Below, piece by piece: positions 1 to 64,000 of a stretch of DNA of 64,000 bases. Numbering within the stretch: position 1 is the first letter of the stretch; every line of letters starts with the position of its first letter. The notes beneath the pieces are model-generated. The model ran no database searches. It was given only the letters and a program-made list of their open reading frames with translations, and had not been told where the DNA came from. Source of the stretch: Escherichia phage 4MG; sequence record NC_022968.1; one strand, 5' to 3'. Both the position numbers and the translations under genes were made by a program.

Positions 1-331
1 CACGGAGAGAAGGGTCATTAACAGACCATCCCCCTGCACCAACACCCCCGGTGCTCTCCGGGGTTGAGTTGGCAGGAACCAGCTTAGGATAAGAACCCGT
101 CCACTGGTACACCTTGTTAGTTGTGCGGTCAATTACCTGGTCCTTAGCGGAGGTCAGCGTACCACCATCCTGGAATGAGAACATACGCATGACACCGAAA
201 CGAGAGAACAGGCTGGACCAAGTGGATTTGCGTGTAGCATCCGACTGGTCAACAACCAAGAAATCACCCTCGAAAGAATCCGTCGCGGTCGGAAGGTCCG
301 AAATTTTGACGGTAGGTAATAGATCTGCCAT
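1..331 (-). CDS. tail fiber-associated protein, 5' part only (CDS runs off window start)
   Basis: ATG at 331 with RBS AGAGGA; N-terminus MADLLPTVKISDLPTA...DQSDATRK is paralogous to N-terminus of 3130..3804 product; not in ORF track because stop lies outside window. Confidence 0.45.
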   Translation of the reverse strand, partial: MADLLPTVKISDLPTATDSFEGDFLVVDQSDATRKSTWSSLFSRFGVMRMFSFQDGGTLTSAKDQVIDRTTNKVYQWTGSYPKLVPANSTPESTGGVGAGGWSVNDPSLR

Positions 332-340
332 TAATTCCTC

Positions 341-3130
341 TTATCTTGTAAGGTTTCTGTACATAGCATACAGCCCAAATCCTCGTAACAGTTCTCCGGC
401 GTGGAAGCCAAAGAACATCCCGTTATCAGTATCTGCACGAGGAGCAACAGACCAGCTACCGTTCATCGGATGATTGGCAGTCAGAATGATGTAGTTCTCC
501 TGGATCAGACTGAAACAACGCTCTGCCACAATGTCGATGTTAGGAATACGAGTACGCATCCCAGCCATACCAAGGATGGAACAACCACCCATGAACAGCG
601 CCGACATATGGCTTGTAAAGTCATCCTCTGGTGCCAGAACAGTACCATCCGGGTTAAAGATGGTTGGTGTACGGCCCTCGTTGTTATCCTGGAACCATTT
701 CAGATAGTCAACCCAGTTCTTAGCCACTGTAAACAGCTTGCTAGGAATGGCTTCTCCACGTTGAGAGAGTTCATAGATACAACGACAAACACAGAAGAAC
801 GCACGAGCCTCATATCCGTCCCAAGCCTTCTCGTTCCAGTGTTTCATGGTGAAGGTATTTGGTTCCCCGTACTTACGGGCATCCCAGCGATCCCAGACAA
901 AGGCCTGAGCCATTGGTCCTGGCATAATAGGATGGAATGTGTTATAGAACCACATCTGGGAGTCATACAGGAAATCAATAGTGCTGTTCAATCTTGTCCA
1001 GTCAATGTTTTGACCTTTGAAGCAATACAGCGTAGGATATTGATACCCTGGGTATGGAAGACCACGCCAACCATCATAGAGCGCCGTGTTAGGGTCACTG
1101 ATGTTGGAGAACGGGATCAGTCCCGGAGTGTAGTACAGGCTGTTAAGTTTGTAGTCGATAATTGTACAATCACCAAGCTTCGCATTGTATGCATTATCAC
1201 CAGAAACCGTGATACGGAAGTACATGGTATAGTCGTCACCACCAGTGGAGGTGTACAACTCTGGGACAGCATTGATACAATACCAGTCGATCTTCGCACT
1301 AACACCGTCAACAGGGTCTGTGTCTGGTGCCAAGTTAATCTGTTTAAGATTATGGAGACTGATTTGGTTAGGCTTAGGATCTGTTTCTGGATGGTCTGGT
1401 TGGTAGCTGCTCAGAACGAAGTTGGAAGGACTCAACTGAAGTGTTGTCCATTCTCCGTTGGTTGCAGGAACCATAGCCCACCATCTCCACAGATTGTCAT
1501 CGGTGATTGTGATGTTAAAATTGTCAGCATAGGAACGGTATGTGAATGCTGAAAGGTCAGCAGTTTCAGTATCTGTCAGCCAGAAACCGATTGTGCAACC
1601 ACCATCCGCATCGGTCACAAGCGTACATGCTTGGTCATTGATTCGCCCAAGAATACCAGTCTGGTACTGGAAGTCAATAACTGTGTTTGATCCCCAATCT
1701 ACAACGATACGTGGATCAGCTACAATGTAGCTACCACCACCGGGAGGTGTTAATCTCACAAAGTTGGACAGAGGGATATCCATAGAAACGATGGAGTCTG
1801 TACCGCGTGGAAGGCCACAACGATAGGTCACCCTACCAGTTTCTGATTTGGTCTTGTTAAGGTCTAGTTCTGGTCTGAACAACAACCCATTCCCTGCTTC
1901 ATCCTTTCCTGAGAACTGGACACGCAGTTTTGAAGTGCCGTCAACACGGAACCAAATAGCCTGCTGTTCAAGAGTTGTCTGTGCTGCCACGTTCTGACGA
2001 ATACCAATATATCCTTCTGCGTCACGAGAATACTGTGGAACGGCTGTTGAAGGATAGGAGTAGTCATAGCTGATCCCATCAGTGAACGGGATTGTAGCGA
2101 ACGTAGATTTACGGAAGAACTTATCGAAACGGTCAATGTCTGAATAGTTATCACAAACAATTAATGAAGACTGCCAGCAAAGCCAGTATTTTCTTTCCCC
2201 GGTGATCTGATACATAACATAGTTCGCATCACACCACCATGTTTCTGCGTCAGAAGCATTGTCCTGGAAACCCATTTCAATCGGTACGTTAACAGGTCGG
2301 TTGTGCCACATGGTGTTTCTACCCATCAGGTATCCACCGTGTTCAACAGGATTACAGGTCGCATAGTTGAACTTGTAATTTCCTGTGATTGTGGTATTCT
2401 TTAACTGAACTGTACCCCATTCAGCCTCAGGGAACCCTTCAGCGAGGATATTACCATCCCAGTCAACCTTACGACCAAGACGATCAATGATCCAGTCAAC
2501 ATCCCACTGAGAGCCATACTCATCCCAGTTGGTGCTTCCGTCAGGGTTCTCTTTGTAGACTGTTGCGTTAACAGAGTTCCAACCAAGGTTTCCGTCGAAG
2601 GCAAACCAAGCCTTGTCCAGATATTCCCCCCAGTGAGGCGCTCCGTGCGGGATCAACGTTTTACCATTTGTCCACGTCATAACGCTACCCTTGAAACCAC
2701 CGTGGGTTGGGTATCCATCATCTGTCAATGGGTAGTGGGCGAGGCGTGGCTCTTTTCCGTTAATGATCCAGTTAGGACGATAAACAGCAGGAGGATCTGG
2801 GATTGGCTGACCAGCAAAGAACCAGTCAATATATGCCTGCCAGTATGCCTCTGCAAGTTCCAAGTATTTTGGATCGTTGGATGCCAGGTAAGCATAAGCG
2901 CACCCAAGGATCAGCACTGACTGACCCTCGGTAGTTGCGTCACCATTCGGTTGAGCTTCCTGTGCTGTCCAGTTGATGAAGTGGCGGTTGTTAGCCAAAA
3001 CATTTTGCAAGTTCAGAATGTAGTGCTGAACCGTAGGATCGATTGTCTCTCCGGTGTTTCTCTGAAGAAACTGAATGTGTCCGTCGATCAACTGAAACAC
3101 ATTATCAATGTTGTGGCTTAACTTTGCCAT
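341..3130 (-). CDS. tail fiber / tailspike protein (929 aa), possible carbohydrate-active C-terminal domain
   Basis: long ORF in tail module next to baseplate genes; size and W/Y/G-rich composition typical of receptor-binding proteins; enzymatic role is inference. Confidence 0.6.
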   Translation of the reverse strand: MAKLSHNIDNVFQLIDGHIQFLQRNTGETIDPTVQHYILNLQNVLANNRHFINWTAQEAQPNGDATTEGQSVLILGCAYAYLASNDPKYLELAEAYWQAYIDWFFAGQPIPDPPAVYRPNWIINGKEPRLAHYPLTDDGYPTHGGFKGSVMTWTNGKTLIPHGAPHWGEYLDKAWFAFDGNLGWNSVNATVYKENPDGSTNWDEYGSQWDVDWIIDRLGRKVDWDGNILAEGFPEAEWGTVQLKNTTITGNYKFNYATCNPVEHGGYLMGRNTMWHNRPVNVPIEMGFQDNASDAETWWCDANYVMYQITGERKYWLCWQSSLIVCDNYSDIDRFDKFFRKSTFATIPFTDGISYDYSYPSTAVPQYSRDAEGYIGIRQNVAAQTTLEQQAIWFRVDGTSKLRVQFSGKDEAGNGLLFRPELDLNKTKSETGRVTYRCGLPRGTDSIVSMDIPLSNFVRLTPPGGGSYIVADPRIVVDWGSNTVIDFQYQTGILGRINDQACTLVTDADGGCTIGFWLTDTETADLSAFTYRSYADNFNITITDDNLWRWWAMVPATNGEWTTLQLSPSNFVLSSYQPDHPETDPKPNQISLHNLKQINLAPDTDPVDGVSAKIDWYCINAVPELYTSTGGDDYTMYFRITVSGDNAYNAKLGDCTIIDYKLNSLYYTPGLIPFSNISDPNTALYDGWRGLPYPGYQYPTLYCFKGQNIDWTRLNSTIDFLYDSQMWFYNTFHPIMPGPMAQAFVWDRWDARKYGEPNTFTMKHWNEKAWDGYEARAFFCVCRCIYELSQRGEAIPSKLFTVAKNWVDYLKWFQDNNEGRTPTIFNPDGTVLAPEDDFTSHMSALFMGGCSILGMAGMRTRIPNIDIVAERCFSLIQENYIILTANHPMNGSWSVAPRADTDNGMFFGFHAGELLRGFGLYAMYRNLTR

Positions 3131-3804
3131 TACTCAACTCCTGCCATAATGAGGGAGCCGAACCATGTGTTCCCTCCGTCATAAGTGACGAACTGGAAGA
3201 TGTCTCGTACCCCGGTTTTATATGAAAGAACTGGTTCTCGTCCATAGTTCCACTTGATGTTGCTAGGCCATGAAACAAGGTTGGCCCCTGTCCCCTGAGT
3301 TAAAGATAACTGGAAGGTTTGGGAAATTCCCTGAGCGGTAGATGGGTTGGTGATACCGACCACACACTGCCCTGATGTCAGGTTAGCAAGGAAGGTATCT
3401 CCAAGTGTCAGGTTGCAGGTTGCAGTCCCCTGGACGTTACCCAGATTAACAACCTTACCTGTAGAACTTCCACCACCGCTTGCACCAAACTCCTGCCAAG
3501 CGTTAGAACTGATACCCCCGGTTGTCGCCGGGGATGAAGACATTGGAATTGTCTTTGGATAAGTACCGTTCCATGTGTAATATTTACCATCAGTTGCGAA
3601 GAAGGCGAGATCCTTTTTGGATTCAAGATATCCTCCCTCAGCAAAGAAAACCACTCTTGTCAAGCTCATCTTGGAAACGATTGTGTCCAAAGAGGCCTTT
3701 CTGGTAGTATCTGACTGATCAGTAACAACAAAATCGCCACCTGCAACGGTGACGGCAGTTGGAAGGTCAGAGACCTTCACTGTTGGAAATGCAACATCTG
3801 CCAT
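3130..3804 (-). CDS. tail fiber-associated protein (224 aa)
   Basis: start overlaps stop of upstream gene; N-terminal motif FPTVKVSDLPTA..GDFVVTDQSD shared with partial CDS at 1..331. Confidence 0.5.
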   Translation of the reverse strand: MADVAFPTVKVSDLPTAVTVAGGDFVVTDQSDTTRKASLDTIVSKMSLTRVVFFAEGGYLESKKDLAFFATDGKYYTWNGTYPKTIPMSSSPATTGGISSNAWQEFGASGGGSSTGKVVNLGNVQGTATCNLTLGDTFLANLTSGQCVVGITNPSTAQGISQTFQLSLTQGTGANLVSWPSNIKWNYGREPVLSYKTGVRDIFQFVTYDGGNTWFGSLIMAGVE

Positions 3805-3814
3805 TATTTACCCC

Positions 3815-4432
3815 TTAGTGGTTACGGTTGATGGACTTACCATCTTCGGTGGTGATGACATTACTCTTGTCATCCATCAGGCTACCGACAGGAATTGGGT
3901 TATCAATATCTGTACCAGCCCAGGTGTTCCACCATGTAGCATCGCCAGTGCGAGGCAGACGGAAGTTGATCAGATAGTAGAGCTTGTTAGCCCACGTAAT
4001 CCAACCATCATCGTCACAAAGAACCGTTGCACCTTCATCAGGGATTGGGTAATAATACTCATCCTGACCAACGAAAGCAAGTCGTACAACCTCTTGTTCT
4101 TTGGTGGTCACTTCGAAGAAGGCCTGATAACTACGTGTGGTCCGATCCATTGAAGAGTGGAACGAAGTGATCTCAAGCACATCAGGCTCAAGTCGGGTAA
4201 CTTCCTTGATCTTATTGTCAAGGACTGTTTTCATTACCTTCTTGCTCAGATATGTTCGGTATGGGAAACCAAAGGTTTCATCAAAATACCAGTTGCCAGC
4301 CCAGATATTAAAACGTAGCCACAATCTCTGACGGAGGCTTGTCTGGTTTGACTCAATGATCTGGAGACCCGTGGAGACATCAAGGTCTCCAGTAACAGGG
4401 TCCATAAGAAGGTCAGAATAAAGAGTAGCCAT
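3815..4432 (-). CDS. putative baseplate protein (205 aa)
   Basis: ORF in tight minus-strand operon between tape measure and fibers; function by position only. Confidence 0.4.
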   Translation of the reverse strand: MATLYSDLLMDPVTGDLDVSTGLQIIESNQTSLRQRLWLRFNIWAGNWYFDETFGFPYRTYLSKKVMKTVLDNKIKEVTRLEPDVLEITSFHSSMDRTTRSYQAFFEVTTKEQEVVRLAFVGQDEYYYPIPDEGATVLCDDDGWITWANKLYYLINFRLPRTGDATWWNTWAGTDIDNPIPVGSLMDDKSNVITTEDGKSINRNH

Positions 4433-4441
4433 TTATTCCCC

Positions 4442-5143
4442 TTATGCGTTTGGTGCGGCGGTGTTGCTCTGACCTGAGCCGTCCGTCCAAGTGTAGTGGT
4501 GGGTGTGGCGCATGAAGTAATCATAAAAGTCATTCATGTTGACACCACGGGCGGTGATCAGGTTTCCATCAGGTGTGATCTTTGCCCCGTTCATTTCAAT
4601 ATTCCCGTCAGTTTTCGCTGTCAAGGTTGCTGCTCCGTTAGTGAACTGCATCTGACCAGACTTATCCACCTTGAAAGTACCAACAGGCCCTGTTAAAGTA
4701 AAAGTCCCATCCGGGGTCATCGAGAAGTGAACCGTGTCATTCCACAACTCGACGTTATCAGGGTCGATTGTCATGGCGTTCCCATCACTATGCACACCAA
4801 TGATTGACCAACCAGGAAATAGTCCATGAGTTGTCGTATCGTTAGCATCACCCTCATTACGTTCGGAGAATGAAAGTCCAACCACGTCACCAGGCTTCAC
4901 AGGAAGCGTCAGGCGAGCTTTTCCACCGTTAGCTGAAGGCATGGAAAGGGGGACATCAAAAACCGCAGGATAAGCGTCTACGGTGCCATCATCGAAGTTT
5001 GTAGATGCAAGGGGTTGTACGGTTGCAGAAGGGATGCTGTAATCAACATCAACAACCCTTGCTCTTAGCCCGGTGTGGATATCACGAGCTTGACGGGCGA
5101 ACCACTGGTTCAAGGCAGCATCCATACGTTGAATTGATGCCAT
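4442..5143 (-). CDS. putative baseplate spike/tail protein (233 aa)
   Basis: ORF in baseplate block; C-terminal His-rich motif HTHHYTWTDG; assignment by position. Confidence 0.4.
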   Translation of the reverse strand: MASIQRMDAALNQWFARQARDIHTGLRARVVDVDYSIPSATVQPLASTNFDDGTVDAYPAVFDVPLSMPSANGGKARLTLPVKPGDVVGLSFSERNEGDANDTTTHGLFPGWSIIGVHSDGNAMTIDPDNVELWNDTVHFSMTPDGTFTLTGPVGTFKVDKSGQMQFTNGAATLTAKTDGNIEMNGAKITPDGNLITARGVNMNDFYDYFMRHTHHYTWTDGSGQSNTAAPNA

Positions 5144-6132
5144 TATTCCTCCACAATGCCACCACGGGTTTCTGCAAGTCCGATCTCAGACACCCAATCG
5201 CCACCTTCAAGTTGGCCTTTGTGAGTAAGATAAACTACCTTGTAGAAGCCTGTGTATTTCTGGCTTTTTAGATAAATTGTGCTTTCTGGGATGATCGCAC
5301 CGTTAAGTTCTGTAACAACAACAAGACCTGCGTCCTCTTTGATTTCAGCACGACTTGGACCTTTATTGGTCTTCGGCTTACTTTTAGACTTCTTCTTTTT
5401 CTCAAGGCGGCGTTTTGCAGGCTCTGGGTTTTGCGGGGTTGGTGAATCATGCATCCCAGATTCAGCACTGATCTCAAACACCGCATTGCGGAATCTCTTG
5501 CCCTGTGTAGTCCAGTACACAGCACCGTCCTGAACACTAAAGGTTGATCCGGTGTTTTTGGCAAGGCGTTCGAGATTGTTTGCAGCGTTACCAGTAAATG
5601 CCATAGACTGCTGAAGGGTCTGGTTACCGAACTTAACCACCTTACCAATAGGTAGTTTAAGGTCTGAAACAAGGTCATTAAGAACCGTATCCAGCGGTGT
5701 CCCCTTCTTGTAAGAACGGGCAGTCTTTGCTGTCATGATGTTGGTTGTTGCATCACCCAAGATCATTTTTGTTTGACGAGTATGACCATCCCACTTATCC
5801 TGAACAAACTCTACAGTCCCGGAGAAGATTGTCTGGTTTTCACCATCGAACCCTGCCTCCAGAACAATAGCAATCGACTCACGCTGGTTAGCATCAAGAT
5901 AGCTTACCGTTTCATCAGACAGGTTGTAAAGGGTGACATACCCTTTGTTAGGGTCTTTTGAGTTATCTTTCTTCACCTCGAACTCGATATTTGCTGCCCC
6001 TGTTTCGTTACTGACAACATAGGCATCCTTCGTGTTCTGGTTGGTGTAGTCAGAAATGTTGGTTGGCTTTTGCCCGATGTATACGGGCTTGCCAATAGTA
6101 AGTCTGAATGTTCGTGTTCTGTAAGAAGGCAT
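5143..6132 (-). CDS. putative baseplate protein (329 aa)
   Basis: ORF with start overlapping upstream stop; position downstream of tape measure. Confidence 0.4.
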   Translation of the reverse strand: MPSYRTRTFRLTIGKPVYIGQKPTNISDYTNQNTKDAYVVSNETGAANIEFEVKKDNSKDPNKGYVTLYNLSDETVSYLDANQRESIAIVLEAGFDGENQTIFSGTVEFVQDKWDGHTRQTKMILGDATTNIMTAKTARSYKKGTPLDTVLNDLVSDLKLPIGKVVKFGNQTLQQSMAFTGNAANNLERLAKNTGSTFSVQDGAVYWTTQGKRFRNAVFEISAESGMHDSPTPQNPEPAKRRLEKKKKSKSKPKTNKGPSRAEIKEDAGLVVVTELNGAIIPESTIYLKSQKYTGFYKVVYLTHKGQLEGGDWVSEIGLAETRGGIVEE

Positions 6133-6134
6133 GA

Positions 6135-6485
6135 TTACTCCTCGTCAGTTAACTCTTCGTCAGGAGATGAATAAAGGAGTTGCAAGTCAGACAAGAATCC
6201 GATATTGTATCTACCAACACGTTTGGTTGACTGTGTAAAAGAAAAGACACGCAGTTGTCCGGATGGGATGTTTTCCAAGTATTTAAACGGAGCAAAGATG
6301 TCAAAAATGGTTGTAAGTTTAAAAGAGATTGTTGGTGTTTGACCAACATCACCAAAGGAAACGAGCCAAGACTCATCTCGCTCGTTCCATTGGAAACGCA
6401 TTTCATAGGTTTGACTGTCCAGAACCACACGCATGGTCTGGTCAGCGAAGCCGTCAATGTCCCATGAGAAAGTAATAGCTGACAT
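6135..6485 (-). CDS. hypothetical tail protein (116 aa)
   Basis: compact ORF, stop/start overlap with neighbours in tail operon. Confidence 0.35.
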   Translation of the reverse strand: MSAITFSWDIDGFADQTMRVVLDSQTYEMRFQWNERDESWLVSFGDVGQTPTISFKLTTIFDIFAPFKYLENIPSGQLRVFSFTQSTKRVGRYNIGFLSDLQLLYSSPDEELTDEE

Positions 6486-7357
6486 TAGTTCCCCACTGCT
6501 TTTTTATAGTCCATGATTGAGCCGTCAGTACCACGAATTTTACCATCTGGGGTAATAGTACCAATGACCTGATCTTGTTTTGTGAAGTTACCTGAATCCA
6601 TAGCCTCAGCAATTTTTTGCCACCCATCTTTATTTGGGCCAGCAAACTTGGTGCGTCGGGCAGTTACTTCAACTTCATTATCTGTTGCGGAAGATTGTTG
6701 AGAACCTTTCTGCTTGGTCTTCCCACCAGACTTTTTAGGATCTGAGTAGACTGTCGCGAGGGCTGTTTTACCAAGGGTGAATGTACGGAATTCCGTAAAC
6801 TCAAGCTGGAATACCAGCGCCGCACCGTCAGAGTTGCTACGTGCAGCCTCCATTGAGGTGAGGATATAGTTCTCAATAATTTTGTCTTCGGTAACCAAAG
6901 TCACAATTTGACGATCAGTAATCAGACGTTCCAAGATCTCCAGAGCTTTTTCTGGACGACGAGAAGCAACCGGGTTCTGGTCATCAGTATCTTTGTCAAG
7001 GTAGTTGTTTTCGATAAGGTAAACAGGAGATGAGTTCACTCTGGCACTGAAGGAGAATTTACCATCTTCAATAACACCGTGGTCACTAAATTTTACCTTT
7101 TCTTCAACAGCATATGATGTCTTGTCAACTGTGCGTGTGTAAGAATGTTGTTCAACAACGTCGAAAATGATCGCGAGGTCGTTGGTGTAGTTTTTGTCCT
7201 TGAGTTCTACGTTTCTACCGCCGTAGTTAAGACCGCTGGCGAAGAGCGTATATTGCACCTCACCGCTGGCTTCCTGGGCTGTGTTGACCTTTTTCTCGAC
7301 GTTAGCCGTGGCCTTGCCCTGTTGCGGTTTGGACTGGTTGTTGGATACAAATGCCAT
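6485..7357 (-). CDS. putative tail/baseplate protein (290 aa)
   Basis: ATG at 7357 preceded by RBS GGGAGGA; directly downstream of tape measure gene and terminator hairpin. Confidence 0.4.
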   Translation of the reverse strand: MAFVSNNQSKPQQGKATANVEKKVNTAQEASGEVQYTLFASGLNYGGRNVELKDKNYTNDLAIIFDVVEQHSYTRTVDKTSYAVEEKVKFSDHGVIEDGKFSFSARVNSSPVYLIENNYLDKDTDDQNPVASRRPEKALEILERLITDRQIVTLVTEDKIIENYILTSMEAARSNSDGAALVFQLEFTEFRTFTLGKTALATVYSDPKKSGGKTKQKGSQQSSATDNEVEVTARRTKFAGPNKDGWQKIAEAMDSGNFTKQDQVIGTITPDGKIRGTDGSIMDYKKAVGN

Positions 7358-7412
7358 GAGTCCTCCCATTATACATGTTACGATTTTATCATAAATCTTG
7401 AGATAAAACAAT

Positions 7413-7436
7413 AAAAAAGGGGCCGAAGCCCCTTTA
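7413..7436. terminator. bidirectional hairpin terminator
   Basis: A-run, GGGGC-cgaa-GCCCC, T-run; just downstream of tape measure stop. Confidence 0.5.
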
Positions 7437-7438
7437 AA

Positions 7439-9832
7439 TTATTGAGGAACACCAAGGATTAGGTTGATGTTACCCATGTTCGCAGCTTCAATCTGCTGGT
7501 CGATCATGTTCTTCATTTCGCCTGCGTCGATTTTGATCGTGATCTCACCGCTCACAGGTTCAGTTGGAATCACCATCGGAGGTGTTGCAGCCCCGGCTGG
7601 TCCAGGAACCATTCCATTCTGGTTCAGATAATCAAGTCTGCGCTGGTCAGTCATTGATCTCTGGCCTGTAATGAAGTCCCAAGCCTGTCCCATCCAAGAG
7701 TTTTTCTTCAGGTTACCACCTGCCGTGGTTTCAGTTCCATAAGTCTTATCGCTGTATTCCTGAGCAGAGTCGAAGACGTAATCTCCCAACAGCATACTCT
7801 CACCAGCGATCAGTGCAAACAAACCACCCTTACGTGCAAGCTTATTGCCAAGGCTTAATCCCTTGCCTTTACCCTTCTTCTTGCCCGGACCATCCTCTTC
7901 ACCACCGCCACCATTTCCAACACCAAAGATATCAGAGATAACCTTCAGTGCAGTGGAGAGACCAGCGATCTTAGTCAGGATGTTAAAGACACGAATAAGT
8001 GCAGAAGCGAAGAACAGAGCACCTACGCCCCAGCCTACCCATTTCCATGCAGAGGAAAGCTCTTCACCGTTCTTACGGAAGATCGGGATATAACGCTCCA
8101 TGATGCCTTGGATCAGGACAAAGGTGTTGTAGACAGTATAGACCATCTCCATAAACCCGGCTGTGAATCCAGCAAAGAATTGACCAAGATTTTGCGCAAG
8201 GGGACCGTTGGAGTCAAGAATTTTTGCGAGTTCGTTAAACGCGCTAGTTAATTCTTCACCAAAGCCACTCTGGAATACCTTGTTCTGGAAGTCCATCCAT
8301 GTTAATGTCAGACGCTGCATTGCAACACGGTTACCTTGCAGGGCTTTCTGAAGCGCACCACCCTTGTTTGCTGCCTCTGAGTAATACTTGGCAACGAATG
8401 GCAAGATTTTCGCAGCCTTCAGTTCACCCTTCTGCATCATGTCCATCATCTTGGTTACATCAATGGTGGAATCACCAAAAGCTTCCTGCGTTGCTTTGAG
8501 GAATACCTGTAGAGAACCAGGAATACCTTCCGCAAGCTGTTGCTTAAGTTCTTCAGCCATGATCTGACCTTTACCCATCATCTGTTGGATCGCAGTAATA
8601 CCACGTTGGTATTTAACTGGGTCAACCTGGAGGGCTGTTGAATATTCAGAGAAGGACTTGAATAGCTCATCGTTTTGTGATTTACTAAGAACACCGTTAG
8701 CGGCAATAGCCATTTGGGTGTAACCCTGTGCAGCAACTTTCAGGTCAAGACCTAAACGGTAGGACTGATCACGAACAAATTTCAGACGCTTACCTGCCTC
8801 TGCGGAGTCATCAGAAACCATCAGCATGGTTGCTTCCATACCCTGGAAGAACTGACCTGTTCTTACCACGCTTGCAGCAGCGTTGAATGCACCGTATGCA
8901 GCAGTTACACTCACCAACGTGCTACGCAGGTTCTTCAGCCCATCAGTCAAGGACAGGGTGTTCATGTTTGCTTTACGAAGTCCGGTCTCCATTGCAGCAA
9001 GTTCAGCACGGAAGTTTGAAGACTTCATGGTGTTGCTGTCAAGGAATCTTTCTTTCAGGGAGTCGAAACCCTTAAGTTTGGTTGCGTAGTTGTCACCATA
9101 TTTTGCACGAAGACGTACAGAGGCGTTGGCTACAGTTGATTCTTTACCTGCAAGATAACGAGAGTAACGAAGGTCTTCTGCCTCTTGTTTCTTACGGGCT
9201 TGTTCACGAGCACGAAGTTGCTCTCTGGATGCTTTCTGCTGTTGGCGTTGAACCTGCTGTTGCATTGCACGGTTTTGACGTGCAATCAGTGCCGGATCAG
9301 ATGCAGTACCACTACCAACCATGCCTGAAGCATTCCCTGATTTAGAACGGCGAGCCAGTTCCTCTTGCAGAGCAGCTTGACGTGCAGCAGAGATAGCGGG
9401 GTTTGTACCATAACCACCACCCGTTTTTTCCATTTGACGTAGACGTGCTTTCAGTCCATTATAGTCAGCTTGGGATTCAGGTGAACGTTTGGATGTCAGT
9501 TGAGCAACAGCTTGTTTTCTACGTGCTCTCTGGATCTTGTCAATTGCTTCACGAGCACGAGCCTCTTTCTTCGCCATAGCAATGTTATGGGCTGTGGTCT
9601 TTGCTTGTTCAGCACGTTCAGTTTGTTGCAGTCTTTTGTTGACAAGGCGAGCCTGCATTGCAGAACGCTTCAATGCTGCCGCTGGGTCTGACTTGCTGGC
9701 AGAGAATGCCTTACCAGCTTTTTCCCACTCAGTTTTCAAAGACTTCACAGCTTTCATGGCACGACCGAAGGAGGTCTTGTCCACGTCCCATGTGACTTTG
9801 TTGACTGTCTGGGTTACAATAATGTTCGCCAT
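7439..9832 (-). CDS. tail tape measure protein (797 aa)
   Basis: long A/Q/K/R-rich coiled-coil protein with Gly-rich segment, located after tail tube/chaperone genes. Confidence 0.7.
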   Translation of the reverse strand: MANIIVTQTVNKVTWDVDKTSFGRAMKAVKSLKTEWEKAGKAFSASKSDPAAALKRSAMQARLVNKRLQQTERAEQAKTTAHNIAMAKKEARAREAIDKIQRARRKQAVAQLTSKRSPESQADYNGLKARLRQMEKTGGGYGTNPAISAARQAALQEELARRSKSGNASGMVGSGTASDPALIARQNRAMQQQVQRQQQKASREQLRAREQARKKQEAEDLRYSRYLAGKESTVANASVRLRAKYGDNYATKLKGFDSLKERFLDSNTMKSSNFRAELAAMETGLRKANMNTLSLTDGLKNLRSTLVSVTAAYGAFNAAASVVRTGQFFQGMEATMLMVSDDSAEAGKRLKFVRDQSYRLGLDLKVAAQGYTQMAIAANGVLSKSQNDELFKSFSEYSTALQVDPVKYQRGITAIQQMMGKGQIMAEELKQQLAEGIPGSLQVFLKATQEAFGDSTIDVTKMMDMMQKGELKAAKILPFVAKYYSEAANKGGALQKALQGNRVAMQRLTLTWMDFQNKVFQSGFGEELTSAFNELAKILDSNGPLAQNLGQFFAGFTAGFMEMVYTVYNTFVLIQGIMERYIPIFRKNGEELSSAWKWVGWGVGALFFASALIRVFNILTKIAGLSTALKVISDIFGVGNGGGGEEDGPGKKKGKGKGLSLGNKLARKGGLFALIAGESMLLGDYVFDSAQEYSDKTYGTETTAGGNLKKNSWMGQAWDFITGQRSMTDQRRLDYLNQNGMVPGPAGAATPPMVIPTEPVSGEITIKIDAGEMKNMIDQQIEAANMGNINLILGVPQ

Positions 9833-9885
9833 TGATTTCCTCTCAATAAAAAAGCCAGGTTCCCGAAAAGGAACCCGGCTTGAGA

Positions 9886-10637
9886 TTAACCTCTTCTACC
9901 ACGGCGCGGCTTGCTAGCGGCTTGAGCAGCTTTTGCTTTACTTTCTTCCTCTCTCTCGTGGACATCGTTGACAAACTCTTCCACATCGAGAAACTCATTC
10001 AGCCTGAGCAGATAGGCCATATCCGCATGTTCAAGGGACATATAAGATTCCCCTTTGAAACTTTTCAGAGCACGACACCACAAGTAATCGAACCAAGTCA
10101 GTGAGCTATTTTTCTTTGCATACTCCATAGCCCTCAGGACGACTTTCGAAATTTTGGACGGTGTTACTCCGCTGCCACTTCCGTCGCCTGATCCACCGTA
10201 TTCACTTGATGGGTCTGTCCCAGGCGTCCCAGAAGTCCCTGAAGGTCTGCGAAACCGTCTTTCGTGAAAAAACAGCCGTAGTTGATCTCCAGAACTTTAG
10301 CAACAAGCTTAATGAGGTCTAACATTTTATCTTGGAACAGAGCGTCAATATCTACTTTACCCGCCATACCATCAACGGATACATCCTCAAGAATCAATGC
10401 GAAAAGTTTTTCGATATCATCTTGCTCCATCTGTTCAAAGAGGTATAGAATAGCAGTTGGGAGAGCGTCAGAAAGGTTCTGGCCTCCAGTCATCATGGAA
10501 CCAGAGATGGTTGCCATAGGGACTGCTACATAACGACCGATCTTCGGAAGGTTTTTCATAACCTTGGAAGGAGACCAGTGTGTGATAACAAAGTTGTGAC
10601 CTGCGAGGTCGATGTCAGTTGTTGGTCTGATATTCAT
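9886..10637 (-). CDS. tail assembly chaperone frameshift product (GT-like), made by -1 ribosomal frameshift at 10266..10272
   Basis: -1 frame is open from slippery site TGT TTT TTC through the downstream ORF 9886..10128 with no stop (hand-translated). Confidence 0.5.
10164..10637 (-). CDS. tail assembly chaperone (G-like, 157 aa)
   Basis: ORF between tail tube and tape measure; contains slippery heptamer TTTTTTC near its 3' end. Confidence 0.6.
   Translation of the reverse strand: MNIRPTTDIDLAGHNFVITHWSPSKVMKNLPKIGRYVAVPMATISGSMMTGGQNLSDALPTAILYLFEQMEQDDIEKLFALILEDVSVDGMAGKVDIDALFQDKMLDLIKLVAKVLEINYGCFFTKDGFADLQGLLGRLGQTHQVNTVDQATEVAAE
10266..10272 (-). promoter_or_regulatory. -1 programmed frameshift slippery heptamer T TTT TTC
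   Basis: plus strand reads GAAAAAA; X XXY YYZ pattern in zero frame of chaperone gene. Confidence 0.55.
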
Positions 10638-10712
10638 GTACGCTCCTGCGTCTTTGAGATTGAGAGATCCTTACGTGTTTGAAAGGCCACGTCCATGTGG
10701 CACACGAAACAC

Positions 10713-11186
10713 TTATACGATACCTGCAAGACCAGCAAGACCGAAGCCTGCGGAAGACAGAGTATCTGGGCTTAACCAAGCGTCGAGGATACCGATTTCC
10801 CAGTCCATCTGGCCCACTTCTGTACCGTAGGTCAGGTCTGGTTGTTTCTGAATCCAACCGATAGTGCTGAGACCCATACCCTGAGAACCTTCAAGAAGGA
10901 CAGGGAAGAAGATCAGCCCGGTGATAGAAGCTTGTTTCTGCCAGTTTGCGAAGTTTCCGTTCCAAGAAGCGGTGTTCTGGAGGGAAACCGTCATAACACC
11001 AGATTGGTTACGGGATAGTGCGGCAGACAGTTCACCATCAACCCCCATGTGGGGGATGATGTTATCTTCGTTACGAGCAACGACGATCTTGGTATCTGCG
11101 GCAAATCCGGTAACACGCTGAGTCATCAGGTATAGCTTGACTTTTTTAGGGTCGTAAGCATACGGTGTTAGGATAGCTGTATTCAT
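10713..11186 (-). CDS. tail tube protein (157 aa)
   Basis: small ORF immediately downstream of tail sheath gene. Confidence 0.55.
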   Translation of the reverse strand: MNTAILTPYAYDPKKVKLYLMTQRVTGFAADTKIVVARNEDNIIPHMGVDGELSAALSRNQSGVMTVSLQNTASWNGNFANWQKQASITGLIFFPVLLEGSQGMGLSTIGWIQKQPDLTYGTEVGQMDWEIGILDAWLSPDTLSSAGFGLAGLAGIV

Positions 11187-11189
11187 TTA

Positions 11190-12602
11190 TTACACTCCTG
11201 CTGTTACAGTCTGACCGTTTCCGGAACTAGACCCTGTTTTATCTAACAGAACGGTCATGCGGATCTTAACGAAGTGCAGTGGTGTGTTGTACACAAGTTC
11301 CACTTTCACGTTGTTCAGAGTACGAGCAGCCAGATCGTTAGTCGGGATGTTTGCACGAAGCGGGATAGTGATCACCGGATCGTAGAACACTTTGTTAACG
11401 TCATCGTATCCGGTCAGGATAGAACCGTTAGCGATACCTACGTTGATAGGGTTGTTCAGCATCACAGACTTCAGGTTTGGCAGATCGTCATCACTCATCT
11501 TCATGGACAGGCCCTGATTAGAACGACGAGACATGTAGCCGAACACGCTTTCTTCTGTGCGGAATTTCAGCCAGTGACCGAAACGAACAACGTCAACATA
11601 GTTGCCGGAAGCACATTTGCCTTCGTAGAAGGAACCAACACCGTTAATCATACGGTAGAAGTTCAGGTTCTGACCCCAAATGGTCATACGGTCTGTTGCG
11701 CTCAGAACTGGAGCGATAACACCTTCCATAGTCTTCAGGTGAATAGAGTCACCATAAGAAGGATCGTTGGAAGCCATTGCACCGATGATACCACCTTCGG
11801 AGAACGCGCTATCCGCAAGCGGATCGTACATACCGATAGAGGTGTCGTACTGAAGAGCTTTCAGTTGGTTTGCAATAGAGTTGCTACCCGCTGTTTTAAC
11901 CAGTTCGTCAGCAGTTGCATAGACGTGCAGCTTGTAGTTAGCAGCAGCGAATGATGCAGCAGCCAGAATGGATGCGTTAGTGTGAGATTCGGTGCTCAGG
12001 AAGTACCAGTTCTCAGTTGCAGTCAGGATCTGAGGAAGAACAGAGGATACAGTTTCACTTGAAGTGTTGCTGATCACCATGTTTCCGCTGTCGCGCCCGA
12101 CGCTGAATGCACCACCGTTCTTAGGAACGATTGTTACCACACCTGCGCTTGCAGTTGCAGTCAAAACAGTGGTCAGGGTTGCATCACCGTTCAGAGATGC
12201 TGCCAGAGCGGTAGCAATACTGGTTGGTGTAGATGCACCAGTTACCGCCACGATAACGCTGGTCTGATATGCACCAGAAACTACGTTCAGGGCTACAGGA
12301 GCGTCAGGGTCGGTATTGACCTGTCCGGTGAAGTCCACGATGGTGTTAGTAAAGCCTTGACGACCAACCATCAGGTACTGAGGACGGAATGTTCCAGCGA
12401 ATGCTTTTGTTGCGAAGACATAAGCTGGGGAACCTGGAGCGAATCCATCATCTACTAGCTGATCGAGTTCGGTATAAGCGCGAAAACGTTCAGGGAAGAC
12501 GTTGTGGATAGCCAGGAACAGCGGGGTTTCAAACCCTTTGGTGTCGATTGGTTGAGTACCAAGCGCGACTGTTACGTCAACCACCTTATCATTATAAGCC
12601 AT
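11190..12602 (-). CDS. tail sheath protein (470 aa)
   Basis: 470 aa ORF followed by tube gene; N-terminus MAYNDKVVDVTVALGT typical of contractile sheath proteins. Confidence 0.7.
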   Translation of the reverse strand: MAYNDKVVDVTVALGTQPIDTKGFETPLFLAIHNVFPERFRAYTELDQLVDDGFAPGSPAYVFATKAFAGTFRPQYLMVGRQGFTNTIVDFTGQVNTDPDAPVALNVVSGAYQTSVIVAVTGASTPTSIATALAASLNGDATLTTVLTATASAGVVTIVPKNGGAFSVGRDSGNMVISNTSSETVSSVLPQILTATENWYFLSTESHTNASILAAASFAAANYKLHVYATADELVKTAGSNSIANQLKALQYDTSIGMYDPLADSAFSEGGIIGAMASNDPSYGDSIHLKTMEGVIAPVLSATDRMTIWGQNLNFYRMINGVGSFYEGKCASGNYVDVVRFGHWLKFRTEESVFGYMSRRSNQGLSMKMSDDDLPNLKSVMLNNPINVGIANGSILTGYDDVNKVFYDPVITIPLRANIPTNDLAARTLNNVKVELVYNTPLHFVKIRMTVLLDKTGSSSGNGQTVTAGV

Positions 12603-12642
12603 CGGTTTCCTCTTCTTTATTTCTGTACATACAGTTATTGAC

Positions 12643-12683
12643 CAGCACCTCGTTGTGCTGTATTATGAGGGCCGAAGCCCTCT
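12643..12683 (-). other. pair of stem-loops upstream of tail sheath gene
   Basis: CAGCAC-ctcgtt-GTGCTG and GAGGGC-cgaa-GCCCTC in intergenic region 12603..12732. Confidence 0.3.
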
Positions 12684-12732
12684 TATACGATCACTAATAA
12701 GCGAGAGCTTATCAATAACCGAGTGGTTTTCT

Positions 12733-13263
12733 TTAATCTTGAGCCGGGAAGTGATAAACGATTTGAGCGTTGATCTTCTCCAGGTCCTCGAAAGATCCGG
12801 TATCTGTTTCGATGAAGCATACGTTGAACGTAATCAGCACCACAGCACGGTTTTCGAACTTCTGCACGTTCAATGGGACTCTCAAACGAGAAATCGTCGA
12901 AGAGGATGAGTATGCAAAAGGAGAGTTGGTTGGGAAATACTTATCGTAAATGAACGGTAAGTTCATCGCCTGTAGCACCCTGCTTAAAGCATTGGGGGCC
13001 TTGCCACGGTAAGCTGTCAGAGTATACACAACCTCATAGTTGTGAACTGTCGTAGCGTTTCCGTTTACATCAAGCCCCTCGTCAGATTGCCAGTCAAGCT
13101 GGTCAACTGCTGTTAGGTCTACAAGAATGAATTCACCATCAATTTTGGGGATCTCATCCTCTCCTGCCAGAACCACCTTTCGGCCTGTGGTTTCTTTACA
13201 AAAAGAACCAACCGTTTTGGTAAGAGCATCAAAGATCTCATCGGAATTGGTGAATCCTGCCAT
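12733..13263 (-). CDS. hypothetical neck/tail completion protein (176 aa)
   Basis: ORF between head and sheath genes; function by position. Confidence 0.35.
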   Translation of the reverse strand: MAGFTNSDEIFDALTKTVGSFCKETTGRKVVLAGEDEIPKIDGEFILVDLTAVDQLDWQSDEGLDVNGNATTVHNYEVVYTLTAYRGKAPNALSRVLQAMNLPFIYDKYFPTNSPFAYSSSSTISRLRVPLNVQKFENRAVVLITFNVCFIETDTGSFEDLEKINAQIVYHFPAQD

Positions 13264-13700
13264 TAAATTCCTCCGTTTGTTCCTTCAGGAACAGACACCA
13301 CGTAAGCGCGGAAACGTGCAACACCTGTGGTCTGATATGCATCAGACTTGATCACGGTGAACCACACCATTTCCCCACGGGAATTCATCAGCTTAATTTG
13401 GTCAGCAAGTTCATTAGAACCTTCCACCGGACCGCGTAGCATCACTGAAGAGTACACGGTGAAGGAGTCATATTGTCTCCCACCTTCCTGCATCAGTTGA
13501 GATGTGTAATCTCGTGCGGCCTTACCAGTAAGCGGCTGAACAACGCATTCCAGGACATCAAACTCTTCATAGTCGATTTGGATGCCTTGGTTTTCAAATG
13601 GGTTGTCCATATCCACTTTGGCGTATTCTCTGTGTCGTCCAACAAATGTTGGTCGCGGGATCAGTTTGTTTCTACCAATAAGTCTGTAACCTTGAGCCAT
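13263..13700 (-). CDS. hypothetical neck protein (145 aa)
   Basis: ORF with overlapping stop/start in neck region. Confidence 0.35.
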   Translation of the reverse strand: MAQGYRLIGRNKLIPRPTFVGRHREYAKVDMDNPFENQGIQIDYEEFDVLECVVQPLTGKAARDYTSQLMQEGGRQYDSFTVYSSVMLRGPVEGSNELADQIKLMNSRGEMVWFTVIKSDAYQTTGVARFRAYVVSVPEGTNGGI

Positions 13701-14182
13701 TATACCCCCGAATCCTTACCTTTTGAAATTCTGAATGTTGTGGACTCTTTGAGGTCTCCATAATGGAACATCGCCTCTTTGAATCCCTTGACATCAGCCC
13801 AGGCATCAGATACTGTGTTGTGAGGGAAAAGTCCGGTGTCGATCACGAATTGGATTTTTCTCGCCCCGGCTTTACCAATCCTGTTGAGGATCGGGGTCAG
13901 GTTCTGACCACCCATTGCGAGATATGCAAACAGATCTTTTTGTAGTTTGTTCAGTTCCTTGTTAAAGGCAACTGCGGCACTGGTCATGAATGTACGAGCA
14001 GGTAGCCCGTTCCAGCCCTCTTGGTGAATCGCTGCGAGAGTCGCAGTATTAAGACCTGAGTAGTGAGGGTCATCGTAGTAACCGTATGATACTTGACGAT
14101 AATCAAGCACTTTGGTTGCCTTATAAAAGTTCTCTAACTGACTCAGATCTTGCTTACTTGTGAATTTTGGTCTCATAGCCAC
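13700..14182 (-). CDS. hypothetical neck protein (160 aa)
   Basis: ORF in neck region. Confidence 0.35.
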   Translation of the reverse strand: MAMRPKFTSKQDLSQLENFYKATKVLDYRQVSYGYYDDPHYSGLNTATLAAIHQEGWNGLPARTFMTSAAVAFNKELNKLQKDLFAYLAMGGQNLTPILNRIGKAGARKIQFVIDTGLFPHNTVSDAWADVKGFKEAMFHYGDLKESTTFRISKGKDSGV

Positions 14183-14241
14183 ATCCGTTTAGGTATTTTA
14201 CCACATTATCTTAGCAAAATCAACGATCAAGCGAAGGATAA

Positions 14242-14760
14242 TTAACGAGGCCAGCGGTGAGGGTATCTACGGGGGATTCCCGGTACACCAGTCTGGGGTA
14301 CAATGCCTGCAACATCGAAAGGACCTCTTGAGTTTGGATTCCTTTTAACGCGAAGATATTCATCTTGACGAACACCGCCAACAATGACTAAACTTGATAC
14401 CGCGCTGAGGCAATCATTCACATAATCCGGGTTAGCTTGCAGCCAGTCTAGGAAGTCTTTCCAGTTCTGGTATGTAGATCCACCCTTGACCTGGATAGTC
14501 TCGTCACCGATCTTTTCCAGACGTTCTGTGATAGATGCTTCACCAGAGTTAACTTCTTGCAGGATTAACCAACGAACGACATCCACCATCGTGTTATAGA
14601 TAACACGCCACATGTCGCAAGGGGTTGCATCAGGATTAGGCCACCCGGCCTTTACCTTTTCAATTGCAAGGAATGCCAGAATTGTTTCATCAGGCAAGAC
14701 CTCTGGAGGAATTGACCCAAGGAGCAGTCGAATGTAATCAATAATTTCTTGGTCTGTCAT
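14242..14760 (-). CDS. hypothetical head-tail connector protein (172 aa)
   Basis: ORF in neck region. Confidence 0.35.
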   Translation of the reverse strand: MTDQEIIDYIRLLLGSIPPEVLPDETILAFLAIEKVKAGWPNPDATPCDMWRVIYNTMVDVVRWLILQEVNSGEASITERLEKIGDETIQVKGGSTYQNWKDFLDWLQANPDYVNDCLSAVSSLVIVGGVRQDEYLRVKRNPNSRGPFDVAGIVPQTGVPGIPRRYPHRWPR

Positions 14761-14834
14761 TTTCGCTCCTGTTGGATTGCTCTTCTATTAATCAATATCT
14801 TATCATAAAAGATTCTATTTGTCATTAAAAAGAC

Positions 14835-14862
14835 TTGACAAGGCGTTATCACATGGTATATT
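14835..14862 (+). promoter_or_regulatory. sigma70-like promoter (TTGACA, 16 nt spacer, TATATT)
   Basis: -35 at 14835..14840, -10 at 14857..14862, upstream of RBS TAGGAGAA and ATG 14895. Confidence 0.5.
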
Positions 14863-14894
14863 AACCTTAATTAACGAACATAGGAGAACATTTT

Positions 14895-15299
14895 ATGAAG
14901 AATACTAAGGGAATTGTTTCACTGGCTGTCGGTGCTGTTGTTGCGGCTTTGGTGACGACCACCTACATCATGAAGCATCCAAATCTGGACAACATGCAAG
15001 CCATCGAATCAAGCTGGCTGTCGAAGGAAGAGAAAACAGCAAGTATCCATCGACTTGTGCGTTTGTCTTGCGACCAATCATTTCGTAAGGCATTTAAGCC
15101 TGGGGTGTCTGTAGTGCAGACAGGGGAGATGGATGAGATCACAGAGCAAGCAGAAGGCTATCAATATCTCAACGATGTGGCAATCCTCTATGGAACGAAA
15201 GGTTACAAAGGGGCATACATCTGCACATACTATAAAGATGGTAAAGAGCCTATGGTTAATGTGAATATGGAAGCGGGTGTTAAACCACTCCTAAAATAA
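14895..15299 (+). CDS. membrane-anchored protein (134 aa), plus-strand insert in minus-strand structural block
   Basis: ATG with strong RBS; N-terminal hydrophobic segment IVSLAVGAVVAALVTTTYIM; own promoter and flanking hairpin. Confidence 0.55.
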   Translation: MKNTKGIVSLAVGAVVAALVTTTYIMKHPNLDNMQAIESSWLSKEEKTASIHRLVRLSCDQSFRKAFKPGVSVVQTGEMDEITEQAEGYQYLNDVAILYGTKGYKGAYICTYYKDGKEPMVNVNMEAGVKPLLK

Positions 15300-15300
15300 A

Positions 15301-15316
15301 AGGCCCCGAAGGGCCT
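15301..15316. terminator. bidirectional hairpin terminator
   Basis: AGGCCC-cgaa-GGGCCT, A-run upstream and T-rich downstream on minus strand; between convergent genes 14895..15299 and 15322..15621. Confidence 0.5.
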
Positions 15317-15321
15317 TATGA

Positions 15322-15621
15322 TTACGCCATAATACCAGCGGCTTTTAGTTTTGCCAGCAGAGCGTTAAAGTCAGTAACCAGACCAGCAGCATCAGTTGCT
15401 GTACTGTTTGCCTGAGTTGCAGCCATTTTAACGCCACCAACTACGCTTGTAGTCGCAGCCACAGGTGCGAAAGTGGTTGGTTTGCCTGTGATATCAGCCC
15501 AAGCTACAGAACCACCGCCACCAGATCCTGAGATAATATCAGCAACGCTGATTGATTGTCCAGTACCAAGGTCGATGAGTTTAGTTGCGTAAAGCAGACC
15601 AGCTACACCAGAAGTTGCCAT
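15322..15621 (-). CDS. hypothetical protein, Ala/Gly/Thr-rich (99 aa)
   Basis: ORF with RBS. Confidence 0.35.
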   Translation of the reverse strand: MATSGVAGLLYATKLIDLGTGQSISVADIISGSGGGGSVAWADITGKPTTFAPVAATTSVVGGVKMAATQANSTATDAAGLVTDFNALLAKLKAAGIMA

Positions 15622-15634
15622 ATTTTATTTCTCC

Positions 15635-16279
15635 TTATAGGAATGAGTCGGGTAATGCAGGGATTGTTGCGATTGTGGAAGCTTGTTCCACTTGGTCAAG
15701 GTAAGACCAATAAGACTTCATCATTTCATACTGAGCACGAGAAACCTGTGTTACAAGGTCTTTCATTTCTGCATGGGTGAAGTCAGATTTGTATCCATCA
15801 AGGAATCGGAATGGGTAGACTTCTGAGGACTGATCCCCGTCTGCTTCCAGAACCGACTTAATGGAGAGAAGAGTCGCAAGGTCGAAGCTTTTAACTCTAA
15901 CTTTGTACTCAACATTGTCAACCGGATAAGGAATCCCGATATCAAGATCGCGAGATAGAATATTTTGAGCCGCAGCCTTGTAACTCTGCTTGGCAGATTC
16001 AAGGTTTGCTGCAATTTCTTCTGGCGTAAAATCTCTTGAGTTCCACGTCTGTTCCCATTGCTGAGTTTGGTCGTTGAAATGTGGAGCACCCTCAGTTACC
16101 ACATCACCAGTCGGAGGTGTGACAGGGATTACCGGAAAGTAGCCAAACTCAACAAGGTTCTCAGAATAAATCCAAGTACCGATGCTCACGTTAGGATTGT
16201 CTGCTCTGAAGTCAGCCAAGTAAACCGGATATCTCCCATCAGAAGACCTGATCATGGGTGTGTATGAATATACTACCAT
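15635..16279 (-). CDS. hypothetical tail fiber-associated protein (214 aa)
   Basis: ORF immediately downstream of collagen-like fiber gene, RBS AAGGAGAG. Confidence 0.4.
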   Translation of the reverse strand: MVVYSYTPMIRSSDGRYPVYLADFRADNPNVSIGTWIYSENLVEFGYFPVIPVTPPTGDVVTEGAPHFNDQTQQWEQTWNSRDFTPEEIAANLESAKQSYKAAAQNILSRDLDIGIPYPVDNVEYKVRVKSFDLATLLSIKSVLEADGDQSSEVYPFRFLDGYKSDFTHAEMKDLVTQVSRAQYEMMKSYWSYLDQVEQASTIATIPALPDSFL

Positions 16280-16295
16280 TTACTCTCCTTGAGAA

Positions 16296-16315
16296 GGGGC
16301 CGAAGCCCCTTTATT
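16296..16315. terminator. intergenic hairpin (GGGGC-cgaa-GCCCC) with T-run on plus strand
   Basis: stem-loop directly after stop of fiber gene. Confidence 0.35.
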
Positions 16316-18941
16316 AGTTGACAGTAAGAGAGGTTGTACCTGTCAGGTTTGTACCATCCCAAAGGATCGTAACAACTGTGCGGGTAGTTCCCAAAGTAAC
16401 CGCCGTACCGTTTGACCATGCTAAGTTTCCAGGCCACGTCAGTGACGCACCAGAACCTGTGAACACGATAACGATTGTCATTGCCCTGTTTGCAGGCAAA
16501 TTAGTAAAGCTCATGGTTTTGTTCGCTGTACCATCAACCTTGAAGACCTGAGACACGCTAACATCCATAGCTCCAGTTGAAGAAGTTACCAGAAGGTCGT
16601 AACGATCCAGTTTCTTCCATGCACTGTTTACACGAACGTAATAGCCGCTGTCAGCAGGGGCTTCAAGAACTGGCACATCTACCCAACCAGAACTTGTACG
16701 CGCCTGTGGCGTTGTTGAGGAGGTATCGTAGACGTTACCACCACCCATGTATCCCAGAGAAGCCCATACCGTAGCAGAAGTCTTCTGGAAATACTCAAGG
16801 GTGCTTTTGTTGATGAAGTAGTCACCAACACGTCCATCAGCAGGCCCTGGGTTACGTGGGAAGTTCAACCAAAGCGTACCTTGGTCACCTTTCACACCCT
16901 GGATACCCTGAGTACCTTGTGGACCCTGAGGTCCAGTTGGTCCAGCAGGCCCCGTAGGTCCTACGAATCCACCAACGTTGATCCAGTCATTGTCTGTTAC
17001 ACTCCAAACCCACAGGTCTGTTCCGATGATCCAGCCGTCACCTTCAGTACCTGTTGCTGGTAGATCAGCTTCAGATGCTTTGGTTCCTAGAGGTTTAATA
17101 CCAGCGCCCTGGTCTCCTTTAGGTCCTTGTGGGCCTGTTGGTCCGGTAGGACCTGCATCACCCTTCGGACCCTGTGGTCCATCAACACCTTGGAGTCCTT
17201 GGATACCCTGGTCTCCCTGAGGTCCTCGCATTACACCCAAGTTGGCCCAGTCAGAACCTGTAAAGGCAAAGCCCTCCCCGGTATCTACTGTGGTGTAATA
17301 ATCCCCATGAGATGCCCCAACCGGAAGGTCTGCTTCTGTTGGTACTGTTCCAAGAGGGTTAAGCGGAACACCCATTGGACCCTCAGGCCCTTGAGCACCA
17401 TCAGCACCAGCAGGCCCTGTATCTCCGGTGTCACCTTTAGGACCCTGAGGTCCATCAACACCTTGTGGACCCTGTGGGCCTGTAGGCCCGGTATCACCAG
17501 TGTCACCTTTATCGCCCTTCGGACCTACATATGGACCAACGTTGATCCACTGTGCATCAGATTGACTCCAGACATACAGGTTTGGTACAATGATCCAAGC
17601 ATCACCAGATGTTCCTGTCGCAGGAAGTTCAGATGTGGCACCTTTCGTACCGAGAACGCGAGCACTGTAACCTGTTTCACCACGGTCGCCCTTCGGACCT
17701 ACTGGTCCTTGAGGTCCAACTGGTCCGGTAAGGCCCGTGTCGCCCTTATCTCCTTTCGGACCTACGGGTCCCTGGATACCCTGTGCGCCGTCATTTCCCT
17801 GAGGACCCTGAGGTCCTGTTGGTCCGGTTGGACCTTGATCGCCTTTCTGTCCCTGTGGACCCTGAGGACCAACGTCACCATCGTCGCCTTTTGGCCCCTG
17901 AACAGGACCGATATCTTCCCATGCACCGTCAGAAGTCCACACCCAAACATGATTATCTGTTTGAACAACCCAAGCATCAGCAACGGCGTTGCCGAAAGCA
18001 GGAAGATCTGCGGTGGTGGCTTTTGTACCTTTCAGTTTAACAATGGCGGCATCGTTACCTTTATCGCCCTTCGGACCCTGAGGTCCTTGTGCGCCAGTAA
18101 GCCCTTGGATACCTTGAACACCCTGATCGCCTTTCTCACCACGATCACCTTTGTCACCTTTAGGTCCTTGTGGCCCTGTGGCACCAGTCGCACCCTGAGG
18201 CCCTGTTGGACCTACCTGACCAACTGGTTGCCAACCGTCAGCAGCGCCAGTCCATACCCACATCTGTTCTTGGACGATATAAGTATCACCCTCAGTGTTT
18301 CCTTCTGTAGGCAGGAATGCTGTGTCTGTGAAAGAGCCTTTGATTACAAGACCGATACCGTCCTGCCCTTGTGGACCTGCGAAGTCTCCAAGGTCAACCC
18401 ATTGCTGGTTTACAACAGTCCAGTAGTGTGTTCCAATAACGTATGTGTCGCCTTCCTGCATGGTTGATGCAGGTGGGAGTTGGGAAGGGTCTCCCAGAAT
18501 ACCTTGGATGTAAATACCAACACCCGGTTCACCTTGCGGCCCCTGGTCACCCTTATCCCCCTTTTCACCAGGTGGGACATACAGCCCCTCTTCACCTGGA
18601 TCAGTAACCTCAACAAGGGTGTTTCCATCCTTACTTGAGATCGGAATAACGATTTGAGGAGGAGCAACATACAGCTTTCCACCCGCCAATACAAGCAGGT
18701 TGTCACTGATTGTGCTGACACCAACGGAAAGACCGTCAGCACCAGCCACAAGAGCATTTCCGGAAGCAGGATCTACAATAACAGTTGCCTTCAGTGGGGT
18801 AGTGGATGTACCATTACCGAGAAGTGTGACGGTGGTCGTATCTTCCGTATGGAATTGACCATCATCAACAAAGGTCTCACCTGCACCGCCCTCAGGAAGG
18901 ATCAGTTCAGCGTTGACGACCTTATCATTGTAATCTGCCAT
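16314..18941 (-). CDS. collagen-like tail fiber protein (875 aa)
   Basis: multiple Gly-X-Y runs ([42 protein letters not shown]) separated by non-collagen segments. Confidence 0.65.
16840..18580 (-). repeat. in-frame collagen-like GGN-CCN nucleotide repeats
   Basis: reiterated ggtcc/ggacc motifs encoding G-X-Y triplets. Confidence 0.6.
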
Positions 18942-18950
18942 TTTTACCCC

Positions 18951-19484
18951 TTATTTTGCAGGCTCTAGTTCTTCAAGAGCAGCCTTGAAGTCAGCCATCA
19001 TGTTTTCGAAAGATTTGTTTTTCGCAAGGGTGATACCTTTGGTTGCAGCAAGATCAGCAAGTTTATCTTTGCTTCCTTTCTTATCAGCTTCATCATTAAG
19101 GGCTTCTGCCTGAGCCAGAATAGCTTCATAGCTTGCAGATTTAACCTCAACAACCTCAGTCTTGACATCTTCAACCTTAGGCGCTACAGTCGCTTCTACT
19201 GCCTTACCGCGACGGTTAGGGTTTGGAAGAGCACTGTTGAAAAATACGATGTATGTACCCATACGCAGTGTGGAATGTTCAGCATCAACATCCAGTCCGG
19301 AGATCTCTGCAAGAGCTTTGAAGAAGTCAACGGAGTTGCGGAAAGCTTTGTGCTCTTTTCCAACACAGAATCCATTCAGAGGAAGACGTGCTGATACCCC
19401 AACATTCAGGTCAGGAGCATAAGTGCCGAAGAATTTGAACAGTTCTACTTTGTTCGGGAAAATACGATAGTTTTGATTAGCCAT
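18951..19484 (-). CDS. hypothetical structural protein (177 aa)
   Basis: ATG at 19484 with RBS GGAGA; downstream of major capsid gene. Confidence 0.4.
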   Translation of the reverse strand: MANQNYRIFPNKVELFKFFGTYAPDLNVGVSARLPLNGFCVGKEHKAFRNSVDFFKALAEISGLDVDAEHSTLRMGTYIVFFNSALPNPNRRGKAVEATVAPKVEDVKTEVVEVKSASYEAILAQAEALNDEADKKGSKDKLADLAATKGITLAKNKSFENMMADFKAALEELEPAK

Positions 19485-19617
19485 AAAATCTCCATTGGTT
19501 ACCTTAGTAAAAACCACTTGACACCAGTCATGAAGTGGCTATTATTAAGGTGACGAAAATAAAAAAGGGAGAGGTGAATAATCACCTCCCCCTCTTAGAG
19601 GTAGCAGTTACGCTATC

Positions 19618-20631
19618 TTATGCGAAAGTACCAGTAGAGCGAACAACCAGTTCCGGACGGGTGTTAACAGTCAGGAAGGAAGTTTCGGACTCAACCTTTT
19701 CTTCGCGCAGGTATGCAGAAGATTTGTACCACAGGTACAGTTCTTGTGCAGGAGTGTTCGCGTCACGAACGTCATCTGCTGGTGCATAGTGAATCTGGAA
19801 CATGTCGTCGATTCCTTGCGGCAGAATGTAAGCTTCACCATCAGGGATGTAGTTGGAGATATCCTCGATGTAAGTTACGTTCTTGTGAACAAACATACGG
19901 TTGTTGGCGTTTTCCTGCCCTTGACCCAGACGACGACGAAGCGGCTCTTGAGTAGAAGAGTAGTATTGGTAAGCGTTCATTACCAGCGGATGAGCGATCA
20001 GCGCTGAGAACCACTTACGAGAAGCCAGAACTACGATGTTGTAGTTGTTACCGTTGTCACCAGCATTGTCGATGATGTACGCACGAGCGTCAGCTTCGAT
20101 GATGTCGGTTGGGTCGGTTGCTACATCGGTGAAGTCGATGTTAGCTGTGTGCTGAGTAACACCCCACTCGGTGAAGTAGTTGTACTGAGCAGTTGGGTCC
20201 TGTGGTGCCCAGGATTTACCCATGATCGCCTGAAGCATTGCTTTTTCTTTCAGTTGTTCATGAGAGATGCGGATACGACGAACCACACGAGCAACAACAT
20301 CTTCTACAGTCTTCGGAGCGTCAGCAGTAAAATACTTACGGAAGTTCTGTACGTCTGCCGCTGTGATCTGACGATCCAGTGGGAAGAACGGAATGTTGAA
20401 GTTTCTCAGTTGGGCCTTTTCAGTACCAACGTAGTTACGTTCACCCTGACGACGACGAGCCGGGAAGTCAGTTACAACTTCATCAACACGTTCGATCTGA
20501 GCGATAGTCGTTACACCGTGGTACGCTGTGAACAGGTCCATATTGGTGATCAGACGGTACTGACGTGGTACGATTTCCAGAGTCGCGCCGAGATCGACGA
20601 TCTGGAAGTCATTAGTGCGTACTACTGCCAT
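19618..20631 (-). CDS. major capsid protein, lambda gpE-like (337 aa)
   Basis: length and motifs (DPTDIIEADARAYII, YIPDGEAYILPQG) resemble lambda E family by recall; follows decoration gene. Confidence 0.75.
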   Translation of the reverse strand: MAVVRTNDFQIVDLGATLEIVPRQYRLITNMDLFTAYHGVTTIAQIERVDEVVTDFPARRRQGERNYVGTEKAQLRNFNIPFFPLDRQITAADVQNFRKYFTADAPKTVEDVVARVVRRIRISHEQLKEKAMLQAIMGKSWAPQDPTAQYNYFTEWGVTQHTANIDFTDVATDPTDIIEADARAYIIDNAGDNGNNYNIVVLASRKWFSALIAHPLVMNAYQYYSSTQEPLRRRLGQGQENANNRMFVHKNVTYIEDISNYIPDGEAYILPQGIDDMFQIHYAPADDVRDANTPAQELYLWYKSSAYLREEKVESETSFLTVNTRPELVVRSTGTFA

Positions 20632-20652
20632 TGTTATTCTCCTTGGTGTAGA

Positions 20653-21072
20653 TTAGATAGACGTTACTGGGATCTCAACGGAACCGTCGTAATATTTATC
20701 AGTGATCTTCAGACCTTTGGCCTCAAGAGCAGCGATAGCGGCAGCGTTGATTGCAGTAGTACCGTCAGCGAAAAACAGTTTGGATTTGTTCAGGGTCAGA
20801 CCACGAACAGCCACGACGAAGTTGTACTTCTGTCCTACCACGAAAGGACGTGGAGCAGAGTATGCAGGAACCAGGTCACGGTCAGTGATCACACCAAAAG
20901 CGCTTGCAGCGTCAGCAGTTGCGGCAAGAGTACCGTCTGCCTTAACGATCATACCAGCCTTCAGGCCTGCGGCGTAGGTGATTTCCATTTCTAGGAAGCT
21001 GTAGCCCTGGTCAGAAGAGTCAACTTTACCCAGAACGATGTCAGAGTAGTACCCTTGGATTGGATTAGCCAT
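20653..21072 (-). CDS. head decoration protein, lambda gpD-like (139 aa)
   Basis: small Ala/Gly-rich protein immediately upstream of capsid gene. Confidence 0.55.
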   Translation of the reverse strand: MANPIQGYYSDIVLGKVDSSDQGYSFLEMEITYAAGLKAGMIVKADGTLAATADAASAFGVITDRDLVPAYSAPRPFVVGQKYNFVVAVRGLTLNKSKLFFADGTTAINAAAIAALEAKGLKITDKYYDGSVEIPVTSI

Positions 21073-21092
21073 TTATTTAAATCTCCTCGATA

Positions 21093-22094
21093 TTAGGCGT
21101 TTTGTGCAGCTTCACGAGCGCGAGCTTTCGCTTTCTCGATGTTAGCTTTCAGAATGTCTTCAGCAGACTTGTTGATGTCATCAACAGGCGCTTCAGCACC
21201 AGAGCCGTGTTCAGCAGTGCTGAATTCTTTCTTCACGGTTTCAACTTCTGTTTCCAGTTCGCTAATACGAGCCTGAGCTTTTTCCAGAAGAGCTACTACC
21301 GGAGCGTTAGCTTTTTCGATGATGAAGTCAGCCAGAGCGGAATGGTCTGCATCAGTAGCAAAGGTGAAACCTTTAGCTTTGGTCAGAGCAGCATTCTTTT
21401 CTACTTCCACAGCAGCTTTGATGATTTCATCAGCTTGTGCGGCTTTAGCTTTGGCATCTTCCAGTTGCTTAACCAGGTCAAGATATTCTTGAGACTTGGT
21501 TACATCAGTAACATTATCGGACACTGAGGTCTCCTTATTTTCTTTGGATGTATCAATTACAGGGTCAGTACCTGCTTCTTTGACGACCCCAGTTACCTGG
21601 AGATCTTTGGACTCACCTTCTGTGAAGGTCAGACCTAATTCGCTTACACCTTTTTCAAACAGTTGCTGAAGTTTCAGCAGTTCGTACTGTTTAACAAGGT
21701 CAATTTCTTCACCACTGTTTGCAGCCTTGGCGATGGAGATGGACTCCATACGTTCTTCAAGCCATTCCTGATGTTGTGCATTCCACGCTTGGACCCATTC
21801 ATCGTCAGGATTTTCAGCAGCTTCGTTTTCAAGTTCTGTTTCAAAGCCCAGTAGCTTAGTAAGCAGTTCCGCGTCATCACTCCACATATAGAAGAATCTA
21901 CGCAGGAATTCTTCAAAGCTCATAGAGACAGTAACTTGCTGCAATGCCTTGATAACGTCTTCAGTAATCTGTTCTGGTTTCAGGTCAGACTTCATCAGAA
22001 GTGACACTGGTCTCAGGTTTGCAGAAAAACCTTGACTCTCGTGGCAGAGTGCGATACCCTTCTCTTTAATGGCTTTGGCTTTAGCAATTGTCAT
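21093..22094 (-). CDS. putative scaffolding protein (333 aa)
   Basis: acidic, highly alpha-helical/coiled-coil composition (EAKAKAAQADEIIKAAVEVEK); between portal and capsid. Confidence 0.45.
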   Translation of the reverse strand: MTIAKAKAIKEKGIALCHESQGFSANLRPVSLLMKSDLKPEQITEDVIKALQQVTVSMSFEEFLRRFFYMWSDDAELLTKLLGFETELENEAAENPDDEWVQAWNAQHQEWLEERMESISIAKAANSGEEIDLVKQYELLKLQQLFEKGVSELGLTFTEGESKDLQVTGVVKEAGTDPVIDTSKENKETSVSDNVTDVTKSQEYLDLVKQLEDAKAKAAQADEIIKAAVEVEKNAALTKAKGFTFATDADHSALADFIIEKANAPVVALLEKAQARISELETEVETVKKEFSTAEHGSGAEAPVDDINKSAEDILKANIEKAKARAREAAQNA

Positions 22095-22720
22095 TCGCCA
22101 TCTTCCTCAACATATTCGACACCGAAATCAACGTTGGTGATCTCACCTGTTTCTTTGTCGATAGAACCGGAGCACTGAATGCTTAGGCCACCAACAACAT
22201 TGGACTTTTTGAGGTCCCAGAGAACAGGGTCGTTATATTTAACTTTAGCTACCCAGGTGCCAGCTTTAATTACTTGCTCGGTCCCGATAACCACCACATC
22301 AAATTCTTCCTGAATCCAAGTCTTCTCGATTGTGAAAGAGTCAGTCTCAATCATGTGGAAGAGGTTCTCTTTAACAATGCCAGCTTCGTGTGCCTTATCA
22401 AAAGACTGCTTCGCTTTGGCGATTGTATCAGCAGACATCCATTCGCCGTGAGCATCTTTGGCATCTGGTTCATAAATGACCTCGTAAGAAATCATTTGTT
22501 CTCCAGCATCCTTTTGGACACTTACAACAGATGTTGACTTGTTGATTTCAGTTTTAACGTTCACGTTTAGAACGTCTTTGGAAGCCTTCTCGATAGCGGC
22601 TTCAGGAGATTGGCCTGAAGCAATCAGGCCATTTGCAATATTCAGTACCTTGCTCTTCTGAACGAGAGACAGATCAGATACTGATGCAGGAAGGTCAGCA
22701 ATACTTGTGTATTTCATCAT
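22091..22720 (-). CDS. head morphogenesis protein, possible prohead protease (209 aa)
   Basis: position between portal and scaffold; stop overlaps start of scaffold gene; function unverified. Confidence 0.35.
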   Translation of the reverse strand: MMKYTSIADLPASVSDLSLVQKSKVLNIANGLIASGQSPEAAIEKASKDVLNVNVKTEINKSTSVVSVQKDAGEQMISYEVIYEPDAKDAHGEWMSADTIAKAKQSFDKAHEAGIVKENLFHMIETDSFTIEKTWIQEEFDVVVIGTEQVIKAGTWVAKVKYNDPVLWDLKKSNVVGGLSIQCSGSIDKETGEITNVDFGVEYVEEDGE

Positions 22721-22786
22721 TTTCCCCGTTGATAGTTATTTTAACACCGTTCATTTTCTTTTGCAAGCTATTTCAGTAAGTTGAAA

Positions 22787-24337
22787 TTAATTATCCATAT
22801 TGGATACGGAATTGTCTCTTGTTGAGGAGATTTTTCCAGTTCCATTACCGCTAGAGCCTGCTGCCATACCATCACCGGAGCGACTGACATCCTGACCAAG
22901 GAGTTTCAGAAGTTCGTCGGTAGACATGTCCTCAGGAATCTCCTCATCAAAGCCACCAACTTCAAGGATCTTGTTGATAACAGTAGGAGTTTTAGGTAAG
23001 TACCCAACAGCACCAATACGCTGAACAAACTTGGAGAACCCTTCCATATCCACTTCTTGAATCAGTCCCGGCTTCAGTTTAGGCATGTCTTCGTCGGAAA
23101 GACGAATGTCATTTAGTGCCAGAAGCTGCGGGATCAGGTTCTTGTTGAACGCTTCAACAATGATGTCGATATCGCGTTGAACGAAGTGTCCGTGAATAGA
23201 TTGCTTGGATTCTGACAGGTTGTAGGAACCCTGACCATCGTTACCAAGGTTGATGAAACCAGCACCAAAACGGTCAAGGATCGCCTTTTTACGTGAGTTC
23301 ACCAGTTCTTGTGTGCTATACTGCTTACCAGCACCGTCAATGCCCTTCAGAGCCATCTTGTACTGTTCACCACCCTGAGCGTTCATATCTGAAGGTAGGA
23401 TGAAGTAAGCTTGCTCACCTGCGTGTGCGTTTGCAGCGTCAGCCATTAATCCTTGAACCATATCGGCTTCTGGGGATTTAGGGTCCATTGCTGCTTTGTT
23501 CAGAATCTGAGAAGGGATCTTAAGTTCAATGATACCACCAAGGTCTTTAGATGCCCCGATAGTCTCAAGGTTTTCAATCAAGATCTTCTCACGGAAGGCA
23601 CGATAACATCCAACCAAAGGAGATACACCCGCCGGGTTGGATTCTGTACCACCCAGACTCATCACCATCAATTTGTTGATAGGGATAAATACTTCATCAG
23701 CAGAGGATGTCAGGTTGGTAACCAGAGACATTGCAGAAGAAATCTGGGTCAATCCGTTCTGGAAGTTAGCAAAAGCCAGTTGGCTTTGGTAAATCCCTTT
23801 CAGTGTACGACCATCATCGTCGAAAACCCAAGGCTTAGAACGAGACAGGCTTGACTGAGGACGGAAAGCAATCTTATCAATAGTGATGTACCCTGCATAC
23901 TTTGACGGAGCAGATTCAGTACGGTATACTTTCTCAAAGATGGAAAAACCATATTCGTTGAAAGTTGCTGCACTACGAGCAACGTCACGAAGGGTTTGCT
24001 GGTTGGCAAGGTTCTTCAGGGCGTACTCTACAAACTCTGCGGCATCTTTGGAAGCTTGGCTATCACGATTGAACAGGATTTTAAAATCGTTGAATGCTTT
24101 AGTTACGAATACGTATTTCGTATCAAGCGCCGTGGAGACAGTATGATCCTGTTTCATCGCCTCTACGGTAGCCAGGAAGCAAGGCCAGCGTAGCTCTTCT
24201 ACCTTCATCACTTCGGACTCTGCACGAAGCTGGGAGAGAGCACCAGAGCCTAATTCCCCGGTACGGAGGCGGCTAACCGCAAGGTTTTCATTCCCTGCTT
24301 TTACAACCGCCCCTGGTTGTGCAAATCTTGTTGACAC
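22787..24337 (-). CDS. portal protein (516 aa)
   Basis: ~500 aa ORF immediately downstream of large terminase. Confidence 0.65.
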   Translation of the reverse strand: MSTRFAQPGAVVKAGNENLAVSRLRTGELGSGALSQLRAESEVMKVEELRWPCFLATVEAMKQDHTVSTALDTKYVFVTKAFNDFKILFNRDSQASKDAAEFVEYALKNLANQQTLRDVARSAATFNEYGFSIFEKVYRTESAPSKYAGYITIDKIAFRPQSSLSRSKPWVFDDDGRTLKGIYQSQLAFANFQNGLTQISSAMSLVTNLTSSADEVFIPINKLMVMSLGGTESNPAGVSPLVGCYRAFREKILIENLETIGASKDLGGIIELKIPSQILNKAAMDPKSPEADMVQGLMADAANAHAGEQAYFILPSDMNAQGGEQYKMALKGIDGAGKQYSTQELVNSRKKAILDRFGAGFINLGNDGQGSYNLSESKQSIHGHFVQRDIDIIVEAFNKNLIPQLLALNDIRLSDEDMPKLKPGLIQEVDMEGFSKFVQRIGAVGYLPKTPTVINKILEVGGFDEEIPEDMSTDELLKLLGQDVSRSGDGMAAGSSGNGTGKISSTRDNSVSNMDN

Positions 24338-24352
24338 GAGTTATCCCCTCTG

Positions 24353-25909
24353 TTAAAGTCTTTTATACAAGGTCGGAGCAACAATTTTCGGGATTACGAC
24401 AGGTCTGATGACTTCGTTCTTCTCAAGGTAGTTAATACCGGAAGCTACGCAGTCGGCCCAGTCATCCTTACGGGTTGTTGTGCTTCGCTCACCATTGAAC
24501 TTTTCAAGTTCGGTCATAAGGGCTTCGTAAGTTTTAGCATCAAAGCTGTCTCTTACGACACGTACCATTCCGGACTGTGCAAGTTTTGCAAATGGGGTGA
24601 AGCGGGTAAGTTTTGATTTGTTACCCGGCGTTGGATCTCGCTCAACGATAAATCCTTCAGCCAGAAGCTCACGAGAACTTGTTGTGAATTCACTAATACC
24701 AGCCTGACCAGGGTCAACGTTGAAAATGATAACAACGTCATCACCATCGTAATGGGCTTGCTTTTTAATGATCACATCACGTTCGCCAGCTTTTTTACAG
24801 AAACGACCTTGTGTTTGTGTTGAGTACATTCCGTCATCAACGAACTCAGGGCAATAGTCACCGGACAGGTAGTAGAACCCGTCACTATCCTTACTGATCT
24901 TGACAGACGCTGTAAAGTCGGGATATCTGTTGCCAGAGGTTCTCTCTGTACCCGCCTTATCGTAAGGACGGACAGATGTCACACCCAAAGGAAGGCAAGG
25001 AACTTCTTTCAAATAAGATCGTTGGAAATAGTTTGCACCTTCAGGGCGAACTTTCCAGTTACCGTGAAGTAGCTGTGCCTTTTCGATTTCAGGTAGACCT
25101 TCAAGGAACGCAAGGTAATCAGGGTTGTTGTCAAGCATCGGTGGGTTATCAAAGATAGTCGCACTGATGAATGAGAATGATAGTGGTTTTGGTTTCTTAC
25201 GAACGTCAAGACCATCCCAATACTGCTCGATCAGTTCCTCTGCACTCTCTCCCCAAATGAATTCACCATCACGACGAATGAACCAGCGAATAACACCGTC
25301 ACGTTCAGGGATAGGGAAACCATCATCATCAAGATACCATTCGATAAGCTCTTTGATCTTGTGATCTGGGTCCGGGTTACAAGAGATAACCATGCGGCTT
25401 GGGTATTTGGATTCAGAACGAAGACGAGACATAAGGTATTCGATCTGAGACCATTCAAACTGTGTTCCTTCGTCAAAACCGACAAAGGTATATTGCAGAC
25501 CCTGGTGAGAATACTTATCTTTCTCATATTCCATGTGGGACCACTTAACTTTAGCACCGGAAGGGAAAATTGCCTCTAGGTCTTTCTCCCTGAAGCGTGG
25601 CTTCCATTCAGGAGCAAGCTGTGTGTAAATGCCTCGTGCAGTATCATACAGACCACCACCACCTTTCAACTGAGGTGTGTTTCTACGGAACATAATACAG
25701 TTCGTTCTTGGGTCGTCGATAATGTTGAGGGGCATTAATTGAAGCAGGTAAGATTTACCTGACCCCGCCGCACCCCCAATGATCAGGATTTGTGCGTTGT
25801 TTTCCAGGATCATTTTCTGCTTGGGGCTGGCAGGTCCGAATGTTTTACTCAAAAGACCTCCATATTGTGCCTTAAATTGGCCTATAGGAGGTAGTTTACC
25901 ATGAAACAT
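24353..25909 (-). CDS. terminase large subunit
   Basis: Walker A IIGGAAGSGKS near N-terminus; start codon uncertain (ATG 25909, or alternative TTG at 25951). Confidence 0.75.
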   Translation of the reverse strand: MFHGKLPPIGQFKAQYGGLLSKTFGPASPKQKMILENNAQILIIGGAAGSGKSYLLQLMPLNIIDDPRTNCIMFRRNTPQLKGGGGLYDTARGIYTQLAPEWKPRFREKDLEAIFPSGAKVKWSHMEYEKDKYSHQGLQYTFVGFDEGTQFEWSQIEYLMSRLRSESKYPSRMVISCNPDPDHKIKELIEWYLDDDGFPIPERDGVIRWFIRRDGEFIWGESAEELIEQYWDGLDVRKKPKPLSFSFISATIFDNPPMLDNNPDYLAFLEGLPEIEKAQLLHGNWKVRPEGANYFQRSYLKEVPCLPLGVTSVRPYDKAGTERTSGNRYPDFTASVKISKDSDGFYYLSGDYCPEFVDDGMYSTQTQGRFCKKAGERDVIIKKQAHYDGDDVVIIFNVDPGQAGISEFTTSSRELLAEGFIVERDPTPGNKSKLTRFTPFAKLAQSGMVRVVRDSFDAKTYEALMTELEKFNGERSTTTRKDDWADCVASGINYLEKNEVIRPVVIPKIVAPTLYKRL

Positions 25910-25951
25910 GATAAAAATAAAGCCCTTATCACAAAATAAGGGCCTTGTCAA

Positions 25952-26242
25952 TCACTTTTTAGGATCAAATATGTTGCGAATATACTGCTGAAGGATGCGA
26001 AGTTTGCTACGATCATTTGCTCCGTCGAGGTTGTTCTTCTTCATGATCGCACTGTTAACCGAGTTGTCAGCACCATAAGGAAGAGGTGTAGGCTCAACAG
26101 GGTCAACCATAGCCGCAGCAGGAGGCTTTGCAAGGACTTCTGCTGGGTCAAACTTCTGCACCACTGGAACAACCTCAGGTGCATTTCTGCACCCGCTTAT
26201 AAGCGCTGTAGCAACCAGCACTGCGATTATCGTCTTTCTCAT
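25952..26242 (-). CDS. outer-membrane spanin lipoprotein (Rz1-like, 96 aa)
   Basis: signal peptide with lipobox LISGC, Pro-rich mature part; follows i-spanin with 4-nt overlap. Confidence 0.55.
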   Translation of the reverse strand: MRKTIIAVLVATALISGCRNAPEVVPVVQKFDPAEVLAKPPAAAMVDPVEPTPLPYGADNSVNSAIMKKNNLDGANDRSKLRILQQYIRNIFDPKK

Positions 26243-26643
26243 TTCAACCCCAGGCTCTCGTTATAAATATCCACAAAGTCATTATCCAGACCCTTCTTCT
26301 TTCCGTTATCAGAGTTTCGATAAGCGTCTTGCTTCTTGTCAAGCTCTGATTGCAGTTTTGCATTCTTTGCTTTCTCTTCCTCAAGTTGCTTACTTAACTC
26401 ATCAGAAGACTTCTGCTGGTTGTCTTTGTAGTCATGATTGGCATTCTTGTTTTCCTGTTGTTTGGCAGTCCACTTATCATCAGTATCTTTCACACCACGA
26501 TTGTAAGAAGCTGTGATTTGGTCATTGTACCAGTGCTTAGTATAAACCGCCCCGGAGAACAGGGCGATTGCTAAGATTGCTGCGATGACTAATTTAGTGT
26601 TGTTCCTGATAAAGGCAACCACCATTCTAACTACATCTATCAT
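26239..26643 (-). CDS. inner-membrane spanin (Rz-like, 134 aa)
   Basis: N-terminal TM helix then charged coiled-coil (EEEKAKNAKLQSELDKKQ). Confidence 0.55.
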   Translation of the reverse strand: MIDVVRMVVAFIRNNTKLVIAAILAIALFSGAVYTKHWYNDQITASYNRGVKDTDDKWTAKQQENKNANHDYKDNQQKSSDELSKQLEEEKAKNAKLQSELDKKQDAYRNSDNGKKKGLDNDFVDIYNESLGLK

Positions 26644-28064
26644 GAGATATCCCCATTTGATTCAATAAGACGTTCTATTCTGAGAAGAGTTTCTTCATCG
26701 TCAAGGATCTCAACCTGTGCATCATCATACGCGATCTTTGTTGGATCAAGCACGGTCACCTCAAGCAAAACAGCGCCCGGTTTGGAGAGTCTGTCGCCCC
26801 AACGTCCTGTTTTACCCTTCTCACCCCAAGACTTATAAACATCGTATGCTTCTTTCTCATCTACATACAGATTCATTACATCAAGGAATTCATCAGCAGG
26901 TTTTGTCTCCAGAAGCCCTACAGACTGGTTTGGGTTGGTTGCCTGCATCAGGTAGAAATTCTCTGCTGGACAAACACCCCATAACTTTGAGAAGTAAGGC
27001 CTGCCCGTATTCATACGGAGGCGTTGATACATAGAGAAGATGTTTTCCGGCTTTAACCCTCGGTATCGGCTGAACTGACCCTTTTCAGATTCCGTTGCGA
27101 TGCTGGAGATCATGTAATCACCCGCTGAATCCAGTTTATCAAATAATAGGTCAAATGAAAATGGTTTAGTTTCATTGAAAAGCTCTTCAACGTTTGTACC
27201 ATACATCCCACTCAGGTGTGCCTTGGCATCTTCCCACGATTCAATATTAAGACCTGTCGCTGCGATACCGAGCTTCATTGTTTCACGACGAGAGATCGTG
27301 TACCCACGGGCGCGGTATTTGTCTGAGCGAAGCATACTGATAATGGGGTAATCTGTGCCGGGATTAATCACCAGCACCTTTTGTGCTAAGTGCTTGAGGA
27401 ATCGGCTATCAAACTCCCATTTCTCGCTGGCAAAGCTGAAGGCACCCATATTGATCGTAAAGTCAAATTTATCGAAGATCGCCTGAGAATCCTGGAACAC
27501 ATCGAAAGCAATAACCTGCATCACCGGGGACGACTGATTGGTGAACATAACGCTCTTATCCGTCATACCGAGGTTGTAGATGTTGTCTGGTTTATTATCT
27601 TCAGTTGCCTTCTGGATAGCCTTGAATACATTCCCGTTTCTCTCCCGGAGCAGAGAATACAGCTTTGAAAGCTGAGATGCGGAGAGCGGGGTTGGTTGGC
27701 GCTCTTTCTTCTCACATACCAATGCGTTCACGTAATCTTTGTGGCAACCAGGGTTATCCAGTTCAAGGAAATAGACGAACGAACGTTTTGAATTGCCCCA
27801 GTTGTTACTTGTAGGGGTTAGGTCGCTGTCACCAATAAGTAGACCGCGATCAGTCATGTATGCGAGGAAGATCTCTAAGTTTTCCCATGATGGGAAGTAG
27901 AGGTCAAGGTCGTTGACTTCACGATTAGAGAACAGAGAGGTGAGCGTACCACCCGCAATACGGGCATCAAGACGCTTGAGGATCTCGTACACGCCCTTAG
28001 GGATCAGGCTGTTGAGGATATTGAATTCACGCTGGAAGTCTTCTTTTGGGTAAATATGAAGCAT
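26640..28064 (-). CDS. hypothetical protein with Pol-beta-type nucleotidyltransferase signature (474 aa)
   Basis: motif GGTLTSLFSNREVNDLDLYF fits G[GS]x9-13-DhDh; otherwise unassigned. Confidence 0.4.
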   Translation of the reverse strand: MLHIYPKEDFQREFNILNSLIPKGVYEILKRLDARIAGGTLTSLFSNREVNDLDLYFPSWENLEIFLAYMTDRGLLIGDSDLTPTSNNWGNSKRSFVYFLELDNPGCHKDYVNALVCEKKERQPTPLSASQLSKLYSLLRERNGNVFKAIQKATEDNKPDNIYNLGMTDKSVMFTNQSSPVMQVIAFDVFQDSQAIFDKFDFTINMGAFSFASEKWEFDSRFLKHLAQKVLVINPGTDYPIISMLRSDKYRARGYTISRRETMKLGIAATGLNIESWEDAKAHLSGMYGTNVEELFNETKPFSFDLLFDKLDSAGDYMISSIATESEKGQFSRYRGLKPENIFSMYQRLRMNTGRPYFSKLWGVCPAENFYLMQATNPNQSVGLLETKPADEFLDVMNLYVDEKEAYDVYKSWGEKGKTGRWGDRLSKPGAVLLEVTVLDPTKIAYDDAQVEILDDEETLLRIERLIESNGDIS

Positions 28065-28102
28065 GGTTTTCTCCTTTAGTTAGTTAACTATTGGAGTGTA
28101 CC

Positions 28103-28133
28103 AGAAAAAGAAAAGCCCCGCAAGAGCGGGGCG
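28103..28133 (-). terminator. rho-independent terminator at downstream end of tRNA cluster
   Basis: hairpin GCCCCGC-aaga-GCGGGGC with run of T on minus strand (A-run 28105..28114 on plus). Confidence 0.6.
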
Positions 28134-28178
28134 AGGCAAAGGAGAGGAGATTGAATATTTATTATTATTAGAATTTGG

Positions 28179-28257
28179 ATGCGTGGATGGGAGTCGAACC
28201 CACAATTTTCGGCTTATGAGGCCAACGTGATCTATATATCCGTTTCACTAACACGCA
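28179..28257 (-). tRNA. tRNA-Met or Ile2 (anticodon CAT), extended D-region
   Basis: hand-folded: T-loop TTCGACT, anticodon loop CTCATAA, CCA encoded; D-loop about 14 nt. Confidence 0.55.
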
Positions 28258-28266
28258 ATTGTTTGG

Positions 28267-28339
28267 TGGGACCGGGTGGACTCGAACCACCGACCATCTG
28301 CTCTTCAGGCAGGCACTCTACCAACTGAGTTACAATCCC
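28267..28339 (-). tRNA. tRNA-Phe (GAA)
   Basis: T-arm GGTGG/TTCGAGT/CCACC, anticodon loop CTGAAGA, A73, CCA encoded. Confidence 0.75.
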
Positions 28340-28349
28340 ATAAGATTGG

Positions 28350-28420
28350 TACTTCCTGGTAGAATCGAACTACCGCAACTGCCGTGTAAAGACAGGGTTC
28401 TACCATTAAACTAAGGAAGC
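28350..28420 (-). tRNA. tRNA-Val (TAC)
   Basis: T-loop TTCGATT, anticodon loop TTTACAC, CCA encoded. Confidence 0.7.
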
Positions 28421-28430
28421 ATTAAGGTGG

Positions 28431-28504
28431 TGGGCGACAGGGGACTCGAACCCCCAAAATTCGGAATCTAAATCCGACACGTATACCAATTCCATCAATC
28501 GCCC
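28431..28504 (-). tRNA. tRNA with Leu-type anticodon TAG but short (5 nt) variable arm
   Basis: 74 nt cloverleaf, anticodon stem TCGGA/TCCGA, loop TTTAGAT, A73, CCA encoded. Confidence 0.55.
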
Positions 28505-28616
28505 ATAAATGTTTGGAAGCCCATACTGTCTTCCTGATCAGCCAGAATCCTTTTCTAGCATTATCATCGGCCCTGTAGATCCTATCATTAGCCAGGGGAT
28601 CGACGCCTTAATTTGG

Positions 28617-28689
28617 TGGAGCCACTGAGAATCGAACTCAGTTCTACAAGGTGCAAGCCTGTGATTTTATCCAAATAAACTACAGCCCC
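28617..28689 (-). tRNA. tRNA-Ala (TGC)
   Basis: anticodon loop CTTGCAC; G3:U70 pair present; CCA encoded. Confidence 0.75.
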
Positions 28690-28696
28690 ATGTTGG

Positions 28697-28769
28697 TGCA
28701 AGTACAGGGATTCGAACCCCGATTCTCAGCTTCGTAAACTGATGCTCTGTCCAGTTGAACTATACCTGC
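28697..28769 (-). tRNA. tRNA-Arg (ACG)
   Basis: T-loop TTCGAAT, anticodon loop TTACGAA, CCA encoded. Confidence 0.7.
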
Positions 28770-28778
28770 TAAAATTGG

Positions 28779-28853
28779 TCGGAGCGGCAGGATTCGAACC
28801 TGCGACCCAGTGCATCCAAGGCACCCACGCTGACCAGACTGCGCTACGCTCCG
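28779..28853 (-). tRNA. tRNA-Pro (TGG)
   Basis: T-arm GCAGG/TTCGAAT/CCTGC, anticodon loop CTTGGAT, perfect acceptor pairing, CCA encoded. Confidence 0.75.
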
Positions 28854-29040
28854 AAGGTGCAGAATTTTAATTATCCCAGATACTGCAACTGGTATCGCTG
28901 GCTAGCTAATTTGATCCGCTCTGGTCACCTCGTGTGACATTGCAGACAGGCTAACCTATTCTGCAAGAGCGTATTGGGTTTGATACGTCGAACTCATTTT
29001 GAGTGCCTTCCGGCAATTTACATCAACATATCAAATTTGG

Positions 29041-29111
29041 CGGGAACTTCCTGACTCGAACAGGAGACAACCGCAGCACAAGCGGCCATTATGCCCCTTA
29101 ACTAAATTCCC
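29041..29111 (-). tRNA. tRNA with anticodon GTG (His-type) but G73 and C37, atypical
   Basis: T-arm TCCTG/actcgaa/CAGGA on plus strand, anticodon loop TTGTGCT, CCA encoded. Confidence 0.45.
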
Positions 29112-29118
29112 AATTTGG

Positions 29119-36117: not shown

Positions 36118-36140
36118 AGAAAAGCCCCCGAAGGGGCTTG
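36118..36140 (-). terminator. rho-independent terminator after NAMPT-like gene
   Basis: hairpin AGCCCC-cgaa-GGGGCT followed by TTTT on minus strand. Confidence 0.6.
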
Positions 36141-36144
36141 TGGA

Positions 36145-37827
36145 TTACAGTTGAGCGGCTGCTCGTTCACGAATCGTTGTCAGGTCTTCATCGACAATCA
36201 GTTTGCCGTTGTAGAACACACGACGCAGTTCGTTATCGTCAGACTGTACATCTTCAAGCTGACAATTGTCAATCAGTTCTAGCTGACCAAACATATTGCG
36301 AACAACCTTCAGGAAACCTTTTGCAGACTTCTTACCGAGGTCAGTCTTAGGTTCTTTGACAACCATGATCTGCTGACCATCAATAACCGCACCAGTTGCC
36401 TTCACAGCCATACCCAGTGAATCGCGGGTTGTGTACTGGGTAGTAAAGGAACCAACACCGTACACGATATTGCTGGATGCAAAGCCTTTATCTTTCAGAC
36501 GTTCAAAGATGTCTTTTGCACGAGCAACAGTGATAGAGTCACCGTAGATCAGGCCAACATGACTATCCAGAACTTTGTAACCCTTGGAGTTAACTTCACC
36601 ACCAAAGATTTCCCACAGACACTGGATTGCACCTTTGACTTCATGGTCTTGCAGATCGGAAGGCTCAAGATCAAGGTAATCCGTATCTTCATCGAATTCG
36701 ATGTTGTAATACTTACCTTTGACTGATACAACTTCACCTTTCTCGCTTTCCCATGCTGCGTCTTTGGCTTCAGACAGCGTTTCGAAATCACCAATATAAC
36801 GATACCCCGCAATGATATGTTCCGGAATGCCTGAATCAGGACGGAACACAACACGACCGTCACGAGCCATGATTTCTTCTTTCAGAATCAGTGCTGCACG
36901 GGTAATAATCGCCCAGAAGTCATAGCTGTCTGCTACGTAGGAAACAAAACCTTTCGGGAAAATTTCCGTGATGTAGCGTTTCAGGAATTCAACTTCAGCC
37001 AGGAAACGCAGTTCATCCAGGGACAAATCAGGATTTTCAGTTTTCAGGCGACCGACGATAAAGCCAATGTTAGTTGTTGCAACACTGTGTTCTGATGCAG
37101 GAATAGAACCAGCAACGAACTTACCTTTCATGTTGTAATAACGGTTCGCATACAGAATCGCAGGAATGGTATCTGTACCCATTGAGTTGATCAGTTGACC
37201 AAACTCACTCTGTGCCGCGTCGTGAGTACCAGATTCACCGCGATAAGCGAAGCAGTGGTTCTGGAACGGAACATGCAGGTTGTTATCACAAGTTTCGGCA
37301 GCGTATGCTTCAGACAGTTTGCGATACTGCCAGAAGGTAGTTGCAGTTGTGATGGTTTTCCATGTCTCTGCGGAGATCACGCTTTCCAGGAAGTTCGGCA
37401 ACCAGTAAAAATCAGGGTGCGTGTTCTGAATGGTGAACAGCGGAACCTGTACCGGGGACAGAGTGCCTTCAGGAATCGAACGGATTTCCAGTGGCAGGTA
37501 ACCAAGGTCATGCAGCTTTTCAAAGCCCCAGGTTTCAACCATGTCCGGGCCGATGCTCAGTTCACAAATTTCTTTGTACTGTGCGATAGCCGCTTTCTTT
37601 TTCATTTTGAAAAAGTTTTCGTTGAACAGGTCGATCAGGAACCATTTGATGAAACCTTGCAAGCCAGCCATCATCACACGCTGATCGTTATCAGCGAAGT
37701 GAATGAAGTGCTTTGCATTGCGTGGTGTCATGTTGTCCTGAACAATTTCAGAACGTCGGTCATACATGGAGATGTGTGAAGGTTTGTAAAAGTCAGCGAA
37801 TACGAGTGGGCTTTCTTTATGCAGCAT
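36145..37827 (-). CDS. nicotinamide phosphoribosyltransferase family protein (560 aa)
   Basis: NAMPT-like sequence features across ORF by recall; adjacent to PRS-like gene. Confidence 0.7.
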   Translation of the reverse strand: MLHKESPLVFADFYKPSHISMYDRRSEIVQDNMTPRNAKHFIHFADNDQRVMMAGLQGFIKWFLIDLFNENFFKMKKKAAIAQYKEICELSIGPDMVETWGFEKLHDLGYLPLEIRSIPEGTLSPVQVPLFTIQNTHPDFYWLPNFLESVISAETWKTITTATTFWQYRKLSEAYAAETCDNNLHVPFQNHCFAYRGESGTHDAAQSEFGQLINSMGTDTIPAILYANRYYNMKGKFVAGSIPASEHSVATTNIGFIVGRLKTENPDLSLDELRFLAEVEFLKRYITEIFPKGFVSYVADSYDFWAIITRAALILKEEIMARDGRVVFRPDSGIPEHIIAGYRYIGDFETLSEAKDAAWESEKGEVVSVKGKYYNIEFDEDTDYLDLEPSDLQDHEVKGAIQCLWEIFGGEVNSKGYKVLDSHVGLIYGDSITVARAKDIFERLKDKGFASSNIVYGVGSFTTQYTTRDSLGMAVKATGAVIDGQQIMVVKEPKTDLGKKSAKGFLKVVRNMFGQLELIDNCQLEDVQSDDNELRRVFYNGKLIVDEDLTTIRERAAAQL

Positions 37828-37880
37828 GTTTTGTTTCTCCTTTGTGTGTTTTGATGGGGTGATTCTACACCCCGTTTCGT

Positions 37881-38414
37881 TTAGATGTCAAGTGAAAAAT
37901 CTAAAGATTTAGATTCTTCTGTTACAACCGTTGTTTCTTTAACCAGACGACAGCCTTTCACCTTGATTTCTTTGGCTGGTGACCACTTAGTCGCACGGAT
38001 ATAGAATGTGTTTGCACGAATAACCATGAACCGGGCTACATCTTCAGGTGGTTCCTCGTTAATAAAAATCGCAACACTTTCGTATGCAGGCCACTTCATA
38101 GGGTTTTCATCGGTAACATCGGAATGTATACCATTACCGTTGTTAGTGCGACCCGGTGTAGGCCAGATAGTACAAGGTCGATAGCAGGCGTGGTCATCAG
38201 GAACCTGAATAACGTGATTTTCTAACCACGAGCAAATTTTTTCCAGGTCAAAATCATAATGGTCTTCTTTCAGGTCTTCAATATCTGTACGATATTCAGC
38301 CCCAACACCACACTCACCGATTTGCCCGGTAATATGAGCGCACATGTCACGCTCAAAGTTTCCTGCGTATGAGTCAGTATCGACAACAAAAATAAAACGA
38401 GTTGATTCAGTCAT
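37881..38414 (-). CDS. hypothetical protein (177 aa) between NAMPT-like and PRS-like genes
   Basis: ORF track; Cys/His-containing, no family recognised. Confidence 0.45.
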   Translation of the reverse strand: MTESTRFIFVVDTDSYAGNFERDMCAHITGQIGECGVGAEYRTDIEDLKEDHYDFDLEKICSWLENHVIQVPDDHACYRPCTIWPTPGRTNNGNGIHSDVTDENPMKWPAYESVAIFINEEPPEDVARFMVIRANTFYIRATKWSPAKEIKVKGCRLVKETTVVTEESKSLDFSLDI

Positions 38415-39214
38415 TAAAAATTCTCCGTCCAGTCATGGTATGCGTAGATTTCATCAACCCCGCCATCGAGGATGATTTGTTTCCCGAATGAGAAAATGCC
38501 GTGCGTAACGTAAAGGATAACACGTTTTGCACCATTCTCTTTCAGGGCTTTAGCCAGGGCGATGAAGGTACGACCACCATCACAGATATCATCGACGACA
38601 ACGCATTCGCGTCCTTCAACATCACCAAAGATTGCTGTCCCCGTAATTTCGTTTGTTTTCAGGTCACGAACCTTACCAGCTTCAACCAGAGGGAGTCGCA
38701 TACGGTCGGCAACCTTCTGTGCCTTCTTGCGAGCGCCTGCGTCTGGTGCAACAATGGTCACATCTTTCCCGGCAAGTTGATCATGGAATTCTGCAACAAG
38801 AATCTCTTGTCCACGAATCTGAACATTGTCCAGCAGTGCAGCAGAAACATCACTGTGTGGGTCATCAACAATCACTTTGTCGAAGCCAAGCGAGTTGACG
38901 AGGTTTGCAAAAACCTTGATAGATAGTGACTGTCCAGGTTGCATCACGCGATCCTGACGGGCATACGGGATGTATGGCAGGTGCAGGGTAAACTCAGCAT
39001 GGTTATGCAGCCCTTCAAGACGGGAACATGCATCCACCAACATAGCTAATGCCATGACATCGGTGGAGTTTTTGATTTTTGCAGTGATATCGACGAAACC
39101 AATACCGCCTTTTGGGGCATGTTTCAGATCAATCTCAACCTGTTCCTCACCACCCTTGAAGGTGAAGTGGTTAACAGGCACTTCCAGTTTGTTCAAGCGT
39201 AATTCAATACTCAT
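38414..39214 (-). CDS. ribose-phosphate pyrophosphokinase family protein (266 aa)
   Basis: PRPP-binding motif CVVVDDICDGGRT; shorter than typical bacterial Prs. Confidence 0.7.
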   Translation of the reverse strand: MSIELRLNKLEVPVNHFTFKGGEEQVEIDLKHAPKGGIGFVDITAKIKNSTDVMALAMLVDACSRLEGLHNHAEFTLHLPYIPYARQDRVMQPGQSLSIKVFANLVNSLGFDKVIVDDPHSDVSAALLDNVQIRGQEILVAEFHDQLAGKDVTIVAPDAGARKKAQKVADRMRLPLVEAGKVRDLKTNEITGTAIFGDVEGRECVVVDDICDGGRTFIALAKALKENGAKRVILYVTHGIFSFGKQIILDGGVDEIYAYHDWTENF

Positions 39215-39215
39215 T

Positions 39216-39533
39216 TTATTTCTCCTCTATCCAATCGTGAATTTCGTAAACCGTTTTGTTGTGGCCCATATTGGTGCGTGTTGTATCCTTTGTCAACCAT
39301 TTTATTTTCTCAAGGTTACCCACACACCGGGCAACAGTCGCCCTCGATAATCCTGTGGCATCAGCGATACTATCAAGTGACTCATGGTAAGTTTTCCGGA
39401 GAGACTTGAAGTAATGATACTGATGACGCATGTAGAGGTACACAATCTTGTCGTTGGACGAGGCGCAGGTCACCGACAGCAACTTCAGTTCGAAGTTACC
39501 GTAGATGTGCTTACCTGACGCGATGTACCCCAT
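39216..39533 (-). CDS. helix-turn-helix DNA-binding regulator (105 aa)
   Basis: HTH segment LDSIADATGLSRATVARCVGNLEKIKWL; first minus-strand gene next to divergent control region. Confidence 0.5.
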   Translation of the reverse strand: MGYIASGKHIYGNFELKLLSVTCASSNDKIVYLYMRHQYHYFKSLRKTYHESLDSIADATGLSRATVARCVGNLEKIKWLTKDTTRTNMGHNKTVYEIHDWIEEK

Positions 39534-39539
39534 GTCTCT

Positions 39540-39805
39540 CCTCCATAGCCTATACTCAAATTGACACTAAGCCTAGTCTCAAATTGATAACAGAAATAAA
39601 TACTATATAAAATAAATAAAACAATACTCTTTTAAAAAACAATAAAACATAAGATCTAAAAACAAGATCTTTTAGTATGATCTATATATTCTACTATCAA
39701 AGAGTCGCTGACTCGATGGAACGCAGTATGAATGAACAAAAATGTGCTGTCAAGTGGTTGACTTGAGATTTTGTTCATGTAGAATGCTCGTATTGTTAAA
39801 GGAGA
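39540..39805. promoter_or_regulatory. AT-rich divergent control region with direct repeats and palindromes
   Basis: direct repeat CTCAAATTGA(C/T)A twice, two AAGATCT palindromes, sigma70-like promoter at 39758..39785. Confidence 0.5.
39758..39785 (+). promoter_or_regulatory. sigma70-like early promoter (TTGACT, 16 nt spacer, TAGAAT)
   Basis: -35 39758..39763, -10 39780..39785, upstream of RBS AAAGGAGA and ATG 39812. Confidence 0.55.
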
Positions 39806-39811
39806 TTGTTA

Positions 39812-40135
39812 ATGTTGTCAAGTAAACAAACAAAAGATATTGGTGATATGGTATGTGGAAAACCTCGTCGTAAACCTGAACAGACTGACGAGGAGAAGTC
39901 AAGACTTATGTTAATTCGTGATGTTTTTCATGAAACAATGAAAGAACAAAATGTGTGTGTTGTGTTACCAGATGGTAAGTCCGAGCAGGAAGTGTTCGGA
40001 GATTACCTCACGTCATTGCGTGGTCGATTAAGACGTAGAAATGTGACTGTGGTGTGGTATAAAGACTTGACAGTGGAACACATCGAGAGTAATAATTGTG
40101 TGGTGGATCTCAGTGAGATTCGTATAACGCTCTAG
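39812..40135 (+). CDS. hypothetical early protein (107 aa)
   Basis: ATG 39812 after strong RBS. Confidence 0.45.
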   Translation: MLSSKQTKDIGDMVCGKPRRKPEQTDEEKSRLMLIRDVFHETMKEQNVCVVLPDGKSEQEVFGDYLTSLRGRLRRRNVTVVWYKDLTVEHIESNNCVVDLSEIRITL

Positions 40136-40252
40136 GAAGCGTTGTAAGACGTTTTTATTGTGTGGTAGTACACTTGGGTTACCAACACCTGTTTAATTCA
40201 ATACAGGGCCGCTCAGAGGCTCTGAGGGCTATTGTGGAGGGTTAATTTGGAT

Positions 40253-40522
40253 ATGAAAAGCATTAGCAGTGAAAACTCCATCTACAAAGATGCGTATGAC
40301 GCTTTGGTGGGGTTCATGAAAGCTGCTGAGAAGCGGTATGGTGTGAAACTATACCTTGACAGCAAGGTTGACTGGGGTAAGACATGGATGGACTCCAGTG
40401 TGTACATTCATGGTGATCGCCATGTGGTTAATTTGGTGTGCATGAAACTGATTGTGTGGCAACACCAACAGAAGATTCTGGACGGTATTCTGTACGCTTA
40501 CCCGGCATCGGAGATGAAATGA
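40253..40522 (+). CDS. hypothetical protein (89 aa)
   Basis: ORF track 40232..40522; ATG 40253 after GGAGGG. Confidence 0.4.
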   Translation: MKSISSENSIYKDAYDALVGFMKAAEKRYGVKLYLDSKVDWGKTWMDSSVYIHGDRHVVNLVCMKLIVWQHQQKILDGILYAYPASEMK

Positions 40523-40803
40523 AAAAGGATATCAAGAAACCAGTTCGTGAGAAGTTCGATACCGAGGCGTTTGTGTTCACAACCGATATTGGTGTGATCA
40601 AAGAGGCGCTTCAGCGACTACATGACCAGGAGGCAGATCCTGAAGCAGAACCACTGACCAAAGACCAGATCTACTGGATGGGTTGGTGGGAGCTTAACAT
40701 GCCGGAGGTTGATCGTCGTAAGATCGAAAAGGTACTCACCTGCGCTAAAGAGAATGCGGCCTTGGGCCTGTATAAGAAAACCACAAAGAGGAAGAAAAAA
40801 TGA
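40519..40803 (+). CDS. hypothetical protein (94 aa)
   Basis: ATGA start/stop overlap, RBS GGAG. Confidence 0.4.
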   Translation: MKKDIKKPVREKFDTEAFVFTTDIGVIKEALQRLHDQEADPEAEPLTKDQIYWMGWWELNMPEVDRRKIEKVLTCAKENAALGLYKKTTKRKKK

Positions 40804-41039
40804 GCAGACTTTCAAAGCTTCACAGACGAAAGAACATGCTGAAAGAAAAGCAGAAAAATATCACCGCAACTTTCCAAGTGTGCCGTGAAGCTATGAAGGC
40901 AAATCTGATAACGCCTTCACAGAGGCAGATTATCCGTGATATACTCCGGCCTGTGCTGCACGACCTGGAGGGCGAGGTTCGTGATGTTTTATGCCACATT
41001 CAAGAAGAACTTGAAAAATTAAATCAGGAGAATACATGA
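40800..41039 (+). CDS. hypothetical protein (79 aa)
   Basis: ATGA overlap with upstream gene. Confidence 0.4.
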   Translation: MSRLSKLHRRKNMLKEKQKNITATFQVCREAMKANLITPSQRQIIRDILRPVLHDLEGEVRDVLCHIQEELEKLNQENT

Positions 41040-41629
41040 TCGACCACGTTACATCAGACACGCATTGGTGGCACACCAATATTCTGGGTTTTCCCTCGTG
41101 TGATAAATTCCGGAAAAACCTGTACGGTCCAAAGGAAGTCCGTGAAAGTCTGTATGCCATGAATGCTGGCATGATTGAAATCTGGAATAAGCACGTCAAA
41201 CCAGATGATGTCGTAGCACACCTCGGTGATTTCGTGATTGCTTACGGACGCTACATGGAGCCTCGCGTTCGTGACATCTTGGAAAAGATCAACGGAAAGA
41301 TCATTCTGGTTGGTGGAAACCATGACAACCGAGATACGAAACGTATCTTCCGTGAGTTTGGTCACGAAGTTGTTGATTATAAAGAGATTAACTTCAGCAC
41401 TGGAAAAGAGAAGGTGCATGTGTGTATGTCTCACTATCCGTTTGCATCGTGGAATAAAGCTCACCACGGGTCAGTTATGCTGCACGGTCATAGCCACGGC
41501 TCCTATACAGCCCCTGGTGGACGTATTCTGGATGTGGGTTGGGATGTACATGGTCGTCCTCTGACGATGCGTGAAGCCGTCCTGATGTGCCTTGAAAAAC
41601 CAATTTACACTGCTGATCACGGAGAATAA
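41036..41629 (+). CDS. calcineurin-like metallophosphoesterase (197 aa)
   Basis: motifs HLGDF, GGNHD, HGHSH typical of Ser/Thr phosphatase-type phosphoesterases. Confidence 0.65.
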   Translation: MIDHVTSDTHWWHTNILGFPSCDKFRKNLYGPKEVRESLYAMNAGMIEIWNKHVKPDDVVAHLGDFVIAYGRYMEPRVRDILEKINGKIILVGGNHDNRDTKRIFREFGHEVVDYKEINFSTGKEKVHVCMSHYPFASWNKAHHGSVMLHGHSHGSYTAPGGRILDVGWDVHGRPLTMREAVLMCLEKPIYTADHGE

Positions 41630-41630
41630 T

Positions 41631-41987
41631 ATGCACAACAAAGTACGTAATTTCTTACCTAAGAAAACATCTAAGTCTTTTTATGCTACGATACACATTG
41701 CTGGGGATCTGGAATCAGCAAGACCATTGCTCCGTCAATGGACTATGCGTGGTGCTTGTGTACAACTAGTCGGGTGTGATTACATCTACACTGGCGGCTC
41801 TGAACGGGGTATGACAGTTCGCATCATGCAGTATCCTCGTTTTGAACGACCGGAGCACGAGATCCTTGAAATGGCGGTTGAACTTGCTAACTTTTTAGCT
41901 CAGGAACTCTGCCAGATCAGTTTCAGCATTGAAACTCCTTACAATACAACGTATTACCAAGCAGAAGGTTACGAAAAGCGATCATGA
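41631..41987 (+). CDS. hypothetical protein (118 aa)
   Basis: ATG 41631 after RBS GGAGA. Confidence 0.4.
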   Translation: MHNKVRNFLPKKTSKSFYATIHIAGDLESARPLLRQWTMRGACVQLVGCDYIYTGGSERGMTVRIMQYPRFERPEHEILEMAVELANFLAQELCQISFSIETPYNTTYYQAEGYEKRS

Positions 41988-42187
41988 AAATTCACAACAT
42001 AACCAAGGACAGGATTCATTTCATAATGGATTCAGGGGCTTACGGTTCAATTTCAAAGGTGGATGCCATGAAGTTTCTGTATGCTTCAAATATTCCTCAG
42101 GCAAAGCTTGACTCCCGTTCAGGAGAGTGTATTATTGACTCTATTACGAATACACAAGAACTGTGGGAGATATATCATGAAATTTAA
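41984..42187 (+). CDS. hypothetical protein (67 aa)
   Basis: ATGA overlap. Confidence 0.35.
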   Translation: MKIHNITKDRIHFIMDSGAYGSISKVDAMKFLYASNIPQAKLDSRSGECIIDSITNTQELWEIYHEI

Positions 42188-43097
42188 CGTAGATGATCTG
42201 GTTGCTAAAAAGCTGGTAACCAAAAAGACTTACACCGAAGGCCCGTTCGCGGGTCTGTCTGTACTGAAATATAAGAACAATGTGTTCTGGGATAACCTGT
42301 GGCACACAGATGCGCGTCTGCTTGAGTGCCGTGGCATGGTTGTTGATGCAGAGGACAACGTTGTTATCTGGCCTTTCACGAAGATTTTCAATCGCTTCGA
42401 GAACAACACTGATGTCCCACAGGACAAGTTGGTGTGCGTACCTCGTAAAGTCAATGGCTTTATGGCAGCAATGAGTGTTTACAATGGTGAAGTAATTGTG
42501 TCTACCACAGGAACACTTGATTCTGAGTTTGCACAAATGGCAAAAGATAAGATCACTGGTTCCATGCCTGAAGGGATGCTTGACTATTTCGTGAAGAATG
42601 CTGGACCTTGCACACTTATCTTTGAAATATGTGATGAGAGTGATCCCCACATTGTCGCAGAAGAAGCGGGTGCTTATCTGATTGGTTGCCGGGTCCACTT
42701 AAGTGGTGGTATGCTTCCAGAGTGGGACCTTGATAGAGTTGCAAATCGTTATGGTTGGAAACGTGCTGACTGGGACAACATGATCTTCAGCGATGTTGTT
42801 AAGGCTTCCAAGTCAGTTAATCATGAAGGTTTTGTTGTTCGTGATGTTGACACCAATGAGCTACTGCTGAAAATTAAGTCTCCACATTACCTGGCGAAGA
42901 AGTTCCTGATGCGTGGTAGCCAGAACAAGTGGGACCTGATTTGGGACAACCCGAAAGAAGCCAAAAAACGTATCGACGAAGAGTTCTACGAACTTCTTGA
43001 CTGGCTGCGCTGGGCTTACGAAAAAGATGAGTGGGCGGCTAAGGACTCTCAGTATCGTCGTATGATTATTGAAAAATATTTTGAGGATCGCAAATGA
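42177..43097 (+). CDS. ATP-dependent ligase-like nucleotidyltransferase, putative RNA ligase (306 aa)
   Basis: covalent nucleotidyltransferase motifs I KVNG, IV EGFVVR, V LLKIK; start ATG 42177 within ORF 42081..43097. Confidence 0.5.
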   Translation: MKFNVDDLVAKKLVTKKTYTEGPFAGLSVLKYKNNVFWDNLWHTDARLLECRGMVVDAEDNVVIWPFTKIFNRFENNTDVPQDKLVCVPRKVNGFMAAMSVYNGEVIVSTTGTLDSEFAQMAKDKITGSMPEGMLDYFVKNAGPCTLIFEICDESDPHIVAEEAGAYLIGCRVHLSGGMLPEWDLDRVANRYGWKRADWDNMIFSDVVKASKSVNHEGFVVRDVDTNELLLKIKSPHYLAKKFLMRGSQNKWDLIWDNPKEAKKRIDEEFYELLDWLRWAYEKDEWAAKDSQYRRMIIEKYFEDRK

Positions 43098-43330
43098 CAC
43101 TCATGTCAATCAAGAACAAACTTGACCGGGCTGTTTCCATAATTACCAGACTTATCATTGGGTTATCTGTGTTTATCTTCTTATTTGCACTGATAATCTT
43201 TGTGAATTGGGTTATCGAAACTCTGGGTGGTAAAGTAATATTCGGTGGAATTCTGCTCATCATTGCGGTGATTGGCTGTTATGGTGTTGGATGTTCCATC
43301 TACCCACACAAAGAAAAGGGTGAAAAATGA
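43094..43330 (+). CDS. small membrane protein (78 aa)
   Basis: two hydrophobic helices. Confidence 0.4.
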   Translation: MTLMSIKNKLDRAVSIITRLIIGLSVFIFLFALIIFVNWVIETLGGKVIFGGILLIIAVIGCYGVGCSIYPHKEKGEK

Positions 43331-43671
43331 TCATCTGGCTTGATGACTTGAGAGACCCAAAAGACTACGGGTATCCTGATGCCTTGTGGTTCAAGACCTC
43401 TCAGAAGTTTATGGATTTTCTTGATAATCGGTCAAAGTTCTATCGTTATGTCACAGAGTGGCATTTTGATAATGACCTAGGTGAAGATTCAGAAAAGGAG
43501 GGCTATGACTGCCTACTGGCCTTGGAAGAGAAGCTTGTGTATGGGAAACTTCCTGTGCATGATGCTAAACTCTATGTCCATACGTCTAACCCTTCTGCGG
43601 CACAAAAGTTCATGCTTGCAAAAGAGAGCTTCTTGAAGTATCGTATCACGATCTTAAGAAACAATTACTGA
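43327..43671 (+). CDS. hypothetical protein (114 aa)
   Basis: ORF track, ATGA overlap. Confidence 0.4.
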   Translation: MIIWLDDLRDPKDYGYPDALWFKTSQKFMDFLDNRSKFYRYVTEWHFDNDLGEDSEKEGYDCLLALEEKLVYGKLPVHDAKLYVHTSNPSAAQKFMLAKESFLKYRITILRNNY

Positions 43672-43680
43672 GGAGAAGAG

Positions 43681-44088
43681 ATGGAAAAGACTCTGATCAT
43701 CCTGCGTGGTGTGTCTGGTGCTGGTAAGTCTACAGTAGCAGATATGCTGGCAGAGGATTTGTGGCCTGTCTATGAAGCAGATAAATTCCACTACACAGAA
43801 GATGGCGTGTACGACTGGAAACCTGAAAACATGCAGGCTGCACACGCATGGTGTCAGTCAGAGGTCAAAGATATGATGGGGTGGAATATCAGCAGGATCA
43901 TCGTATCTAACACCTCTACCAGTGAAAAAGAACTGAAGCCGTATCTTGATCTCGCAGCGGAGAACGGGTATCGTGTCATCAGCTTGGTGGTAGAAAACCG
44001 TCATGGCAATGACTCCATTCACAGCGTTCCGCAGGAAACCCGCGATGCTCAAGAGCGTCGTCTGCGTAACTCATTGAAATTACAGTAA
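43681..44088 (+). CDS. P-loop kinase, polynucleotide-kinase-like (135 aa)
   Basis: Walker A GVSGAGKST at N-terminus; small AAA-kinase architecture. Confidence 0.55.
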   Translation: MEKTLIILRGVSGAGKSTVADMLAEDLWPVYEADKFHYTEDGVYDWKPENMQAAHAWCQSEVKDMMGWNISRIIVSNTSTSEKELKPYLDLAAENGYRVISLVVENRHGNDSIHSVPQETRDAQERRLRNSLKLQ

Positions 44089-44098
44089 GGGGAAACAA

Positions 44099-44875
44099 TT
44101 GAGGCGTTTAATTGTTATTAGTGGTGCAGGCTTCTCTGCTGAAAGCGGTGTTCGTACATTCCGTACTGATACAGACTCCGGAAAGGCTTTGTGGGATGAG
44201 TACGACCTTGAAGAGGTCTGTAATATCCATGCTTTCCGTGGTAATTTCTATCACAAAACGCACATGTTTTATAACAAGCGTCGTGTAGAACTGCAAACTG
44301 TGCATCCGAATGCTGCACATATGCGTGTTGCTGAGTGGTATAAAAACTACCCAAAACAGGTTGTTAATCTGACGACAAACGTAGATGACCTGCTGGAACG
44401 TGCTGGTGTTCCTAAGGAAGATACTCTGTATATCCACGGATATCTGAAAGAACTTCGGTATAAACTTCACGAAGATTCTGAAGAGCAGTTAGTTGACATT
44501 GGTTACAATGAAGTAGATCCTGATGAATTTCACTGGTGCAAACCAAATGTGGTCTTCTTTGGTGAGGCTGCTCCAGCATATAACGACCTATACTCAACCC
44601 TAGATAGCCTGACATCTGAAGACATGGTGATTGTTGTTGGATGCTCAAACACAGTTATCAACTTCAACTGGGAGCTTTTCCCAGCATCAAGGATGGGTAC
44701 TAAGATTGTTGTGGTTAACCCTAATGTTCGCTACGATGAACAGTTGATGTACGAAGACGCTGGTGTTGTTGTATACCGAACTGGTGCTGTAGATGCGTTC
44801 AGCAACCCTGGTCTCATCAAAATGGTTGAGGATCACCTTGAAGGTAAAACCTCATTGCAGAAGAAGGAGAAATAA
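44099..44875 (+). CDS. Sir2-family (sirtuin-like) NAD-binding protein (258 aa)
   Basis: motifs GAGFSAESGVRTFR, TTNVDDL, YIHG, VVFFGE; canonical Zn-binding Cys pairs not evident; TTG start. Confidence 0.6.
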   Translation: MRRLIVISGAGFSAESGVRTFRTDTDSGKALWDEYDLEEVCNIHAFRGNFYHKTHMFYNKRRVELQTVHPNAAHMRVAEWYKNYPKQVVNLTTNVDDLLERAGVPKEDTLYIHGYLKELRYKLHEDSEEQLVDIGYNEVDPDEFHWCKPNVVFFGEAAPAYNDLYSTLDSLTSEDMVIVVGCSNTVINFNWELFPASRMGTKIVVVNPNVRYDEQLMYEDAGVVVYRTGAVDAFSNPGLIKMVEDHLEGKTSLQKKEK

Positions 44876-46179
44876 TGTCAATTAGTTTAGACACACCAAC
44901 ACTATACGCCATTAACAAGGACGGATCGTATCAAGTTTGGAATGTAACCACAGAAGGTGATGAGGTTGTCGTTTCTTTCGGTAAGGAAAATGGAAAGATT
45001 CAACAAAAGCGCACCAAGTGTGAAATGAAAAACATTGGTCGTTCCAATGAAACCACCGCTGAGTTCCAGGCCGTCCTGGAGGCCCGGTCTAAGTGGGAGA
45101 AACAGGTCCGTTTAGGTTATCGTGAGACCAAAGAGGAGTTACAGACGGAAGAGAACTTCTCTCCTATGCTGGCACACGATGCGATCAAACGGTCAAAGTC
45201 AATCGTCTATCCTGCGTATATTCAGCCAAAGCTCGATGGTGTTCGTGCTCTTGTGACGCTTGACAAGGACGGCATCCCGGTGTTTAATAGCCGTGGCAAC
45301 AAAACATACCCAGTACAGGGCGCTTTATTGCAGCAAGTTAAAGAACTTGCAGAGCACACAGGGTTTGACAAGTTCGATGGTGAACTGTATATTCATGGTC
45401 TAAGCCTTCAGAAGATTGTTGCTTTGGCTAAGAAGTGGCGCACCCCTGAACAGATTGAAGCTGAGATCGAGAAAGACTATCAGGCTGATATCAAGCGCTG
45501 TAATAAGGCGGTTGCCGATGGTGAGCATCTCTGGAAAGACTTTGATGGTAATGTGTGGGCTGTTTCCACGTATAAACCAGTAAAAGACGTTGACCGCTTC
45601 AGTGGTTATTCCAGTCTTGACCTAGAGTATCACATCTTTGACATTCCTGTGAATGCACAAAGCCCTTGGTACTCTTATGAGCATGATAAGACCAGACATC
45701 AAGATCTGTTGGTGGTTGCCGATGCTGTTGAATGTGAACTTAACGTACCTATGGTGAAAGTTATCCACGGGATCGTGGTATCTTCTGAAAGGGAAGTTAA
45801 ATGGTCCATCGGTAAATACATGGAGCAGGGATTTGAAGGTTCAATCATCCGAAACTTCAAAGGTGTCTACGAATTTGGTCAACGATCCTCTGATCTCCAA
45901 AAATGGAAACAGTTCCAGGATGGTGAGGCAAAAGTTCTTGATTCTGTAGAGGATAAGAACGGTGAGGGTGTCCTGCTCTGTGAAGAAAGAGATGGTACTC
46001 GATTCAACTGCAAAATGAAAGGCACTCACGCAGAGCGTTCTCAGGCGAAGATGCTATTGTTGGTTGGCGATTTCATCAACTTTACATTCCAGTCGCGTAC
46101 TGATGATGGTGTACCTCAGTTCCCGGTGGGGCAGAGTGTACGTGAACTTGATACATTAACATGGGAGCCAGTATACTAA
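44875..46179 (+). CDS. ATP-dependent DNA ligase (434 aa)
   Basis: motif I KLDGVR, motif III DGELY, motif IV EGSIIR. Confidence 0.7.
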   Translation: MSISLDTPTLYAINKDGSYQVWNVTTEGDEVVVSFGKENGKIQQKRTKCEMKNIGRSNETTAEFQAVLEARSKWEKQVRLGYRETKEELQTEENFSPMLAHDAIKRSKSIVYPAYIQPKLDGVRALVTLDKDGIPVFNSRGNKTYPVQGALLQQVKELAEHTGFDKFDGELYIHGLSLQKIVALAKKWRTPEQIEAEIEKDYQADIKRCNKAVADGEHLWKDFDGNVWAVSTYKPVKDVDRFSGYSSLDLEYHIFDIPVNAQSPWYSYEHDKTRHQDLLVVADAVECELNVPMVKVIHGIVVSSEREVKWSIGKYMEQGFEGSIIRNFKGVYEFGQRSSDLQKWKQFQDGEAKVLDSVEDKNGEGVLLCEERDGTRFNCKMKGTHAERSQAKMLLLVGDFINFTFQSRTDDGVPQFPVGQSVRELDTLTWEPVY

Positions 46180-46625
46180 TGGGATTCTATAAACGTAAAC
46201 CTCAGGAAGTTGAAGCACACGTATTCAACGGATCGAGCACAGGGGTTGGTCAGGTGACCAAGTGGATCGAGACCGGGGTCTGGAAAGACGCTGAGATCCA
46301 CACACGGGATATCCGAAATATGGACGTGAATGGCGTTCAGGCGTTTCCTGGTGATTACATAGTAAAAGTGGGTGACCAGTTCACAGCAATGTCCCCACAA
46401 GCGTTCAGCGACCTTTATGAGGCTGTTAGCGATGAAGATCGTCTTCCAGGGGACTACAAAGCAAAGAACGTAGTGATGGGTGACAAAGTTGAGATGTGGG
46501 GTAAAGACTACATCGTAAAAGGTCACAAAATCAGTGGTGACGATATTATCCTCACCCTTGATGACGGATCTAACATTCAGCTTCGCGGCGAAGCAACCGT
46601 GAAGGTAACAGAGGTACGTGCATAA
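46179..46625 (+). CDS. hypothetical protein (148 aa)
   Basis: ORF track 46161..46625, ATG overlapping ligase stop. Confidence 0.4.
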   Translation: MGFYKRKPQEVEAHVFNGSSTGVGQVTKWIETGVWKDAEIHTRDIRNMDVNGVQAFPGDYIVKVGDQFTAMSPQAFSDLYEAVSDEDRLPGDYKAKNVVMGDKVEMWGKDYIVKGHKISGDDIILTLDDGSNIQLRGEATVKVTEVRA

Positions 46626-46996
46626 TGATCTGGTACTGGCTGGCGCTCTTAGGCGCAACACTGGTCACAGGGGGCGGTATTTATACCGCTTTCCGTTTCC
46701 GGAAAGACAAGCTCGATGACTTTATCGACTGGATTCAGGGTAAAGTAAAACGACTGCTGTTGATTTGGGCTGTGGTGTTGGGCCTGGTAACGCTGGCCCT
46801 TACCAAACCGTTGTGGAACACCATGACCTGTCAGTTCGACGGCATGGCCTACAAGGTGAATACGTCTTATTCTTGGTATAAGAATGGGACATATGGCGAC
46901 AAATGCCTGTTCGTTGCTAAGAACGGTGCTCTTTTGCCATTACGAATTATCCGTGACCAACCGGAAGGTGATCACGCAACAGATGTAATTAATTAA
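46625..46996 (+). CDS. membrane protein (123 aa)
   Basis: two N-terminal TM helices. Confidence 0.4.
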   Translation: MIWYWLALLGATLVTGGGIYTAFRFRKDKLDDFIDWIQGKVKRLLLIWAVVLGLVTLALTKPLWNTMTCQFDGMAYKVNTSYSWYKNGTYGDKCLFVAKNGALLPLRIIRDQPEGDHATDVIN

Positions 46997-47005
46997 GGAG
47001 AATCA

Positions 47006-47695
47006 ATGAGTAAGGTTTACGAAACACTTTTAGCGATGACAAAACCAACAGATCTGTACGCATATGCGGAGCATGTTATCGAATGGAACCATGTTGCATA
47101 TCGTGCTCGCAATAATGTGGCAACACCATTCGATCTGCAATGGGGCTTTATTCGTGAAGAATTCAACGAACTCGTTGACGCACTCCGTGTTGGTGACCGT
47201 ATCGAAACTGTTGACGCTGCCTGTGATCTCTTTGTTGTAGCTTCATACGCTTGCCAGTTGAAGAGTCCTGAGTATCTTCGTGAAGCCTGTATTCCTTCAC
47301 CGACACTGACGTTCACTATTGGCGATCTTGAGCACAACCTGTATGGCAATATGCGAGACCCGGTTTATGTTCTTAAGCTGGTAACTGCATTATGTTATCG
47401 CCTTGATATTAATCTTGACTACAATATGCGACAGGTGTTACATTCAAACGATACCAAATACCCATATGTGCAAGATATCCTTGCCTTGTGGCCTGGTAAG
47501 GCGAAAGCCGAAGCTTTACGTCAAGAATGTAAGGCAATCGAAGATCGTTCCAATGGTCGTTATGAGGGTGTTGGTTTCCGCGAGGTAATTGATATCCGCA
47601 ACCCGGATGTTAAAGGTTCACGCCTTGTCTTCTTCGATAGAAACGGAAAAATCATGAAGCCAAGCACTTTCGAAAGTCCGAAAATTATTGCTTGA
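47006..47695 (+). CDS. hypothetical protein, possible MazG-like NTP pyrophosphohydrolase (229 aa)
   Basis: segment IREEFNELVDALRVGDRIETVDAACDL resembles EExxE...D motif; weak. Confidence 0.35.
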   Translation: MSKVYETLLAMTKPTDLYAYAEHVIEWNHVAYRARNNVATPFDLQWGFIREEFNELVDALRVGDRIETVDAACDLFVVASYACQLKSPEYLREACIPSPTLTFTIGDLEHNLYGNMRDPVYVLKLVTALCYRLDINLDYNMRQVLHSNDTKYPYVQDILALWPGKAKAEALRQECKAIEDRSNGRYEGVGFREVIDIRNPDVKGSRLVFFDRNGKIMKPSTFESPKIIA

Positions 47696-47719
47696 CAATG
47701 GATAAGGGGTCTGTATAAT
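47692..47719 (+). promoter_or_regulatory. consensus sigma70 promoter (TTGACA, 16 nt spacer, TATAAT)
   Basis: -35 47692..47697, -10 47714..47719; upstream of RBS GAGGAGAA and gene 47750. Confidence 0.65.
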
Positions 47720-47749
47720 GGCCCCTATCAAGACAGAGAGGAGAAAGCA

Positions 47750-47971
47750 GTGGAAGAAATTATTGATTACCCAGAGATTATTGCGTTAGCTAATCGCCTC
47801 GGCATTACTATCGTCAGTCGTGGTCCAAATACACGTTATCTGATCCGCTTCACCATGAAACGTCGCTGGGGTGGCGCTAAGAAGTACGCTTACGAATGTA
47901 CGCTTGGCACACTGACAGCGTATGTTGACCAGATTGAGCGCTCTGGTGGAAAGATTGTCGGCATTGATTAA
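47750..47971 (+). CDS. hypothetical protein (73 aa)
   Basis: ORF track; GTG start with RBS. Confidence 0.4.
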   Translation: MEEIIDYPEIIALANRLGITIVSRGPNTRYLIRFTMKRRWGGAKKYAYECTLGTLTAYVDQIERSGGKIVGID

Positions 47972-47977
47972 AAGTGT

Positions 47978-48005
47978 TTGACAAAAAGAATTAAAAAGCT
48001 ATACT
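47978..48005 (+). promoter_or_regulatory. sigma70-like promoter (TTGACA, 16 nt spacer, TATACT)
   Basis: -35 47978..47983, -10 48000..48005; upstream of RBS AGAGGAGA and ATG 48039. Confidence 0.6.
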
Positions 48006-48038
48006 GAACAGACTAAATAAACAGAGGAGAAACAAAAC

Positions 48039-48401
48039 ATGGCACGTACCGCAAAAATCAAAGTAGCACTGATCACCTCCCTGCCTTCTGACCCGGCATC
48101 CCGCGAGCGTCTGAAGTCAACCGTTAACGAAATCGTTGATCTACAGCGTCAAATCGCTGACCTGAAAGACCAGATCAAGGACATTCGTGCTGTGGAAAAA
48201 GAAAACCACAACATCTCTCCTAAGTTCCTGAATTCTCTGGTAAAACGTGAGTACGATGTGCGTTATGAAGCAGAGAAGAAGACTGCTGCACTCGATGCAG
48301 AGCAAGAGATCTTCACCGAAGCGGATATCCTGTTCGGTCGCGGCAAGCCTGCAAATGTCGCACAAACCGAAGAAGATGACGGTGCTGAGGACGCTGAATA
48401 A
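48039..48401 (+). CDS. hypothetical acidic protein (120 aa)
   Basis: ORF track. Confidence 0.4.
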   Translation: MARTAKIKVALITSLPSDPASRERLKSTVNEIVDLQRQIADLKDQIKDIRAVEKENHNISPKFLNSLVKREYDVRYEAEKKTAALDAEQEIFTEADILFGRGKPANVAQTEEDDGAEDAE

Positions 48402-48592
48402 TGAAACACTACCTTAACGCTGTTGGTATCTTCCTGTTTATCTGCATCACCTTTGGCGTCGGTGTTCCGACGCTGGTGTCAGCGAAAGATACCCTGATGC
48501 TGTGTGCTGGTTTTGCATGGATCATCGCAACACCTGCAATCGTGTGGTATTGGGCGAGAAAAGCGTTCTTCCCTAAAAAATCGGAGGCGTAA
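48401..48592 (+). CDS. small membrane protein (63 aa)
   Basis: two hydrophobic segments. Confidence 0.4.
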   Translation: MKHYLNAVGIFLFICITFGVGVPTLVSAKDTLMLCAGFAWIIATPAIVWYWARKAFFPKKSEA

Positions 48593-48756
48593 TGTTACTA
48601 AACCTGAAAGCGTCTACCTGGGAAAAGTTGCAGCACTTAGCGCGAGTTAAGAATAAGTCTGCTGCTGCCCTTGTAGCAAAAATTGTTGACGAACATGTTG
48701 ACGAGAAAGTAAAAACTACCTATAAAATTGAAGAGGAGAACCAAACCAATGCTTAA
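48592..48756 (+). CDS. small ribbon-helix-helix-like DNA-binding protein (54 aa)
   Basis: ATG 48592 after RBS GGAGG; LNLKASTWEKLQHLAR..SAAALVAKIV pattern; hand-translated. Confidence 0.35.
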   Translation: MLLNLKASTWEKLQHLARVKNKSAAALVAKIVDEHVDEKVKTTYKIEEENQTNA

Positions 48757-49639
48757 GAATATCAAACGTGTGATTTTTGCTGGCCTGATCGCTCTGGGTG
48801 CCGTTGGCCTGACTGGTTGTGAACGTGCAACTGTCCCGGCAGGTTATGTGGGTGTGAAGGTTGACCTGTATGGCGACGAAAAGGGTGTTCAGCAGCAGGA
48901 AGTGGGTGTTGGTAAATACTGGCTGACCTGGAACGAAGAAATCTATCAGTTCCCTACATTCAACCAGTTAAACAACTACGACCAACCGTTTAACTTCCAG
49001 ACCAAGGATTCTATGACGGTCTCTGCGAAGGTTGGTGTTGAGTATTACGTTGACCGCTCCAAGGTCACCAAGATCTTCCAGACCTACCGTAAAGGTGTTC
49101 AGGAAATCACTGATGTCAACATTCGTCAGAACATCTCTGATGCACTGATCAAAGAAGCGGGTACGATGGATATCGGTACGCTGGCTGGCGATGGTAAATC
49201 TCAGCTTCTGGATCGTGTGACGAAGACCCTGAAAGCGAAGCTTGACCCGATTGGTATCGTGATCGTGAAACTGTCTTACACTGATGATCTGCGTTATCCA
49301 CCACAGGTAACCGCATCCATCAACGCGAAGATCGAAGCGACTCAGAAAGCGCTGCTGCGTGAAAACGAAATCCAGCAGACCAAAGCTGAAGCTCAGAAAC
49401 AGATCGAAGCCGCTCGCGGTGAAGCTGAATCTAAGCGACTGCAAGCTCAGGGTGAGGCAGATGCTAAAGTAGCACTGGCAAAAGGTGAAGCAGAATCCAT
49501 CCAACTGCGTGGTGATTCTCTCCGCAAAAACCCAGAAATTATGCAACTGGAAGCGATCAACAAGTGGAACGGTGTGACCCCGGTCTATATGACCAGCGGT
49601 TCTCAGACCCCATTCGTTACCCTGCCAGCAGGTAAATAA
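48749..49639 (+). CDS. SPFH/band-7 domain lipoprotein (296 aa)
   Basis: signal peptide with lipobox LTGC, then SPFH-like core and C-terminal coiled coil; start within ORF 48728..49639. Confidence 0.55.
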   Translation: MLKNIKRVIFAGLIALGAVGLTGCERATVPAGYVGVKVDLYGDEKGVQQQEVGVGKYWLTWNEEIYQFPTFNQLNNYDQPFNFQTKDSMTVSAKVGVEYYVDRSKVTKIFQTYRKGVQEITDVNIRQNISDALIKEAGTMDIGTLAGDGKSQLLDRVTKTLKAKLDPIGIVIVKLSYTDDLRYPPQVTASINAKIEATQKALLRENEIQQTKAEAQKQIEAARGEAESKRLQAQGEADAKVALAKGEAESIQLRGDSLRKNPEIMQLEAINKWNGVTPVYMTSGSQTPFVTLPAGK

Positions 49640-49642
49640 GAG

Positions 49643-49675
49643 TTGACAAAAGGCCCGGTGATAGATTATCATCGG
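49643..49675 (+). promoter_or_regulatory. TTGACA box overlapping near-perfect inverted repeat CCCGGTGATA...TATCATCGGG
   Basis: intergenic between 49639 and 49703; possible promoter/operator. Confidence 0.35.
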
Positions 49676-49702
49676 GTCTCAACTTAACAAAGGAGATACA
49701 AA

Positions 49703-49897
49703 ATGATCCGCACAACAATTCTTTTAGCAGTAGCTCTGCTCTCTTCTCCGGCGTTCGCCACAGTTAATACACTCTCTTTGGTAGATGAATACACCGATGG
49801 GAGTTCTAAAGTATGCATCTACAGCGACGGTAACCGTACCGAAAGCGTTGTGAAAGAAGGTGCTGGCTCATGTCCGTCTAAAAAGACGTTCCACTAA
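49703..49897 (+). CDS. small secreted protein (64 aa)
   Basis: N-terminal signal peptide MIRTTILLAVALLSSPAFA. Confidence 0.4.
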   Translation: MIRTTILLAVALLSSPAFATVNTLSLVDEYTDGSSKVCIYSDGNRTESVVKEGAGSCPSKKTFH

Positions 49898-49908
49898 GAG
49901 GATGAACC

Positions 49909-50415
49909 ATGAGAGTAACTGATCAGCATGTTTTCTTCTTCACTTATCGTGATATGTTCAGCAACCACTTTCGACAGATAATTCCTATTCGTTGTGGTGG
50001 CTATGAGTTCTTCACGGTGGAGCACTTTATGATGTTCCAAAAAGCAATGCTCTTTGATGACAAAGAGATTGCTGCACGTATTGCCACAGTTGATAATCCA
50101 AACGAGGCAAAAGCGCTGGGTCGTAAAGTCAGGGACTTTGACAACAGTGTTTGGGAAGAAAACAGAATGGACATTGTAACAAACGGTCTTGTTCTGAAAA
50201 TGAAGGCTAACCGCTCTATTCTGGAGTCTGCACTGACTCACAGAGATGCTGGGCGGCGATTTGTAGAGGCATCCCCGTATGATGCAATCTGGGGTGTAAA
50301 ACTGAATGAATATGATCCACGCATTGATGATCCTGCTAACTGGCAAGGTCTTAATCTTCTCGGTGAGTGCTGGGAAAGAGCAATTGATGTTGTGATCGCA
50401 GCTTCGTGGAGGTGA
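49909..50415 (+). CDS. NADAR-domain protein (YbiA-like, DUF1768) (168 aa)
   Basis: N-terminal FFFTYRDMFSNHF, EHFMMFQKAML, later WGVKLNEY block characteristic of YbiA/NADAR family by recall. Confidence 0.6.
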   Translation: MRVTDQHVFFFTYRDMFSNHFRQIIPIRCGGYEFFTVEHFMMFQKAMLFDDKEIAARIATVDNPNEAKALGRKVRDFDNSVWEENRMDIVTNGLVLKMKANRSILESALTHRDAGRRFVEASPYDAIWGVKLNEYDPRIDDPANWQGLNLLGECWERAIDVVIAASWR

Positions 50416-50416
50416 G

Positions 50417-50854
50417 TTGAAATTAGAGATTGAACTTGTTCCAAAAACAGCTTGGTTTACTAACTTACGCTCTCACCTCACTAAATCCCAATGGGATGTC
50501 GTAAGAAAGAAATGCTATGCCAAAGCCAATTACAGATGTGAGATTTGTGGTGGTAAAGGGAATAAGCACCCTGTTGAGTGTCACGAAATCTGGGACTTTG
50601 GTAATGGTAAGATCACGCTGAAAGGTCTTATCGCGCTCTGCCCGTCATGTCACGAAGTAAAACATATCGGCCTTGCTGGTATTCGTGGAAGAGGAGAGAT
50701 TGCCCTTCGTCACTTCATGAGGGTCAACAATGTCTCCCGACAGGTTGCAGAGAAATACGTGAGCGAGGCATTTGCCTTGTATCATGAACGGAGTAAGCGA
50801 GAGAAATGGGAACTGGATGTCCGGTATTTGGACGAGTATTTGAGTAACGATTGA
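50417..50854 (+). CDS. HNH-like zinc-finger nuclease (145 aa)
   Basis: TTG start after RBS GGAGG; CEICGG...ECHEIWDF...CPSCHEVKH. Confidence 0.45.
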   Translation: MKLEIELVPKTAWFTNLRSHLTKSQWDVVRKKCYAKANYRCEICGGKGNKHPVECHEIWDFGNGKITLKGLIALCPSCHEVKHIGLAGIRGRGEIALRHFMRVNNVSRQVAEKYVSEAFALYHERSKREKWELDVRYLDEYLSND

Positions 50855-50862
50855 GAGGGCTA

Positions 50863-51984
50863 GTGGGATATCCGTATGATAAAGATTGGAAAAATAAAGT
50901 CACGAATGACTGTGTGATCGCTTTAGACCTTGACCAGACTTGCTTTGTGTCTGCTGCTGGCGCTGAGAAGCGCACAATTAAGGCAACACACATCGCCTCT
51001 GGCAGGGAAAAGATCTTCAAAAACAGAACAGAATTCTGGGGTTCCACCAAAAGGGTGGTGGGCGGTTGGCTAAAAGACCAAAACGCCAATATGGAAATTA
51101 AGGCAAAATCCGAGGGTCGTGAATTCACACCTTGGGGACGCGATGACTTCCTGATTGAGGATATTCAGACTCCGGAACCTGTTGAAAACTGTCTGCACAT
51201 CCTGAAAACAAAGATCAACGCGATCTTTGAGCACTTAGAGATGGACAGCCAGTATGGTATGGGCGTGTTGGGTGGGGAAAATAACTTCCGTCTACTACTG
51301 CCTGCACCAGAACGCTATAAGGGTAACCGTGAGGACACCCTACGTCCTAAACTGTTACAGGAAACGCGTGATTACGTCAAGAAGAAGTACAAGGCAAAGG
51401 TAATTGACGGAGTAGAGGCAGATGATTATCTTTCTGTCCTGATGAATACCGGGTGGGAGTTCTACCAGGCGACTGGCAAGTTCAACTACATGGTTGCATC
51501 CTTCGACAAAGACCAGAAAGGAACGCCGGGGCTTCTGTTCGACACCATGCGGGACAGTGAAGAGAGATCATGGAAACATCCTATCCCTATGGTCATTGAT
51601 GACTCTATGGGTGAGATTTGGATGGAAGGTAATAAGGTTAAGGGTTGGGGACGTAAGTTCTTCGGCTACCAGATGCTCTGTGGCGATAGCTCAGATAACA
51701 TCAAGCCTTATCAGTGCTTTGACATCTCCGGACGATTTGGTGATACCGCCGCATTCAACCTAATCGGTCATTTACAGACTGAAAAGGATATGTGGACAGC
51801 TATTGTTGACCAGTATAAGACCTGGTTCCCTCAGGGTGTGGAGTTTACATCGTGGGATGGAACACAGCGTAAAATGAGTGCTGGTCAGTGGGCTTCGATC
51901 ATCTTCCAGATGGTATACATGAAGCGCACAGCCAACGATCCAACAACTCTGGCAACAGAACTGCGTCGTGTGGGGGTTTTATGA
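50863..51984 (+). CDS. 5'-3' exonuclease / flap endonuclease (FEN family)
   Basis: motifs YKGNR, GVEADDYLSV, GDSSDNIKP; start codon uncertain (GTG 50863 or TTG 50851). Confidence 0.6.
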   Translation: MGYPYDKDWKNKVTNDCVIALDLDQTCFVSAAGAEKRTIKATHIASGREKIFKNRTEFWGSTKRVVGGWLKDQNANMEIKAKSEGREFTPWGRDDFLIEDIQTPEPVENCLHILKTKINAIFEHLEMDSQYGMGVLGGENNFRLLLPAPERYKGNREDTLRPKLLQETRDYVKKKYKAKVIDGVEADDYLSVLMNTGWEFYQATGKFNYMVASFDKDQKGTPGLLFDTMRDSEERSWKHPIPMVIDDSMGEIWMEGNKVKGWGRKFFGYQMLCGDSSDNIKPYQCFDISGRFGDTAAFNLIGHLQTEKDMWTAIVDQYKTWFPQGVEFTSWDGTQRKMSAGQWASIIFQMVYMKRTANDPTTLATELRRVGVL

Positions 51985-52286
51985 TTGATGGGATGATCAT
52001 GGAAGCAGTAATGAGGGACTCCAAGGCCCTCGCTGTTTCTTCTCTGAAGCCTAAGTTCATAGTTGGAACAGGTATTTGGCGTATGCTTGAGACAGACCAC
52101 GGTGACTACGTGGTCTTCACAGATGACTTTATTGACCCGGATAAGGCCTTCACGGTACTTCTTCTTGAAGATTGTGAGCTTGTTGAAGGTGAGAAGTTGC
52201 TGTTGTTGACAAGCGTTGCCTATGGAGACCTTGAATGCTCCCTTGTTCTTTTCCGTGAAAATGCTGTGGATGGGAATGATGAGTGA
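51981..52286 (+). CDS. hypothetical protein (101 aa)
   Basis: ATG 51981 overlapping upstream stop. Confidence 0.4.
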   Translation: MIDGMIMEAVMRDSKALAVSSLKPKFIVGTGIWRMLETDHGDYVVFTDDFIDPDKAFTVLLLEDCELVEGEKLLLLTSVAYGDLECSLVLFRENAVDGNDE

Positions 52287-52914
52287 TTTCCCATATGTAC
52301 TGATGTCTGTTGACCAGTCGCTATCCCATTGTGCTGTTGTTATCTGGCGCGATGGGGTGCCAATCTACAGGGAGATGATCAGGACAGGGTCTACAAAGAG
52401 TAAAGGGAAGCAAAGCCCGGATGTCTACTACTTTGACACTGTTTATGAGCAGATAGAGCACATCTGTAAGCGCATAAATGAACTCTGTGAAGAGTATTCA
52501 CCCGATGACTATGTGATGGAAGCACTAAGTCTTGGATCGATTGGTAGCGCAACAAGGGACCTTGCTGGACTGTTTTATTGTATTGCTCTCAGTCTGGATG
52601 ATTGCGGTAATCATTTTATTGAATACTTCAATATCCACACTGTTGCACCAACTTCTGTTAAGTCTTTTGCCCGTAGTCTGCTCCCGGAAGATGAGCAATG
52701 GGAAGTTAAGGAAAAGCTTGACAAAAAGAAGAATAAAATGGTATCATCCAAGTCCAAAGTTAAGATGGACAAAGCCATGATGGTTAAGGCTGTCAATTAC
52801 GACTGCCCTGGCTGGTTGGATGGTGTTACTCTTGCAGCAGGAAAGGCTGACTATGCAGATGCATATTTGATTGGGAAAAAGTTCTTGGAGGACCTATCCG
52901 CAGGAAAAGAGTAA
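52276..52914 (+). CDS. RuvC-like Holliday junction resolvase
   Basis: N-terminal LMSVDQSLSHCAVVIWRDG, central DYVMEAL, C-terminal ADYADAYLIG match RuvC catalytic blocks by recall; start approximate. Confidence 0.5.
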   Translation: MMSDFPYVLMSVDQSLSHCAVVIWRDGVPIYREMIRTGSTKSKGKQSPDVYYFDTVYEQIEHICKRINELCEEYSPDDYVMEALSLGSIGSATRDLAGLFYCIALSLDDCGNHFIEYFNIHTVAPTSVKSFARSLLPEDEQWEVKEKLDKKKNKMVSSKSKVKMDKAMMVKAVNYDCPGWLDGVTLAAGKADYADAYLIGKKFLEDLSAGKE

Positions 52915-52955
52915 AGAGTCCTGCATCTAAACCCAAGGCAAGGAAGAAACCTGTC

Positions 52956-53444
52956 GTGGTGCCATTGACGGCAGAACTTTGGGTTAAGGATGCAAGACAG
53001 ATAGCAGCATTCAGGGAGAAGTTAATTCTGGAACAAGGCGGTCTTGATCCTGTACTTGGTGAGCCACTTCGCAAACCATGTCTCGATCATGATCACTTCG
53101 ACGGAAAGTGTCGAGGAGTCCTTAGCCAGTGTGTGAATACGTTTGAAGGATATGTCCTGAAGGCTTGGATGAAGTACGTTTCTGCTTACACAGAGACCTC
53201 GTTGTCCACAGCGCTTAGAAATCTTGCTGACTACTTGGAACAAGATTTCAGTGGGTATCCTATTCATGCTGGCTACAAGGACGACATGCTGAAGTTTTTG
53301 AGAAGATGTACCAATGAGAAGATCATTGAAAGGGCTGAGTCGGATCTCGGCCTCATCATTCCGAAAGGAACTCAGAAGCATGACAGCATCACACTTTACC
53401 TTACGGAGTTTGTCAGACAGACGGAGGAAAGATTTGCTGAATAA
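52956..53444 (+). CDS. endonuclease VII-like recombination nuclease (162 aa)
   Basis: CLDHDHFDGKCRGVLSQCVN and YLE blocks resemble T4 endonuclease VII by recall; GTG start. Confidence 0.5.
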   Translation: MVPLTAELWVKDARQIAAFREKLILEQGGLDPVLGEPLRKPCLDHDHFDGKCRGVLSQCVNTFEGYVLKAWMKYVSAYTETSLSTALRNLADYLEQDFSGYPIHAGYKDDMLKFLRRCTNEKIIERAESDLGLIIPKGTQKHDSITLYLTEFVRQTEERFAE

Positions 53445-53645
53445 TTTGAGTAAGCCCCTGAAGTTCTATTACAAGAACTGGCGCGGGGAATACGGTTACC
53501 GTACCGTGGTGGACCCGGTGATGTGGTATGGGTCTACAGAGTTTCACAAAAAGCCTCAATGGATGATCAAGGCATATGATGTCGAGAAAGATGCCGTGCG
53601 AGACTTTGCTGTGAATGATATCGTTGAATTTATCCGAGAGGTGTA

Positions 53646-54620
53646 ATGCTGAGTGCAGAAGAAATCCTTGATTTAAAAGCTAAAGGCCTGAGTAACCGTG
53701 AAATTGCTCGTCGTTATCTGGGAAAAGAAAGCAAGGAATCCCACATCCGTCTTATTCTTAAGGCGCATGAGTATAACAAGGAAGCTGAGAGAGTGATCAG
53801 TGATGTTATTGAGCAGCATCCCGGTGCTAAGATCTTCCTCGGTGACGTAGAAGTATCACCAACACTGGCTTGGGTCTTTAACCGATTCAAGGCGTTTGTA
53901 ACACCTTCCCACGTAGAGCATGAACCTTACATGTACACATGGGCTGGTAAGTGGTTACATAACCCTGCGATCATCAGTCGCAAACTTCCTGACTACGAAA
54001 CGTTCAAAACAGATATCCACGACGACCGTGAACTGGTTGAAGAACTGTGGCATATTTTGGATGAGTGTGATATCTTCATCGCACACAACGCTCGCTTCGA
54101 CAAAGGTTGGGCTAACCAGCGTTTCGCGTTCCACGGAATGAAACCGCCATCTCCGTACATCGTGATCGATACGCTTGCAGAACTCAAGTCAGCATTCTCC
54201 TTGCCTTCTAACGCTCTGGAAGCTGCGTGTAATTACTTCCAACTGGACGCTCGTAAGCGCCACCACGAAGGTATCACGCTGTGGATTCGTTGTTTCCACG
54301 GAGAGATTGAAGCATTCGAAGAAATGGAATACTACAACATCGGGGATATCCCGACACTTGAAGGTATCTACTTGAAAGTCCGTCCTTTCATGAAGAAACA
54401 CCCTAACGTGACCCTGTACAATGATGAAGACGAAAACACGGTCCTGCGCTGTGTCCGTTGTAACTCTGATCAGGTTGTTGAGATGCCGGGTAAGGTCGGT
54501 ACTACGTACCTGTCTAAGTTCCAGGCATACCGTTGTGAGTGCTGCGGTTCTGTGATGCGTGACCGCCGTAACATCCGTACTAAGGAAGAAATGGCTAACA
54601 CGCTTGTGAATATCATTTAA
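53646..54620 (+). CDS. DnaQ-like 3'-5' exonuclease with N-terminal HTH and C-terminal zinc ribbon (324 aa)
   Basis: HTH LSNREIARRY; exonuclease motifs FLGDVEV, FIAHNARFD, YYNIGD; CxxC...CECC. Confidence 0.5.
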   Translation: MLSAEEILDLKAKGLSNREIARRYLGKESKESHIRLILKAHEYNKEAERVISDVIEQHPGAKIFLGDVEVSPTLAWVFNRFKAFVTPSHVEHEPYMYTWAGKWLHNPAIISRKLPDYETFKTDIHDDRELVEELWHILDECDIFIAHNARFDKGWANQRFAFHGMKPPSPYIVIDTLAELKSAFSLPSNALEAACNYFQLDARKRHHEGITLWIRCFHGEIEAFEEMEYYNIGDIPTLEGIYLKVRPFMKKHPNVTLYNDEDENTVLRCVRCNSDQVVEMPGKVGTTYLSKFQAYRCECCGSVMRDRRNIRTKEEMANTLVNII

Positions 54621-54636
54621 GGGCTTCGGCCCTTTT
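54619..54636 (+). terminator. rho-independent terminator
   Basis: AAGGGC-ttcg-GCCCTT followed by TT(T)G after stop at 54620. Confidence 0.55.
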
Positions 54637-54651
54637 GCAAAGGAGAGAAGA

Positions 54652-55257
54652 TTGGATATTATTGTTCTTAACGCCCCGCCACAAAGCGGTAAAGATGAGA
54701 TCTCTGCGTATCTGTGCAAAGGTAATCCCAACATCAACCACGAAGAGGTAAAGGAACTCCTGTTTGAGGTTGCTATTCGTTCAGCGGGGATTTCCCGTGA
54801 GTTGTGGGATGCAATGTATACTCGTCGGTATAAAGAGATCCCAAGCCCATATCTGATGATTGATGGTGTGAATGTATCTCCACGTCAGTGGATGATCCAT
54901 TGCTCTGAGAAGGTTATCAAGCCGTTGTTTGGTAAGTCTGCATTTGGTAAGGCCGCTGTAGAGCACCTGAAAAAGACCTATGCGAATGATGAAGTCATTG
55001 TGTATTCTGATGGTGGTTTCAGGGAAGAAATCAAAGAGTTATCCGATTACGCATATTCAACTGGTGGTGAATTCTTCCTTGCACGTATCCACCGAAAAGG
55101 TTATGATTGGGGTAATGACAGTCGTAACTGGTTGTACCTTGATGGTATCAGAGGCCACGAACGTGACTTTGACAACAAAGAGGGCGGCATGATAGACTGT
55201 GCTGAAGAGGTTCTCGAATGGGCGAGAACTATTAGCTACGGAGAAGAGAATGCGTAA
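54652..55257 (+). CDS. deoxynucleoside monophosphate kinase-like protein (201 aa)
   Basis: TTG start after RBS AAGGAGAG; N-terminal IIVLNAPPQSGKDE resembles T4 gp1-type P-loop. Confidence 0.5.
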   Translation: MDIIVLNAPPQSGKDEISAYLCKGNPNINHEEVKELLFEVAIRSAGISRELWDAMYTRRYKEIPSPYLMIDGVNVSPRQWMIHCSEKVIKPLFGKSAFGKAAVEHLKKTYANDEVIVYSDGGFREEIKELSDYAYSTGGEFFLARIHRKGYDWGNDSRNWLYLDGIRGHERDFDNKEGGMIDCAEEVLEWARTISYGEENA

Positions 55258-55852
55258 ACCGCTAAATATCGGTATTGATGTTGACCTGACTTTTGTCGAT
55301 TCAGGGTCCCCTTGGATTCTATGGATGGAACAGGTGTATGGTGTGAGTGCTGACTACAAGCTTCCACCACCAAACCCACAAGGGAAACTCTACTACAACG
55401 TTTCCAAGTATTTTCCACCTGCAAAGGTAAATCAGGTTCCACCATACGAGTTCTGGGAAGACCCATACCTCTATGACAAACTGAAGCCTCTGCCTGGTGC
55501 AGTTGAAGCAGTAGCGGCTTGGGCCGAAGCTGGACACTTCAACCAGTTTGTGTCTTACTGTAAGAAAGGCCACTTCTCGTCTAAGGTGCGATTCCTGAAA
55601 CGTGAAACGGAAGAGTTTTTCAGTATCGAGCCAGGCTCAGGCCACGGGTTCTATGCAACGAAAAACAAAGCTGGTATCAAACTCGATGTCATCATTGATG
55701 ACCGCAACGAGTTCCTGAATCAGTTCGGTCCTGAAGTGATCAAGATTAAGTTCAAGACACCTTACGATCAGTCCGAAGAACTTCGTGTCTCGATTGACCT
55801 TGAGACCGATAACTGGGACGACATCCGGAAGTTTGTTCTGGACATTGCATAA
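55250..55852 (+). CDS. HAD-superfamily 5'-deoxyribonucleotidase (200 aa)
   Basis: HAD motif I IGIDVDLTFVD near N-terminus; ATG 55250 within ORF 55199..55852. Confidence 0.5.
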   Translation: MRKPLNIGIDVDLTFVDSGSPWILWMEQVYGVSADYKLPPPNPQGKLYYNVSKYFPPAKVNQVPPYEFWEDPYLYDKLKPLPGAVEAVAAWAEAGHFNQFVSYCKKGHFSSKVRFLKRETEEFFSIEPGSGHGFYATKNKAGIKLDVIIDDRNEFLNQFGPEVIKIKFKTPYDQSEELRVSIDLETDNWDDIRKFVLDIA

Positions 55853-56046
55853 TGAAGAGATGCCCCACAGGAGACTTCGTTGTCCACTATGGGGATTGGG
55901 TGGAGGTTTTCACCGAGGACGGAACCTTCCTCATATCCTTCAAAGCAACAAGCGACATGTGTCAGGACATCCTGACACGTTATCTGGTGTTTAAAGCAGG
56001 AATGAACCCTGAGACACCATATCGAATCAAAAGGAGAGGCAAATGA
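55852..56046 (+). CDS. hypothetical protein (64 aa)
   Basis: ORF track. Confidence 0.35.
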   Translation: MKRCPTGDFVVHYGDWVEVFTEDGTFLISFKATSDMCQDILTRYLVFKAGMNPETPYRIKRRGK

Positions 56047-56366
56047 CATTAAAACAAGAATCTTTCGACATCCTGAAAAATGAATTGCAACGCCGTGTGG
56101 ATAAGGTTCCACAGGTTATGGGGTTTGATGCCTATGGTATCACCGCCGCAGATATGGGTCTCGATGCCGATTTCATTAACCGACTGATCACTGAAGCCTA
56201 CCTTGGTATCTTCACTGCCGAAGAAGCTGAAGAAATGATCGCATTCCAGCAACGCTTTGCTGATCGCACCGCGATCCTTGAAAAGGTTGTGGAAGAAGCT
56301 GTTGGAAAGGTAATGGAAGCCAACAAAGAAAACATCCTGAAAAAACTGCAAGAAGGGGTTAAGTAA
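56043..56366 (+). CDS. hypothetical protein (107 aa)
   Basis: ORF track. Confidence 0.4.
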   Translation: MTLKQESFDILKNELQRRVDKVPQVMGFDAYGITAADMGLDADFINRLITEAYLGIFTAEEAEEMIAFQQRFADRTAILEKVVEEAVGKVMEANKENILKKLQEGVK

Positions 56367-57331
56367 TGACAGAAGCTGTAATCGCTCGCGTAGTAGCGGA
56401 TAGTGTTTCTCCGCAGGGACAACGTATTACAACTTTTGAGCTTGAATACCCGCGTATCATCCACAGTGAGTTGATGACGCACCGACTATTCAGTCGTAAT
56501 GCTATGAGTAGCCGTGCAATTCCGATCAAGAAGATGATCGAGCAGGTTCAGCAAAATCCAGCAATGCCTGTTAAGTTCGGGAAGAACCAGCCCGGTATGC
56601 AAGATGCAGGTGACCATAACCAGTTGATCGATGCGGGTTATGAACCCGCAACTTGGTGGGGACTAGCAGGGCTGAGTGCAGCACGATTTGCTGAGGCATT
56701 TGCAGAAGCTGGGTATCATAAGCAGATTGCAAACCGCCTTCTGGAGCCATTCCAGCGTATGAAGACGGTCCTGACTGCTACCGACTTCGAGAACTTCTGG
56801 TGGTTGCGTGTGGATAAGGATGCAGATCCTACCATCTTCGCACTGGCTGAAGCCATGAAGAAGGCCTTTGATGAGTCCTTACCAGAACTTCTGGAACCGG
56901 GACAGTGGCATACGCCGTATGTTGATCACGTCTACGAATACGAAGACATTGACGACAAAGAATGTGTTGTGTTTGTTGGGTATTGTGTTCTTGACGAGAA
57001 CGACAAGCCTGTTATGCTTACCGTTGAGGAAGCAAAGGCAATATCTGCCTCGTGTTGTGCTCAGGTCTCTTACCGTGTCCTGAACAACACAAAAGATAAG
57101 GCGCTGGACATTTATGGGAAACTTTTGAGCGGTAATAAGGTTCATGCTTCTCCGTTCGAACACCAGGCTACGCCACTTGTTCATGCTTCCTGTGATGAAC
57201 TGGAGAATGGGGCATTCGCTTGGGAAGAGGGCGTTACCCACGTTGACCGGAATGGGATGTTCTGGAGTGGTAATTTCCGTGGTTGGTCACAACACCGCCA
57301 GTTAGTTCCCAACAACGTAGTTTCAGGTTGA
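56366..57331 (+). CDS. thyX: flavin-dependent thymidylate synthase ThyX
   Basis: ThyX signature HSELMTHRLFSRNAMSSRAIP (RHR-S motif region). Confidence 0.75.
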   Translation: MTEAVIARVVADSVSPQGQRITTFELEYPRIIHSELMTHRLFSRNAMSSRAIPIKKMIEQVQQNPAMPVKFGKNQPGMQDAGDHNQLIDAGYEPATWWGLAGLSAARFAEAFAEAGYHKQIANRLLEPFQRMKTVLTATDFENFWWLRVDKDADPTIFALAEAMKKAFDESLPELLEPGQWHTPYVDHVYEYEDIDDKECVVFVGYCVLDENDKPVMLTVEEAKAISASCCAQVSYRVLNNTKDKALDIYGKLLSGNKVHASPFEHQATPLVHASCDELENGAFAWEEGVTHVDRNGMFWSGNFRGWSQHRQLVPNNVVSG

Positions 57332-57356
57332 CAAAGGTTCCAGTAATCCGTATCTT
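57328..57356 (+). promoter_or_regulatory. sigma70-like promoter (TTGACA, 17 nt spacer, TATCTT)
   Basis: -35 57328..57333, -10 57351..57356. Confidence 0.45.
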
Positions 57357-57412
57357 GGTTGTATGAATTGCGGGGAGAGTTTCTCCCCGATTATAGGCAG
57401 AATGGAGAATAC

Positions 57413-57889
57413 ATGAGTAAAACAAAACGCAAACCTACCCAACACATTTCGGTCACTTTGGACTTCCTGAGAACCGTTCCTGGATTCGATGTGACACAAG
57501 AAAGTGGACTCCGCGCTGCCCTTTATGCAGTAGGATTCCAAGTCTCCGACAGTGAGGGTAATCCTAAGCAAGTAACTATGCTTAACAACAAAAATGTACG
57601 ATGTGCTAATTTGCCATATTTGTACCGTAAGACCACGATCTTTGTCGGTGACATGCGTCCGGACTATCCGTATGCAAAAATTTATAACGGCGTTGACATC
57701 CTTGATGTCGGTGTGTATTCAGAGCGCGACATGGAGTTCGTTATCGACTTGCCTTATGACATCCCGGTAAACGAAAAAGTCAACACCCGTAAGTACACAA
57801 AACGCGGTGACCGCCCAGACTCGTTCGATATTACGTTCAATAGTGAAGATGAAGCACGTCTGAGTGACGCATTTGGTCTGGGGGACTAA
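57413..57889 (+). CDS. hypothetical protein (158 aa)
   Basis: ATG 57413 after GGAGA within ORF 57359..57889. Confidence 0.4.
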   Translation: MSKTKRKPTQHISVTLDFLRTVPGFDVTQESGLRAALYAVGFQVSDSEGNPKQVTMLNNKNVRCANLPYLYRKTTIFVGDMRPDYPYAKIYNGVDILDVGVYSERDMEFVIDLPYDIPVNEKVNTRKYTKRGDRPDSFDITFNSEDEARLSDAFGLGD

Positions 57890-58119
57890 TGAGTAAAGAG
57901 AAGACCAAGTGGAAAGACCGTGGCTTTGATGATAAGCATCACTACGCCGGGTGGCTCTACTTCAATGATTTGACCGATGACAGTAAGATGTACGATGATG
58001 TTTACTATGATCAATATTCTGGTAAAATAATCAATGTCACTGCTCCGTCTGAAGAAACACCTCAAGACGAGGAAGTTGACGAAGCCGATAAATATCTTGC
58101 TCAATTCGAAGAGAAATAA
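57889..58119 (+). CDS. hypothetical acidic protein (76 aa)
   Basis: ORF track. Confidence 0.4.
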   Translation: MSKEKTKWKDRGFDDKHHYAGWLYFNDLTDDSKMYDDVYYDQYSGKIINVTAPSEETPQDEEVDEADKYLAQFEEK

Positions 58120-58128
58120 GGAGAAAGT

Positions 58129-60444
58129 TTGATCAATACAGTTGTAAAGAGTGATGGAACAGAAGTTGTGTTCGAGCCGGAACGTCTTAACAAAGCAGCA
58201 ATCTTTGGTGATGACGGCAATGGCAACTGGTCACATATCTCAATGGACGCTTACAAGCGTCTGTATGACGGTTGCACCACTCGTGAAGTAAACCAGGCAT
58301 TGATCGACGCTTGTGTAAGTCGTAAAGATGAAGCTCACTCCCGCATGGCTGGACGTGTTCTCATCGGGCAGATCTACAAAGAGGCGTATGGTGGTTTTAC
58401 AAAGATCCCTACGCTGTTTAACTTCTACCACTACATGACCAATATCGGCTACTGGGAAGATATGGGTTATGACTCTTTCGACCTGATTAAGCTGGAAGAA
58501 GCTATTGATCACTCGAAAGACCTGAGTTATGGTTATGCGGTTCTGAAACAGTTCCGCGATAAGTACGGTATCAAGGACAACATCAACGATGTTCTGTTTG
58601 AATCTCCGCAGATGATGTTCATGGGTATCGCAATGGCAGTAATGAAACGTATGCCGAAGGAACGCCGTATCAATGACGTTATCCAACTGTACACGTACCT
58701 GTCTGATCTGAAGATCAATGCTCCAACGCCGTACCTGAATGGTCTGCGTACTGGTCGCACTGGCTATGCGTCATGTTGCATCATCAAAGCAGACGACACA
58801 GCTAAGAGCATCGGTGTTGCTCGTGAAGTTGCGTACACAATGACGGTTGCACAGGCCGGGATTGGGTATTACCTGTCCTCCCGTTCAATCGGTGATGGTG
58901 TCCGTGGCAATACGATCAAACACATGGGTAAAATCCCATATTACCGTGGGATTGACTCTGGTGTGAAAGAGAACCGTCAGTCAACTCGTGGTGGCTCTGC
59001 AACAGTTTCGTTCTTGGCTATCGACCCACAAGTCGAAGACCTGATGAAGCTGAAGAACCCGCTCACAGTGACCTCTAAACGCCTGAACACAATGGATTAC
59101 TCCATCGGTATTAACCAGTCGTTCATGAACCGTGTGGCTAAGAACCTTGACTGGATGCTGGTCTCTTACAAGGATGCACCTCAGTTACACGAGGGTATGT
59201 TTAAGATGACCATGCAGGAGTTCGATGCGGAAGTTGCTCGTATCGCAGCGGATAAGAAGATCCCTAAGACTTGGGTTAAAGCCCGTGACTTAGCTCTGGA
59301 GATCATCACACAACGAGCAGAAACAGGTCGCCTGTACGTGTACTGGCCTGATGAGATGAACCGACACACGCCGTTCCTGGAGACAATTTACTCCTCTAAC
59401 CTGTGTCAGGAAATCTGTCTGCCGACCAAGGGCTACAAAGATATGCGTAATATCTTCAACCCTGTTGCAGACGATGGTGAGGTTGCGCTATGCTTCCTGT
59501 CCTCTTTGGTTGCTGGTCGTGTTACTCCTGAAGAGTACGAGGATGTTGCTTACTACACCGTCCTGATGATCGATAACGTTATGGATATCATGGAATATCC
59601 GTATGAGAACATGAAGCACACAGCCGAATCTCGTCGTTCGATTGGTGTTGGCCTGACTAACCTTGCTCACTACATCGCGAAACACAAAGTCGCGTATGGT
59701 TCTCCGGAAAGCAAGCAGTTGGTTCACGATCTGGCAGAACTGCACAGCTACAGCCTGCACAAGGCAAGCTTGCGACTGGCGAAAGAGCGTGGTGTGGCAC
59801 CGTGGATGCATAAGACCAAATACCCTCAGGGTTGGTTGCCTATCGACACCTATAACAAGGCAGTTGATAGTGTTGTGAAGAATCCGAGTCTGAAGCAGGA
59901 CTGGGAAACTCTGCGACAGGAAATCATCAAGAATGGTGGTATTCGTAACAGTGTTCTGGAAGCGTATATGCCGAACGAAAGTTCCTCATTGGCTACCAAC
60001 ACAACCAACGGTCTGTATCCGGTACGTGATCATGTGATCTTCAAGAAATCGCCTCAAGGCTCTGTGCTGTTTATTGTGCCTGAGTATGAAGAACTGAAGG
60101 ATTACTACACCTCTGCGTGGGATATCAACACAAACGACCTGATTGACATTTACGCCATCATTCAGAAGTTCGCAGGCCAGGCAATCAGTGCTGACCTCTA
60201 CATCGACTACACCCAGTTGAAAGACGGGAAGATTTCGATGAAAGACCAGATTGGTTATCTGATCCGTGCGACGAAGATGGGGATGAAGACCTGGTACTAC
60301 CTGAACTCGAAGGTTGGTGCTGGCGACTCCCTCACCGCAGAACTTCAGGCGAAGAAAGAAGCAGAAGAGGCCACCCGCAAGGATTATCCTCTGATCGCTG
60401 ACAACTCTGTCGAAGATCCGTACTGTGAAGGTTGTGCATTGTAA
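58129..60444 (+). CDS. nrdA: ribonucleotide reductase class Ia large subunit
   Basis: TTG start after RBS; N-terminal ATP-cone, active-site SSNLCQEI, C-terminal CEGCAL. Confidence 0.85.
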   Translation: MINTVVKSDGTEVVFEPERLNKAAIFGDDGNGNWSHISMDAYKRLYDGCTTREVNQALIDACVSRKDEAHSRMAGRVLIGQIYKEAYGGFTKIPTLFNFYHYMTNIGYWEDMGYDSFDLIKLEEAIDHSKDLSYGYAVLKQFRDKYGIKDNINDVLFESPQMMFMGIAMAVMKRMPKERRINDVIQLYTYLSDLKINAPTPYLNGLRTGRTGYASCCIIKADDTAKSIGVAREVAYTMTVAQAGIGYYLSSRSIGDGVRGNTIKHMGKIPYYRGIDSGVKENRQSTRGGSATVSFLAIDPQVEDLMKLKNPLTVTSKRLNTMDYSIGINQSFMNRVAKNLDWMLVSYKDAPQLHEGMFKMTMQEFDAEVARIAADKKIPKTWVKARDLALEIITQRAETGRLYVYWPDEMNRHTPFLETIYSSNLCQEICLPTKGYKDMRNIFNPVADDGEVALCFLSSLVAGRVTPEEYEDVAYYTVLMIDNVMDIMEYPYENMKHTAESRRSIGVGLTNLAHYIAKHKVAYGSPESKQLVHDLAELHSYSLHKASLRLAKERGVAPWMHKTKYPQGWLPIDTYNKAVDSVVKNPSLKQDWETLRQEIIKNGGIRNSVLEAYMPNESSSLATNTTNGLYPVRDHVIFKKSPQGSVLFIVPEYEELKDYYTSAWDINTNDLIDIYAIIQKFAGQAISADLYIDYTQLKDGKISMKDQIGYLIRATKMGMKTWYYLNSKVGAGDSLTAELQAKKEAEEATRKDYPLIADNSVEDPYCEGCAL

Positions 60445-60451
60445 TTCTTAT

Positions 60452-60470
60452 GGGGCTTCGGCCCCGTTTT
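60452..60470 (+). terminator. rho-independent terminator after nrdA
   Basis: GGGGC-ttcg-GCCCC followed by GTTTT. Confidence 0.55.
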
Positions 60471-60481
60471 AGAGGGGAATA

Positions 60482-61570
60482 ATGGCTGTATTTAACGTTG
60501 AGAACACCGCTCATAAAACTGGTGACTATCCGCTGTTCTTAGGGCAGCAAATGGGGATGTATGACTCCATCAACAAAAAGTACCCGCAACTGTTCGACCT
60601 GTACAAAAAGCAGAAAGAGCAGGACTGGTCTGAAGATGAAGTTGAACTGAACCAATCCATTACCGATTTCGCGACCTGTAGCAAATCAACCTACGATGTC
60701 ATGGTCCAGACGATCATGTGGCAGTGGGAAGCCGACAGCGTTGCAGCACAGGCGATTATTTGTCTGTTCGCACCATTCATCACCAATAGTGAACTGTTTG
60801 CTATGATGATGAAGCAATCTGAGATTGAAGTTCTTCATGCTTTAACGTATTCTGATATTGTCCGTCAGTGTCTGCCAAACTCACGACAGATCATTGAAGA
60901 CATTCAGAATAACCAAGCTGTTCTCGAACGCTCTGGTGTAATCGTGAAGTATATGCGTGAACTGGAAGTTCTCGGTGCAAAATACCGTATCGATCCTGAG
61001 TCCGTGGACAAAGAAGAGATTCGCCGTGGTATTCTGCGAGCGCTGTTCTCTCTGCTTGGTCTTGAAGGTATCGAGTTCATCTCCAGCTTTGCATGTACCT
61101 TTGCACTGGCAGAACAGGGTGTGTTCGTTCAGGTCGGTCAGCTTGTCCAGAAAATCATGCTGGATGAAATGCTGCACACCAAGATGGACTTCGGTGTTAT
61201 TGACATTCTCCTGAAAGACCCTGTGTGGAAAGATAGTTTCTACGCTATCAAGTCAGAACTGAAGGCGATCCTCGATGAGGTACGTACAAACGAGTATGCA
61301 TGGGGTGATTACCTGTTCAGTGAAGGCCGTGCGATCATCGGGCTTAACGCTCCATTACTGAAGGACTGGACAGACTGGAACTGCGCCCCGATCTACGATT
61401 ACTACGGTATCGAACGTGACTTCGAAGCACCAAAACGCGATCCTCTTCCGTTCATGGACACTTGGATGAACCCAAGCAAACAGCAGAATGCGAATCAGGA
61501 ACAAACCAACACCGATTATCGTGTCAACGCGGCAATTGATGACACTGAAGGCGAAACCTGGGATTTCTAA
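60482..61570 (+). CDS. nrdB: ribonucleotide reductase small subunit
   Basis: 362 aa ferritin-like ORF directly after nrdA; family assigned by recall. Confidence 0.8.
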   Translation: MAVFNVENTAHKTGDYPLFLGQQMGMYDSINKKYPQLFDLYKKQKEQDWSEDEVELNQSITDFATCSKSTYDVMVQTIMWQWEADSVAAQAIICLFAPFITNSELFAMMMKQSEIEVLHALTYSDIVRQCLPNSRQIIEDIQNNQAVLERSGVIVKYMRELEVLGAKYRIDPESVDKEEIRRGILRALFSLLGLEGIEFISSFACTFALAEQGVFVQVGQLVQKIMLDEMLHTKMDFGVIDILLKDPVWKDSFYAIKSELKAILDEVRTNEYAWGDYLFSEGRAIIGLNAPLLKDWTDWNCAPIYDYYGIERDFEAPKRDPLPFMDTWMNPSKQQNANQEQTNTDYRVNAAIDDTEGETWDF

Positions 61571-61580
61571 GGAGAAAAAT

Positions 61581-61937
61581 ATGACAGTGCAAGACAACGT
61601 TCCACTTAAACCGCTACGCTTAGTGGCTTACGACCCACAGAAACTCCATCTTTTCCTTGGTGGCGAACGGGTTAGTGGATTCATGCCATACCGTAAGATT
61701 TCCTTGCGCCGTGGTCTGAACGGCACGTTTGAAATGGAAATTTTCCTAAGTGGGGTGTCTTCTTGGGTCCCTAAGTTGCGTCAACTTTTAGGTTATGAAA
61801 TGGCTATCAGTGTTCAGTATCCAAATGAATTTGCTGATAATCTTGGTTTTGAGGATGTTGGTGTCCTCTCCGGATTCGACCTGCACTTCACCAACGAAGT
61901 TCCGGAAATTGTGTTCTACTTTAAAAATAAGGATTGA
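61581..61937 (+). CDS. hypothetical protein (118 aa)
   Basis: ATG 61581 after AAGGAGAAA. Confidence 0.4.
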   Translation: MTVQDNVPLKPLRLVAYDPQKLHLFLGGERVSGFMPYRKISLRRGLNGTFEMEIFLSGVSSWVPKLRQLLGYEMAISVQYPNEFADNLGFEDVGVLSGFDLHFTNEVPEIVFYFKNKD

Positions 61938-61938
61938 T

Positions 61939-62205
61939 ATGAGTATCAAAGACAATACCTTCGTGATCTATGGCAAAGATAGCTGCCCTCACTGTGTTCG
62001 TGCGAAAGAATTCGCAAAGTCAAAAGGTCTTGACTTCCTGTACATGACCCTTGACAAGAACTATACAAAGGAAGAACTGGTTGCCAAATGTGCTCCAGTG
62101 ATCCCGACAACCGTCCCACGCGTATTTATGGAAGTAGACGGTACTGAGCGTTATGTAGGGACCGCAGATGAGTTTATCGCATTTGTGAAATCTCATAACA
62201 TCTGA
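61939..62205 (+). CDS. glutaredoxin/NrdH-like redoxin (88 aa)
   Basis: CPHC active-site motif near N-terminus; adjacent to nrdAB. Confidence 0.6.
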   Translation: MSIKDNTFVIYGKDSCPHCVRAKEFAKSKGLDFLYMTLDKNYTKEELVAKCAPVIPTTVPRVFMEVDGTERYVGTADEFIAFVKSHNI

Positions 62206-62234
62206 TTGACAGTCGTCTAAAAACCATATAAGAT
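62206..62234 (+). promoter_or_regulatory. sigma70-like promoter (TTGACA, 17 nt spacer, TAAGAT)
   Basis: -35 62206..62211 immediately after redoxin stop. Confidence 0.4.
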
Positions 62235-62282
62235 TAACTAAGCCCATCCTCATGTTGTTGGTGGGCCACAAAGGAGAAAAGA

Positions 62283-62423
62283 ATGAGCAAACGTACTCTG
62301 CGTAAGGCATATCAAAAGGAACTGGCACTGGAACTGCGTGGTAAAAAGCGTAAGACTAAACGTGCCACTGAAGACGAACTCCTGCAACTGGTAGCTGACG
62401 CTGCTGCCCGTAGCACATACTGA
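62283..62423 (+). CDS. small basic protein (46 aa)
   Basis: ATG after RBS AAAGGAGAAAAG; hand-translated. Confidence 0.3.
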   Translation: MSKRTLRKAYQKELALELRGKKRKTKRATEDELLQLVADAAARSTY

Positions 62424-62431
62424 GGTAACCC

Positions 62432-62857
62432 ATGACTGACGTTATCAATGATGAAGGACAAACATTCGTCCCAATGCCACAATCAGAGCTTGACACTATT
62501 CTGTTTGGTGACCACGAGCAACTGGCCCGTGACTTTGTTGGTCTTGTATTCCCACGACTGATTAATCAGTTCAGTGAACAGACTCAATACCAGATCGAGG
62601 CAATGCGCCAGATGAAGTCTAGTTCAAAAGACCCGGCTTTCGAAAAGGAACTGAATGCCGCTCAGGTTCGCCTGAAAAAGGCTCTTTCCGAAGAGGTTAT
62701 GCAAAAAGTTATGGATAAGATGGTCTATCTCCTGAAAGAAGAGCTTGCGCCACATGAGCTGGCCTATGCTATCTACCAGGAACGTATTACCATCAAGATC
62801 TCTGGGATTGCCGCCCAACTTGAAACGGCTTTTGAAGAGGCGCTAGGAGAGGGTTAA
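62432..62857 (+). CDS. hypothetical protein (141 aa)
   Basis: ORF track. Confidence 0.4.
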   Translation: MTDVINDEGQTFVPMPQSELDTILFGDHEQLARDFVGLVFPRLINQFSEQTQYQIEAMRQMKSSSKDPAFEKELNAAQVRLKKALSEEVMQKVMDKMVYLLKEELAPHELAYAIYQERITIKISGIAAQLETAFEEALGEG

Positions 62858-62876
62858 TCCGTAAGGAGGTCTTCTT

Positions 62877-63431
62877 TTGAAACTAACGCTTGAACAACTC
62901 AACAAGATTTTTCCAGTAGGTGCATCCGCTGGGCGTAACGCAAAGTTCATTGATGCACTGAACGACTTGTTTGAGAAGGGTGGTATTAATACTGTCAACC
63001 GTATCGCCGGATTCCTCTCCCAAATTGGTGTGGAGTCTGCCGAGTTCCGTTACGTCAAGGAGCTTGGGAAGGATTCGTACTTTGATAAGTATGATACTGG
63101 CTCTATCGCAAAGCGTCTTGGTAACACCCCAGAGAAGGATGGGGATGGGGCCAAGTACAAGGGGAGAGGCCTGATTCAGGTAACCGGACTTGCAAACTAC
63201 AAAGCTTGCGGTAAGGCACTTGGTCTGGACCTCGTTAACCACCCAGAATTGCTTGAACAGCCTAAGTATGCAGTTGCCAGCGCTGGTTGGTATTGGAACA
63301 TGAGAAACATCAACGCCGCTTGCGATGCTGATGATATCGTTAAGATTACCAAGCTGGTAAACGGTGGTACAAACCACCTGGCCGAGCGCACAGCCTATTA
63401 CAAAAAGGCAAAATCTGTTCTAACCTCGTAA
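62877..63431 (+). CDS. GH19 chitinase-like endolysin (184 aa)
   Basis: TTG start after AAGGAGG; motifs AGFLSQIGVESAEF and YKGRGLIQVTGLANY typical of family 19 lysozymes. Confidence 0.65.
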   Translation: MKLTLEQLNKIFPVGASAGRNAKFIDALNDLFEKGGINTVNRIAGFLSQIGVESAEFRYVKELGKDSYFDKYDTGSIAKRLGNTPEKDGDGAKYKGRGLIQVTGLANYKACGKALGLDLVNHPELLEQPKYAVASAGWYWNMRNINAACDADDIVKITKLVNGGTNHLAERTAYYKKAKSVLTS

Positions 63432-63443
63432 GGAGAACCAATA

Positions 63444-64000: not shown

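Follow-up and report, generated by a model that had tools for sequence, protein, structure and literature searches.

Genes and domains at the locus

The window analysed here, a stretch of 64,000 nucleotides from Escherichia phage 4MG (NC_022968.1), is Seunavirus DNA, collinear with Cronobacter phage GAP31 at about 89% nt identity (megablast). The locus described below occupies its left end and contains the following features:

2..331, minus strand: partial ORF assigned to the 5' part of a colanidase tailspike gene (ATG at 331, 110 codons, running off the window's left end)
188..331, minus strand: anchor copy A, tailspike residues 1-48 (alignment to copy B, shuffles, anchor HMM)
23..181, minus strand: Tail_spike_N copy A, tailspike residues 51-103 (PF18668)
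341..3130, minus strand: 929-aa phi92 gp141-like virion protein (PHROG 2871, E=0)
3130..3804, minus strand: 224-aa putative adaptor (PHROG 7760, E=2.9e-112)
3658..3804, minus strand: anchor copy B, adaptor residues 1-49 (BLASTP, anchor HMM, shuffles)
3484..3648, minus strand: Tail_spike_N copy B, adaptor residues 53-107 (PF18668)
3133..3471, minus strand: C-terminal beta-sandwich of the putative adaptor, residues ~112-224, phi92 gp140-like
3815..4432, minus strand: 205-aa sheath initiator in the phi92 gp139 position, directly upstream of the 224-aa gene (PHROG 120/4233)

A Pfam scan of the 205-aa window protein gave no match; PF10934 is recorded for its orthologues in lineages L011 and L013. 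Synteny places the first anchor-bearing gene after the sheath initiator in every lineage examined. At 3130, the start codon of the 929-aa gene overlaps the adaptor stop codon (TAATG).

The original prediction held that the partial ORF and the 224-aa protein have an N-terminal block in common, and pairwise alignment bears this out. BLASTP aligns residues 1-103 of both proteins, with 48/103 identical positions (47%), 66/103 positives and 1 gap (97.4 bits, E=3e-31), so that the similarity extends past the motif then quoted; because the block has positions at which W, Y, F, P, D, K and R are conserved, it is not limited to low-complexity residues. When both proteins were used as tblastn queries, exactly two copies of the block were found in the window, the next best match having an E value of 0.92, and GAP31 has the same pair of block-bearing proteins. 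An earlier description of this similarity may have been published, for example by Schwarzer et al. 2012.

By profile and alignment criteria, the shared block of ~105 residues consists of two parts, an anchor of ~48 aa followed by a Tail_spike_N domain (PF18668, TSP1/Gp66 N-terminal domain), the latter recognised in both proteins above the curated gathering cutoff of 25 bits (60.4 bits for copy A). For the anchor, neither a Pfam scan nor a profile search of the PDB gave a match; nevertheless, its copies A and B are 52% identical over 48 aa, the local alignment score of the first 48 residues alone being 121 against 24.8 ± 5.3 (maximum 55) in 2000 shuffles, and the anchor HMM scores copy A at 89 bits. 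In the AF2 monomer of the 224-aa protein, residues 1-48 are unstructured (pLDDT <50), as would be expected for a segment that folds only within a complex.

A variable tailspike slot behind a conserved two-gene cassette

With the N-terminal 110 aa of GAP31_223 the partial ORF shares 98% identity; it is the orthologue of this protein and of PVP-SE1 gp49, annotated as 'putative fusion protein'. Residues 113-708 of GAP31_223 (~590 residues) match phi92 gp150 (PDB 6E0V, E=1.8e-110), and partial WcaM matches are also present. By homology, then, the ORF is taken as the N-terminal end of a colanidase tailspike of the phi92 gp150 type, whose body is assigned through GAP31_223, the window holding residues 1-110 only. 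Since in the GAP31 orthologue the alignment to the crystallised chain of phi92 gp150 begins no earlier than residue 113, no solved structure covers the N-block. Colanic-acid-degrading activity has been reported for phi92 gp150 only (as cited in PMC13450770).

The position after the 929-aa gene behaves as a variable slot. In this window it is filled by the colanidase, whereas phi92 and ESCO13 carry their colanidase at another genomic position on a different N-terminus, that of ESCO13 being unrelated to the N-block; in L011, L012 and ESCO13 the slot is empty, and the gp143 position has been reported as variable (PMC10269720). The same N-block heads unrelated distal modules, namely colanidase, right-handed beta-helix, S74-chaperone fiber and modules of unknown type. 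Thus, where the original prediction saw two receptor-binding modules docking through a common N-terminal domain, the docking part agrees with the occurrence of one block on different distal modules, and the tailspike as a receptor-binding depolymerase agrees with the 6E0V homology of the GAP31 orthologue; the 224-aa protein as a receptor-binding module probably does not hold up, as set out below.

The 224-aa protein has orthologues in GAP31_221, rV5 gp43 and Bas54_0025, and is related to phi92 gp140 by its C-terminal domain only. This domain is its most conserved part and carries an invariant motif across phages of Escherichia, Vibrio, Aeromonas, Erwinia and Achromobacter, which is unlike a host-specific receptor-binding tip. 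It occurs in 525 phage records, once in each, and the 929-aa family in 532 records with the same taxon counts, the cassette spanning myo-, podo- and jumbo phages. The small-protein gene stands directly upstream of the 929-aa homologue in 13/13 loci inspected, from at least nine genera, usually with overlapping ends, and the gene order and overlapping ends seen here are those of the gp140-like plus gp141-like cassette (PHROG 7760/9017 with PHROG 2871). The region upstream of the C-domain is lineage-specific; Atoyac13, a T7-like phage of Aeromonas, has the tail-attachment domain of T7 gp17 (PF03906) in this region, and its only tail-fiber locus is the pair of C-domain protein and 929-aa homologue.

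Co-occurrence and adjacency prove that the two genes form a functional cassette, whose products may bind each other. Because the cassette is accompanied by lineage-specific virion-attachment N-termini, we read the 224-aa protein as a putative adaptor that would mount the 929-aa protein; a role in receptor binding is improbable for it. A weak resemblance links its C-domain to branching domains of the XD/gp10 type. No fusion with the adaptor C-domain turned up among 120 homologues of the 929-aa protein; gp141-like fusions with a P2 gpI-like N-terminus or with N4 gp65-type C-terminal modules do exist.

The 929-aa gene had been taken for a fiber flanked by two receptor-binding modules. Structure prediction points elsewhere: the AF2 model (pLDDT 89, pTM 0.84) is compact, multidomain and globular, with weak Foldseek matches to GH116, GH78, GH88 and CBM11/22, so that the predicted protein is glycosidase-like and not a fiber, and the layout is better read as adaptor plus cargo followed by the variable tailspike slot. 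No Pfam, NCBIfam or PDB sequence match was obtained for it, including in a profile search of the PDB with the family, and it has no recognisable attachment domain of its own; a conserved N-terminal helix is present at residues 8-24. The rV5 proteins gp41, gp42 and gp43 have been detected in virions by mass spectrometry (PMC3606486), and transposon insertions in Bas54 0026, the 929-aa orthologue, and in 0027, the slot fiber, are tolerated on K-12 (10.1101/2025.11.20.689424); the adaptor gene, bas54_0025, does not appear in the list of dispensable genes.

A comparison with phage N4 was prompted by the 'glycan deacetylase tail fiber' of the BASEL papers; the deacetylase gene of Bas54 is bas54_0034 and not the gp141-like gene. 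Neither the 929-aa nor the 224-aa protein could be accepted as a homologue of N4 gp64, gp65 or gp66, the best phmmer hit (E=3e-4 in a four-sequence database) having 6.4 bits over two short fragments. N4 gp64 matches VEcB gp218, which is phi92 gp142-like (E=5.9e-33); a gp142-like gene is absent from this locus.

Distribution of the anchor and comparison with known systems

Two proteins of each genome bear the anchor in Seunavirus, in rV5-like and phi92-like phages and in one uncultured lineage. With an HMM built from six anchors of these same loci, exactly two proteins are recovered at each locus, in the window, in GAP31, in rV5-like phages and in the phi92-like VEcB; tblastn gives two places in each complete genome of Seunavirus or Vequintavirus. 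Without recourse to that HMM, the uncultured lineage (L015) shows two anchor-bearing genes, each a full tailspike and both lying right after the sheath initiator, with 71% identity over 111 aa. A single anchor-bearing gene, that of the adaptor alone, is found in L011, L012 and ESCO13. No fewer than four divergent lineages have kept the pair, at 39-71% identity and with the same conserved positions, which argues for purifying selection on both copies.

Within-genome pairs of N-blocks are as similar as, or more similar than, tailspike N-blocks from different genera. A neighbour-joining (NJ) tree of the N-blocks, made to distinguish one ancient duplication from repeated capture, was poorly resolved, with the adaptors grouping at 70% bootstrap and the tailspike N-blocks scattered, and no conclusion was drawn from it. 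A word-indexed search with the 110-aa N-block gave 2 fragments only and an exhaustive search of representatives was used instead; in IMG/VR, a single-protein scan yielded 3 close loci only, the anchor alignment being too divergent for the design of a pattern.

Orthologous loci are rV5 gp43/gp42/gp41, phi92 gp140/gp141/gp142/gp143, PVP-SE1 gp51/gp50/gp49 and GAP31_221-223. The rV5-like and phi92-like loci have the same order (sheath initiator, small protein, ~900-aa protein, variable fiber or spike), and there too the anchor is common to the small protein and the slot protein. The phi92 gp141 protein is listed as 'glycosidase'. Unlike that of this window, the small protein of phi92-like phages lacks Tail_spike_N, so that in these phages only the ~48-aa anchor is shared; in addition, a further gene, the N4 gp64-like gp142, precedes the slot in them. 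No fiber assignment for the proteins of the rV5, phi92, PVP-SE1 and GAP31 loci was found in the accessible literature.

[quoted passage not shown] The Atoyac13 arrangement, a gp17 N-terminal domain joined to the adaptor C-domain plus a 929-aa homologue, matches this anchor-branch layout. In the Klebsiella podophages and SP6/K1-5, however, the second RBP docks by a short conserved peptide on a T4gp10-like domain of the first, whereas here it bears the anchor of the first protein in a complete copy. In place of the short docking peptide of anchor-branch systems of the type described by Latka et al. 2019, the tailspike has a ~105-aa homologue of the adaptor N-terminal module, and for this reason the term 'secondary RBP', as used there, does not apply to it. 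The role of such a peptide may fall to the conserved N-terminal helix of the 929-aa protein. Upstream of Tail_spike_N, CBA120 TSP1-4 and G7C gp63.1/gp66 have segments not detectably homologous to the anchor: the alignments to the PDB begin at residue ~40-54, and with the anchor profile no match was obtained.

Proposed mounting of the two anchored proteins on the baseplate

It is established that the blocks are homologous, which domains they contain, that the cassette genes co-occur and that the slot varies. The explanation that we favour, with somewhat better than even confidence, is that the block is a virion-attachment module shared by adaptor and tailspike, both plugged into the baseplate. 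The anchor and the beta-sandwich 'neck' formed by Tail_spike_N would together make up the attachment module, and its binding partner would be the baseplate. The N-block of the adaptor would fix this protein to the baseplate periphery, its C-terminal beta-sandwich would offer a docking platform to the translationally coupled 929-aa protein, and the colanic-acid depolymerase tailspike from the slot would use its homologous anchor. Because the anchors are homologous, the same kind of socket is expected for both, near the wedge and the sheath initiator; we infer the number and identity of these sockets. Each baseplate sector would then be armed with two different carbohydrate-active heads.

Counting against this explanation, cryo-EM of phi92 shows that fiber II arises from fiber I's base, not from a separate wedge site (PMC13450770). 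The disordered anchor of the AF2 monomer, the lack of an anchor match in the PDB and the lack of adaptor-cargo fusions among the 120 homologues weigh on the same side. A single branched socket, on which one anchor-bearing trimer binds the wedge and the other docks on it, or the N-terminal peptides co-assemble, with the tailspike hanging from the adaptor/929-aa complex or the reverse, is a reading to which we give about one chance in four. It fits the branched RBP complexes documented in CBA120, G7C and Klebsiella podophages (PMC6872550, PMC13352976) and the likeness, if weak, of the adaptor C-domain to XD/gp10-type branching domains. Phages with the adaptor alone also speak for it, and since such lineages exist, one and two sockets are both compatible with the distribution. 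Nevertheless, in known branched systems the secondary RBP docks by a different, short peptide and does not duplicate the primary anchor, anchors that are homologous speak for identical or equivalent partners, and L015 has two ordinary tailspikes that share the block without any adaptor.

We consider it improbable that, as originally proposed, the 224-aa protein acts as a short receptor-binding fiber in its own right, with the 929-aa protein as a second, separately attached fiber. The database annotation 'tail fiber protein' agrees with it and gp140 was among the fiber-like candidates of the phi92 study (PMC13450770), but conservation between phages of unrelated hosts, which this C-domain shows, is not typical of receptor-binding tips, and the domain is never found without the adjoining 929-aa family (525 vs 532 records; adjacency read in 13 loci). 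Moreover, in the T7-like phage only the small protein has the gp17 tail-attachment domain, the 929-aa protein having no recognisable attachment domain of its own, and the globular AF2 model speaks against a separately attached fiber. Least probable of all, and very much so, is that the similarity is a mere trace of the way in which a fusion gene arose, by duplication or gene conversion, without a present-day function in common. The annotation of the tailspike as 'fusion protein' in PVP-SE1, GAP31 and EC152, the high within-genome similarity and an NJ tree that does not cleanly part tailspike from adaptor N-blocks would suit such a trace, whereas the maintenance of the pair across divergent lineages would not.

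Conserved N-terminal anchors with exchangeable distal modules are a well-established principle, and the finding for this reason refines existing knowledge and does not overturn it: the shared anchor is a real but ordinary case of modular phage receptor-binding proteins. The rV5/PVP-SE1/phi92 group is valued for a very broad host range, for which its fibers and spikes, a 'Swiss army knife', are held responsible. From the homology described, tailspike and adaptor most likely plug into the baseplate through the shared module, which would give a testable wiring diagram for this group, with the anchor marking the baseplate plugs, the small protein as adaptor and the next gene as the exchangeable tailspike slot. 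For therapeutic phages, the anchor is also a candidate handle by which receptor-binding modules might be exchanged.

Going further, the anchor may be the universal plug of the group, with two equivalent sockets per baseplate sector that take either a tailspike or an adaptor, a possibility that we put forward only tentatively and hold to be rather less likely than its opposite. If true, the adaptor and the 929-aa protein would form a portable two-gene receptor-binding cassette, exchanging only the adaptor N-terminus and moving between myo-, podo- and jumbo phages, and host range could be re-engineered by swapping modules behind a 48-aa tag. The 2026 cryo-EM study of phi92 left fiber II unassigned and gp140, gp141 and gp142 unplaced (PMC13450770); under the same assumption, gp140-gp141(-gp142) would make up fiber II and also the arm at fiber I's base.

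The shared N-terminal block and its two carriers

ORF calling in the window placed every gene in 1..9000 on the minus strand, including the three that make up this locus:

2..331, minus strand: partial gene (copy A), with its ATG at 331, cut by the left end of the window; 110 codons are readable (MADLLPTVKISDLPTATDSFEGDFLVVDQSDATRK...)
341..3130, minus strand: 929-aa ORF, lying between the partial gene and the 224-aa ORF
3130..3804, minus strand: 224-aa ORF (copy B), whose stop codon is overlapped by the ATG of the 929-aa ORF (TAATG)

A BLASTP comparison of the N-termini of copies A and B found 48 of 103 positions identical (47%), with one gap and E=3e-31, which confirms the shared block of the original prediction. 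The similarity covers residues 1-103, beyond the motif first quoted, and is not limited to low-complexity residues, since aromatic, proline and charged positions are among those matched; residues 1-48 score 121, against 24.8 ± 5.3 in shuffles. The window contains exactly two copies of this N-block, and the duplication is real and functionally meaningful.

Two parts can be distinguished in the block. Tail_spike_N (PF18668) lies at residues 51-103 in A and 53-107 in B, and each match clears the curated Pfam cutoff by a wide margin. In the AF2 model of the 224-aa monomer, residues 1-48 are unstructured, while a small sandwich (residues 50-108) and a beta-sandwich (residues 115-224) are confidently predicted. 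Because a phi92-like phage shares the anchor alone, without Tail_spike_N, sequence comparison suggests that docking depends critically on the first ~48 residues.

Over its first 8 kb the window shares 89% nucleotide identity with Cronobacter phage GAP31, and 80-89% with PVP-SE1, SSE121 and other Seunavirus (Vequintavirinae). In GAP31, a sheath-initiator-like gene (205 aa) is followed by GAP31_221 (223 aa), GAP31_222 (929 aa), GAP31_223 (712 aa) and the wedge proteins. GAP31_223 carries the annotation 'colanic acid degradation', and its PVP-SE1 counterpart is named 'putative fusion protein'; annotators seem to have recognized that these orthologues are chimeric, as those of PVP-SE1, GAP31 and EC152 are labelled 'fusion protein'. 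The partial ORF and the beginning of GAP31_223 are 98% identical, and residues 113-708 of the latter align with the crystallised colanidase tailspike gp150 of phi92 (6E0V; E=1.8e-110). On these two grounds we take the partial ORF, with copy A, to be the N-terminus of a genuine depolymerase tailspike.

Two neighboring gene calls deserve mention. For the 205-aa protein at 3815..4432 (-), the Pfam scan returned no family, while the precomputed matches of its same-length orthologues in the metagenomic contigs L011 and L013 include PF10934 Sheath_initiator; this reflects either a discrepancy in Pfam version or threshold, or a borderline match. At 6485..7411 (-), the product given by the ORF finder starts at a TTG and has 308 aa, where orthologues have 290 aa (GAP31_216, L013) or 306 aa (L011); the true start is probably an internal ATG giving MAFVSNNQ...

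A proposed cassette of an adaptor and a 929-aa protein

The original prediction regarded the 929-aa gene as a fiber gene, which was not borne out. Its AF2 model is confident (pLDDT 89, pTM 0.84) and compact, with several beta-sandwiches and with helical hairpins at both termini and in the middle, so that the protein is predicted not to be a fiber. The Foldseek matches were all weak and partial; they fell on (alpha/alpha)-toroid glycosidases with related enzymes (GH116, GH78, GH88, glucuronyl C5-epimerase) and on CBM11/CBM22 jelly-rolls. No sequence relative of the family was found in Pfam, NCBIfam or the PDB. A table in PMC5380687, citing Schwarzer et al. 2012, gives the phi92 orthologue gp141 as a 'glycosidase', and the BASEL annotation of the Bas54 and Bas59 orthologues reads 'lateral tail fiber protein with glycosidase domains'. 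About 100 residues are invariant in the family, whose members share 43-58% identity; this holds for phages infecting very different hosts as well as for prophage-like regions in Enterobacter, E. coli, Pseudomonas and marine bacteria, and such a level of conservation is unusual for a host-specific depolymerase.

The C-terminal domain of the 224-aa protein, searched alone, was found in 525 phage records, one per record, and the 929-aa family in 532, with almost the same counts by taxon (Escherichia 238 vs 241, Salmonella 100 vs 103, Vibrio 60 vs 62, Erwinia 33 vs 33, Campylobacter 23 vs 23). The small gene lies immediately 5' of the large one in all 13 loci opened (the window, GAP31, an rV5-like locus, phi92-like VEcB, Phapecoctavirus ESCO13, Rosemountvirus birk, Crifsvirus A24, T7-like Aeromonas phage Atoyac13, a 157-kb Vibrio phage, jumbo phage 121Q and three metagenomic contigs), with a 1-8 nt overlap in most. 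The segment N-terminal to the C-domain varies by phage lineage; in Atoyac13, where the pair is the sole fiber locus ahead of the holin gene, it is the T7 gp17 tail-attachment domain (PF03906). The invariant columns of the C-domain (Q170, G171, G173, A174, N175, W179, P180, G188, R189 and P191-Y195) are kept even where the N-termini are unrelated, a pattern unlike that of a host-specific tip.

Taken together, co-occurrence, adjacency, a lineage-specific N-terminus and a constant C-domain argue for a portable cassette, in which a lineage-specific attachment domain would be fused to a constant platform bearing the 929-aa protein. By extension, the N-block of the 224-aa protein would be the attachment domain of this lineage. 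Of the two receptor-binding modules originally proposed, the tailspike stands, by the 6E0V match of GAP31_223, whereas for the 224-aa protein, with its conserved C-domain and its 929-aa partner, an adaptor role is a better explanation than receptor binding.

Seunavirus is classified with Vequintavirus (rV5-like), yet the 929-aa protein shares only ~34% identity with the Vequintavirus versions, against 74-78% with those from Stephanstirmvirinae (phi92-like, Phapecoctavirus); the adaptor N-block has the opposite affinity, Tail_spike_N being common to rV5 gp43 and absent in phi92 gp140. These opposite affinities suggest that the cassette may have undergone mosaic exchange. Natural fusions of 929-aa homologues hint at the proximal and distal neighbors of this protein in virions: P0107 and P0119 (1097 aa) have a ~180-aa N-terminal extension with PF09684 (P2 gpI-type baseplate domain), and P0114, P0117, P0118, P0121 and P0124 (1425-1620 aa) have C-terminal extensions of N4 gp65-type NCTSP (PF23844/PF23845) or PF21722.

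Two anchor-bearing proteins, a variable slot and proposed docking

A 47-aa anchor HMM found exactly two proteins each in the window, GAP31, the rV5-like locus and VEcB, with the limit that it was built from six of these anchors, whose matches are by construction; tblastn supports the two-copy pattern independently of the HMM. The pair comprises a gp43-like adaptor and a 1266-aa gp41-like fiber with an S74 chaperone in the rV5-like locus, and a 157-aa gp140-like protein and a 749-aa protein at the gp143 position in VEcB. The HMM detected no third anchor in either the window or the GAP31 locus (35.8 kb), and complete Seunavirus and Vequintavirus genomes have the N-block at two places each.

In an exhaustive search of 1.84 billion representatives, the full N-block headed proteins of 518-871 aa with differing bodies, including a right-handed beta-helix, which supports in substance the proposed common docking domain. 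The uncultured contig L015 (728..5614) has a sheath initiator followed by two full tailspikes (690 and 850 aa), 71% identical over their first 111 residues, with no adaptor/929 cassette at that locus; its best match among cultured phages is only ~50%. A 724-aa metagenomic protein, P0136, consists of three near-identical tandem ~240-aa units, each ending in Tail_spike_N; it is probably not a real protein but a product of misassembly at a repeat or circular contig.

The position after the 929-aa gene is variable. In two metagenomic Seunavirus-like contigs (L011 11461..11563; L012 3653..3761) it is empty and the wedge gene directly follows the 929-aa gene, so the colanidase is an optional insertion; it is likewise empty in ESCO13, and the gene at the phi92 gp143 position is reported as absent, truncated or replaced (PMC10269720). 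The phi92 gp142-like protein of VEcB (gp218, 12344..14503), with NCTSP_N and TIM-barrel_NCTSP domains, is matched by gp64 of phage N4 (E=5.9e-33); in the window and in GAP31 the tailspike follows the 929-aa gene with no gp142-like gene in between.

The rV5 proteins gp41, gp42 and gp43 were found in virions (PMC3606486). On E. coli K-12, transposon insertions are tolerated in bas54_0026 (929-aa family) and bas54_0027 (slot fiber) (preprint 10.1101/2025.11.20.689424), consistent with accessory roles in receptor binding; bas54_0025, the adaptor gene, does not appear among the tolerant genes listed there. A 2026 phi92 structure (PMC13450770) describes the wedge as one gp145 and two gp146 per sector. 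The sheath initiator is also resolved in it, fibers I and II are not, and gp141 and gp142 are not discussed.

We prefer a model in which two equivalent sockets close to the wedge and the sheath initiator would receive the anchors. Its main rival has one socket with branching. In phi92, fiber I is attached atop the gp145 C-terminal domain and fiber II arises from the fiber I base (PMC13450770); no sequence link to the anchor was found for the fiber taken as docking precedent, which serves as precedent only. The system is of a known kind, in which receptor-binding proteins are modular and use conserved anchors and adaptors, and orthologues of the locus are already present in sequenced, partly characterised phages. 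The roles earlier given to the 224-aa and 929-aa proteins need correction, and the gain is a testable wiring diagram for fiber assignment in this phage group.

Evolution of the N-blocks and a tRNA cluster

Within-genome anchor identity is 52% in the window, 43% in rV5, 42% in VEcB and 69% in L015, and tailspike anchors across genera (37-40%) do not exceed these values. A neighbor-joining tree grouped the adaptor N-blocks at 70% bootstrap and scattered those of the tailspikes. The sequences are short for choosing between capture and co-evolution, and the data are compatible both with incoming depolymerase modules having repeatedly captured the adaptor's N-block and with N-blocks having co-evolved on a shared partner.

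Elsewhere in the window, 25 tRNA genes are clustered at 28264..34878 (-), among them one called 'tRNA-???' with an anticodon of two bases (30264..30333) and an unusually long, 89-nt tRNA-Asn (29197..29285).

Follow-up and report, generated by a model that had tools for sequence, protein, structure and literature searches.

A predicted programmed −1 frameshift of the lambda G/GT type in the tail assembly chaperone gene of Escherichia phage 4MG

Between the tail assembly chaperone gene and the tape measure gene of Escherichia phage 4MG lies a small open reading frame (ORF), set in the −1 frame of the chaperone gene. The question is whether this ORF is a gene in its own right or is reached by ribosomes that slip near the end of the chaperone gene, as in the G/GT system of phage lambda. 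The original prediction, which was made from a slippery heptamer in the chaperone ORF, favoured the second answer. It was followed up here by computational analysis of the window, i.e., the whole stretch of 64,000 nucleotides in which the locus lies (sequence record NC_022968.1) and to which all coordinates refer, and by comparison with related phages. Taken together, the sequence evidence makes it very likely that the chaperone gene of this GAP31-like Seunavirus uses a programmed −1 ribosomal frameshift of the lambda G/GT type.

The locus and its reading frames

The whole locus is encoded on the minus strand, in the order sheath, tube, chaperone G, −1-frame ORF and tape measure. The tail sheath gene (11190..12602, 470 aa) is assigned as such by concordant PHROG matches. 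The adjoining tail tube gene (10713..11186, minus strand, 157 aa) belongs to the Pfam family KPP10_Orf10, and its counterpart in phage GAP31 carries the label 'virion structural protein'. At the other end is the gene of the tape measure protein (7439..9832, minus strand, 797 codons), which was matched to Pfam TMP_3 (E 4.7e-15) and to PHROG 5255 (1216.6 bits, E-value reported as 0). The G/T gene pair is therefore situated between the tube and tape measure genes, as the G/GT type requires. A terminator-like hairpin (9843..9881, minus strand), consisting of a 13-bp stem followed by TTTTTTATT, separates the T stop from the ATG of the tape measure gene; its position is kept across Vequintavirinae, with compensatory changes in the stem.

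Gene G (10164..10637, minus strand) comprises 157 codons, from ATG 10637, which is preceded by AGGAG, to the stop codon TAA at 10166-10164. Its protein belongs to Pfam PF21822 Phage_TAC_15 (E 3.2e-27, 96 bits against a cut-off of 22, residues 13-129) and to PHROG 3840 'tail assembly chaperone' (E 4e-71). The slippery heptamer T_TTT_TTC lies inside G at 10266..10272 on the minus strand (GAAAAAA on the plus strand). Codons 123 and 124 of G are TTT (10271-10269) and TTC (10268-10266), and the T that precedes them (10272) ends a TGT codon, so the heptamer is in phase as T_TTT_TTC. Phase and coordinates, including those of the chaperone ORF, agree throughout with the original prediction. The slip site is located 35 codons ahead of the G stop and coincides with the end of the Phage_TAC_15 domain (residues 126-129).

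The −1 frame is open from 10296 to 9889, a total of 136 codons, between a stop codon at 10297..10299 (minus strand) and TAA at 9888-9886. The first of these stops sets the 5' limit of the zone in which a shift would be productive. This limit is fixed by most relatives, in which only 1-3 codons separate the corresponding −1-frame stop from the heptamer downstream of it. The segment that follows the slip, here called T (9886..10266, minus strand), consists of 126 codons from CAC at 10266 to 9889 plus the TAA, in good agreement with the earlier estimate of about 125 open codons. It passes in frame through ATG 10128, the start of an 80-codon downstream ORF (9886..10128, minus strand), and the claim that the −1 frame runs into this ORF just before the tape measure gene is thus borne out. 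The ORF had been called 'annotated'; the ORF itself is there, but the window bears no annotation. Stop codons have a density of 9.1% per codon in the −1 frame of the phage's genes, at which 44 codons would stay open with a probability of about 0.015 and 136 codons with a probability of about 2.5e-6.

The heptamer also stands out within the window. There are 34 in-phase X_XXY_YYZ heptamers in the 69 likely genes (17,553 codons), among which T_TTT_TTC is the only one of the homopolymer type (six identical bases) and the only one that lies within an overlap having a long −1 extension. The G/T overlap was scanned for further slip sites, and neither a second in-phase X_XXY_YYZ nor an A_AAG tetramer was found in it.

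Conservation, selection and the alternatives

The window region is 99.0% identical to Cronobacter phage vB_CsaM_GAP31 (Seunavirus, Vequintavirinae, rV5-like) and 98.6-98.9% identical to Enterobacter phage EC152 and Escherichia phage LNA4. The comparison was extended to the Vequintavirinae GAP31, PVP-SE1, KNP2, VLCpiM5a, Mydo, Av-05, pEp_SNUABM_01, FFH2, CR9 and P7_Pc, with which Acinetobacter phage ABPH49 was grouped; to Schickermooser and muut of the Stephanstirmvirinae; and to three distant phages, namely Aeromonas phage 4L372XY, Rheinheimera phage Barba9A and Vibrio phage 249E41-1. Another 19 loci were sampled from IMG/VR. One of the two patterns used for that search contains the FF codons, so the IMG/VR sample is partly biased toward retention of the site, while the loci derived by tblastn are free of this bias.

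The arrangement was found to be conserved in about 36 loci from at least 12 lineages. TTTTTTC occurs in the same phase and at the same protein position (...NYGCFF...) in every locus of Vequintavirinae, Stephanstirmvirinae and Plateaulakevirus. Together with an open −1 frame it is found in the genera Seuna-, Mydo-, Avuna-, Henuna-, Vequinta-, Certre- and Plateaulakevirus, in Acinetobacter phage ABPH49 and in two genera of Stephanstirmvirinae. The −1 frame of the relatives is open for 119-149 codons (108 in L032, where the contig ends). In the 19 IMG/VR loci the +1 frame closes just 6-19 codons after the G stop; in the nine more distant phages, it is open for 6-52 codons in total. The gene order, the Phage_TAC_15 domain, the in-phase heptamer, its conservation and the selection on the −1 frame described below all fit the conserved G/GT arrangement that had been proposed from the single sequence.

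This conservation bears on one alternative explanation of the locus, which is that chance or a sequencing indel in the T run produced it and that the true sequence holds a single in-frame ORF, or a −1 ORF without meaning. Homopolymer runs are indeed error-prone. However, the same six T's and the same two-frame layout recur in genomes sequenced independently in many laboratories and in metagenomes. An in-frame G-T fusion was sought among 36 G homologues drawn from 5.8 billion proteins, and none was found: all are 149-162 aa long, which indicates that the two-frame layout is maintained. The frame-0 tail of G, 33 residues beyond the slip site, is itself conserved among relatives. An artefact of this kind is hardly credible. 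A single protein in the searches, P0037 (130 aa), matched T over its full length; it comes from contigs of at most 850 bp and was set aside as an end-truncated call of the −1 frame.

It was further found that the nucleotides of the heptamer are constrained beyond what the protein demands. In this phage, TGT accounts for 61% of Cys codons, and Phe is encoded by TTT in 35% and by TTC in 65% of cases. From these values, Cys-Phe-Phe would be expected to read TGT TTT TTC at a rate of about 0.14 per independent lineage, whereas NNT TTT TTC was seen in 35 of the 35 loci of Vequintavirinae and Stephanstirmvirinae that have the N-Y-G/A-x-F-F motif. In Plateaulakevirus, TTTTTTC is present without this motif. 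Elsewhere in the gene, synonymous sites are near saturation between genera (pS 0.6-0.9). The synonymous sites of the heptamer are fixed.

More distant phages have exchanged the heptamer for another, so that three different canonical heptamers are found at or near one position. In Barba9A (Barbavirus) the FF codons are lost, and the heptamer of lambda, G_GGA_AAG, occurs four codons downstream. At the homologous Phe codon, Vibrio phage 249E41-1 carries A_AAT_TTT. A homologous T region (...FR.PSG...SSL.F.DY...) is retained by both phages. Since the heptamers have been swapped and T has nevertheless been kept, it is the slippery site that is conserved, not the amino acids encoded at it.

These exchanges also help to separate ribosomal frameshifting from slippage by RNA polymerase. 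If the polymerase added one U at the run of six T's, the resulting U7 mRNA would encode the same ...CFFHER... fusion. The fusion protein would be identical in sequence, and protein sequence alone therefore cannot distinguish between the two. The homopolymer of six T's that such slippage would use is present in all loci of Vequintavirinae and Stephanstirmvirinae. However, the bacterial runs described for transcriptional slippage comprise about nine A or T (PMC5009743), and the run here is exactly six everywhere and never longer. GGGAAAG, AAATTTT and, in phage KPP10, GGTTTTT occupy the same position or one close to it without a comparable run, and these sequences suit re-pairing of tRNAs. In addition, the constraint covers the phase-specific X_XXY_YYZ pattern, including the base that precedes the run. 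Transcriptional slippage is thus considered improbable, and frameshifting by the ribosome is the preferred reading.

Another line of evidence comes from the pattern of substitutions, for which the window was compared with KNP2, Av-05, pEp_SNUABM_01, PVP-SE1 and FFH2. Over the 13 codons that separate the G stop from ATG 10128, changes fell mainly on third positions of the −1 frame; counted per codon position, the five comparisons gave [0,1,3], [0,0,3], [3,0,7], [0,0,1] and [2,1,6]. The same third-position bias was seen in the 80 codons following ATG 10128, e.g., [9,12,38]. As judged from this pattern, purifying selection acts on the −1 frame already ahead of the only ATG in it. In the dual-coding overlap (10164..10265, minus strand), where the 33-codon tail of G in frame 0 covers the start of T in frame −1, pS was depressed in both frames, at 0.15-0.32 compared to 0.54-0.85 in the single-coding parts. 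The substitutions there were evenly distributed over the codon positions. Both observations are as dual coding predicts.

Selection upstream of ATG 10128 is difficult to reconcile with the alternative that no recoding takes place, according to which the downstream ORF is an independent small gene, started from ATG 10128 or from the ATT used in GAP31, and its overlap with G is incidental. It is true that a GAGGG stands upstream of ATG 10128 and that the locus carries a separate 'hypothetical protein' in many public records. However, the spacing between GAGGG and the ATG is only 2 nt, and the ATG is not conserved: Mydo-, Henuna- and Vequintavirus have Ile or Ser codons in its place. Furthermore, about 36 loci have no −1-frame stop in the interval that leads back to the heptamer; the probability that a stretch of 33 codons stays open is only about 0.044 per independent lineage.

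The public annotation of the ORF argues in the same direction, because its starts disagree. GAP31 RefSeq begins the ORF at an ATT that corresponds to window position 10152. ATT is likewise used in PVP-SE1, GTG in FFH2 and 4L372XY, TTG in Av-05 and Schickermooser, and various internal ATGs in others. The annotated ORFs span 43-88 aa, their inconsistent starts cut into the conserved domain, and some records annotate no ORF. Taken together, an independent gene is regarded as very improbable here, and T is better read as the −1 extension of G.

A joined G-T coding sequence was present in none of the 20 public records that were examined. Those without the fusion include the RefSeq records of GAP31, PVP-SE1, Av-05, Mydo, KNP2, FFH2, Schickermooser and muut, where T appears as a 'hypothetical protein' or not at all. 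The main value of the present finding is accordingly the correction of annotation across the rV5-like and phi92-like phages. Several of these are candidates for therapy or biocontrol, for which a full annotation is expected.

Proposed mechanism, products and stimulators

The occurrence of the shift and its efficiency are what we infer from this layout. Most ribosomes would translate 10637..10164 and release G (157 aa, predicted 17.2 kDa, pI 4.6). A minority would slip at T_TTT_TTC, where the two tRNA-Phe(GAA), one paired with UUU in the P site and the other with UUC in the A site, would both move back one base onto UUU UUU. Reading would then restart at CAC (10266) and yield GT, with a predicted 250 aa and 27.8 kDa. 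In GT, residues 1-124 of G would be joined to the conserved T domain by a linker that is basic and rich in Gly and Ser. The choice of heptamer is consistent with published rules for E. coli, where the slipperiness of tetramers follows the order A_AA.G > U_UU.Y > C_CC.Y and where heptamers are more shift-prone if X and Z consist of pyrimidines only or of purines only (PMC4066793); U_UU.U_UU.C fits both. If the two products are made, they may be recognised by tryptic peptides, for which VLEINYGCFFTK is predicted as diagnostic of G and the junction peptide VLEINYGCFFHER as diagnostic of GT.

By analogy with lambda, where the ratio of the two products matters, G and GT would be supplied in a fixed ratio off one mRNA, both would be needed for tail assembly, the G domain would coat the tape measure protein, the T domain would recruit the tube protein, and neither product would be retained in the virion. 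The partner of the G domain is thus presumed to be the 4MG tape measure protein and that of the T domain its tube protein.

The T region begins with the basic stretch HERRFRR, followed by about 36 residues of which 72% are G, S, T, P or D, and then by a conserved C-terminal domain (KNSSLTWFDYLWCRALK...), which is probably helical. It corresponds to PHROG 10409/8811, both groups of unknown function, and is conserved in all relatives. An AlphaFold2 model of the T part (19 sequences) was too poor to use, with a mean pLDDT of 49 and a pTM of 0.26; at this low confidence it has a disordered N-terminal third followed by helices. Sequence searches of the PDB and NCBIfam returned no related solved structure and no NCBIfam model.

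It had been suggested that a stimulatory structure should be looked for downstream of the heptamer. No such structure was found. Folds of 127, 60, 80 and 40 nt gave z values of −1.13, −0.49, +0.83 and +0.58, none of which is significant, and the predicted 60-nt downstream folds of five relatives share no structure. A stable, conserved hairpin or pseudoknot 5-9 nt downstream, by which stimulators of the dnaX/IS3 type are recognised, was not seen among the downstream folds. A small CGAAA/TTTCG hairpin 2 nt after the heptamer was rejected as a stimulator, as it is missing from FFH2 and dual coding accounts for it.

On the 5' side, the candidate stimulator is a Shine-Dalgarno (SD)-like GGAG (10287..10290, minus strand) in the codons CTG GAG (Leu-Glu), 14 nt upstream of the heptamer. 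Stimulation of −1 shifts by SD sequences has been described for spacings of 9-14 nt (PMC5009743). GGAG, GGAGG or GAGG was found at −18/−17 in 11 of 16 lineages, compared to a background of 2.3% in the coding sequence of this phage. The element is retained in ABPH49, where the codon is Arg AGG, and in Vibrio phage 249E41-1, which has a different heptamer. It is absent in the other five lineages (KNP2, CR9, P7_Pc, 4L372XY and Barba9A), and it overlaps a conserved Leu-Glu dipeptide, in which Glu is encoded by GAG in 10 of 13 cases versus 36% genome-wide. Because of this overlap and these absences, the element should be treated as a lead only. A broader proposal, namely that the shift is driven throughout Phage_TAC_15 by an internal GGAG or GAGG 13-14 nt upstream instead of by downstream RNA structure, and that the phage's own tRNA-Phe(GAA) might tune it, is tentative and on the whole doubtful. 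If SD driving were nonetheless to hold, the locus would represent a 5'-stimulated frameshift of the dnaX/IS style in a phage tail gene, and the swaps of the heptamer would amount to a natural comparative experiment.

Comparison with known systems

The arrangement in 4MG is a known one, and the phage appears to be an ordinary case of it. The understanding of frameshifting and tail assembly is not changed, and specialists will not be surprised. No description of this frameshift was found in the searchable literature on rV5, PVP-SE1, phi92 and Vequintavirinae. What is new, as supported by the sequence comparisons, is the putative site in Vequintavirinae, Stephanstirmvirinae, Plateaulakevirus, Barbavirus and a Vibrio phage.

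The E. coli dnaX and IS-element systems are −1 frameshifts with an SD stimulator on the 5' side, for which 4MG offers a candidate in its SD-like GGAG, at a spacing of 14 nt. The 4MG locus differs in that no 3' hairpin was found and in that some lineages of the family lack the SD-like element.

The −1 shift of the E/E+E' pair of phage P2 uses a T-rich heptamer, as that of 4MG would. P2 is also similar to 4MG in its contractile tail and in having the chaperone pair between the tube and tape measure genes; it has been mentioned as the myovirus counterpart of lambda, with a frameshift efficiency reported to be 2- to 3-fold above that of lambda (PMC5009743).

The closest known case is in a related group. 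In December 2025, a TAC-N/TAC-NC −1 frameshift with an invariant GTTTTT was proposed for Pseudomonas phage Adele (Pakpunavirus), other Vandenendeviridae and Andersonviridae; Vequintavirinae were noted there as related, and the site was not reported for them (PMC12846349). The chaperone gp013 of KPP10 (Vandenendeviridae) was identified as PF21822 (E 9e-25). Its site lies at the same boundary of the chaperone domain and has the same G-TTTTT core. The −1 frame of KPP10 starts with ...STRFRRSTVSGEGG... (RFRR, then Gly/Ser-rich), which is visibly homologous to HERRFRRPSGTSG of 4MG. In Vandenendeviridae and Andersonviridae, too, the downstream ORF has been mis-annotated as a separate hypothetical protein. 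The differences are that KPP10 has G_GTT_TTT, an imperfect X_XXY_YYZ, whereas T_TTT_TTC of 4MG is perfect, and that the overlap of KPP10 is shorter, with 19 open −1 codons before the stop.

The prototype of the arrangement is the G/GT pair of lambda (Levin et al. 1993; Xu et al. 2004, 2013, 2014; summarised in PMC5009743), which is made at a G:GT ratio of about 30:1 (PMC5009743). In both phages the pair lies directly upstream of the tape measure gene, and an in-phase X_XXY_YYZ for a −1 shift is found near the end of the chaperone ORF. The longer product combines the shared N-terminal chaperone domain with an added C-terminal domain, and the arrangement is kept despite low similarity. The phages differ in the heptamer, which is G_GGA_AAG in lambda and T_TTT_TTC in 4MG, and in that 4MG is a large virulent myovirus with a sheath and a contractile tail, whose chaperone belongs to Phage_TAC_15 and has no detectable sequence homology to lambda G. 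A further difference from lambda lies in the distance from the presumed slip to the G stop, which is 35 codons in 4MG; as a result, G possesses its own conserved tail of 33 residues, and the overlap, of about 100 nt, is dual-coding.

Since the site is shared from Vandenendeviridae and Andersonviridae to Vequintavirinae, Stephanstirmvirinae, Plateaulakevirus, Barbavirus and a Vibrio phage, it seems to be ancestral to the Phage_TAC_15 family. The natural variants of the slip site, T_TTT_TTC, G_GTT_TTT, G_GGA_AAG and A_AAT_TTT, can be used to compare the efficiency of frameshifting.

The G-specific C-terminus and annotation of the downstream ORF in relatives

The product of G, the tail assembly chaperone gene, ends in a 33-residue C-terminal tail that is found only in G (TKDGFADLQGLLGRLGQTHQVNTVDQATEVAAE; 10164..10265, minus strand). 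This tail is conserved across genera while it overlaps T, the −1-frame segment; G is thus not simply a truncated form of GT, the predicted frameshift fusion. The tail may perform a separate function.

The ORF downstream of the chaperone gene is treated inconsistently in the public records of relatives that were compared (our handles L001, L004-L009, L012-L014 and L016). The annotated start codons disagree (ATT, GTG, TTG or ATG), the products range from 43 to 88 aa, and in some records the ORF carries no annotation at all. A joined frameshift CDS was found in none of the 20 public records examined.

Phage-encoded tRNAs

A cluster of 25 tRNA genes lies at 28264..34878 (minus strand) and includes tRNA-Phe(GAA) at 28264..28339 (minus strand), which decodes both the TTT and the TTC of the slippery heptamer. 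The efficiency of the shift could be open to influence from this phage-supplied tRNA.

A tRNA-like gene at 30264..30333 (minus strand) was left unassigned by ARAGORN, which reported it as 'tRNA-???' with a two-base anticodon. The anticodon stem (GCCAC/GTGGT) closes a loop of 6 nt (TCGTCA) rather than the usual 7, and the gene scores 38 bits against the Rfam tRNA model, where the gathering score is 29. The gene may represent a pseudo-tRNA, or else a tRNA whose anticodon loop is atypical.

Hairpins flanking the tape measure gene

A terminator-like hairpin, AAAGGGGC TTCG GCCCCTTT followed by TTTATTG (7435..7416, minus strand), lies immediately 3' of the tape measure stop codon.

A strong terminator-like hairpin at 9881..9843 (minus strand), with a 13-bp stem and a 4-nt loop followed by TTTTTTATT, is located between the T-frame stop and the tape measure ATG. 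Among the relatives compared, no counterpart is kept in the phi92-like phages; its position is retained, with compensatory changes in the stem, in KNP2, Av-05, pEp_SNUABM_01, PVP-SE1, FFH2, CR9, P7_Pc and ABPH49. Possible roles for this hairpin are to attenuate transcription as it enters the tape measure gene or to shield the chaperone mRNA at its 3' end.

What the first reader, a model, noticed from the sequence alone, without database searches (positions are those of the whole stretch)
14820..15320. Plus-strand membrane-protein gene inserted in the minus-strand structural operon
A single plus-strand gene (134 aa, N-terminal membrane anchor) with its own sigma70-like promoter, strong RBS and a bidirectional terminator sits between neck and fiber genes that are all on the other strand. 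This is the classic layout of a moron, a candidate superinfection-exclusion or host-modifying factor.
Basis: partly seen in the sequence, partly recalled or inferred. Interest (0 to 1): 0.6.

Follow-up and report, generated by a model that had tools for sequence, protein, structure and literature searches.

The report
Inverted accessory membrane-protein gene in phage
A real, self-contained small gene for an inner-membrane-anchored periplasmic protein sits backwards inside the structural genes of a PVP-SE1-like (Seunavirus) phage. It is already annotated in relatives as "membrane protein", is kept by one clade of these phages, and its function is still unknown, so it is a modest rather than surprising finding.

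Summary
Bases 14895..15299 (+) encode a 134-aa protein, the only plus-strand gene in a 28-kb minus-strand structural block. It has a near-consensus sigma70 promoter (TTGACA-16-TGgTATATT), an AGGAG ribosome-binding site and a GC hairpin shared with the converging gene.

The window is a Seunavirus-like member of the Vequintavirinae. The gene is the orthologue of PVP-SE1 gene 66 / GAP31_206 (phrog_11434, "membrane protein").

It keeps the same place and inverted orientation in Seunavirus, Mydovirus and Avunavirus. It is absent at that site in rV5, CR3 and Hena1, and no E. coli genome or plasmid carries it. Selection is strongly purifying (dN/dS about 0.05). The -35 box and the extended -10 TG are invariant in five phages. 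One Klebsiella phage lineage carries a frameshifted copy, so the gene is probably dispensable.

AlphaFold (pLDDT 89) gives an N-terminal transmembrane helix plus a 12-kDa cystatin/NTF2-like domain with two invariant cysteines. No sequence or specific fold relative has a known function.

Verdict: an old, clade-fixed, moron-like accessory cassette, not a recent moron. My best guess is an envelope binder or superinfection-exclusion-type protein, and that is unproven.

The parts
14835..14862 (+). Sigma70-type promoter: -35 TTGACA (14835..14840), 16-nt spacer ending in TG (extended -10), -10 TATATT (14857..14862), with an A-tract (TTAAAAAGAC) just upstream
   Evidence: 11/12, TG present. In one search the -35 box, the A-tract and the TG are invariant in 5 phages while the spacer diverges. 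One search shows the same A-tract+TTGACA layout at promoter-like sites in and around the tRNA cluster and in the plus-strand non-structural region. One search shows the enrichment over chance.
14882..14886 (+). Shine-Dalgarno AGGAG, 8 nt upstream of the ATG
   Evidence: A GGAG core is kept in the orthologues.
14895..15299 (+). CDS for a 134-aa membrane protein (phrog_11434; orthologue of PVP-SE1 gene 66 and GAP31_206)
   Evidence: dN/dS is 0.04-0.05.
14913..14969 (+). Codons 7-25: N-terminal transmembrane signal-anchor (IVSLAVGAVVAALVTTTYI), preceded by MKNTKG
   Evidence: KD 2.12. In one search all 18 family members have KD about 2.2 and 1-2 Lys in the N-flank. AlphaFold helix 2-27.
14976..15296 (+). 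Codons 28-134: predicted periplasmic 12-kDa alpha+beta domain. It has a helix at 44-64 packed on a 4-stranded antiparallel sheet at 72-125, with invariant C59 and C110 and the SWLSxxEK and CDxxFRxAFxPG motifs
15300..15317 (.). GC-rich hairpin AAGGCCCCGAAGGGCCTT. It is an intrinsic terminator with a T-run for the converging minus-strand head-fibre gene, and a hairpin without a T-run for the plus-strand gene
   Evidence: Annotated in both directions in PVP-SE1.
14797..14825 (-). Back-to-back minus-strand promoter-like element (ATGACA-17-TGaTAAGAT) for the adaptor/neck/tail genes. It resembles the rV5 late motif TggTAaAAtA
   Evidence: The sequence is conserved. The late motif is quoted from PMC3606486. 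The assignment to late transcription is an inference.
14242..14760 (-). Flanking gene: portal adaptor / head completion protein (172 aa), divergently transcribed
   Evidence: PF26075 Phage_Adaptor_PhiTE. The W70 homologue was found in virions.
15322..15621 (-). Flanking gene: 99-aa head-fibre-like protein, convergently transcribed
   Evidence: PF11133.

Best explanation
This is a self-contained accessory transcription unit, 'moron-like' in layout. It was acquired once, before Seunavirus, Mydovirus and Avunavirus diverged, in the gap between the head operon's terminator and the neck/tail operon's promoter, and it has been kept since.

Shown in silico:
- It is a real protein-coding gene under purifying selection.
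- It has a conserved sigma70 promoter with an extended -10.
- Its product has a short Lys-bearing N-terminus, one strongly hydrophobic helix, and a 12-kDa alpha+beta domain of cystatin/NTF2-like topology with two invariant cysteines.

Inferred:
- Host RNA polymerase transcribes it independently of the surrounding late genes, probably early.
- The protein inserts N-in/C-out in the inner membrane and displays a disulfide-stabilised domain in the periplasm.
- That domain acts as a binder or inhibitor of an envelope component rather than as an enzyme or a virion part.
- The most likely biological role is protection or modification of the infected cell's envelope, of the superinfection-exclusion type, as with T4 Imm/Sp or T5 Llp.

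Confidence is about 0.85 for 'non-structural, autonomously expressed, inner-membrane/periplasmic accessory protein' and about 0.3 for superinfection exclusion specifically. The figure given is for the package.
For: - Gene reality and constraint: dN/dS is 0.044 against GAP31 (dS 0.97) and 0.05 against LNA4. Length is conserved at 131-137 aa and 22 columns are invariant in 18 sequences.
- Promoter footprint: TTGACA, the upstream A-tract and the TG are invariant in 5 phages whose proteins are 40-73% identical to the window's, while the spacer is free to vary.
- Promoter class: the same A-tract+TTGACA layout occurs at promoter-like sites in and around the tRNA cluster and in the plus-strand non-structural region.
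- Distribution: the gene is in 64 phage records against 255 that carry the neighbouring adaptor gene. It is syntenic and inverted in PVP-SE1, GAP31, KB57, Av-05 and a metagenomic contig. It is absent at the site in rV5, Hena1 and CR3. Carriers are exactly the phages whose adaptor is at least 80% identical, which points to a single gain.
- Dispensability: a 1-nt deletion truncates the protein at about codon 113 in the K54lambda/rec1-6 lineage, which comes from two separate submissions.
- Topology: KD is about 2.2 in all members, with Lys in the N-flank, and both Cys are invariant.
- It is not the spanin. The window has its own Rz/Rz1 pair at 25952..26643, as reported for the subfamily (PMC7344957).
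- Local recombination island: 18.3% nucleotide difference inside 14831..15299 against 4.9% in the flanks when compared with LNA4, p = 1e-17. The left breakpoint falls exactly at the -35 box.
- Precedent: exclusion proteins are typically made early in infection (PMC9586334).
Against: - There is no expression, localisation or phenotype data for any family member.
- No homology exists to any exclusion, defence, lysis or other characterised family. Pfam, NCBIfam, PADLOC and PDB sequence searches were all negative. Foldseek found nothing at E < 0.05 in the PDB, and in BFVD only the protein's own orthologue.
- The cystatin/NTF2-like roll is a very common simple fold, so the 'inhibitor' reading is weak.
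- The divergence island is not a genome-wide outlier. Per-gene dS against LNA4 ranges 0.04-2.3, and the cassette's 1.07 is about the 85th percentile, so mosaicism alone does not argue for an arms race.
- The -10 region also resembles the rV5 late motif, so late expression is not excluded.
- The neighbour is a head-fibre-like gene, not a proven receptor-binding protein, so the T5 llp/pb5 analogy is loose.
- A secondary table may list the protein as structural in PVP-SE1.
Confidence: 0.4

Rival explanations
1. It is an envelope-directed host-takeover or counter-defence factor other than exclusion. The periplasmic cystatin-like domain would inhibit a host periplasmic enzyme (a protease or peptidoglycan hydrolase) or an envelope-located defence or sensor, so improving phage yield rather than blocking other phages.
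For: It rests on the same anatomy as the main explanation. The top fold matches are protease inhibitors, namely latexin, cystatins and a fungalysin propeptide. The gene is clade-specific and dispensable.
Against: The cystatin motifs are not present in the right places: there is no QxVxG hairpin loop, and identity to any inhibitor is 6-11%. No target is suggested by gene context, and there is no PADLOC or Pfam hit.
Confidence: 0.2
2. It is a lysis-timing regulator analogous to the T4 RI antiholin: a small bitopic protein whose periplasmic domain binds the holin and delays lysis.
For: The size and topology are those of RI, which is 97 aa with an N-terminal anchor and a periplasmic domain (own knowledge). 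The TM segment is 42% Gly/Ala/Ser/Thr. PVP-SE1 and rV5 carry rIIA/rIIB (PMC7344957).
Against: It is not linked to any lysis gene; the spanins lie 11 kb away next to the terminase. It is absent from rV5, which also has rII genes. RI is all-alpha, whereas this protein is an alpha+beta roll (RI fold from own knowledge). The TM segment is strongly hydrophobic (KD about 2.2), unlike a typical releasable SAR domain.
Confidence: 0.12
3. It is a virion or morphogenesis protein, for example a membrane-associated assembly factor, kept among the structural genes because it acts with them.
For: It has strict synteny between the adaptor and head-fibre genes in three genera. 'PVP-SE1_gp065' is listed without an orthologue among PVP-SE1 structural proteins in Table S6 of PMC11370258, and in the paired rows of that table the identifiers follow RefSeq locus tags, under which gp065 is this protein.
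Against: It lies on the opposite strand, with a host-type promoter, a TM anchor and a likely periplasmic disulfide. It is frameshifted in a viable lineage. It is absent from rV5, CR3/phiTE and W70, whose virions share the same architecture and 19-20 structural proteins. The table's product name, 'conserved hypothetical protein', is that of gene 65 (the adaptor) and not 'hypothetical membrane protein', so a numbering slip is likely.
Confidence: 0.07
4. The promoter mainly drives antisense or regulatory transcription into the late genes, and the ORF is incidental.
For: A second conserved plus-strand TTGACA promoter-like site at 19518..19545 also points against the late operon and has no credible ORF behind it. 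The hairpin has no T-run on the plus strand, so read-through into the head-fibre gene is possible.
Against: The ORF shows clear coding constraint: dN/dS is 0.05 with dS about 1, the length is conserved, and there are invariant motifs, a strong RBS and a confident fold.
Confidence: 0.03

Closest known systems
PVP-SE1 gene 66 (RefSeq locus tag PVP-SE1_gp065, YP_004893872), GAP31_206, KB57_068, Av05_0081; PHROG phrog_11434 'membrane protein'
   Same: These are orthologues: 73-90% identity within Seunavirus and 40-50% to Mydovirus and Avunavirus. They share the length, the place between the adaptor and head-fibre genes, the inverted orientation, the promoter and the hairpin.
   Different: The window's allele is no more than 90% identical to anything in a 5.8-billion-protein collection. 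None of the orthologues has an assigned function. Some GenBank records misname the family as 'putative portal protein' or 'adenosine deaminase'.
Morons of lambdoid phages (the promoter-gene-terminator insertions of HK97/HK022 described by Juhala, Hendrix and colleagues; own knowledge)
   Same: It is a single gene with its own promoter and a hairpin, lying between structural genes on the opposite strand. It is absent at the site in related genomes and is probably dispensable.
   Different: The phage is virulent, so prophage expression and lysogenic conversion do not apply. The composition is not atypical. The insertion is old and fixed across three genera under purifying selection. The gene on the far side of the site differs between genera, so a clean 'adjacent genes' comparison is not possible.
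Early envelope superinfection-exclusion proteins of virulent coliphages: T4 Imm and Spackle, T5 Llp
   Same: These are small envelope-targeted proteins of lytic phages made early from host-type promoters (own knowledge). The T5 llp gene also sits among late genes beside a virion gene, in the opposite orientation (own knowledge).
   Different: There is no sequence or fold relationship. Spackle is all-helical and secreted, Llp is an outer-membrane lipoprotein, and Imm is a polytopic membrane protein (own knowledge). This protein has a single signal-anchor and an alpha+beta roll. No exclusion phenotype has been tested.
Cystatin / latexin / NTF2-like alpha+beta roll, including the periplasmic domains of the bitopic type IV secretion proteins VirB8, TraE and DotI
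   Different: Identity is 4-13%. Foldseek gives no significant match and no profile hit exists. The sheet has four strands and there is no cavity-forming extra helix or cystatin inhibitory loop. The resemblance is at fold level only.
T4 RI antiholin
   Same: It is a bitopic protein of about 100-130 aa with a periplasmic domain, encoded by a large virulent myovirus (own knowledge).
   Different: The fold is unrelated, there is no linkage to lysis genes, and the TM is too hydrophobic for a typical SAR domain.

Membership tests
phrog_11434 / PVP-SE1 gp66-like membrane proteins | Full-length profile match | tested here: met
   E = 2.6e-72, residues 1-134 on profile positions 1-134; 73-90% identity to annotated members.
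phrog_11434 / PVP-SE1 gp66-like membrane proteins | Conserved position and orientation between the adaptor and head-fibre genes | tested here: met
Moron (autonomous accessory insertion) | Own promoter and terminator flanking a single gene | tested here: met
   The promoter is 11/12 with TG and is conserved. The hairpin is conserved, though its T-run is on the other strand in this phage. This is an in-silico test only.
Moron (autonomous accessory insertion) | Present in some genomes and absent at the same site in related genomes | tested here: met
   Absent in rV5, Hena1 and CR3, where only a 60-126-nt gap precedes the adaptor gene. Present in three genera. The far-side neighbour differs between genera.
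Moron (autonomous accessory insertion) | Nucleotide composition different from the surrounding genome | tested here: not met
   GC is 0.447 against a gene mean of 0.466 +/- 0.025. GC3 is 0.467 against 0.450 +/- 0.047.
Moron (autonomous accessory insertion) | Not needed for lytic growth | tested here: inconclusive
   A frameshifted allele occurs in the viable K54lambda/rec1-6 phages. The truncated 121-aa product might keep some function, and no knockout exists.
Moron (autonomous accessory insertion) | Expressed independently of the phage late programme, or from a prophage, to the benefit of the host | not testable with these tools
   No transcriptome was found. The phage is virulent.
Superinfection-exclusion proteins (T4 Imm/Sp, T5 Llp, P22 SieA, Cor) | Homology to a known exclusion family | tested here: not met
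   No Pfam, PHROG, NCBIfam, PADLOC, PDB-sequence or fold match to any of them.
Superinfection-exclusion proteins (T4 Imm/Sp, T5 Llp, P22 SieA, Cor) | Envelope location | tested here: met
   Predicted N-in signal anchor with the bulk of the protein periplasmic and two invariant Cys. This is a prediction only.
Superinfection-exclusion proteins (T4 Imm/Sp, T5 Llp, P22 SieA, Cor) | Expression is sufficient to block infection by the same or related phages | not testable with these tools
   Needs plating, adsorption and DNA-entry assays.
Cystatin superfamily (protease inhibitors) | Helix-on-sheet cystatin fold | tested here: met
Cystatin superfamily (protease inhibitors) | Inhibitory motifs: N-terminal Gly, QxVxG first hairpin loop, PW second loop | tested here: not met
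   By inspection of the alignment no such motifs sit at loop positions. The conserved motifs are SWLSxxEK, CDxxFRxAFxPG and YICxYxK. Identity to cystatins is 6-11%.
i-spanin (Rz) | N-terminal TM with a coiled-coil periplasmic domain and an adjacent or embedded o-spanin lipoprotein gene | tested here: not met
   The periplasmic domain is an alpha+beta roll. The window's spanin pair is at 26239..26643 and 25952..26242.
T4 RI-type antiholin | Weakly hydrophobic releasable SAR anchor, helical periplasmic domain and linkage to holin function | tested here: not met
   The TM has KD about 2.2. The fold is not helical. No lysis-gene linkage exists. Function itself is not testable here.

The most novel reading that the evidence does not exclude
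The family is a previously unrecognised class of envelope immunity or superinfection-exclusion protein in virulent Enterobacterales myoviruses (Seunavirus, Mydovirus, Avunavirus). It would be an early-made, inner-membrane-tethered, disulfide-bonded cystatin-like periplasmic inhibitor that blocks an incoming phage's penetration machinery or a host envelope enzyme. The promoter-plus-gene cassette would be swapped between phages as alternative alleles.
Probability: 0.25. Interest if true: 0.55.

Novelty: new member of a known kind. Interest (0 to 1): 0.3.

Why it matters
PVP-SE1-like, KB57-like and Av-05-like phages are used or proposed for biocontrol and therapy against Salmonella, Cronobacter, Klebsiella and E. 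coli. A conserved, host-promoter-driven envelope protein could affect how such phages behave in cocktails, through mutual exclusion, through adsorption to already infected cells, or through lysis timing. It is also a clean, small, dispensable target for functional work.

As it stands, the gene is an already annotated 'membrane protein' of unknown function. What this analysis adds:
- the phyletic boundary, consistent with a single gain;
- the conserved promoter footprint;
- the fold;
- the likely periplasmic disulfide;
- the frameshifted natural allele;
- the cassette-shaped recombination island.

Tried and rejected
- Sequence searches for function gave nothing. Pfam had only sub-threshold noise (XRCC1_N, DUF5831). 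NCBIfam gave noise. PADLOC gave none. The PDB profile search gave noise.
- An exhaustive HMM search of 1.84 billion representatives found only 4 true family representatives, plus long repetitive proteins that I treat as spurious.
- Fold searches gave fold-level matches only. Foldseek on PDB and BFVD was not significant apart from the protein's own orthologue. The afdb50 library was unavailable.
- Host or plasmid origin is rejected. No match was found in 5,426 E. coli genomes or in PLSDB.
- The i-spanin idea is rejected.
- An 'arms-race outlier' reading of the divergence island was tempered after the genome-wide dS survey showed pervasive mosaicism.
- An Rfam scan of 14000..16000 gave only a chance hit on the hairpin.
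- Literature searches for transcriptomes, phenotypes or proteomics of this gene found nothing specific.
- The PVP-SE1 primary paper could not be read, and the CB7 supplements are not held.
- I tried to resolve the 'PVP-SE1_gp065' entry by comparing gene numbers, locus tags and product names. It stayed ambiguous.
- A SAR-domain reading of the anchor is inconclusive and leans against.

Full report
**What is there**

Bases 14895..15299 on the plus strand hold an ATG-started ORF of 134 codons.
- Promoter: it lies 33 nt upstream of the ATG. It has TTGACA at 14835..14840, a 16-nt spacer ending in TG, and TATATT at 14857..14862. This is the best promoter-like site in 13500..17000.
- Ribosome-binding site: AGGAG lies 8 nt before the ATG.
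- Hairpin: the stop codon is followed at once by AAGGCCCCGAAGGGCCTT (15300..15317, about -12 kcal/mol).
- Enrichment: promoter matches of this quality occur 9 times in the window, against 0.85 +/- 1.2 in Markov-1 simulations.
- Strand: a greedy ORF map shows this is the only plus-strand gene within the minus-strand structural block 341..28064.

First, the T-run of the hairpin is on the minus strand, so it is a proper terminator for the converging 99-aa gene and only a bare hairpin for this gene. Second, the immediate neighbours are the portal adaptor and a head-fibre-like gene. The adaptor is 172 aa (phrog_2663, PF26075), and its homologue is a virion protein in phage W70. The head-fibre-like gene is 99 aa (PF11133). 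The 214-aa protein and the 875-aa collagen-like fibre come next.

**Where the window comes from**

The region is 80-92% identical in DNA to Seunavirus phages of the Vequintavirinae: GAP31, EC152, LNA4, PVP-SE1 and SSE121. The gene matches phrog_11434 'membrane protein' end to end (E = 2.6e-72). It is the orthologue of PVP-SE1 gene 66. The depositors of that genome called it a hypothetical membrane protein with one TM and annotated terminators in both directions, but no promoter.

**Distribution**

- tblastn finds the protein in 64 phage records: Klebsiella 29, Salmonella 14, Escherichia 8, Cronobacter 7 and others. The adaptor next door is found in 255 records.
- It sits in the same place and inverted orientation in PVP-SE1, GAP31, KB57 (Mydovirus), Av-05 (Avunavirus) and a metagenomic contig.
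- At the homologous site in rV5 (Vequintavirus), Hena1 (Henunavirus) and CR3 (Certrevirus), the operon runs straight into the adaptor gene across a gap of 60-126 nt.
- Carriers are exactly the phages whose adaptor is at least 80% identical to the window's. Non-carriers are at 70% or below. One gain in the common ancestor of the three carrier genera is the simplest history (inference).
- The family is tiny. It has 17 clusters at 90% identity in 5.8 billion proteins and 4 representatives at 50% identity in 1.84 billion, all 131-137 aa.
- There is no copy in 5,426 complete E. coli genomes or in PLSDB plasmids.

**Is it a working gene?**

- dN/dS is 0.044 against GAP31 (dS 0.97) and 0.05 against LNA4 (dS 1.07).
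- Twenty-two columns are invariant in 18 sequences, including S40, W41, E46, R53, C59, D60, F63, R64, F67, P69, E84, Q90, Y108, I109, C110 and K114.
- The -35 hexamer, the A-tract before it and the TG of the extended -10 are invariant in five phages. The spacer between them is free to vary, which is the footprint expected of a real promoter.
- The same A-tract+TTGACA layout is found at promoter-like sites in and around the 25-tRNA cluster and in the plus-strand non-structural region. This fits transcription by host RNA polymerase (inference).
- The -10 region (TGGTATATTA) also resembles the late-gene motif TggTAaAAtA reported for rV5 (PMC3606486). Expression may therefore not be limited to early times.
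- Composition is ordinary: GC 0.447 against 0.466 +/- 0.025, and GC3 0.467 against 0.450 +/- 0.047.
- A 1-nt deletion at about codon 113 truncates the protein in the Klebsiella K54lambda1.1.1 and rec1-6 phages, which come from two independent submissions. The gene is therefore probably dispensable for lytic growth.

**Recombination**

- Against LNA4, 86 of 469 positions differ inside 14831..15299. In the flanks 13700..15640, 72 of 1472 differ (Fisher p = 1e-17).
- The 71 nt upstream of the -35 box are identical, and divergence starts at the -35 box. It ends at about 15285.
- Synonymous divergence is 1.07 in the gene. It is 0.17 in the adaptor and 0.30 in the head-fibre gene.
- The same valley appears against GAP31, PVP-SE1 and the metagenomic contig.
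- So the promoter-plus-gene unit has its own history. However, a survey of 58 genes against LNA4 shows that mosaicism is general, with dS ranging 0.04-2.3 and a median of 0.56. The cassette is at about the 85th percentile. I therefore read it as one mosaic segment whose borders coincide with its regulatory signals, not as special evidence of an arms race.

**The protein**

- Anchor: residues 7-25 form a strongly hydrophobic segment, with KD 2.12 here and about 2.2 in all 18 members. One or two lysines precede it, and no clear signal-peptidase site is conserved.
- Model: AlphaFold2 with the 18-sequence alignment gives pLDDT 89.4. It shows a helix at 2-27, a short helix at 34-38, a long helix at 44-64, four antiparallel strands at 72-125 and a short C-terminal helix.
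- Topology (inference): the lysines, the near-absence of an N-terminal tail and the two invariant cysteines (one in the long helix, one in the third strand) fit an N-in/C-out signal-anchor with a disulfide-bonded 12-kDa periplasmic domain.
- Foldseek finds nothing significant in the PDB, and only the protein's own orthologue in BFVD.
- Pfam, NCBIfam, PADLOC and PDB sequence searches are empty.
- The cystatin inhibitory motifs are absent.
- The fold therefore says 'small binding module' and nothing more specific.

**What it most likely does**

The gene is not the i-spanin. The window has its own Rz/Rz1 pair next to the terminase, as reported for rV5, PVP-SE1 and CB7 (PMC7344957).

It is unlikely to be structural, for four reasons:
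- it lies on the opposite strand;
- it has a host-type promoter;
- it has a membrane anchor;
- it has a viable frameshifted allele, and it is absent from genera that share 19-20 virion proteins.

One caveat remains. [quoted passage not shown] In the paired rows of that table the identifiers follow RefSeq locus tags, under which gp065 is this protein. But the product name is that of gene 65, the adaptor. The bold type that marks mass-spectrometry hits is lost in the held text, and the primary paper is not held.

My best reading is an independently and probably early-expressed, inner-membrane-tethered periplasmic binder that modifies or protects the envelope of the infected cell. Superinfection exclusion is the single most likely role, at about 0.3. 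This rests on analogy with T4 Imm/Sp and T5 Llp (own knowledge; early expression of exclusion proteins in PMC9586334). Rivals are another envelope-directed inhibitor role (0.2), an RI-like lysis regulator (0.12), a virion or assembly role (0.07) and a mainly antisense-regulatory role (0.03).

**Comparison and novelty**

In layout the locus is a moron, with a promoter, a gene and a hairpin, and it is absent at the site in relatives. It fails the compositional criterion, it sits in a virulent phage, and it is old and fixed in a clade.

The gene family is already in the databases as an uncharacterised membrane protein. The window contributes a new allele, at most 90% identical to known ones. I rate it a new member of a known kind, with interest 0.3.

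Noticed in passing
window 19518..19595: A second plus-strand sigma70-like promoter (AAAAACCAC-TTGACA-16-TATTAT, 11/12) lies in the gap between the 188-aa gene and the major capsid gene. It points straight into the conserved capsid-gene terminator hairpin (AAAAAAGGGAGAGGTGAATAATCACCTCCCCCTCTT). The -35 box and the hairpin are invariant in PVP-SE1, GAP31, a metagenomic contig and KB57. It could be a short antisense or early transcript, or elements read on the other strand.
   Followed up: partly
L010 2444..2809 (Klebsiella phage vB_Kpn_K54_rec4), also K54lambda1.1.1 and rec1-6: A 1-nt deletion (aaagatggt to aaaga-ggt) frameshifts the orthologue at about codon 113. The result is a 121-aa product that lacks the last strand and the C-terminal helix.
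   Followed up: yes
window 1..64000 compared with Escherichia phage LNA4 (L012+L013): Mosaicism is pervasive. Per-gene synonymous divergence ranges from 0.04 (10164..10637) to 2.3 (15635..16279), with a median of 0.56. The sharply different segments include the spanins and the 474-aa gene at 26640..28064.
   Followed up: partly
window 25952..26643: An Rz/Rz1-type spanin pair (o-spanin 96 aa, i-spanin 134 aa, with overlapping stop and start) lies directly next to the large terminase gene (24353..25951), away from any endolysin or holin.
   Followed up: partly
window 28264..34878, minus strand: A cluster of 25 tRNA genes. One call (30264..30333) has an abnormal 2-base anticodon loop assignment and may be a pseudo-tRNA or a miscall.
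   Followed up: no
window 14797..14825, minus strand: A conserved back-to-back promoter-like element (ATGACA-17-TGaTAAGAT) lies upstream of the adaptor gene. It resembles the late-gene motif TggTAaAAtA reported for rV5.
   Followed up: partly
GenBank records KR296684 and MW006477 (Salmonella phages 19 and GEC_vB_MG); OK181858, OK181861 and ON075799 (Escherichia phages 19-1-2, 24-2-1 and TH18): Orthologues of this membrane protein are annotated as 'putative portal protein' or 'adenosine deaminase'. These labels look like annotation errors.
   Followed up: no
Table S6 of PMC11370258: PVP-SE1 identifiers follow RefSeq locus tags, which are one less than the original gene numbers, while the product names do not match either scheme. 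This makes the list of PVP-SE1 'structural proteins' ambiguous, for example for gp065, gp057 and gp048.
   Followed up: partly
window 46176..46661, minus strand: A 161-aa minus-strand ORF lies inside the otherwise plus-strand non-structural block. It overlaps the ends of its neighbours and may be another inverted insertion or a spurious ORF.
   Followed up: no
window 16314..18941: The 875-aa fibre gene is built of many collagen-like G-X-Y runs alternating with globular repeats. It has the highest GC of the block (0.524). Its W70 homologue family (phrog_3904) had the highest spectral count in that phage's virion proteome.
   Followed up: no

Follow-up and report, generated by a model that had tools for sequence, protein, structure and literature searches.

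Our analysis identified a gene for a putative segmented collagen-like virion fibre in Escherichia phage 4MG (NC_022968.1), within a stretch of 64,000 nucleotides that is referred to here as the window. The gene (16314..18941) starts with ATG and encodes 875 aa. Like all other features described below, it is located on the minus strand of the window. The capsid protein of this phage is 98.5% identical to that of GAP31, a Seunavirus-type myovirus. The fibre gene sits between the capsid and neck genes in a block with head-related genes. This block is bounded by two intrinsic terminators, one after the major capsid gene (19563..19596; a match is annotated in phiTE) and one after a gene for a 99-aa protein (15300..15317; matches are annotated in PVP-SE1 and phiTE). 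The tape-measure gene is ~6 kb away and the genes of the baseplate cluster are more than 12 kb away, so that the fibre gene lies outside the tail, baseplate and fibre module.

The first gene of the block encodes a 188-aa protein (18951..19517) that follows the capsid gene in Vequintavirinae with or without the fibre. It was considered as a fibre-specific partner and rejected, since it also follows the capsid gene in BIS47, which has no fibre, as well as in the rV5-like FFH2 and the Avunavirus 19-1-2; its homologue CB7_9 is without MS confirmation. A different picture was obtained for the 214-aa protein encoded downstream of the fibre gene (15635..16279). Homologues of this partner (E = 7e-27 to 2e-44) are encoded directly downstream of the fibre gene in GAP31, EC152, PVP-SE1, phiTE, Special G, RSF1 and the metagenomic L014, and in the loci compared the partner is missing wherever the fibre is missing. 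Fibre and ~215-aa partner form a portable two-gene cassette that spans Seunavirus, Certrevirus, two jumbo-phage lineages and L014, and that one relative with another anchor carries in its tail-fibre cluster. The last gene of the block, a neighbour outside the cassette, encodes the 99-aa head-fibre-like protein (15322..15621). It matches the C-terminal tip of Pfam Phage_head_fibr (E = 9.5e-13) and has its N-terminal ~40 aa in common with slot proteins including phiTE_217, the 'Pagoda' capsid decoration. This N-terminal likeness emerges only when intermediates are added, its E-values are optimistic because they come from a 15-sequence database, and pairwise BLAST between the 99-aa protein and phiTE_217 was not significant (E = 0.026). 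The post-capsid locus in Vequintavirinae is a hotspot for fibre cassettes.

The collagen-like nature of the protein proposed in the initial annotation was confirmed. Taking a run of at least four Gly-X-Y triplets as a collagen block, we found six in-frame blocks with a total of 94 triplets: block 1 (aa 125-142, 18516..18569) with 6 triplets, block 2 (aa 241-297, 18051..18221) with 19, block 3 (aa 349-426, 17664..17897) with 26, block 4 (aa 473-526, 17364..17525) with 18, block 5 (aa 573-614, 17100..17225) with 14 and block 6 (aa 658-690, 16872..16970) with 11. An additional mini-block of three triplets, GPQGQDGIG, is located at aa 188-196. When the protein was shuffled 1000 times, such runs held a mean of 3.6 and a maximum of 21 triplets, and the longest run did not exceed 8. 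The Pfam Collagen domain PF01391 matched the fibre in seven stretches (E = 9.4e-41; 137.8 bits at a cut-off of 27.2). The reiterated GGN-CCN DNA was likewise recovered, with Pro at position X in 41 of the 94 triplets and glycine codons distributed as GGT 88, GGA 40, GGC 21 and GGG 16. Frame and architecture are kept by the 97% identical 875-aa protein P0001 and by dozens of orthologues from independent genomes, and the repeats are therefore no frame or assembly artefact. Runs of 6 to 26 in-frame triplets are long enough for a triple helix, and a non-collagen trimerisation domain, as found near the helix in collagen proteins, is predicted in the form of a foldon-like hairpin C-terminal to the last block.

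The segments between the collagen blocks had been described as globular inserts. They do separate the blocks, but they are not miscellaneous: we identified them as seven copies of one module of ~45-50 aa, here called M, with pairwise identities of 23-55%. No Pfam family matched this module. M1 and M2, with the mini-block between them, occupy aa 143-240 (18222..18515), followed by M3 (aa 298-348, 17898..18050), M4 (aa 427-472, 17526..17663), M5 (aa 527-572, 17226..17363), M6 (aa 615-657, 16971..17099) and M7 (aa 691-735, 16737..16871), a conserved terminal variant ending in GGG. AF2 predicted four-stranded beta units for the modules, with pLDDT values of 72-90 for M1 and M2, 84-96 for M6 and 92-94 for M7. 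In the AF2 model of aa 612-875 (pLDDT 85.8) the M units are compact and are followed by two hairpins and a knob predicted with confidence; neither AF2 model contains a helix of at least four residues. A kinship of M with the foldon was rejected (hhalign probability 3%). Among relatives the internal modules vary. P0003 carries a 42% identical allele in place of M3, M4 is deleted in GAP31, M5 is mosaic, and an alternative M6 allele (53-63% identity) is present in P0002, P0009, P0012 and GAP31.

The two hairpins correspond to foldon-like beta-hairpins at aa 736-781 (16599..16736), the first of which is degenerate, while the second comprises 25 residues. Tandem (D/E)AP.DG..YVR.dG.W repeats point to foldon homology. 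The family repeat profile A2 matches the T4 fibritin foldon 1RFO (E = 1.7e-8) as well as 1AA0 and 1AVY (fibritin matches at E ~1e-8 to 1e-7). Two further matches of this profile are 1NAY ('collagen-like peptide') and 9GFR (a collagen-foldon construct). Relatives pass the cut-off of Fibritin_C (PF07921) at the foldon positions and show up to 12 foldon-motif matches per protein; the 875-aa protein on its own gave no PF07921 match in the Pfam search. The chain ends in a beta-sandwich knob (aa 782-875, 16317..16598; AF2 pLDDT 92-98) without sequence match in Pfam or the PDB. At ~95 aa the knob has a constant length across the family. Together with M7 it is the most conserved part among close relatives (78-98% identical), whereas M3, M5 and M6 fall to 42-63%. 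Coverage in megablast suggested a C-terminal swap among relatives, which proved wrong, as the DNA is below megablast detection and the protein is conserved.

At the opposite end, the N-terminal domain (aa 1-124, 18570..18941) is the presumed virion anchor. It shares 55% identity (E = 7e-33) with the N-terminal part of a fibre encoded at the same locus in Avunavirus; the two fibres are otherwise unrelated, and the likeness stops at EEGLYVPP. In some relatives the domain is replaced by Tail_spike_N. The AF2 monomer model of this domain was uninformative (pLDDT 26-49). We infer that the mounting place of the fibre would be set by this domain, acting as a swappable anchor.

The closest known systems are the orthologues in Seunavirus and Certrevirus (PVP-SE1 gp69/PVP-SE1_gp068, GAP31_203, EC152, phiTE_215 and CB7_10), which represent the same gene at the same locus. 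They share 43-89% protein identity and the order N-domain, repeated collagen-M units, foldon or foldons and knob, and differ in the numbers of modules and triplets (585-1099 aa). All are annotated as 'tail fiber protein', and the accessible portions of their records and papers do not describe the M module, foldon, knob, partner cassette or localisation. T4 fibritin (gpwac) shares the C-terminal beta-hairpin foldon motif EAP.DG..YVR.dG.W..L (profile E ~1e-8). The T4 wac gene is located just upstream of the neck genes gp13/gp14, and the fibre gene described here is likewise just upstream of neck genes. In contrast to the segmented alpha-helical coiled coil of the fibritin shaft, the shaft here consists of collagen and beta M modules; fibritin ends with its foldon, whereas here the foldon is duplicated and followed by a knob. 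No similarity to the N-terminal neck-binding region of fibritin was found in the fibre. Engineered collagen-foldon fusions (1NAY, 9GFR) likewise carry the foldon C-terminal to the fibrous part, and our literature search found no description of a natural collagen-foldon phage fibre. Trimerization domains of collagen XV/XVIII (multiplexin; 3N3F, 9BNB) were also among the closest known systems. Ghosh et al. 2012 are said to have described E. coli prophage side tail fibres of the EPclA type with collagen-like segments, EPcl proteins reportedly having the flanking domains PfN, coiled-coil and PfC, and SPP1 gp12 is reportedly a 64-aa collagen-like protein that binds capsids. EPclA-type fibres likewise are phage-encoded proteins with Gly-X-Y segments flanked by non-collagen trimerising domains, but neither EPcl proteins nor SPP1 gp12 are known to have a periodic M module, foldon or knob. 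The segmented collagen-M-foldon-knob fibre is a new form of phage collagen-like fibre.

Taken as a whole, the gene product is likely to be a trimeric, segmented collagen-like virion fibre of a Seunavirus-type myovirus, serving as an accessory adhesin and evolving by cassettes. That it is a virion component is supported by the orthologue CB7_10 and the partner homologue CB7_11, both of which were confirmed in virions by MS/MS. Assembly would begin at the C-terminal foldon and knob, where three chains would join and their register would be set. From there the collagen helix would zip in the N-terminal direction, as it does in the engineered (GPP)10-foldon. The M modules would each clamp the trimer locally and serve as hinges, and would thereby keep folded the collagen blocks, which are short, lack hydroxylation and contain many GPQ, GPT and KGD triplets. 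Such a fibre would be thin, like beads on a string, and ~100 nm long: 291 collagen residues at a rise of ~0.29 nm give ~83 nm, with the globular parts extra. The ~215-aa partner would probably be associated with the tip, as an assembly factor or an adhesin. The most likely function of the fibre is accessory, reversible adhesion rather than that of a primary receptor-binding tail fibre.

For the site of attachment in this phage, head or neck is slightly favoured over tail or baseplate. The chances are about even that the fibre is a fibritin-like neck whisker or a capsid spike or fibre like gp52 of Pseudomonas phage Pa223, in which case it would let the phage meet cell surfaces, flagella or other matrices more often or stay on them longer. 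The position of the gene between capsid and neck/head-completion genes, much as wac precedes gp13/gp14 in T4, and the homology of the foldon to that of the T4 neck whisker are consistent with this. The gene also shares a transcription unit with the 99-aa protein, which combines a phi29 head-fibre tip with the N-terminal anchor of phiTE 'Pagoda', and a conserved distal domain fits a generic adhesin. Furthermore, the top Foldseek match of the fibre model was Pa223 gp52 (PDB 9NY6), which ends in a TNF-fold knob; the AF2 model aligns along the whole spike with probability 1.0, and the low TM-scores (0.26-0.29) are due to extended chains. Pa223 gp52 differs in having only 295 aa, no collagen and another N-terminal attachment arm, and by sequence no similarity to the fibre was detectable. 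Spikes of this type place their N-terminal arm at the capsid 3-fold axes; in phiTE, these positions are taken by the Dec trimer.

Somewhat less probable is a classical tail fibre attached by its N-domain to the baseplate or to another tail fibre, with a distal end that binds the receptor and sets host range. The 'tail' label of the initial annotation has its counterpart in the match to phrog_3904 'tail fiber protein' (E = 6e-291) and in RefSeq labels, but these are transferred annotations and not experimental ones, and both the head-gene neighbourhood and the fold match to a capsid spike speak against it. Weak matches (E = 9e-5 and 0.03) link the N-domain to the N-terminal module by which the 7-7-1/Milano baseplate fibre binds the tail, the former covering aa 91-167 of 9rkv_M, the 7-7-1 tail fibre; half of this domain is lost in the GAP31 orthologue. 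Other points favour the tail: relatives anchored by Tail_spike_N are located in a baseplate/tail-fibre cluster, a 224-aa protein from the baseplate cluster of this phage has the same knob type, the fibre at the equivalent Avunavirus locus is accompanied by an assembly protein of the Tfa type, and the cryo-EM study of phiTE left a third fibre candidate unmodelled. Against the tail, the modelled long and short tail fibres of phiTE are of the coiled-coil/Ig and beta-helix types, architecturally unlike the collagen fibre; the main text of that study mentions no collagen, and the study did not place the orthologue. In a tail fibre, the distal domain would be expected to be the most variable and to track host specificity. 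The knob is instead conserved in phages with hosts as different as Enterobacteria, Erwinia, Ralstonia and Burkholderia, and the internal modules are swapped, a pattern opposite to that of a classical receptor-binding tail fibre. The host-range role once suggested for the repeats found no support.

A more specific version of head or neck attachment is doubtful. In it the fibre would be a collagen whisker analogous to fibritin, its ~48-aa clamp/hinge modules would be exchangeable ligand-binding units and its knob would carry the partner. We regard it as similarly doubtful that, within this picture, M is a trimerisation module not described before, which resembles the collagen XV/XVIII trimerization domain by convergence, and that the fibre is a lateral multivalent adhesin that binds its ligands through the internal modules and not the tip.

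Fibre length does vary, as the initial annotation had anticipated: close relatives have 576/585, 815-818, 872-875, 918 and 960 aa, and in 818-aa variants block 2 has 10 instead of 19 triplets and block 3 has 17 instead of 26. The cause proposed there was not supported. Between lineages, the differences in length correspond to replacement by divergent cassettes or to large in-frame deletions of module-collagen units, and length and composition of the accessory fibre probably evolve through exchange or loss of entire module-collagen cassettes. Slippage at tandem DNA repeats was rejected as the source, given the weak repeats and the cassette scale of the changes, and the DNA could not be called recombination-prone. 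It is very improbable that the repeats are mainly a slipped-strand hotspot, a contingency locus switching fibre length often within a phage population. In favour of it, short repeated 12-mers are enriched (57 versus 28 +/- 9 in synonymous shuffles) and block sizes of relatives vary by entire triplets; against it, tandem arrays are limited to 9 nt in 2-4 copies, the longest exact repeat of 21 nt is no longer than chance (p = 0.12), the blocks are just 60-74% identical at the DNA level and the changes lie between lineages.

The family, which forms ~500 clusters at 50% identity and extends to several jumbo phages and to Salmonella, Cronobacter and Enterobacter phages that are candidates for therapy, is called 'tail fiber' by transfer. 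Since the gene lies outside the tail module and its distal tip is not the variable part, host-range engineering of this gene could miss its target. The fibre resembles a natural counterpart of the collagen-foldon fusions made for triple-helix nucleation, and its periodic ~48-aa module may reveal how long non-hydroxylated collagen stays in register and could serve recombinant collagen materials. In the cryo-EM structure of phiTE, the 'third fibre' and the capsid 'Pagoda' density are unmodelled, and candidate genes for them are within the block described here. In evolutionary terms, the fibre moves together with its virion partner as a portable cassette, and a swappable N-terminal anchor would decide the mounting point.

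The initial annotation had placed an 875-aa reading frame with at least six collagen-like segments at 16314-18941, and both points hold. The frame starts with ATG on the minus strand and, with a collagen run defined as at least four consecutive Gly-X-Y triplets, six runs (94 triplets in total) were counted at aa 125-142 (6 triplets), aa 241-297 (19), aa 349-426 (26), aa 473-526 (18), aa 573-614 (14) and aa 658-690 (11), together with a mini-block of 3 triplets at aa 188-196. Shuffles of the same protein contained on average 3.6 triplets in runs of at least four, with a longest run of at most 8, and the Pfam Collagen profile matched the protein with E = 9.4e-41. The X position is chiefly occupied by Pro or Asp and the Y position by Gln, Lys or Thr, a pattern typical of non-hydroxylated bacterial and phage collagens. 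Because the GGN/CCN codons lie on the minus strand, G+C is locally raised (0.518) and the GC skew is negative. Repeats out of frame would have pointed to an assembly artefact, which this frame is not, since it is kept by a 97%-identical 875-aa protein and by many orthologues from independent genomes. An antisense ORF of 446 aa (17127-18467, plus strand) overlaps the collagen gene; its translation is of low complexity, rich in Ser, Thr, Arg, Leu, Cys and Trp, and it seems to reflect the scarcity of stops in the complement of GGN-rich collagen codons, not a gene.

Between the collagen blocks a module of about 45-50 aa recurs (M1-M7, M7 being a terminal variant) and, with cN denoting a block of N triplets, the architecture of the fibre is N-domain (aa 1-124) - c6 - M - c3 - M - c19 - M - c26 - M - c18 - M - c14 - M - c11 - M7 - foldon x2 - knob. 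The T4-fibritin-like foldon hairpins comprise a degenerate copy at aa ~736-758 and a canonical copy at aa 758-782. Pfam Fibritin_C matches in relatives fall on the foldon positions of the profile, directly after the last module, and tandem hairpin repeats of the form (D/E)AP.DG..YVR.dG.W..l were found by inspection throughout the family, with 1 to 12 motif matches per protein (in the related protein P0052, DGRSYVRKDGEWVEL). A profile of 58 foldon-like repeats hit T4 fibritin/foldon (1RFO, E = 1.7e-8; also 1AVY and 1AA0) and matched 565 foldon-containing PDB sequences, including the 'collagen-like peptide' 1NAY and the collagen-foldon construct 9GFR. Kinship of the M module with the foldon was ruled out (hhalign probability 3%). 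The last ~95 residues (knob, aa 782-875) form a very confident beta-sandwich in the predicted model (pLDDT 92-98) and are constant in length over the whole family; searches of PDB and Pfam with the knob sequence gave no match. A collagen-free query of M7, foldons and knob (aa 691-875) against 1.84 billion representatives recovered 492 clusters at 50% identity (E <= 1e-3), and the knob also occurs at the end of many short proteins. In the baseplate cluster of 4MG, a 224-aa 'tail fiber protein' (phrog_7760, 3130-3804, minus strand) has a C-terminal domain homologous to the fibre knob (hhalign 86%, E = 5e-6 over 88 columns), and one distal domain type is therefore found on two very different proteins of this phage.

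4MG is a Seunavirus-type myovirus (Vequintavirinae), with a major capsid protein 98.5% identical to that of Cronobacter phage GAP31; the fibre gene shares only ~80-85% DNA identity with its nearest relatives. The fibre matches phrog_3904 (E = 6e-291), and its orthologues are labelled 'tail fiber protein' in PVP-SE1, GAP31, EC152, phiTE and others. The same (M-collagen)n-foldon-knob order, with 4-15 modules, occurs in Certrevirus, in other Vequintavirinae and in jumbo phages of Erwinia, Ralstonia, Burkholderia and Pseudomonas.

The fibre gene is the second in a block of four, the others encoding proteins of 188 aa (first), 214 aa and 99 aa. This block separates the major capsid gene (19618-20631) from the genes for head completion and the neck, and is bounded by intrinsic terminators at 19596-19563 and 15317-15300 that match those annotated in phiTE/PVP-SE1. 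Downstream, at about 300-9800, lie the tape measure (7439-9832), the baseplate hub and wedge-type genes (about 3815-6132) and other tail proteins (341-3804). Comparative synteny showed the 188-aa gene after the capsid gene in Vequintavirinae with or without the fibre. Over its last ~50 aa the 188-aa protein matches a PHROG with the name 'minor head protein inhibitor of protease', and its CB7 homologue was not detected in virions. The GTG start listed for this ORF (18951-19517, minus strand) is probably too far upstream, and an ATG near 19484 is preferred because homologues and phrog_3259 align from residue 12 (MANQNY...).

The 214-aa partner (15635-16279, minus strand) always directly follows the fibre gene, in Seunavirus, Certrevirus and the jumbo phages Special G (E = 8e-32) and RSF1 (E = 7e-27), and in the genomes compared by synteny it is missing wherever the fibre is missing; Klebsiella phage BIS47 has 177-aa and 99-aa genes with neither between them. 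A metagenomic phage of 152 kb carries a family member whose anchor is Tail_spike_N; this gene lies within a baseplate/tail-fibre cluster, and here too the partner comes next (35% identity, E = 2e-44). Fibre and partner thus form a portable two-gene cassette whose N-terminal anchor differs with location. In the CB7 record fibre, partner and next protein (CB7_10, CB7_11 and CB7_12) are MS/MS-confirmed virion proteins, and the partner therefore stays in the particle. Partner identity among Seunaviruses is 72-86%, against 96-98.5% for the capsid protein, and the partner thus diverges faster than the core structural proteins. The Vequintavirinae phages ChuuTotoro (8515-11013 of its locus) and ABPH49 (8536-11033) have a collagen-like fibre with one foldon-like hairpin and a different knob; they are without the partner and carry genes of 63, ~350 and ~340-350 aa in its place, an indication that partner and DRYD-type knob belong together.

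At the same locus Avunavirus has other fibre genes, one with its first ~124 aa 55% identical to the 4MG N-domain, the similarity ending exactly where the 4MG collagen starts. The locus after the capsid gene is a hotspot for fibre-gene exchange. In Avunavirus 19-1-2 (4643-9053 of its locus) and Av-05 (5176-9234), the collagen cassette is replaced by a 416-aa fibre with an N-terminus similar to the slot-protein anchor, a Tfa-like assembly protein and a fibre of 545-593 aa that has a 4MG-type N-domain.

The gene after the partner encodes a hypervariable 'slot' protein of 84-527 aa (15322-15621, minus strand, in 4MG; also in related loci L001-L003, L005, L007-L010, L013 and L016-L019). All versions, including phiTE_217/CB7_12, have a common N-terminal motif of ~35-40 aa followed by swapped C-terminal parts. 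In the 99-aa protein of 4MG this part is a phi29 head-fibre-like tip (PF11133, E = 9.5e-13); CR9, F1M1E, ChuuTotoro and ABPH49 have short stretches resembling collagen, and the version in phage A73 is a collagen-rich 'Stf' of 527 aa. In a cryo-EM study of phiTE, the abundance of phiTE_217 led to its assignment as the putative 'Pagoda' decoration at the hexamer centres of the capsid. The slot proteins may be a family of capsid-anchored mini-fibres. Convergent with the block, on the opposite strand, lies a gene for a 134-aa membrane protein (phrog_11434, class moron; 14895-15317), with the terminator hairpin 15300-15317 between the two; the arrangement is kept in PVP-SE1, GAP31, BIS47 and Av-05, and PVP-SE1 has terminators annotated on both strands at this point.

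We give a head- or neck-mounted fibre about an even chance. The position of the block between capsid and head-completion/neck genes points to it, as do the slot neighbour, with its head-fibre tip and the ~40 N-terminal residues common to slot proteins including the 'Pagoda' protein, and the foldon link to the T4 neck whisker. The top Foldseek match for the model of aa 612-875 was the trimeric capsid spike gp52 of Pa223 (probability 1.0, whole-chain alignment), which is built of a capsid arm at the N-terminus, a beta body and a knob with a TNF fold. A tail fibre attached to the baseplate is held with somewhat less than even confidence. It is favoured by the existing 'tail fiber' annotation, the relative in the baseplate/tail-fibre cluster, the knob type on the 224-aa protein, the unmodelled 'third fibre' of phiTE, and a weak similarity of the N-domain (E = 9e-5) to aa 91-167 of the 7-7-1 fibre that attaches to the baseplate, also to Milano gp124; the region matched is made up of small domains of spacer type within the tail-binding module.

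Repeats had been proposed to vary fibre length. Seunavirus orthologues do differ in length (576/585, 815-818, 872-875, 918 and 960 aa), but slippage is not the route, and the fibre-gene DNA offers only microhomology. Its longest exact internal repeat, 21 nt encoding GPKGDKG, does not exceed that of synonymous-codon shuffles (p = 0.12); the gene has 57 repeated 12-mers, more than the 28 +/- 9 of such shuffles, identity between collagen blocks is 60-74%, and Tandem Repeats Finder returned only 9-nt arrays of 2-4 copies. Junctions of length variants point to two mechanisms. The 818-aa form has a divergent c10-M3'-c17 in place of c19-M3-c26 between flanks >90% identical, while GAP31_203 (5999-7756 of its locus) carries an alternative M6 allele and two in-frame deletions, one of aa 417-613 (two module-collagen units) and one of 91 aa (aa 64-154; half the N-domain, c6 and the start of M1). 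These junctions therefore indicate recombinational cassette exchange and deletion between lineages. In GAP31, either the first ~63 residues are enough for anchoring or the fibre is dispensable.

The gene family is not new, being already annotated, and other collagen-like fibres are known from phages. In the records and literature on the family that we examined, no description was found of the periodic M module, the natural collagen-then-foldon order with a conserved knob after it, the fibre and virion-partner cassette with exchangeable anchors, or the mismatch with tail-fibre criteria. If the fibre behaves like fibritin and engineered collagen-foldon constructs, trimerisation would begin at foldon and knob and fix the register there, and the collagen would then zip from C to N; M modules beside every short block would serve as hinges and also as local clamps by which the effective concentration of the chains is raised. 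A thin fibre, about 100 nm long, would result. Because the partner is conserved together with the knob and kept in virions, it may be an assembly factor or adhesin bound at the tip. Whereas a usual tail fibre has a conserved anchor and a variable tip, the 4MG fibre shows the reverse: in close orthologues N-domain, M7 and knob are the most conserved parts (78-98%) and M3, M5 and M6 are replaced mosaically (42-63%), and the knob is retained at 29-65% identity in phages of unrelated hosts. This pattern argues for a role of knob and foldon in assembly, or for some generic function of theirs, and we speculate that binding specificity may be carried by the mosaic internal modules.
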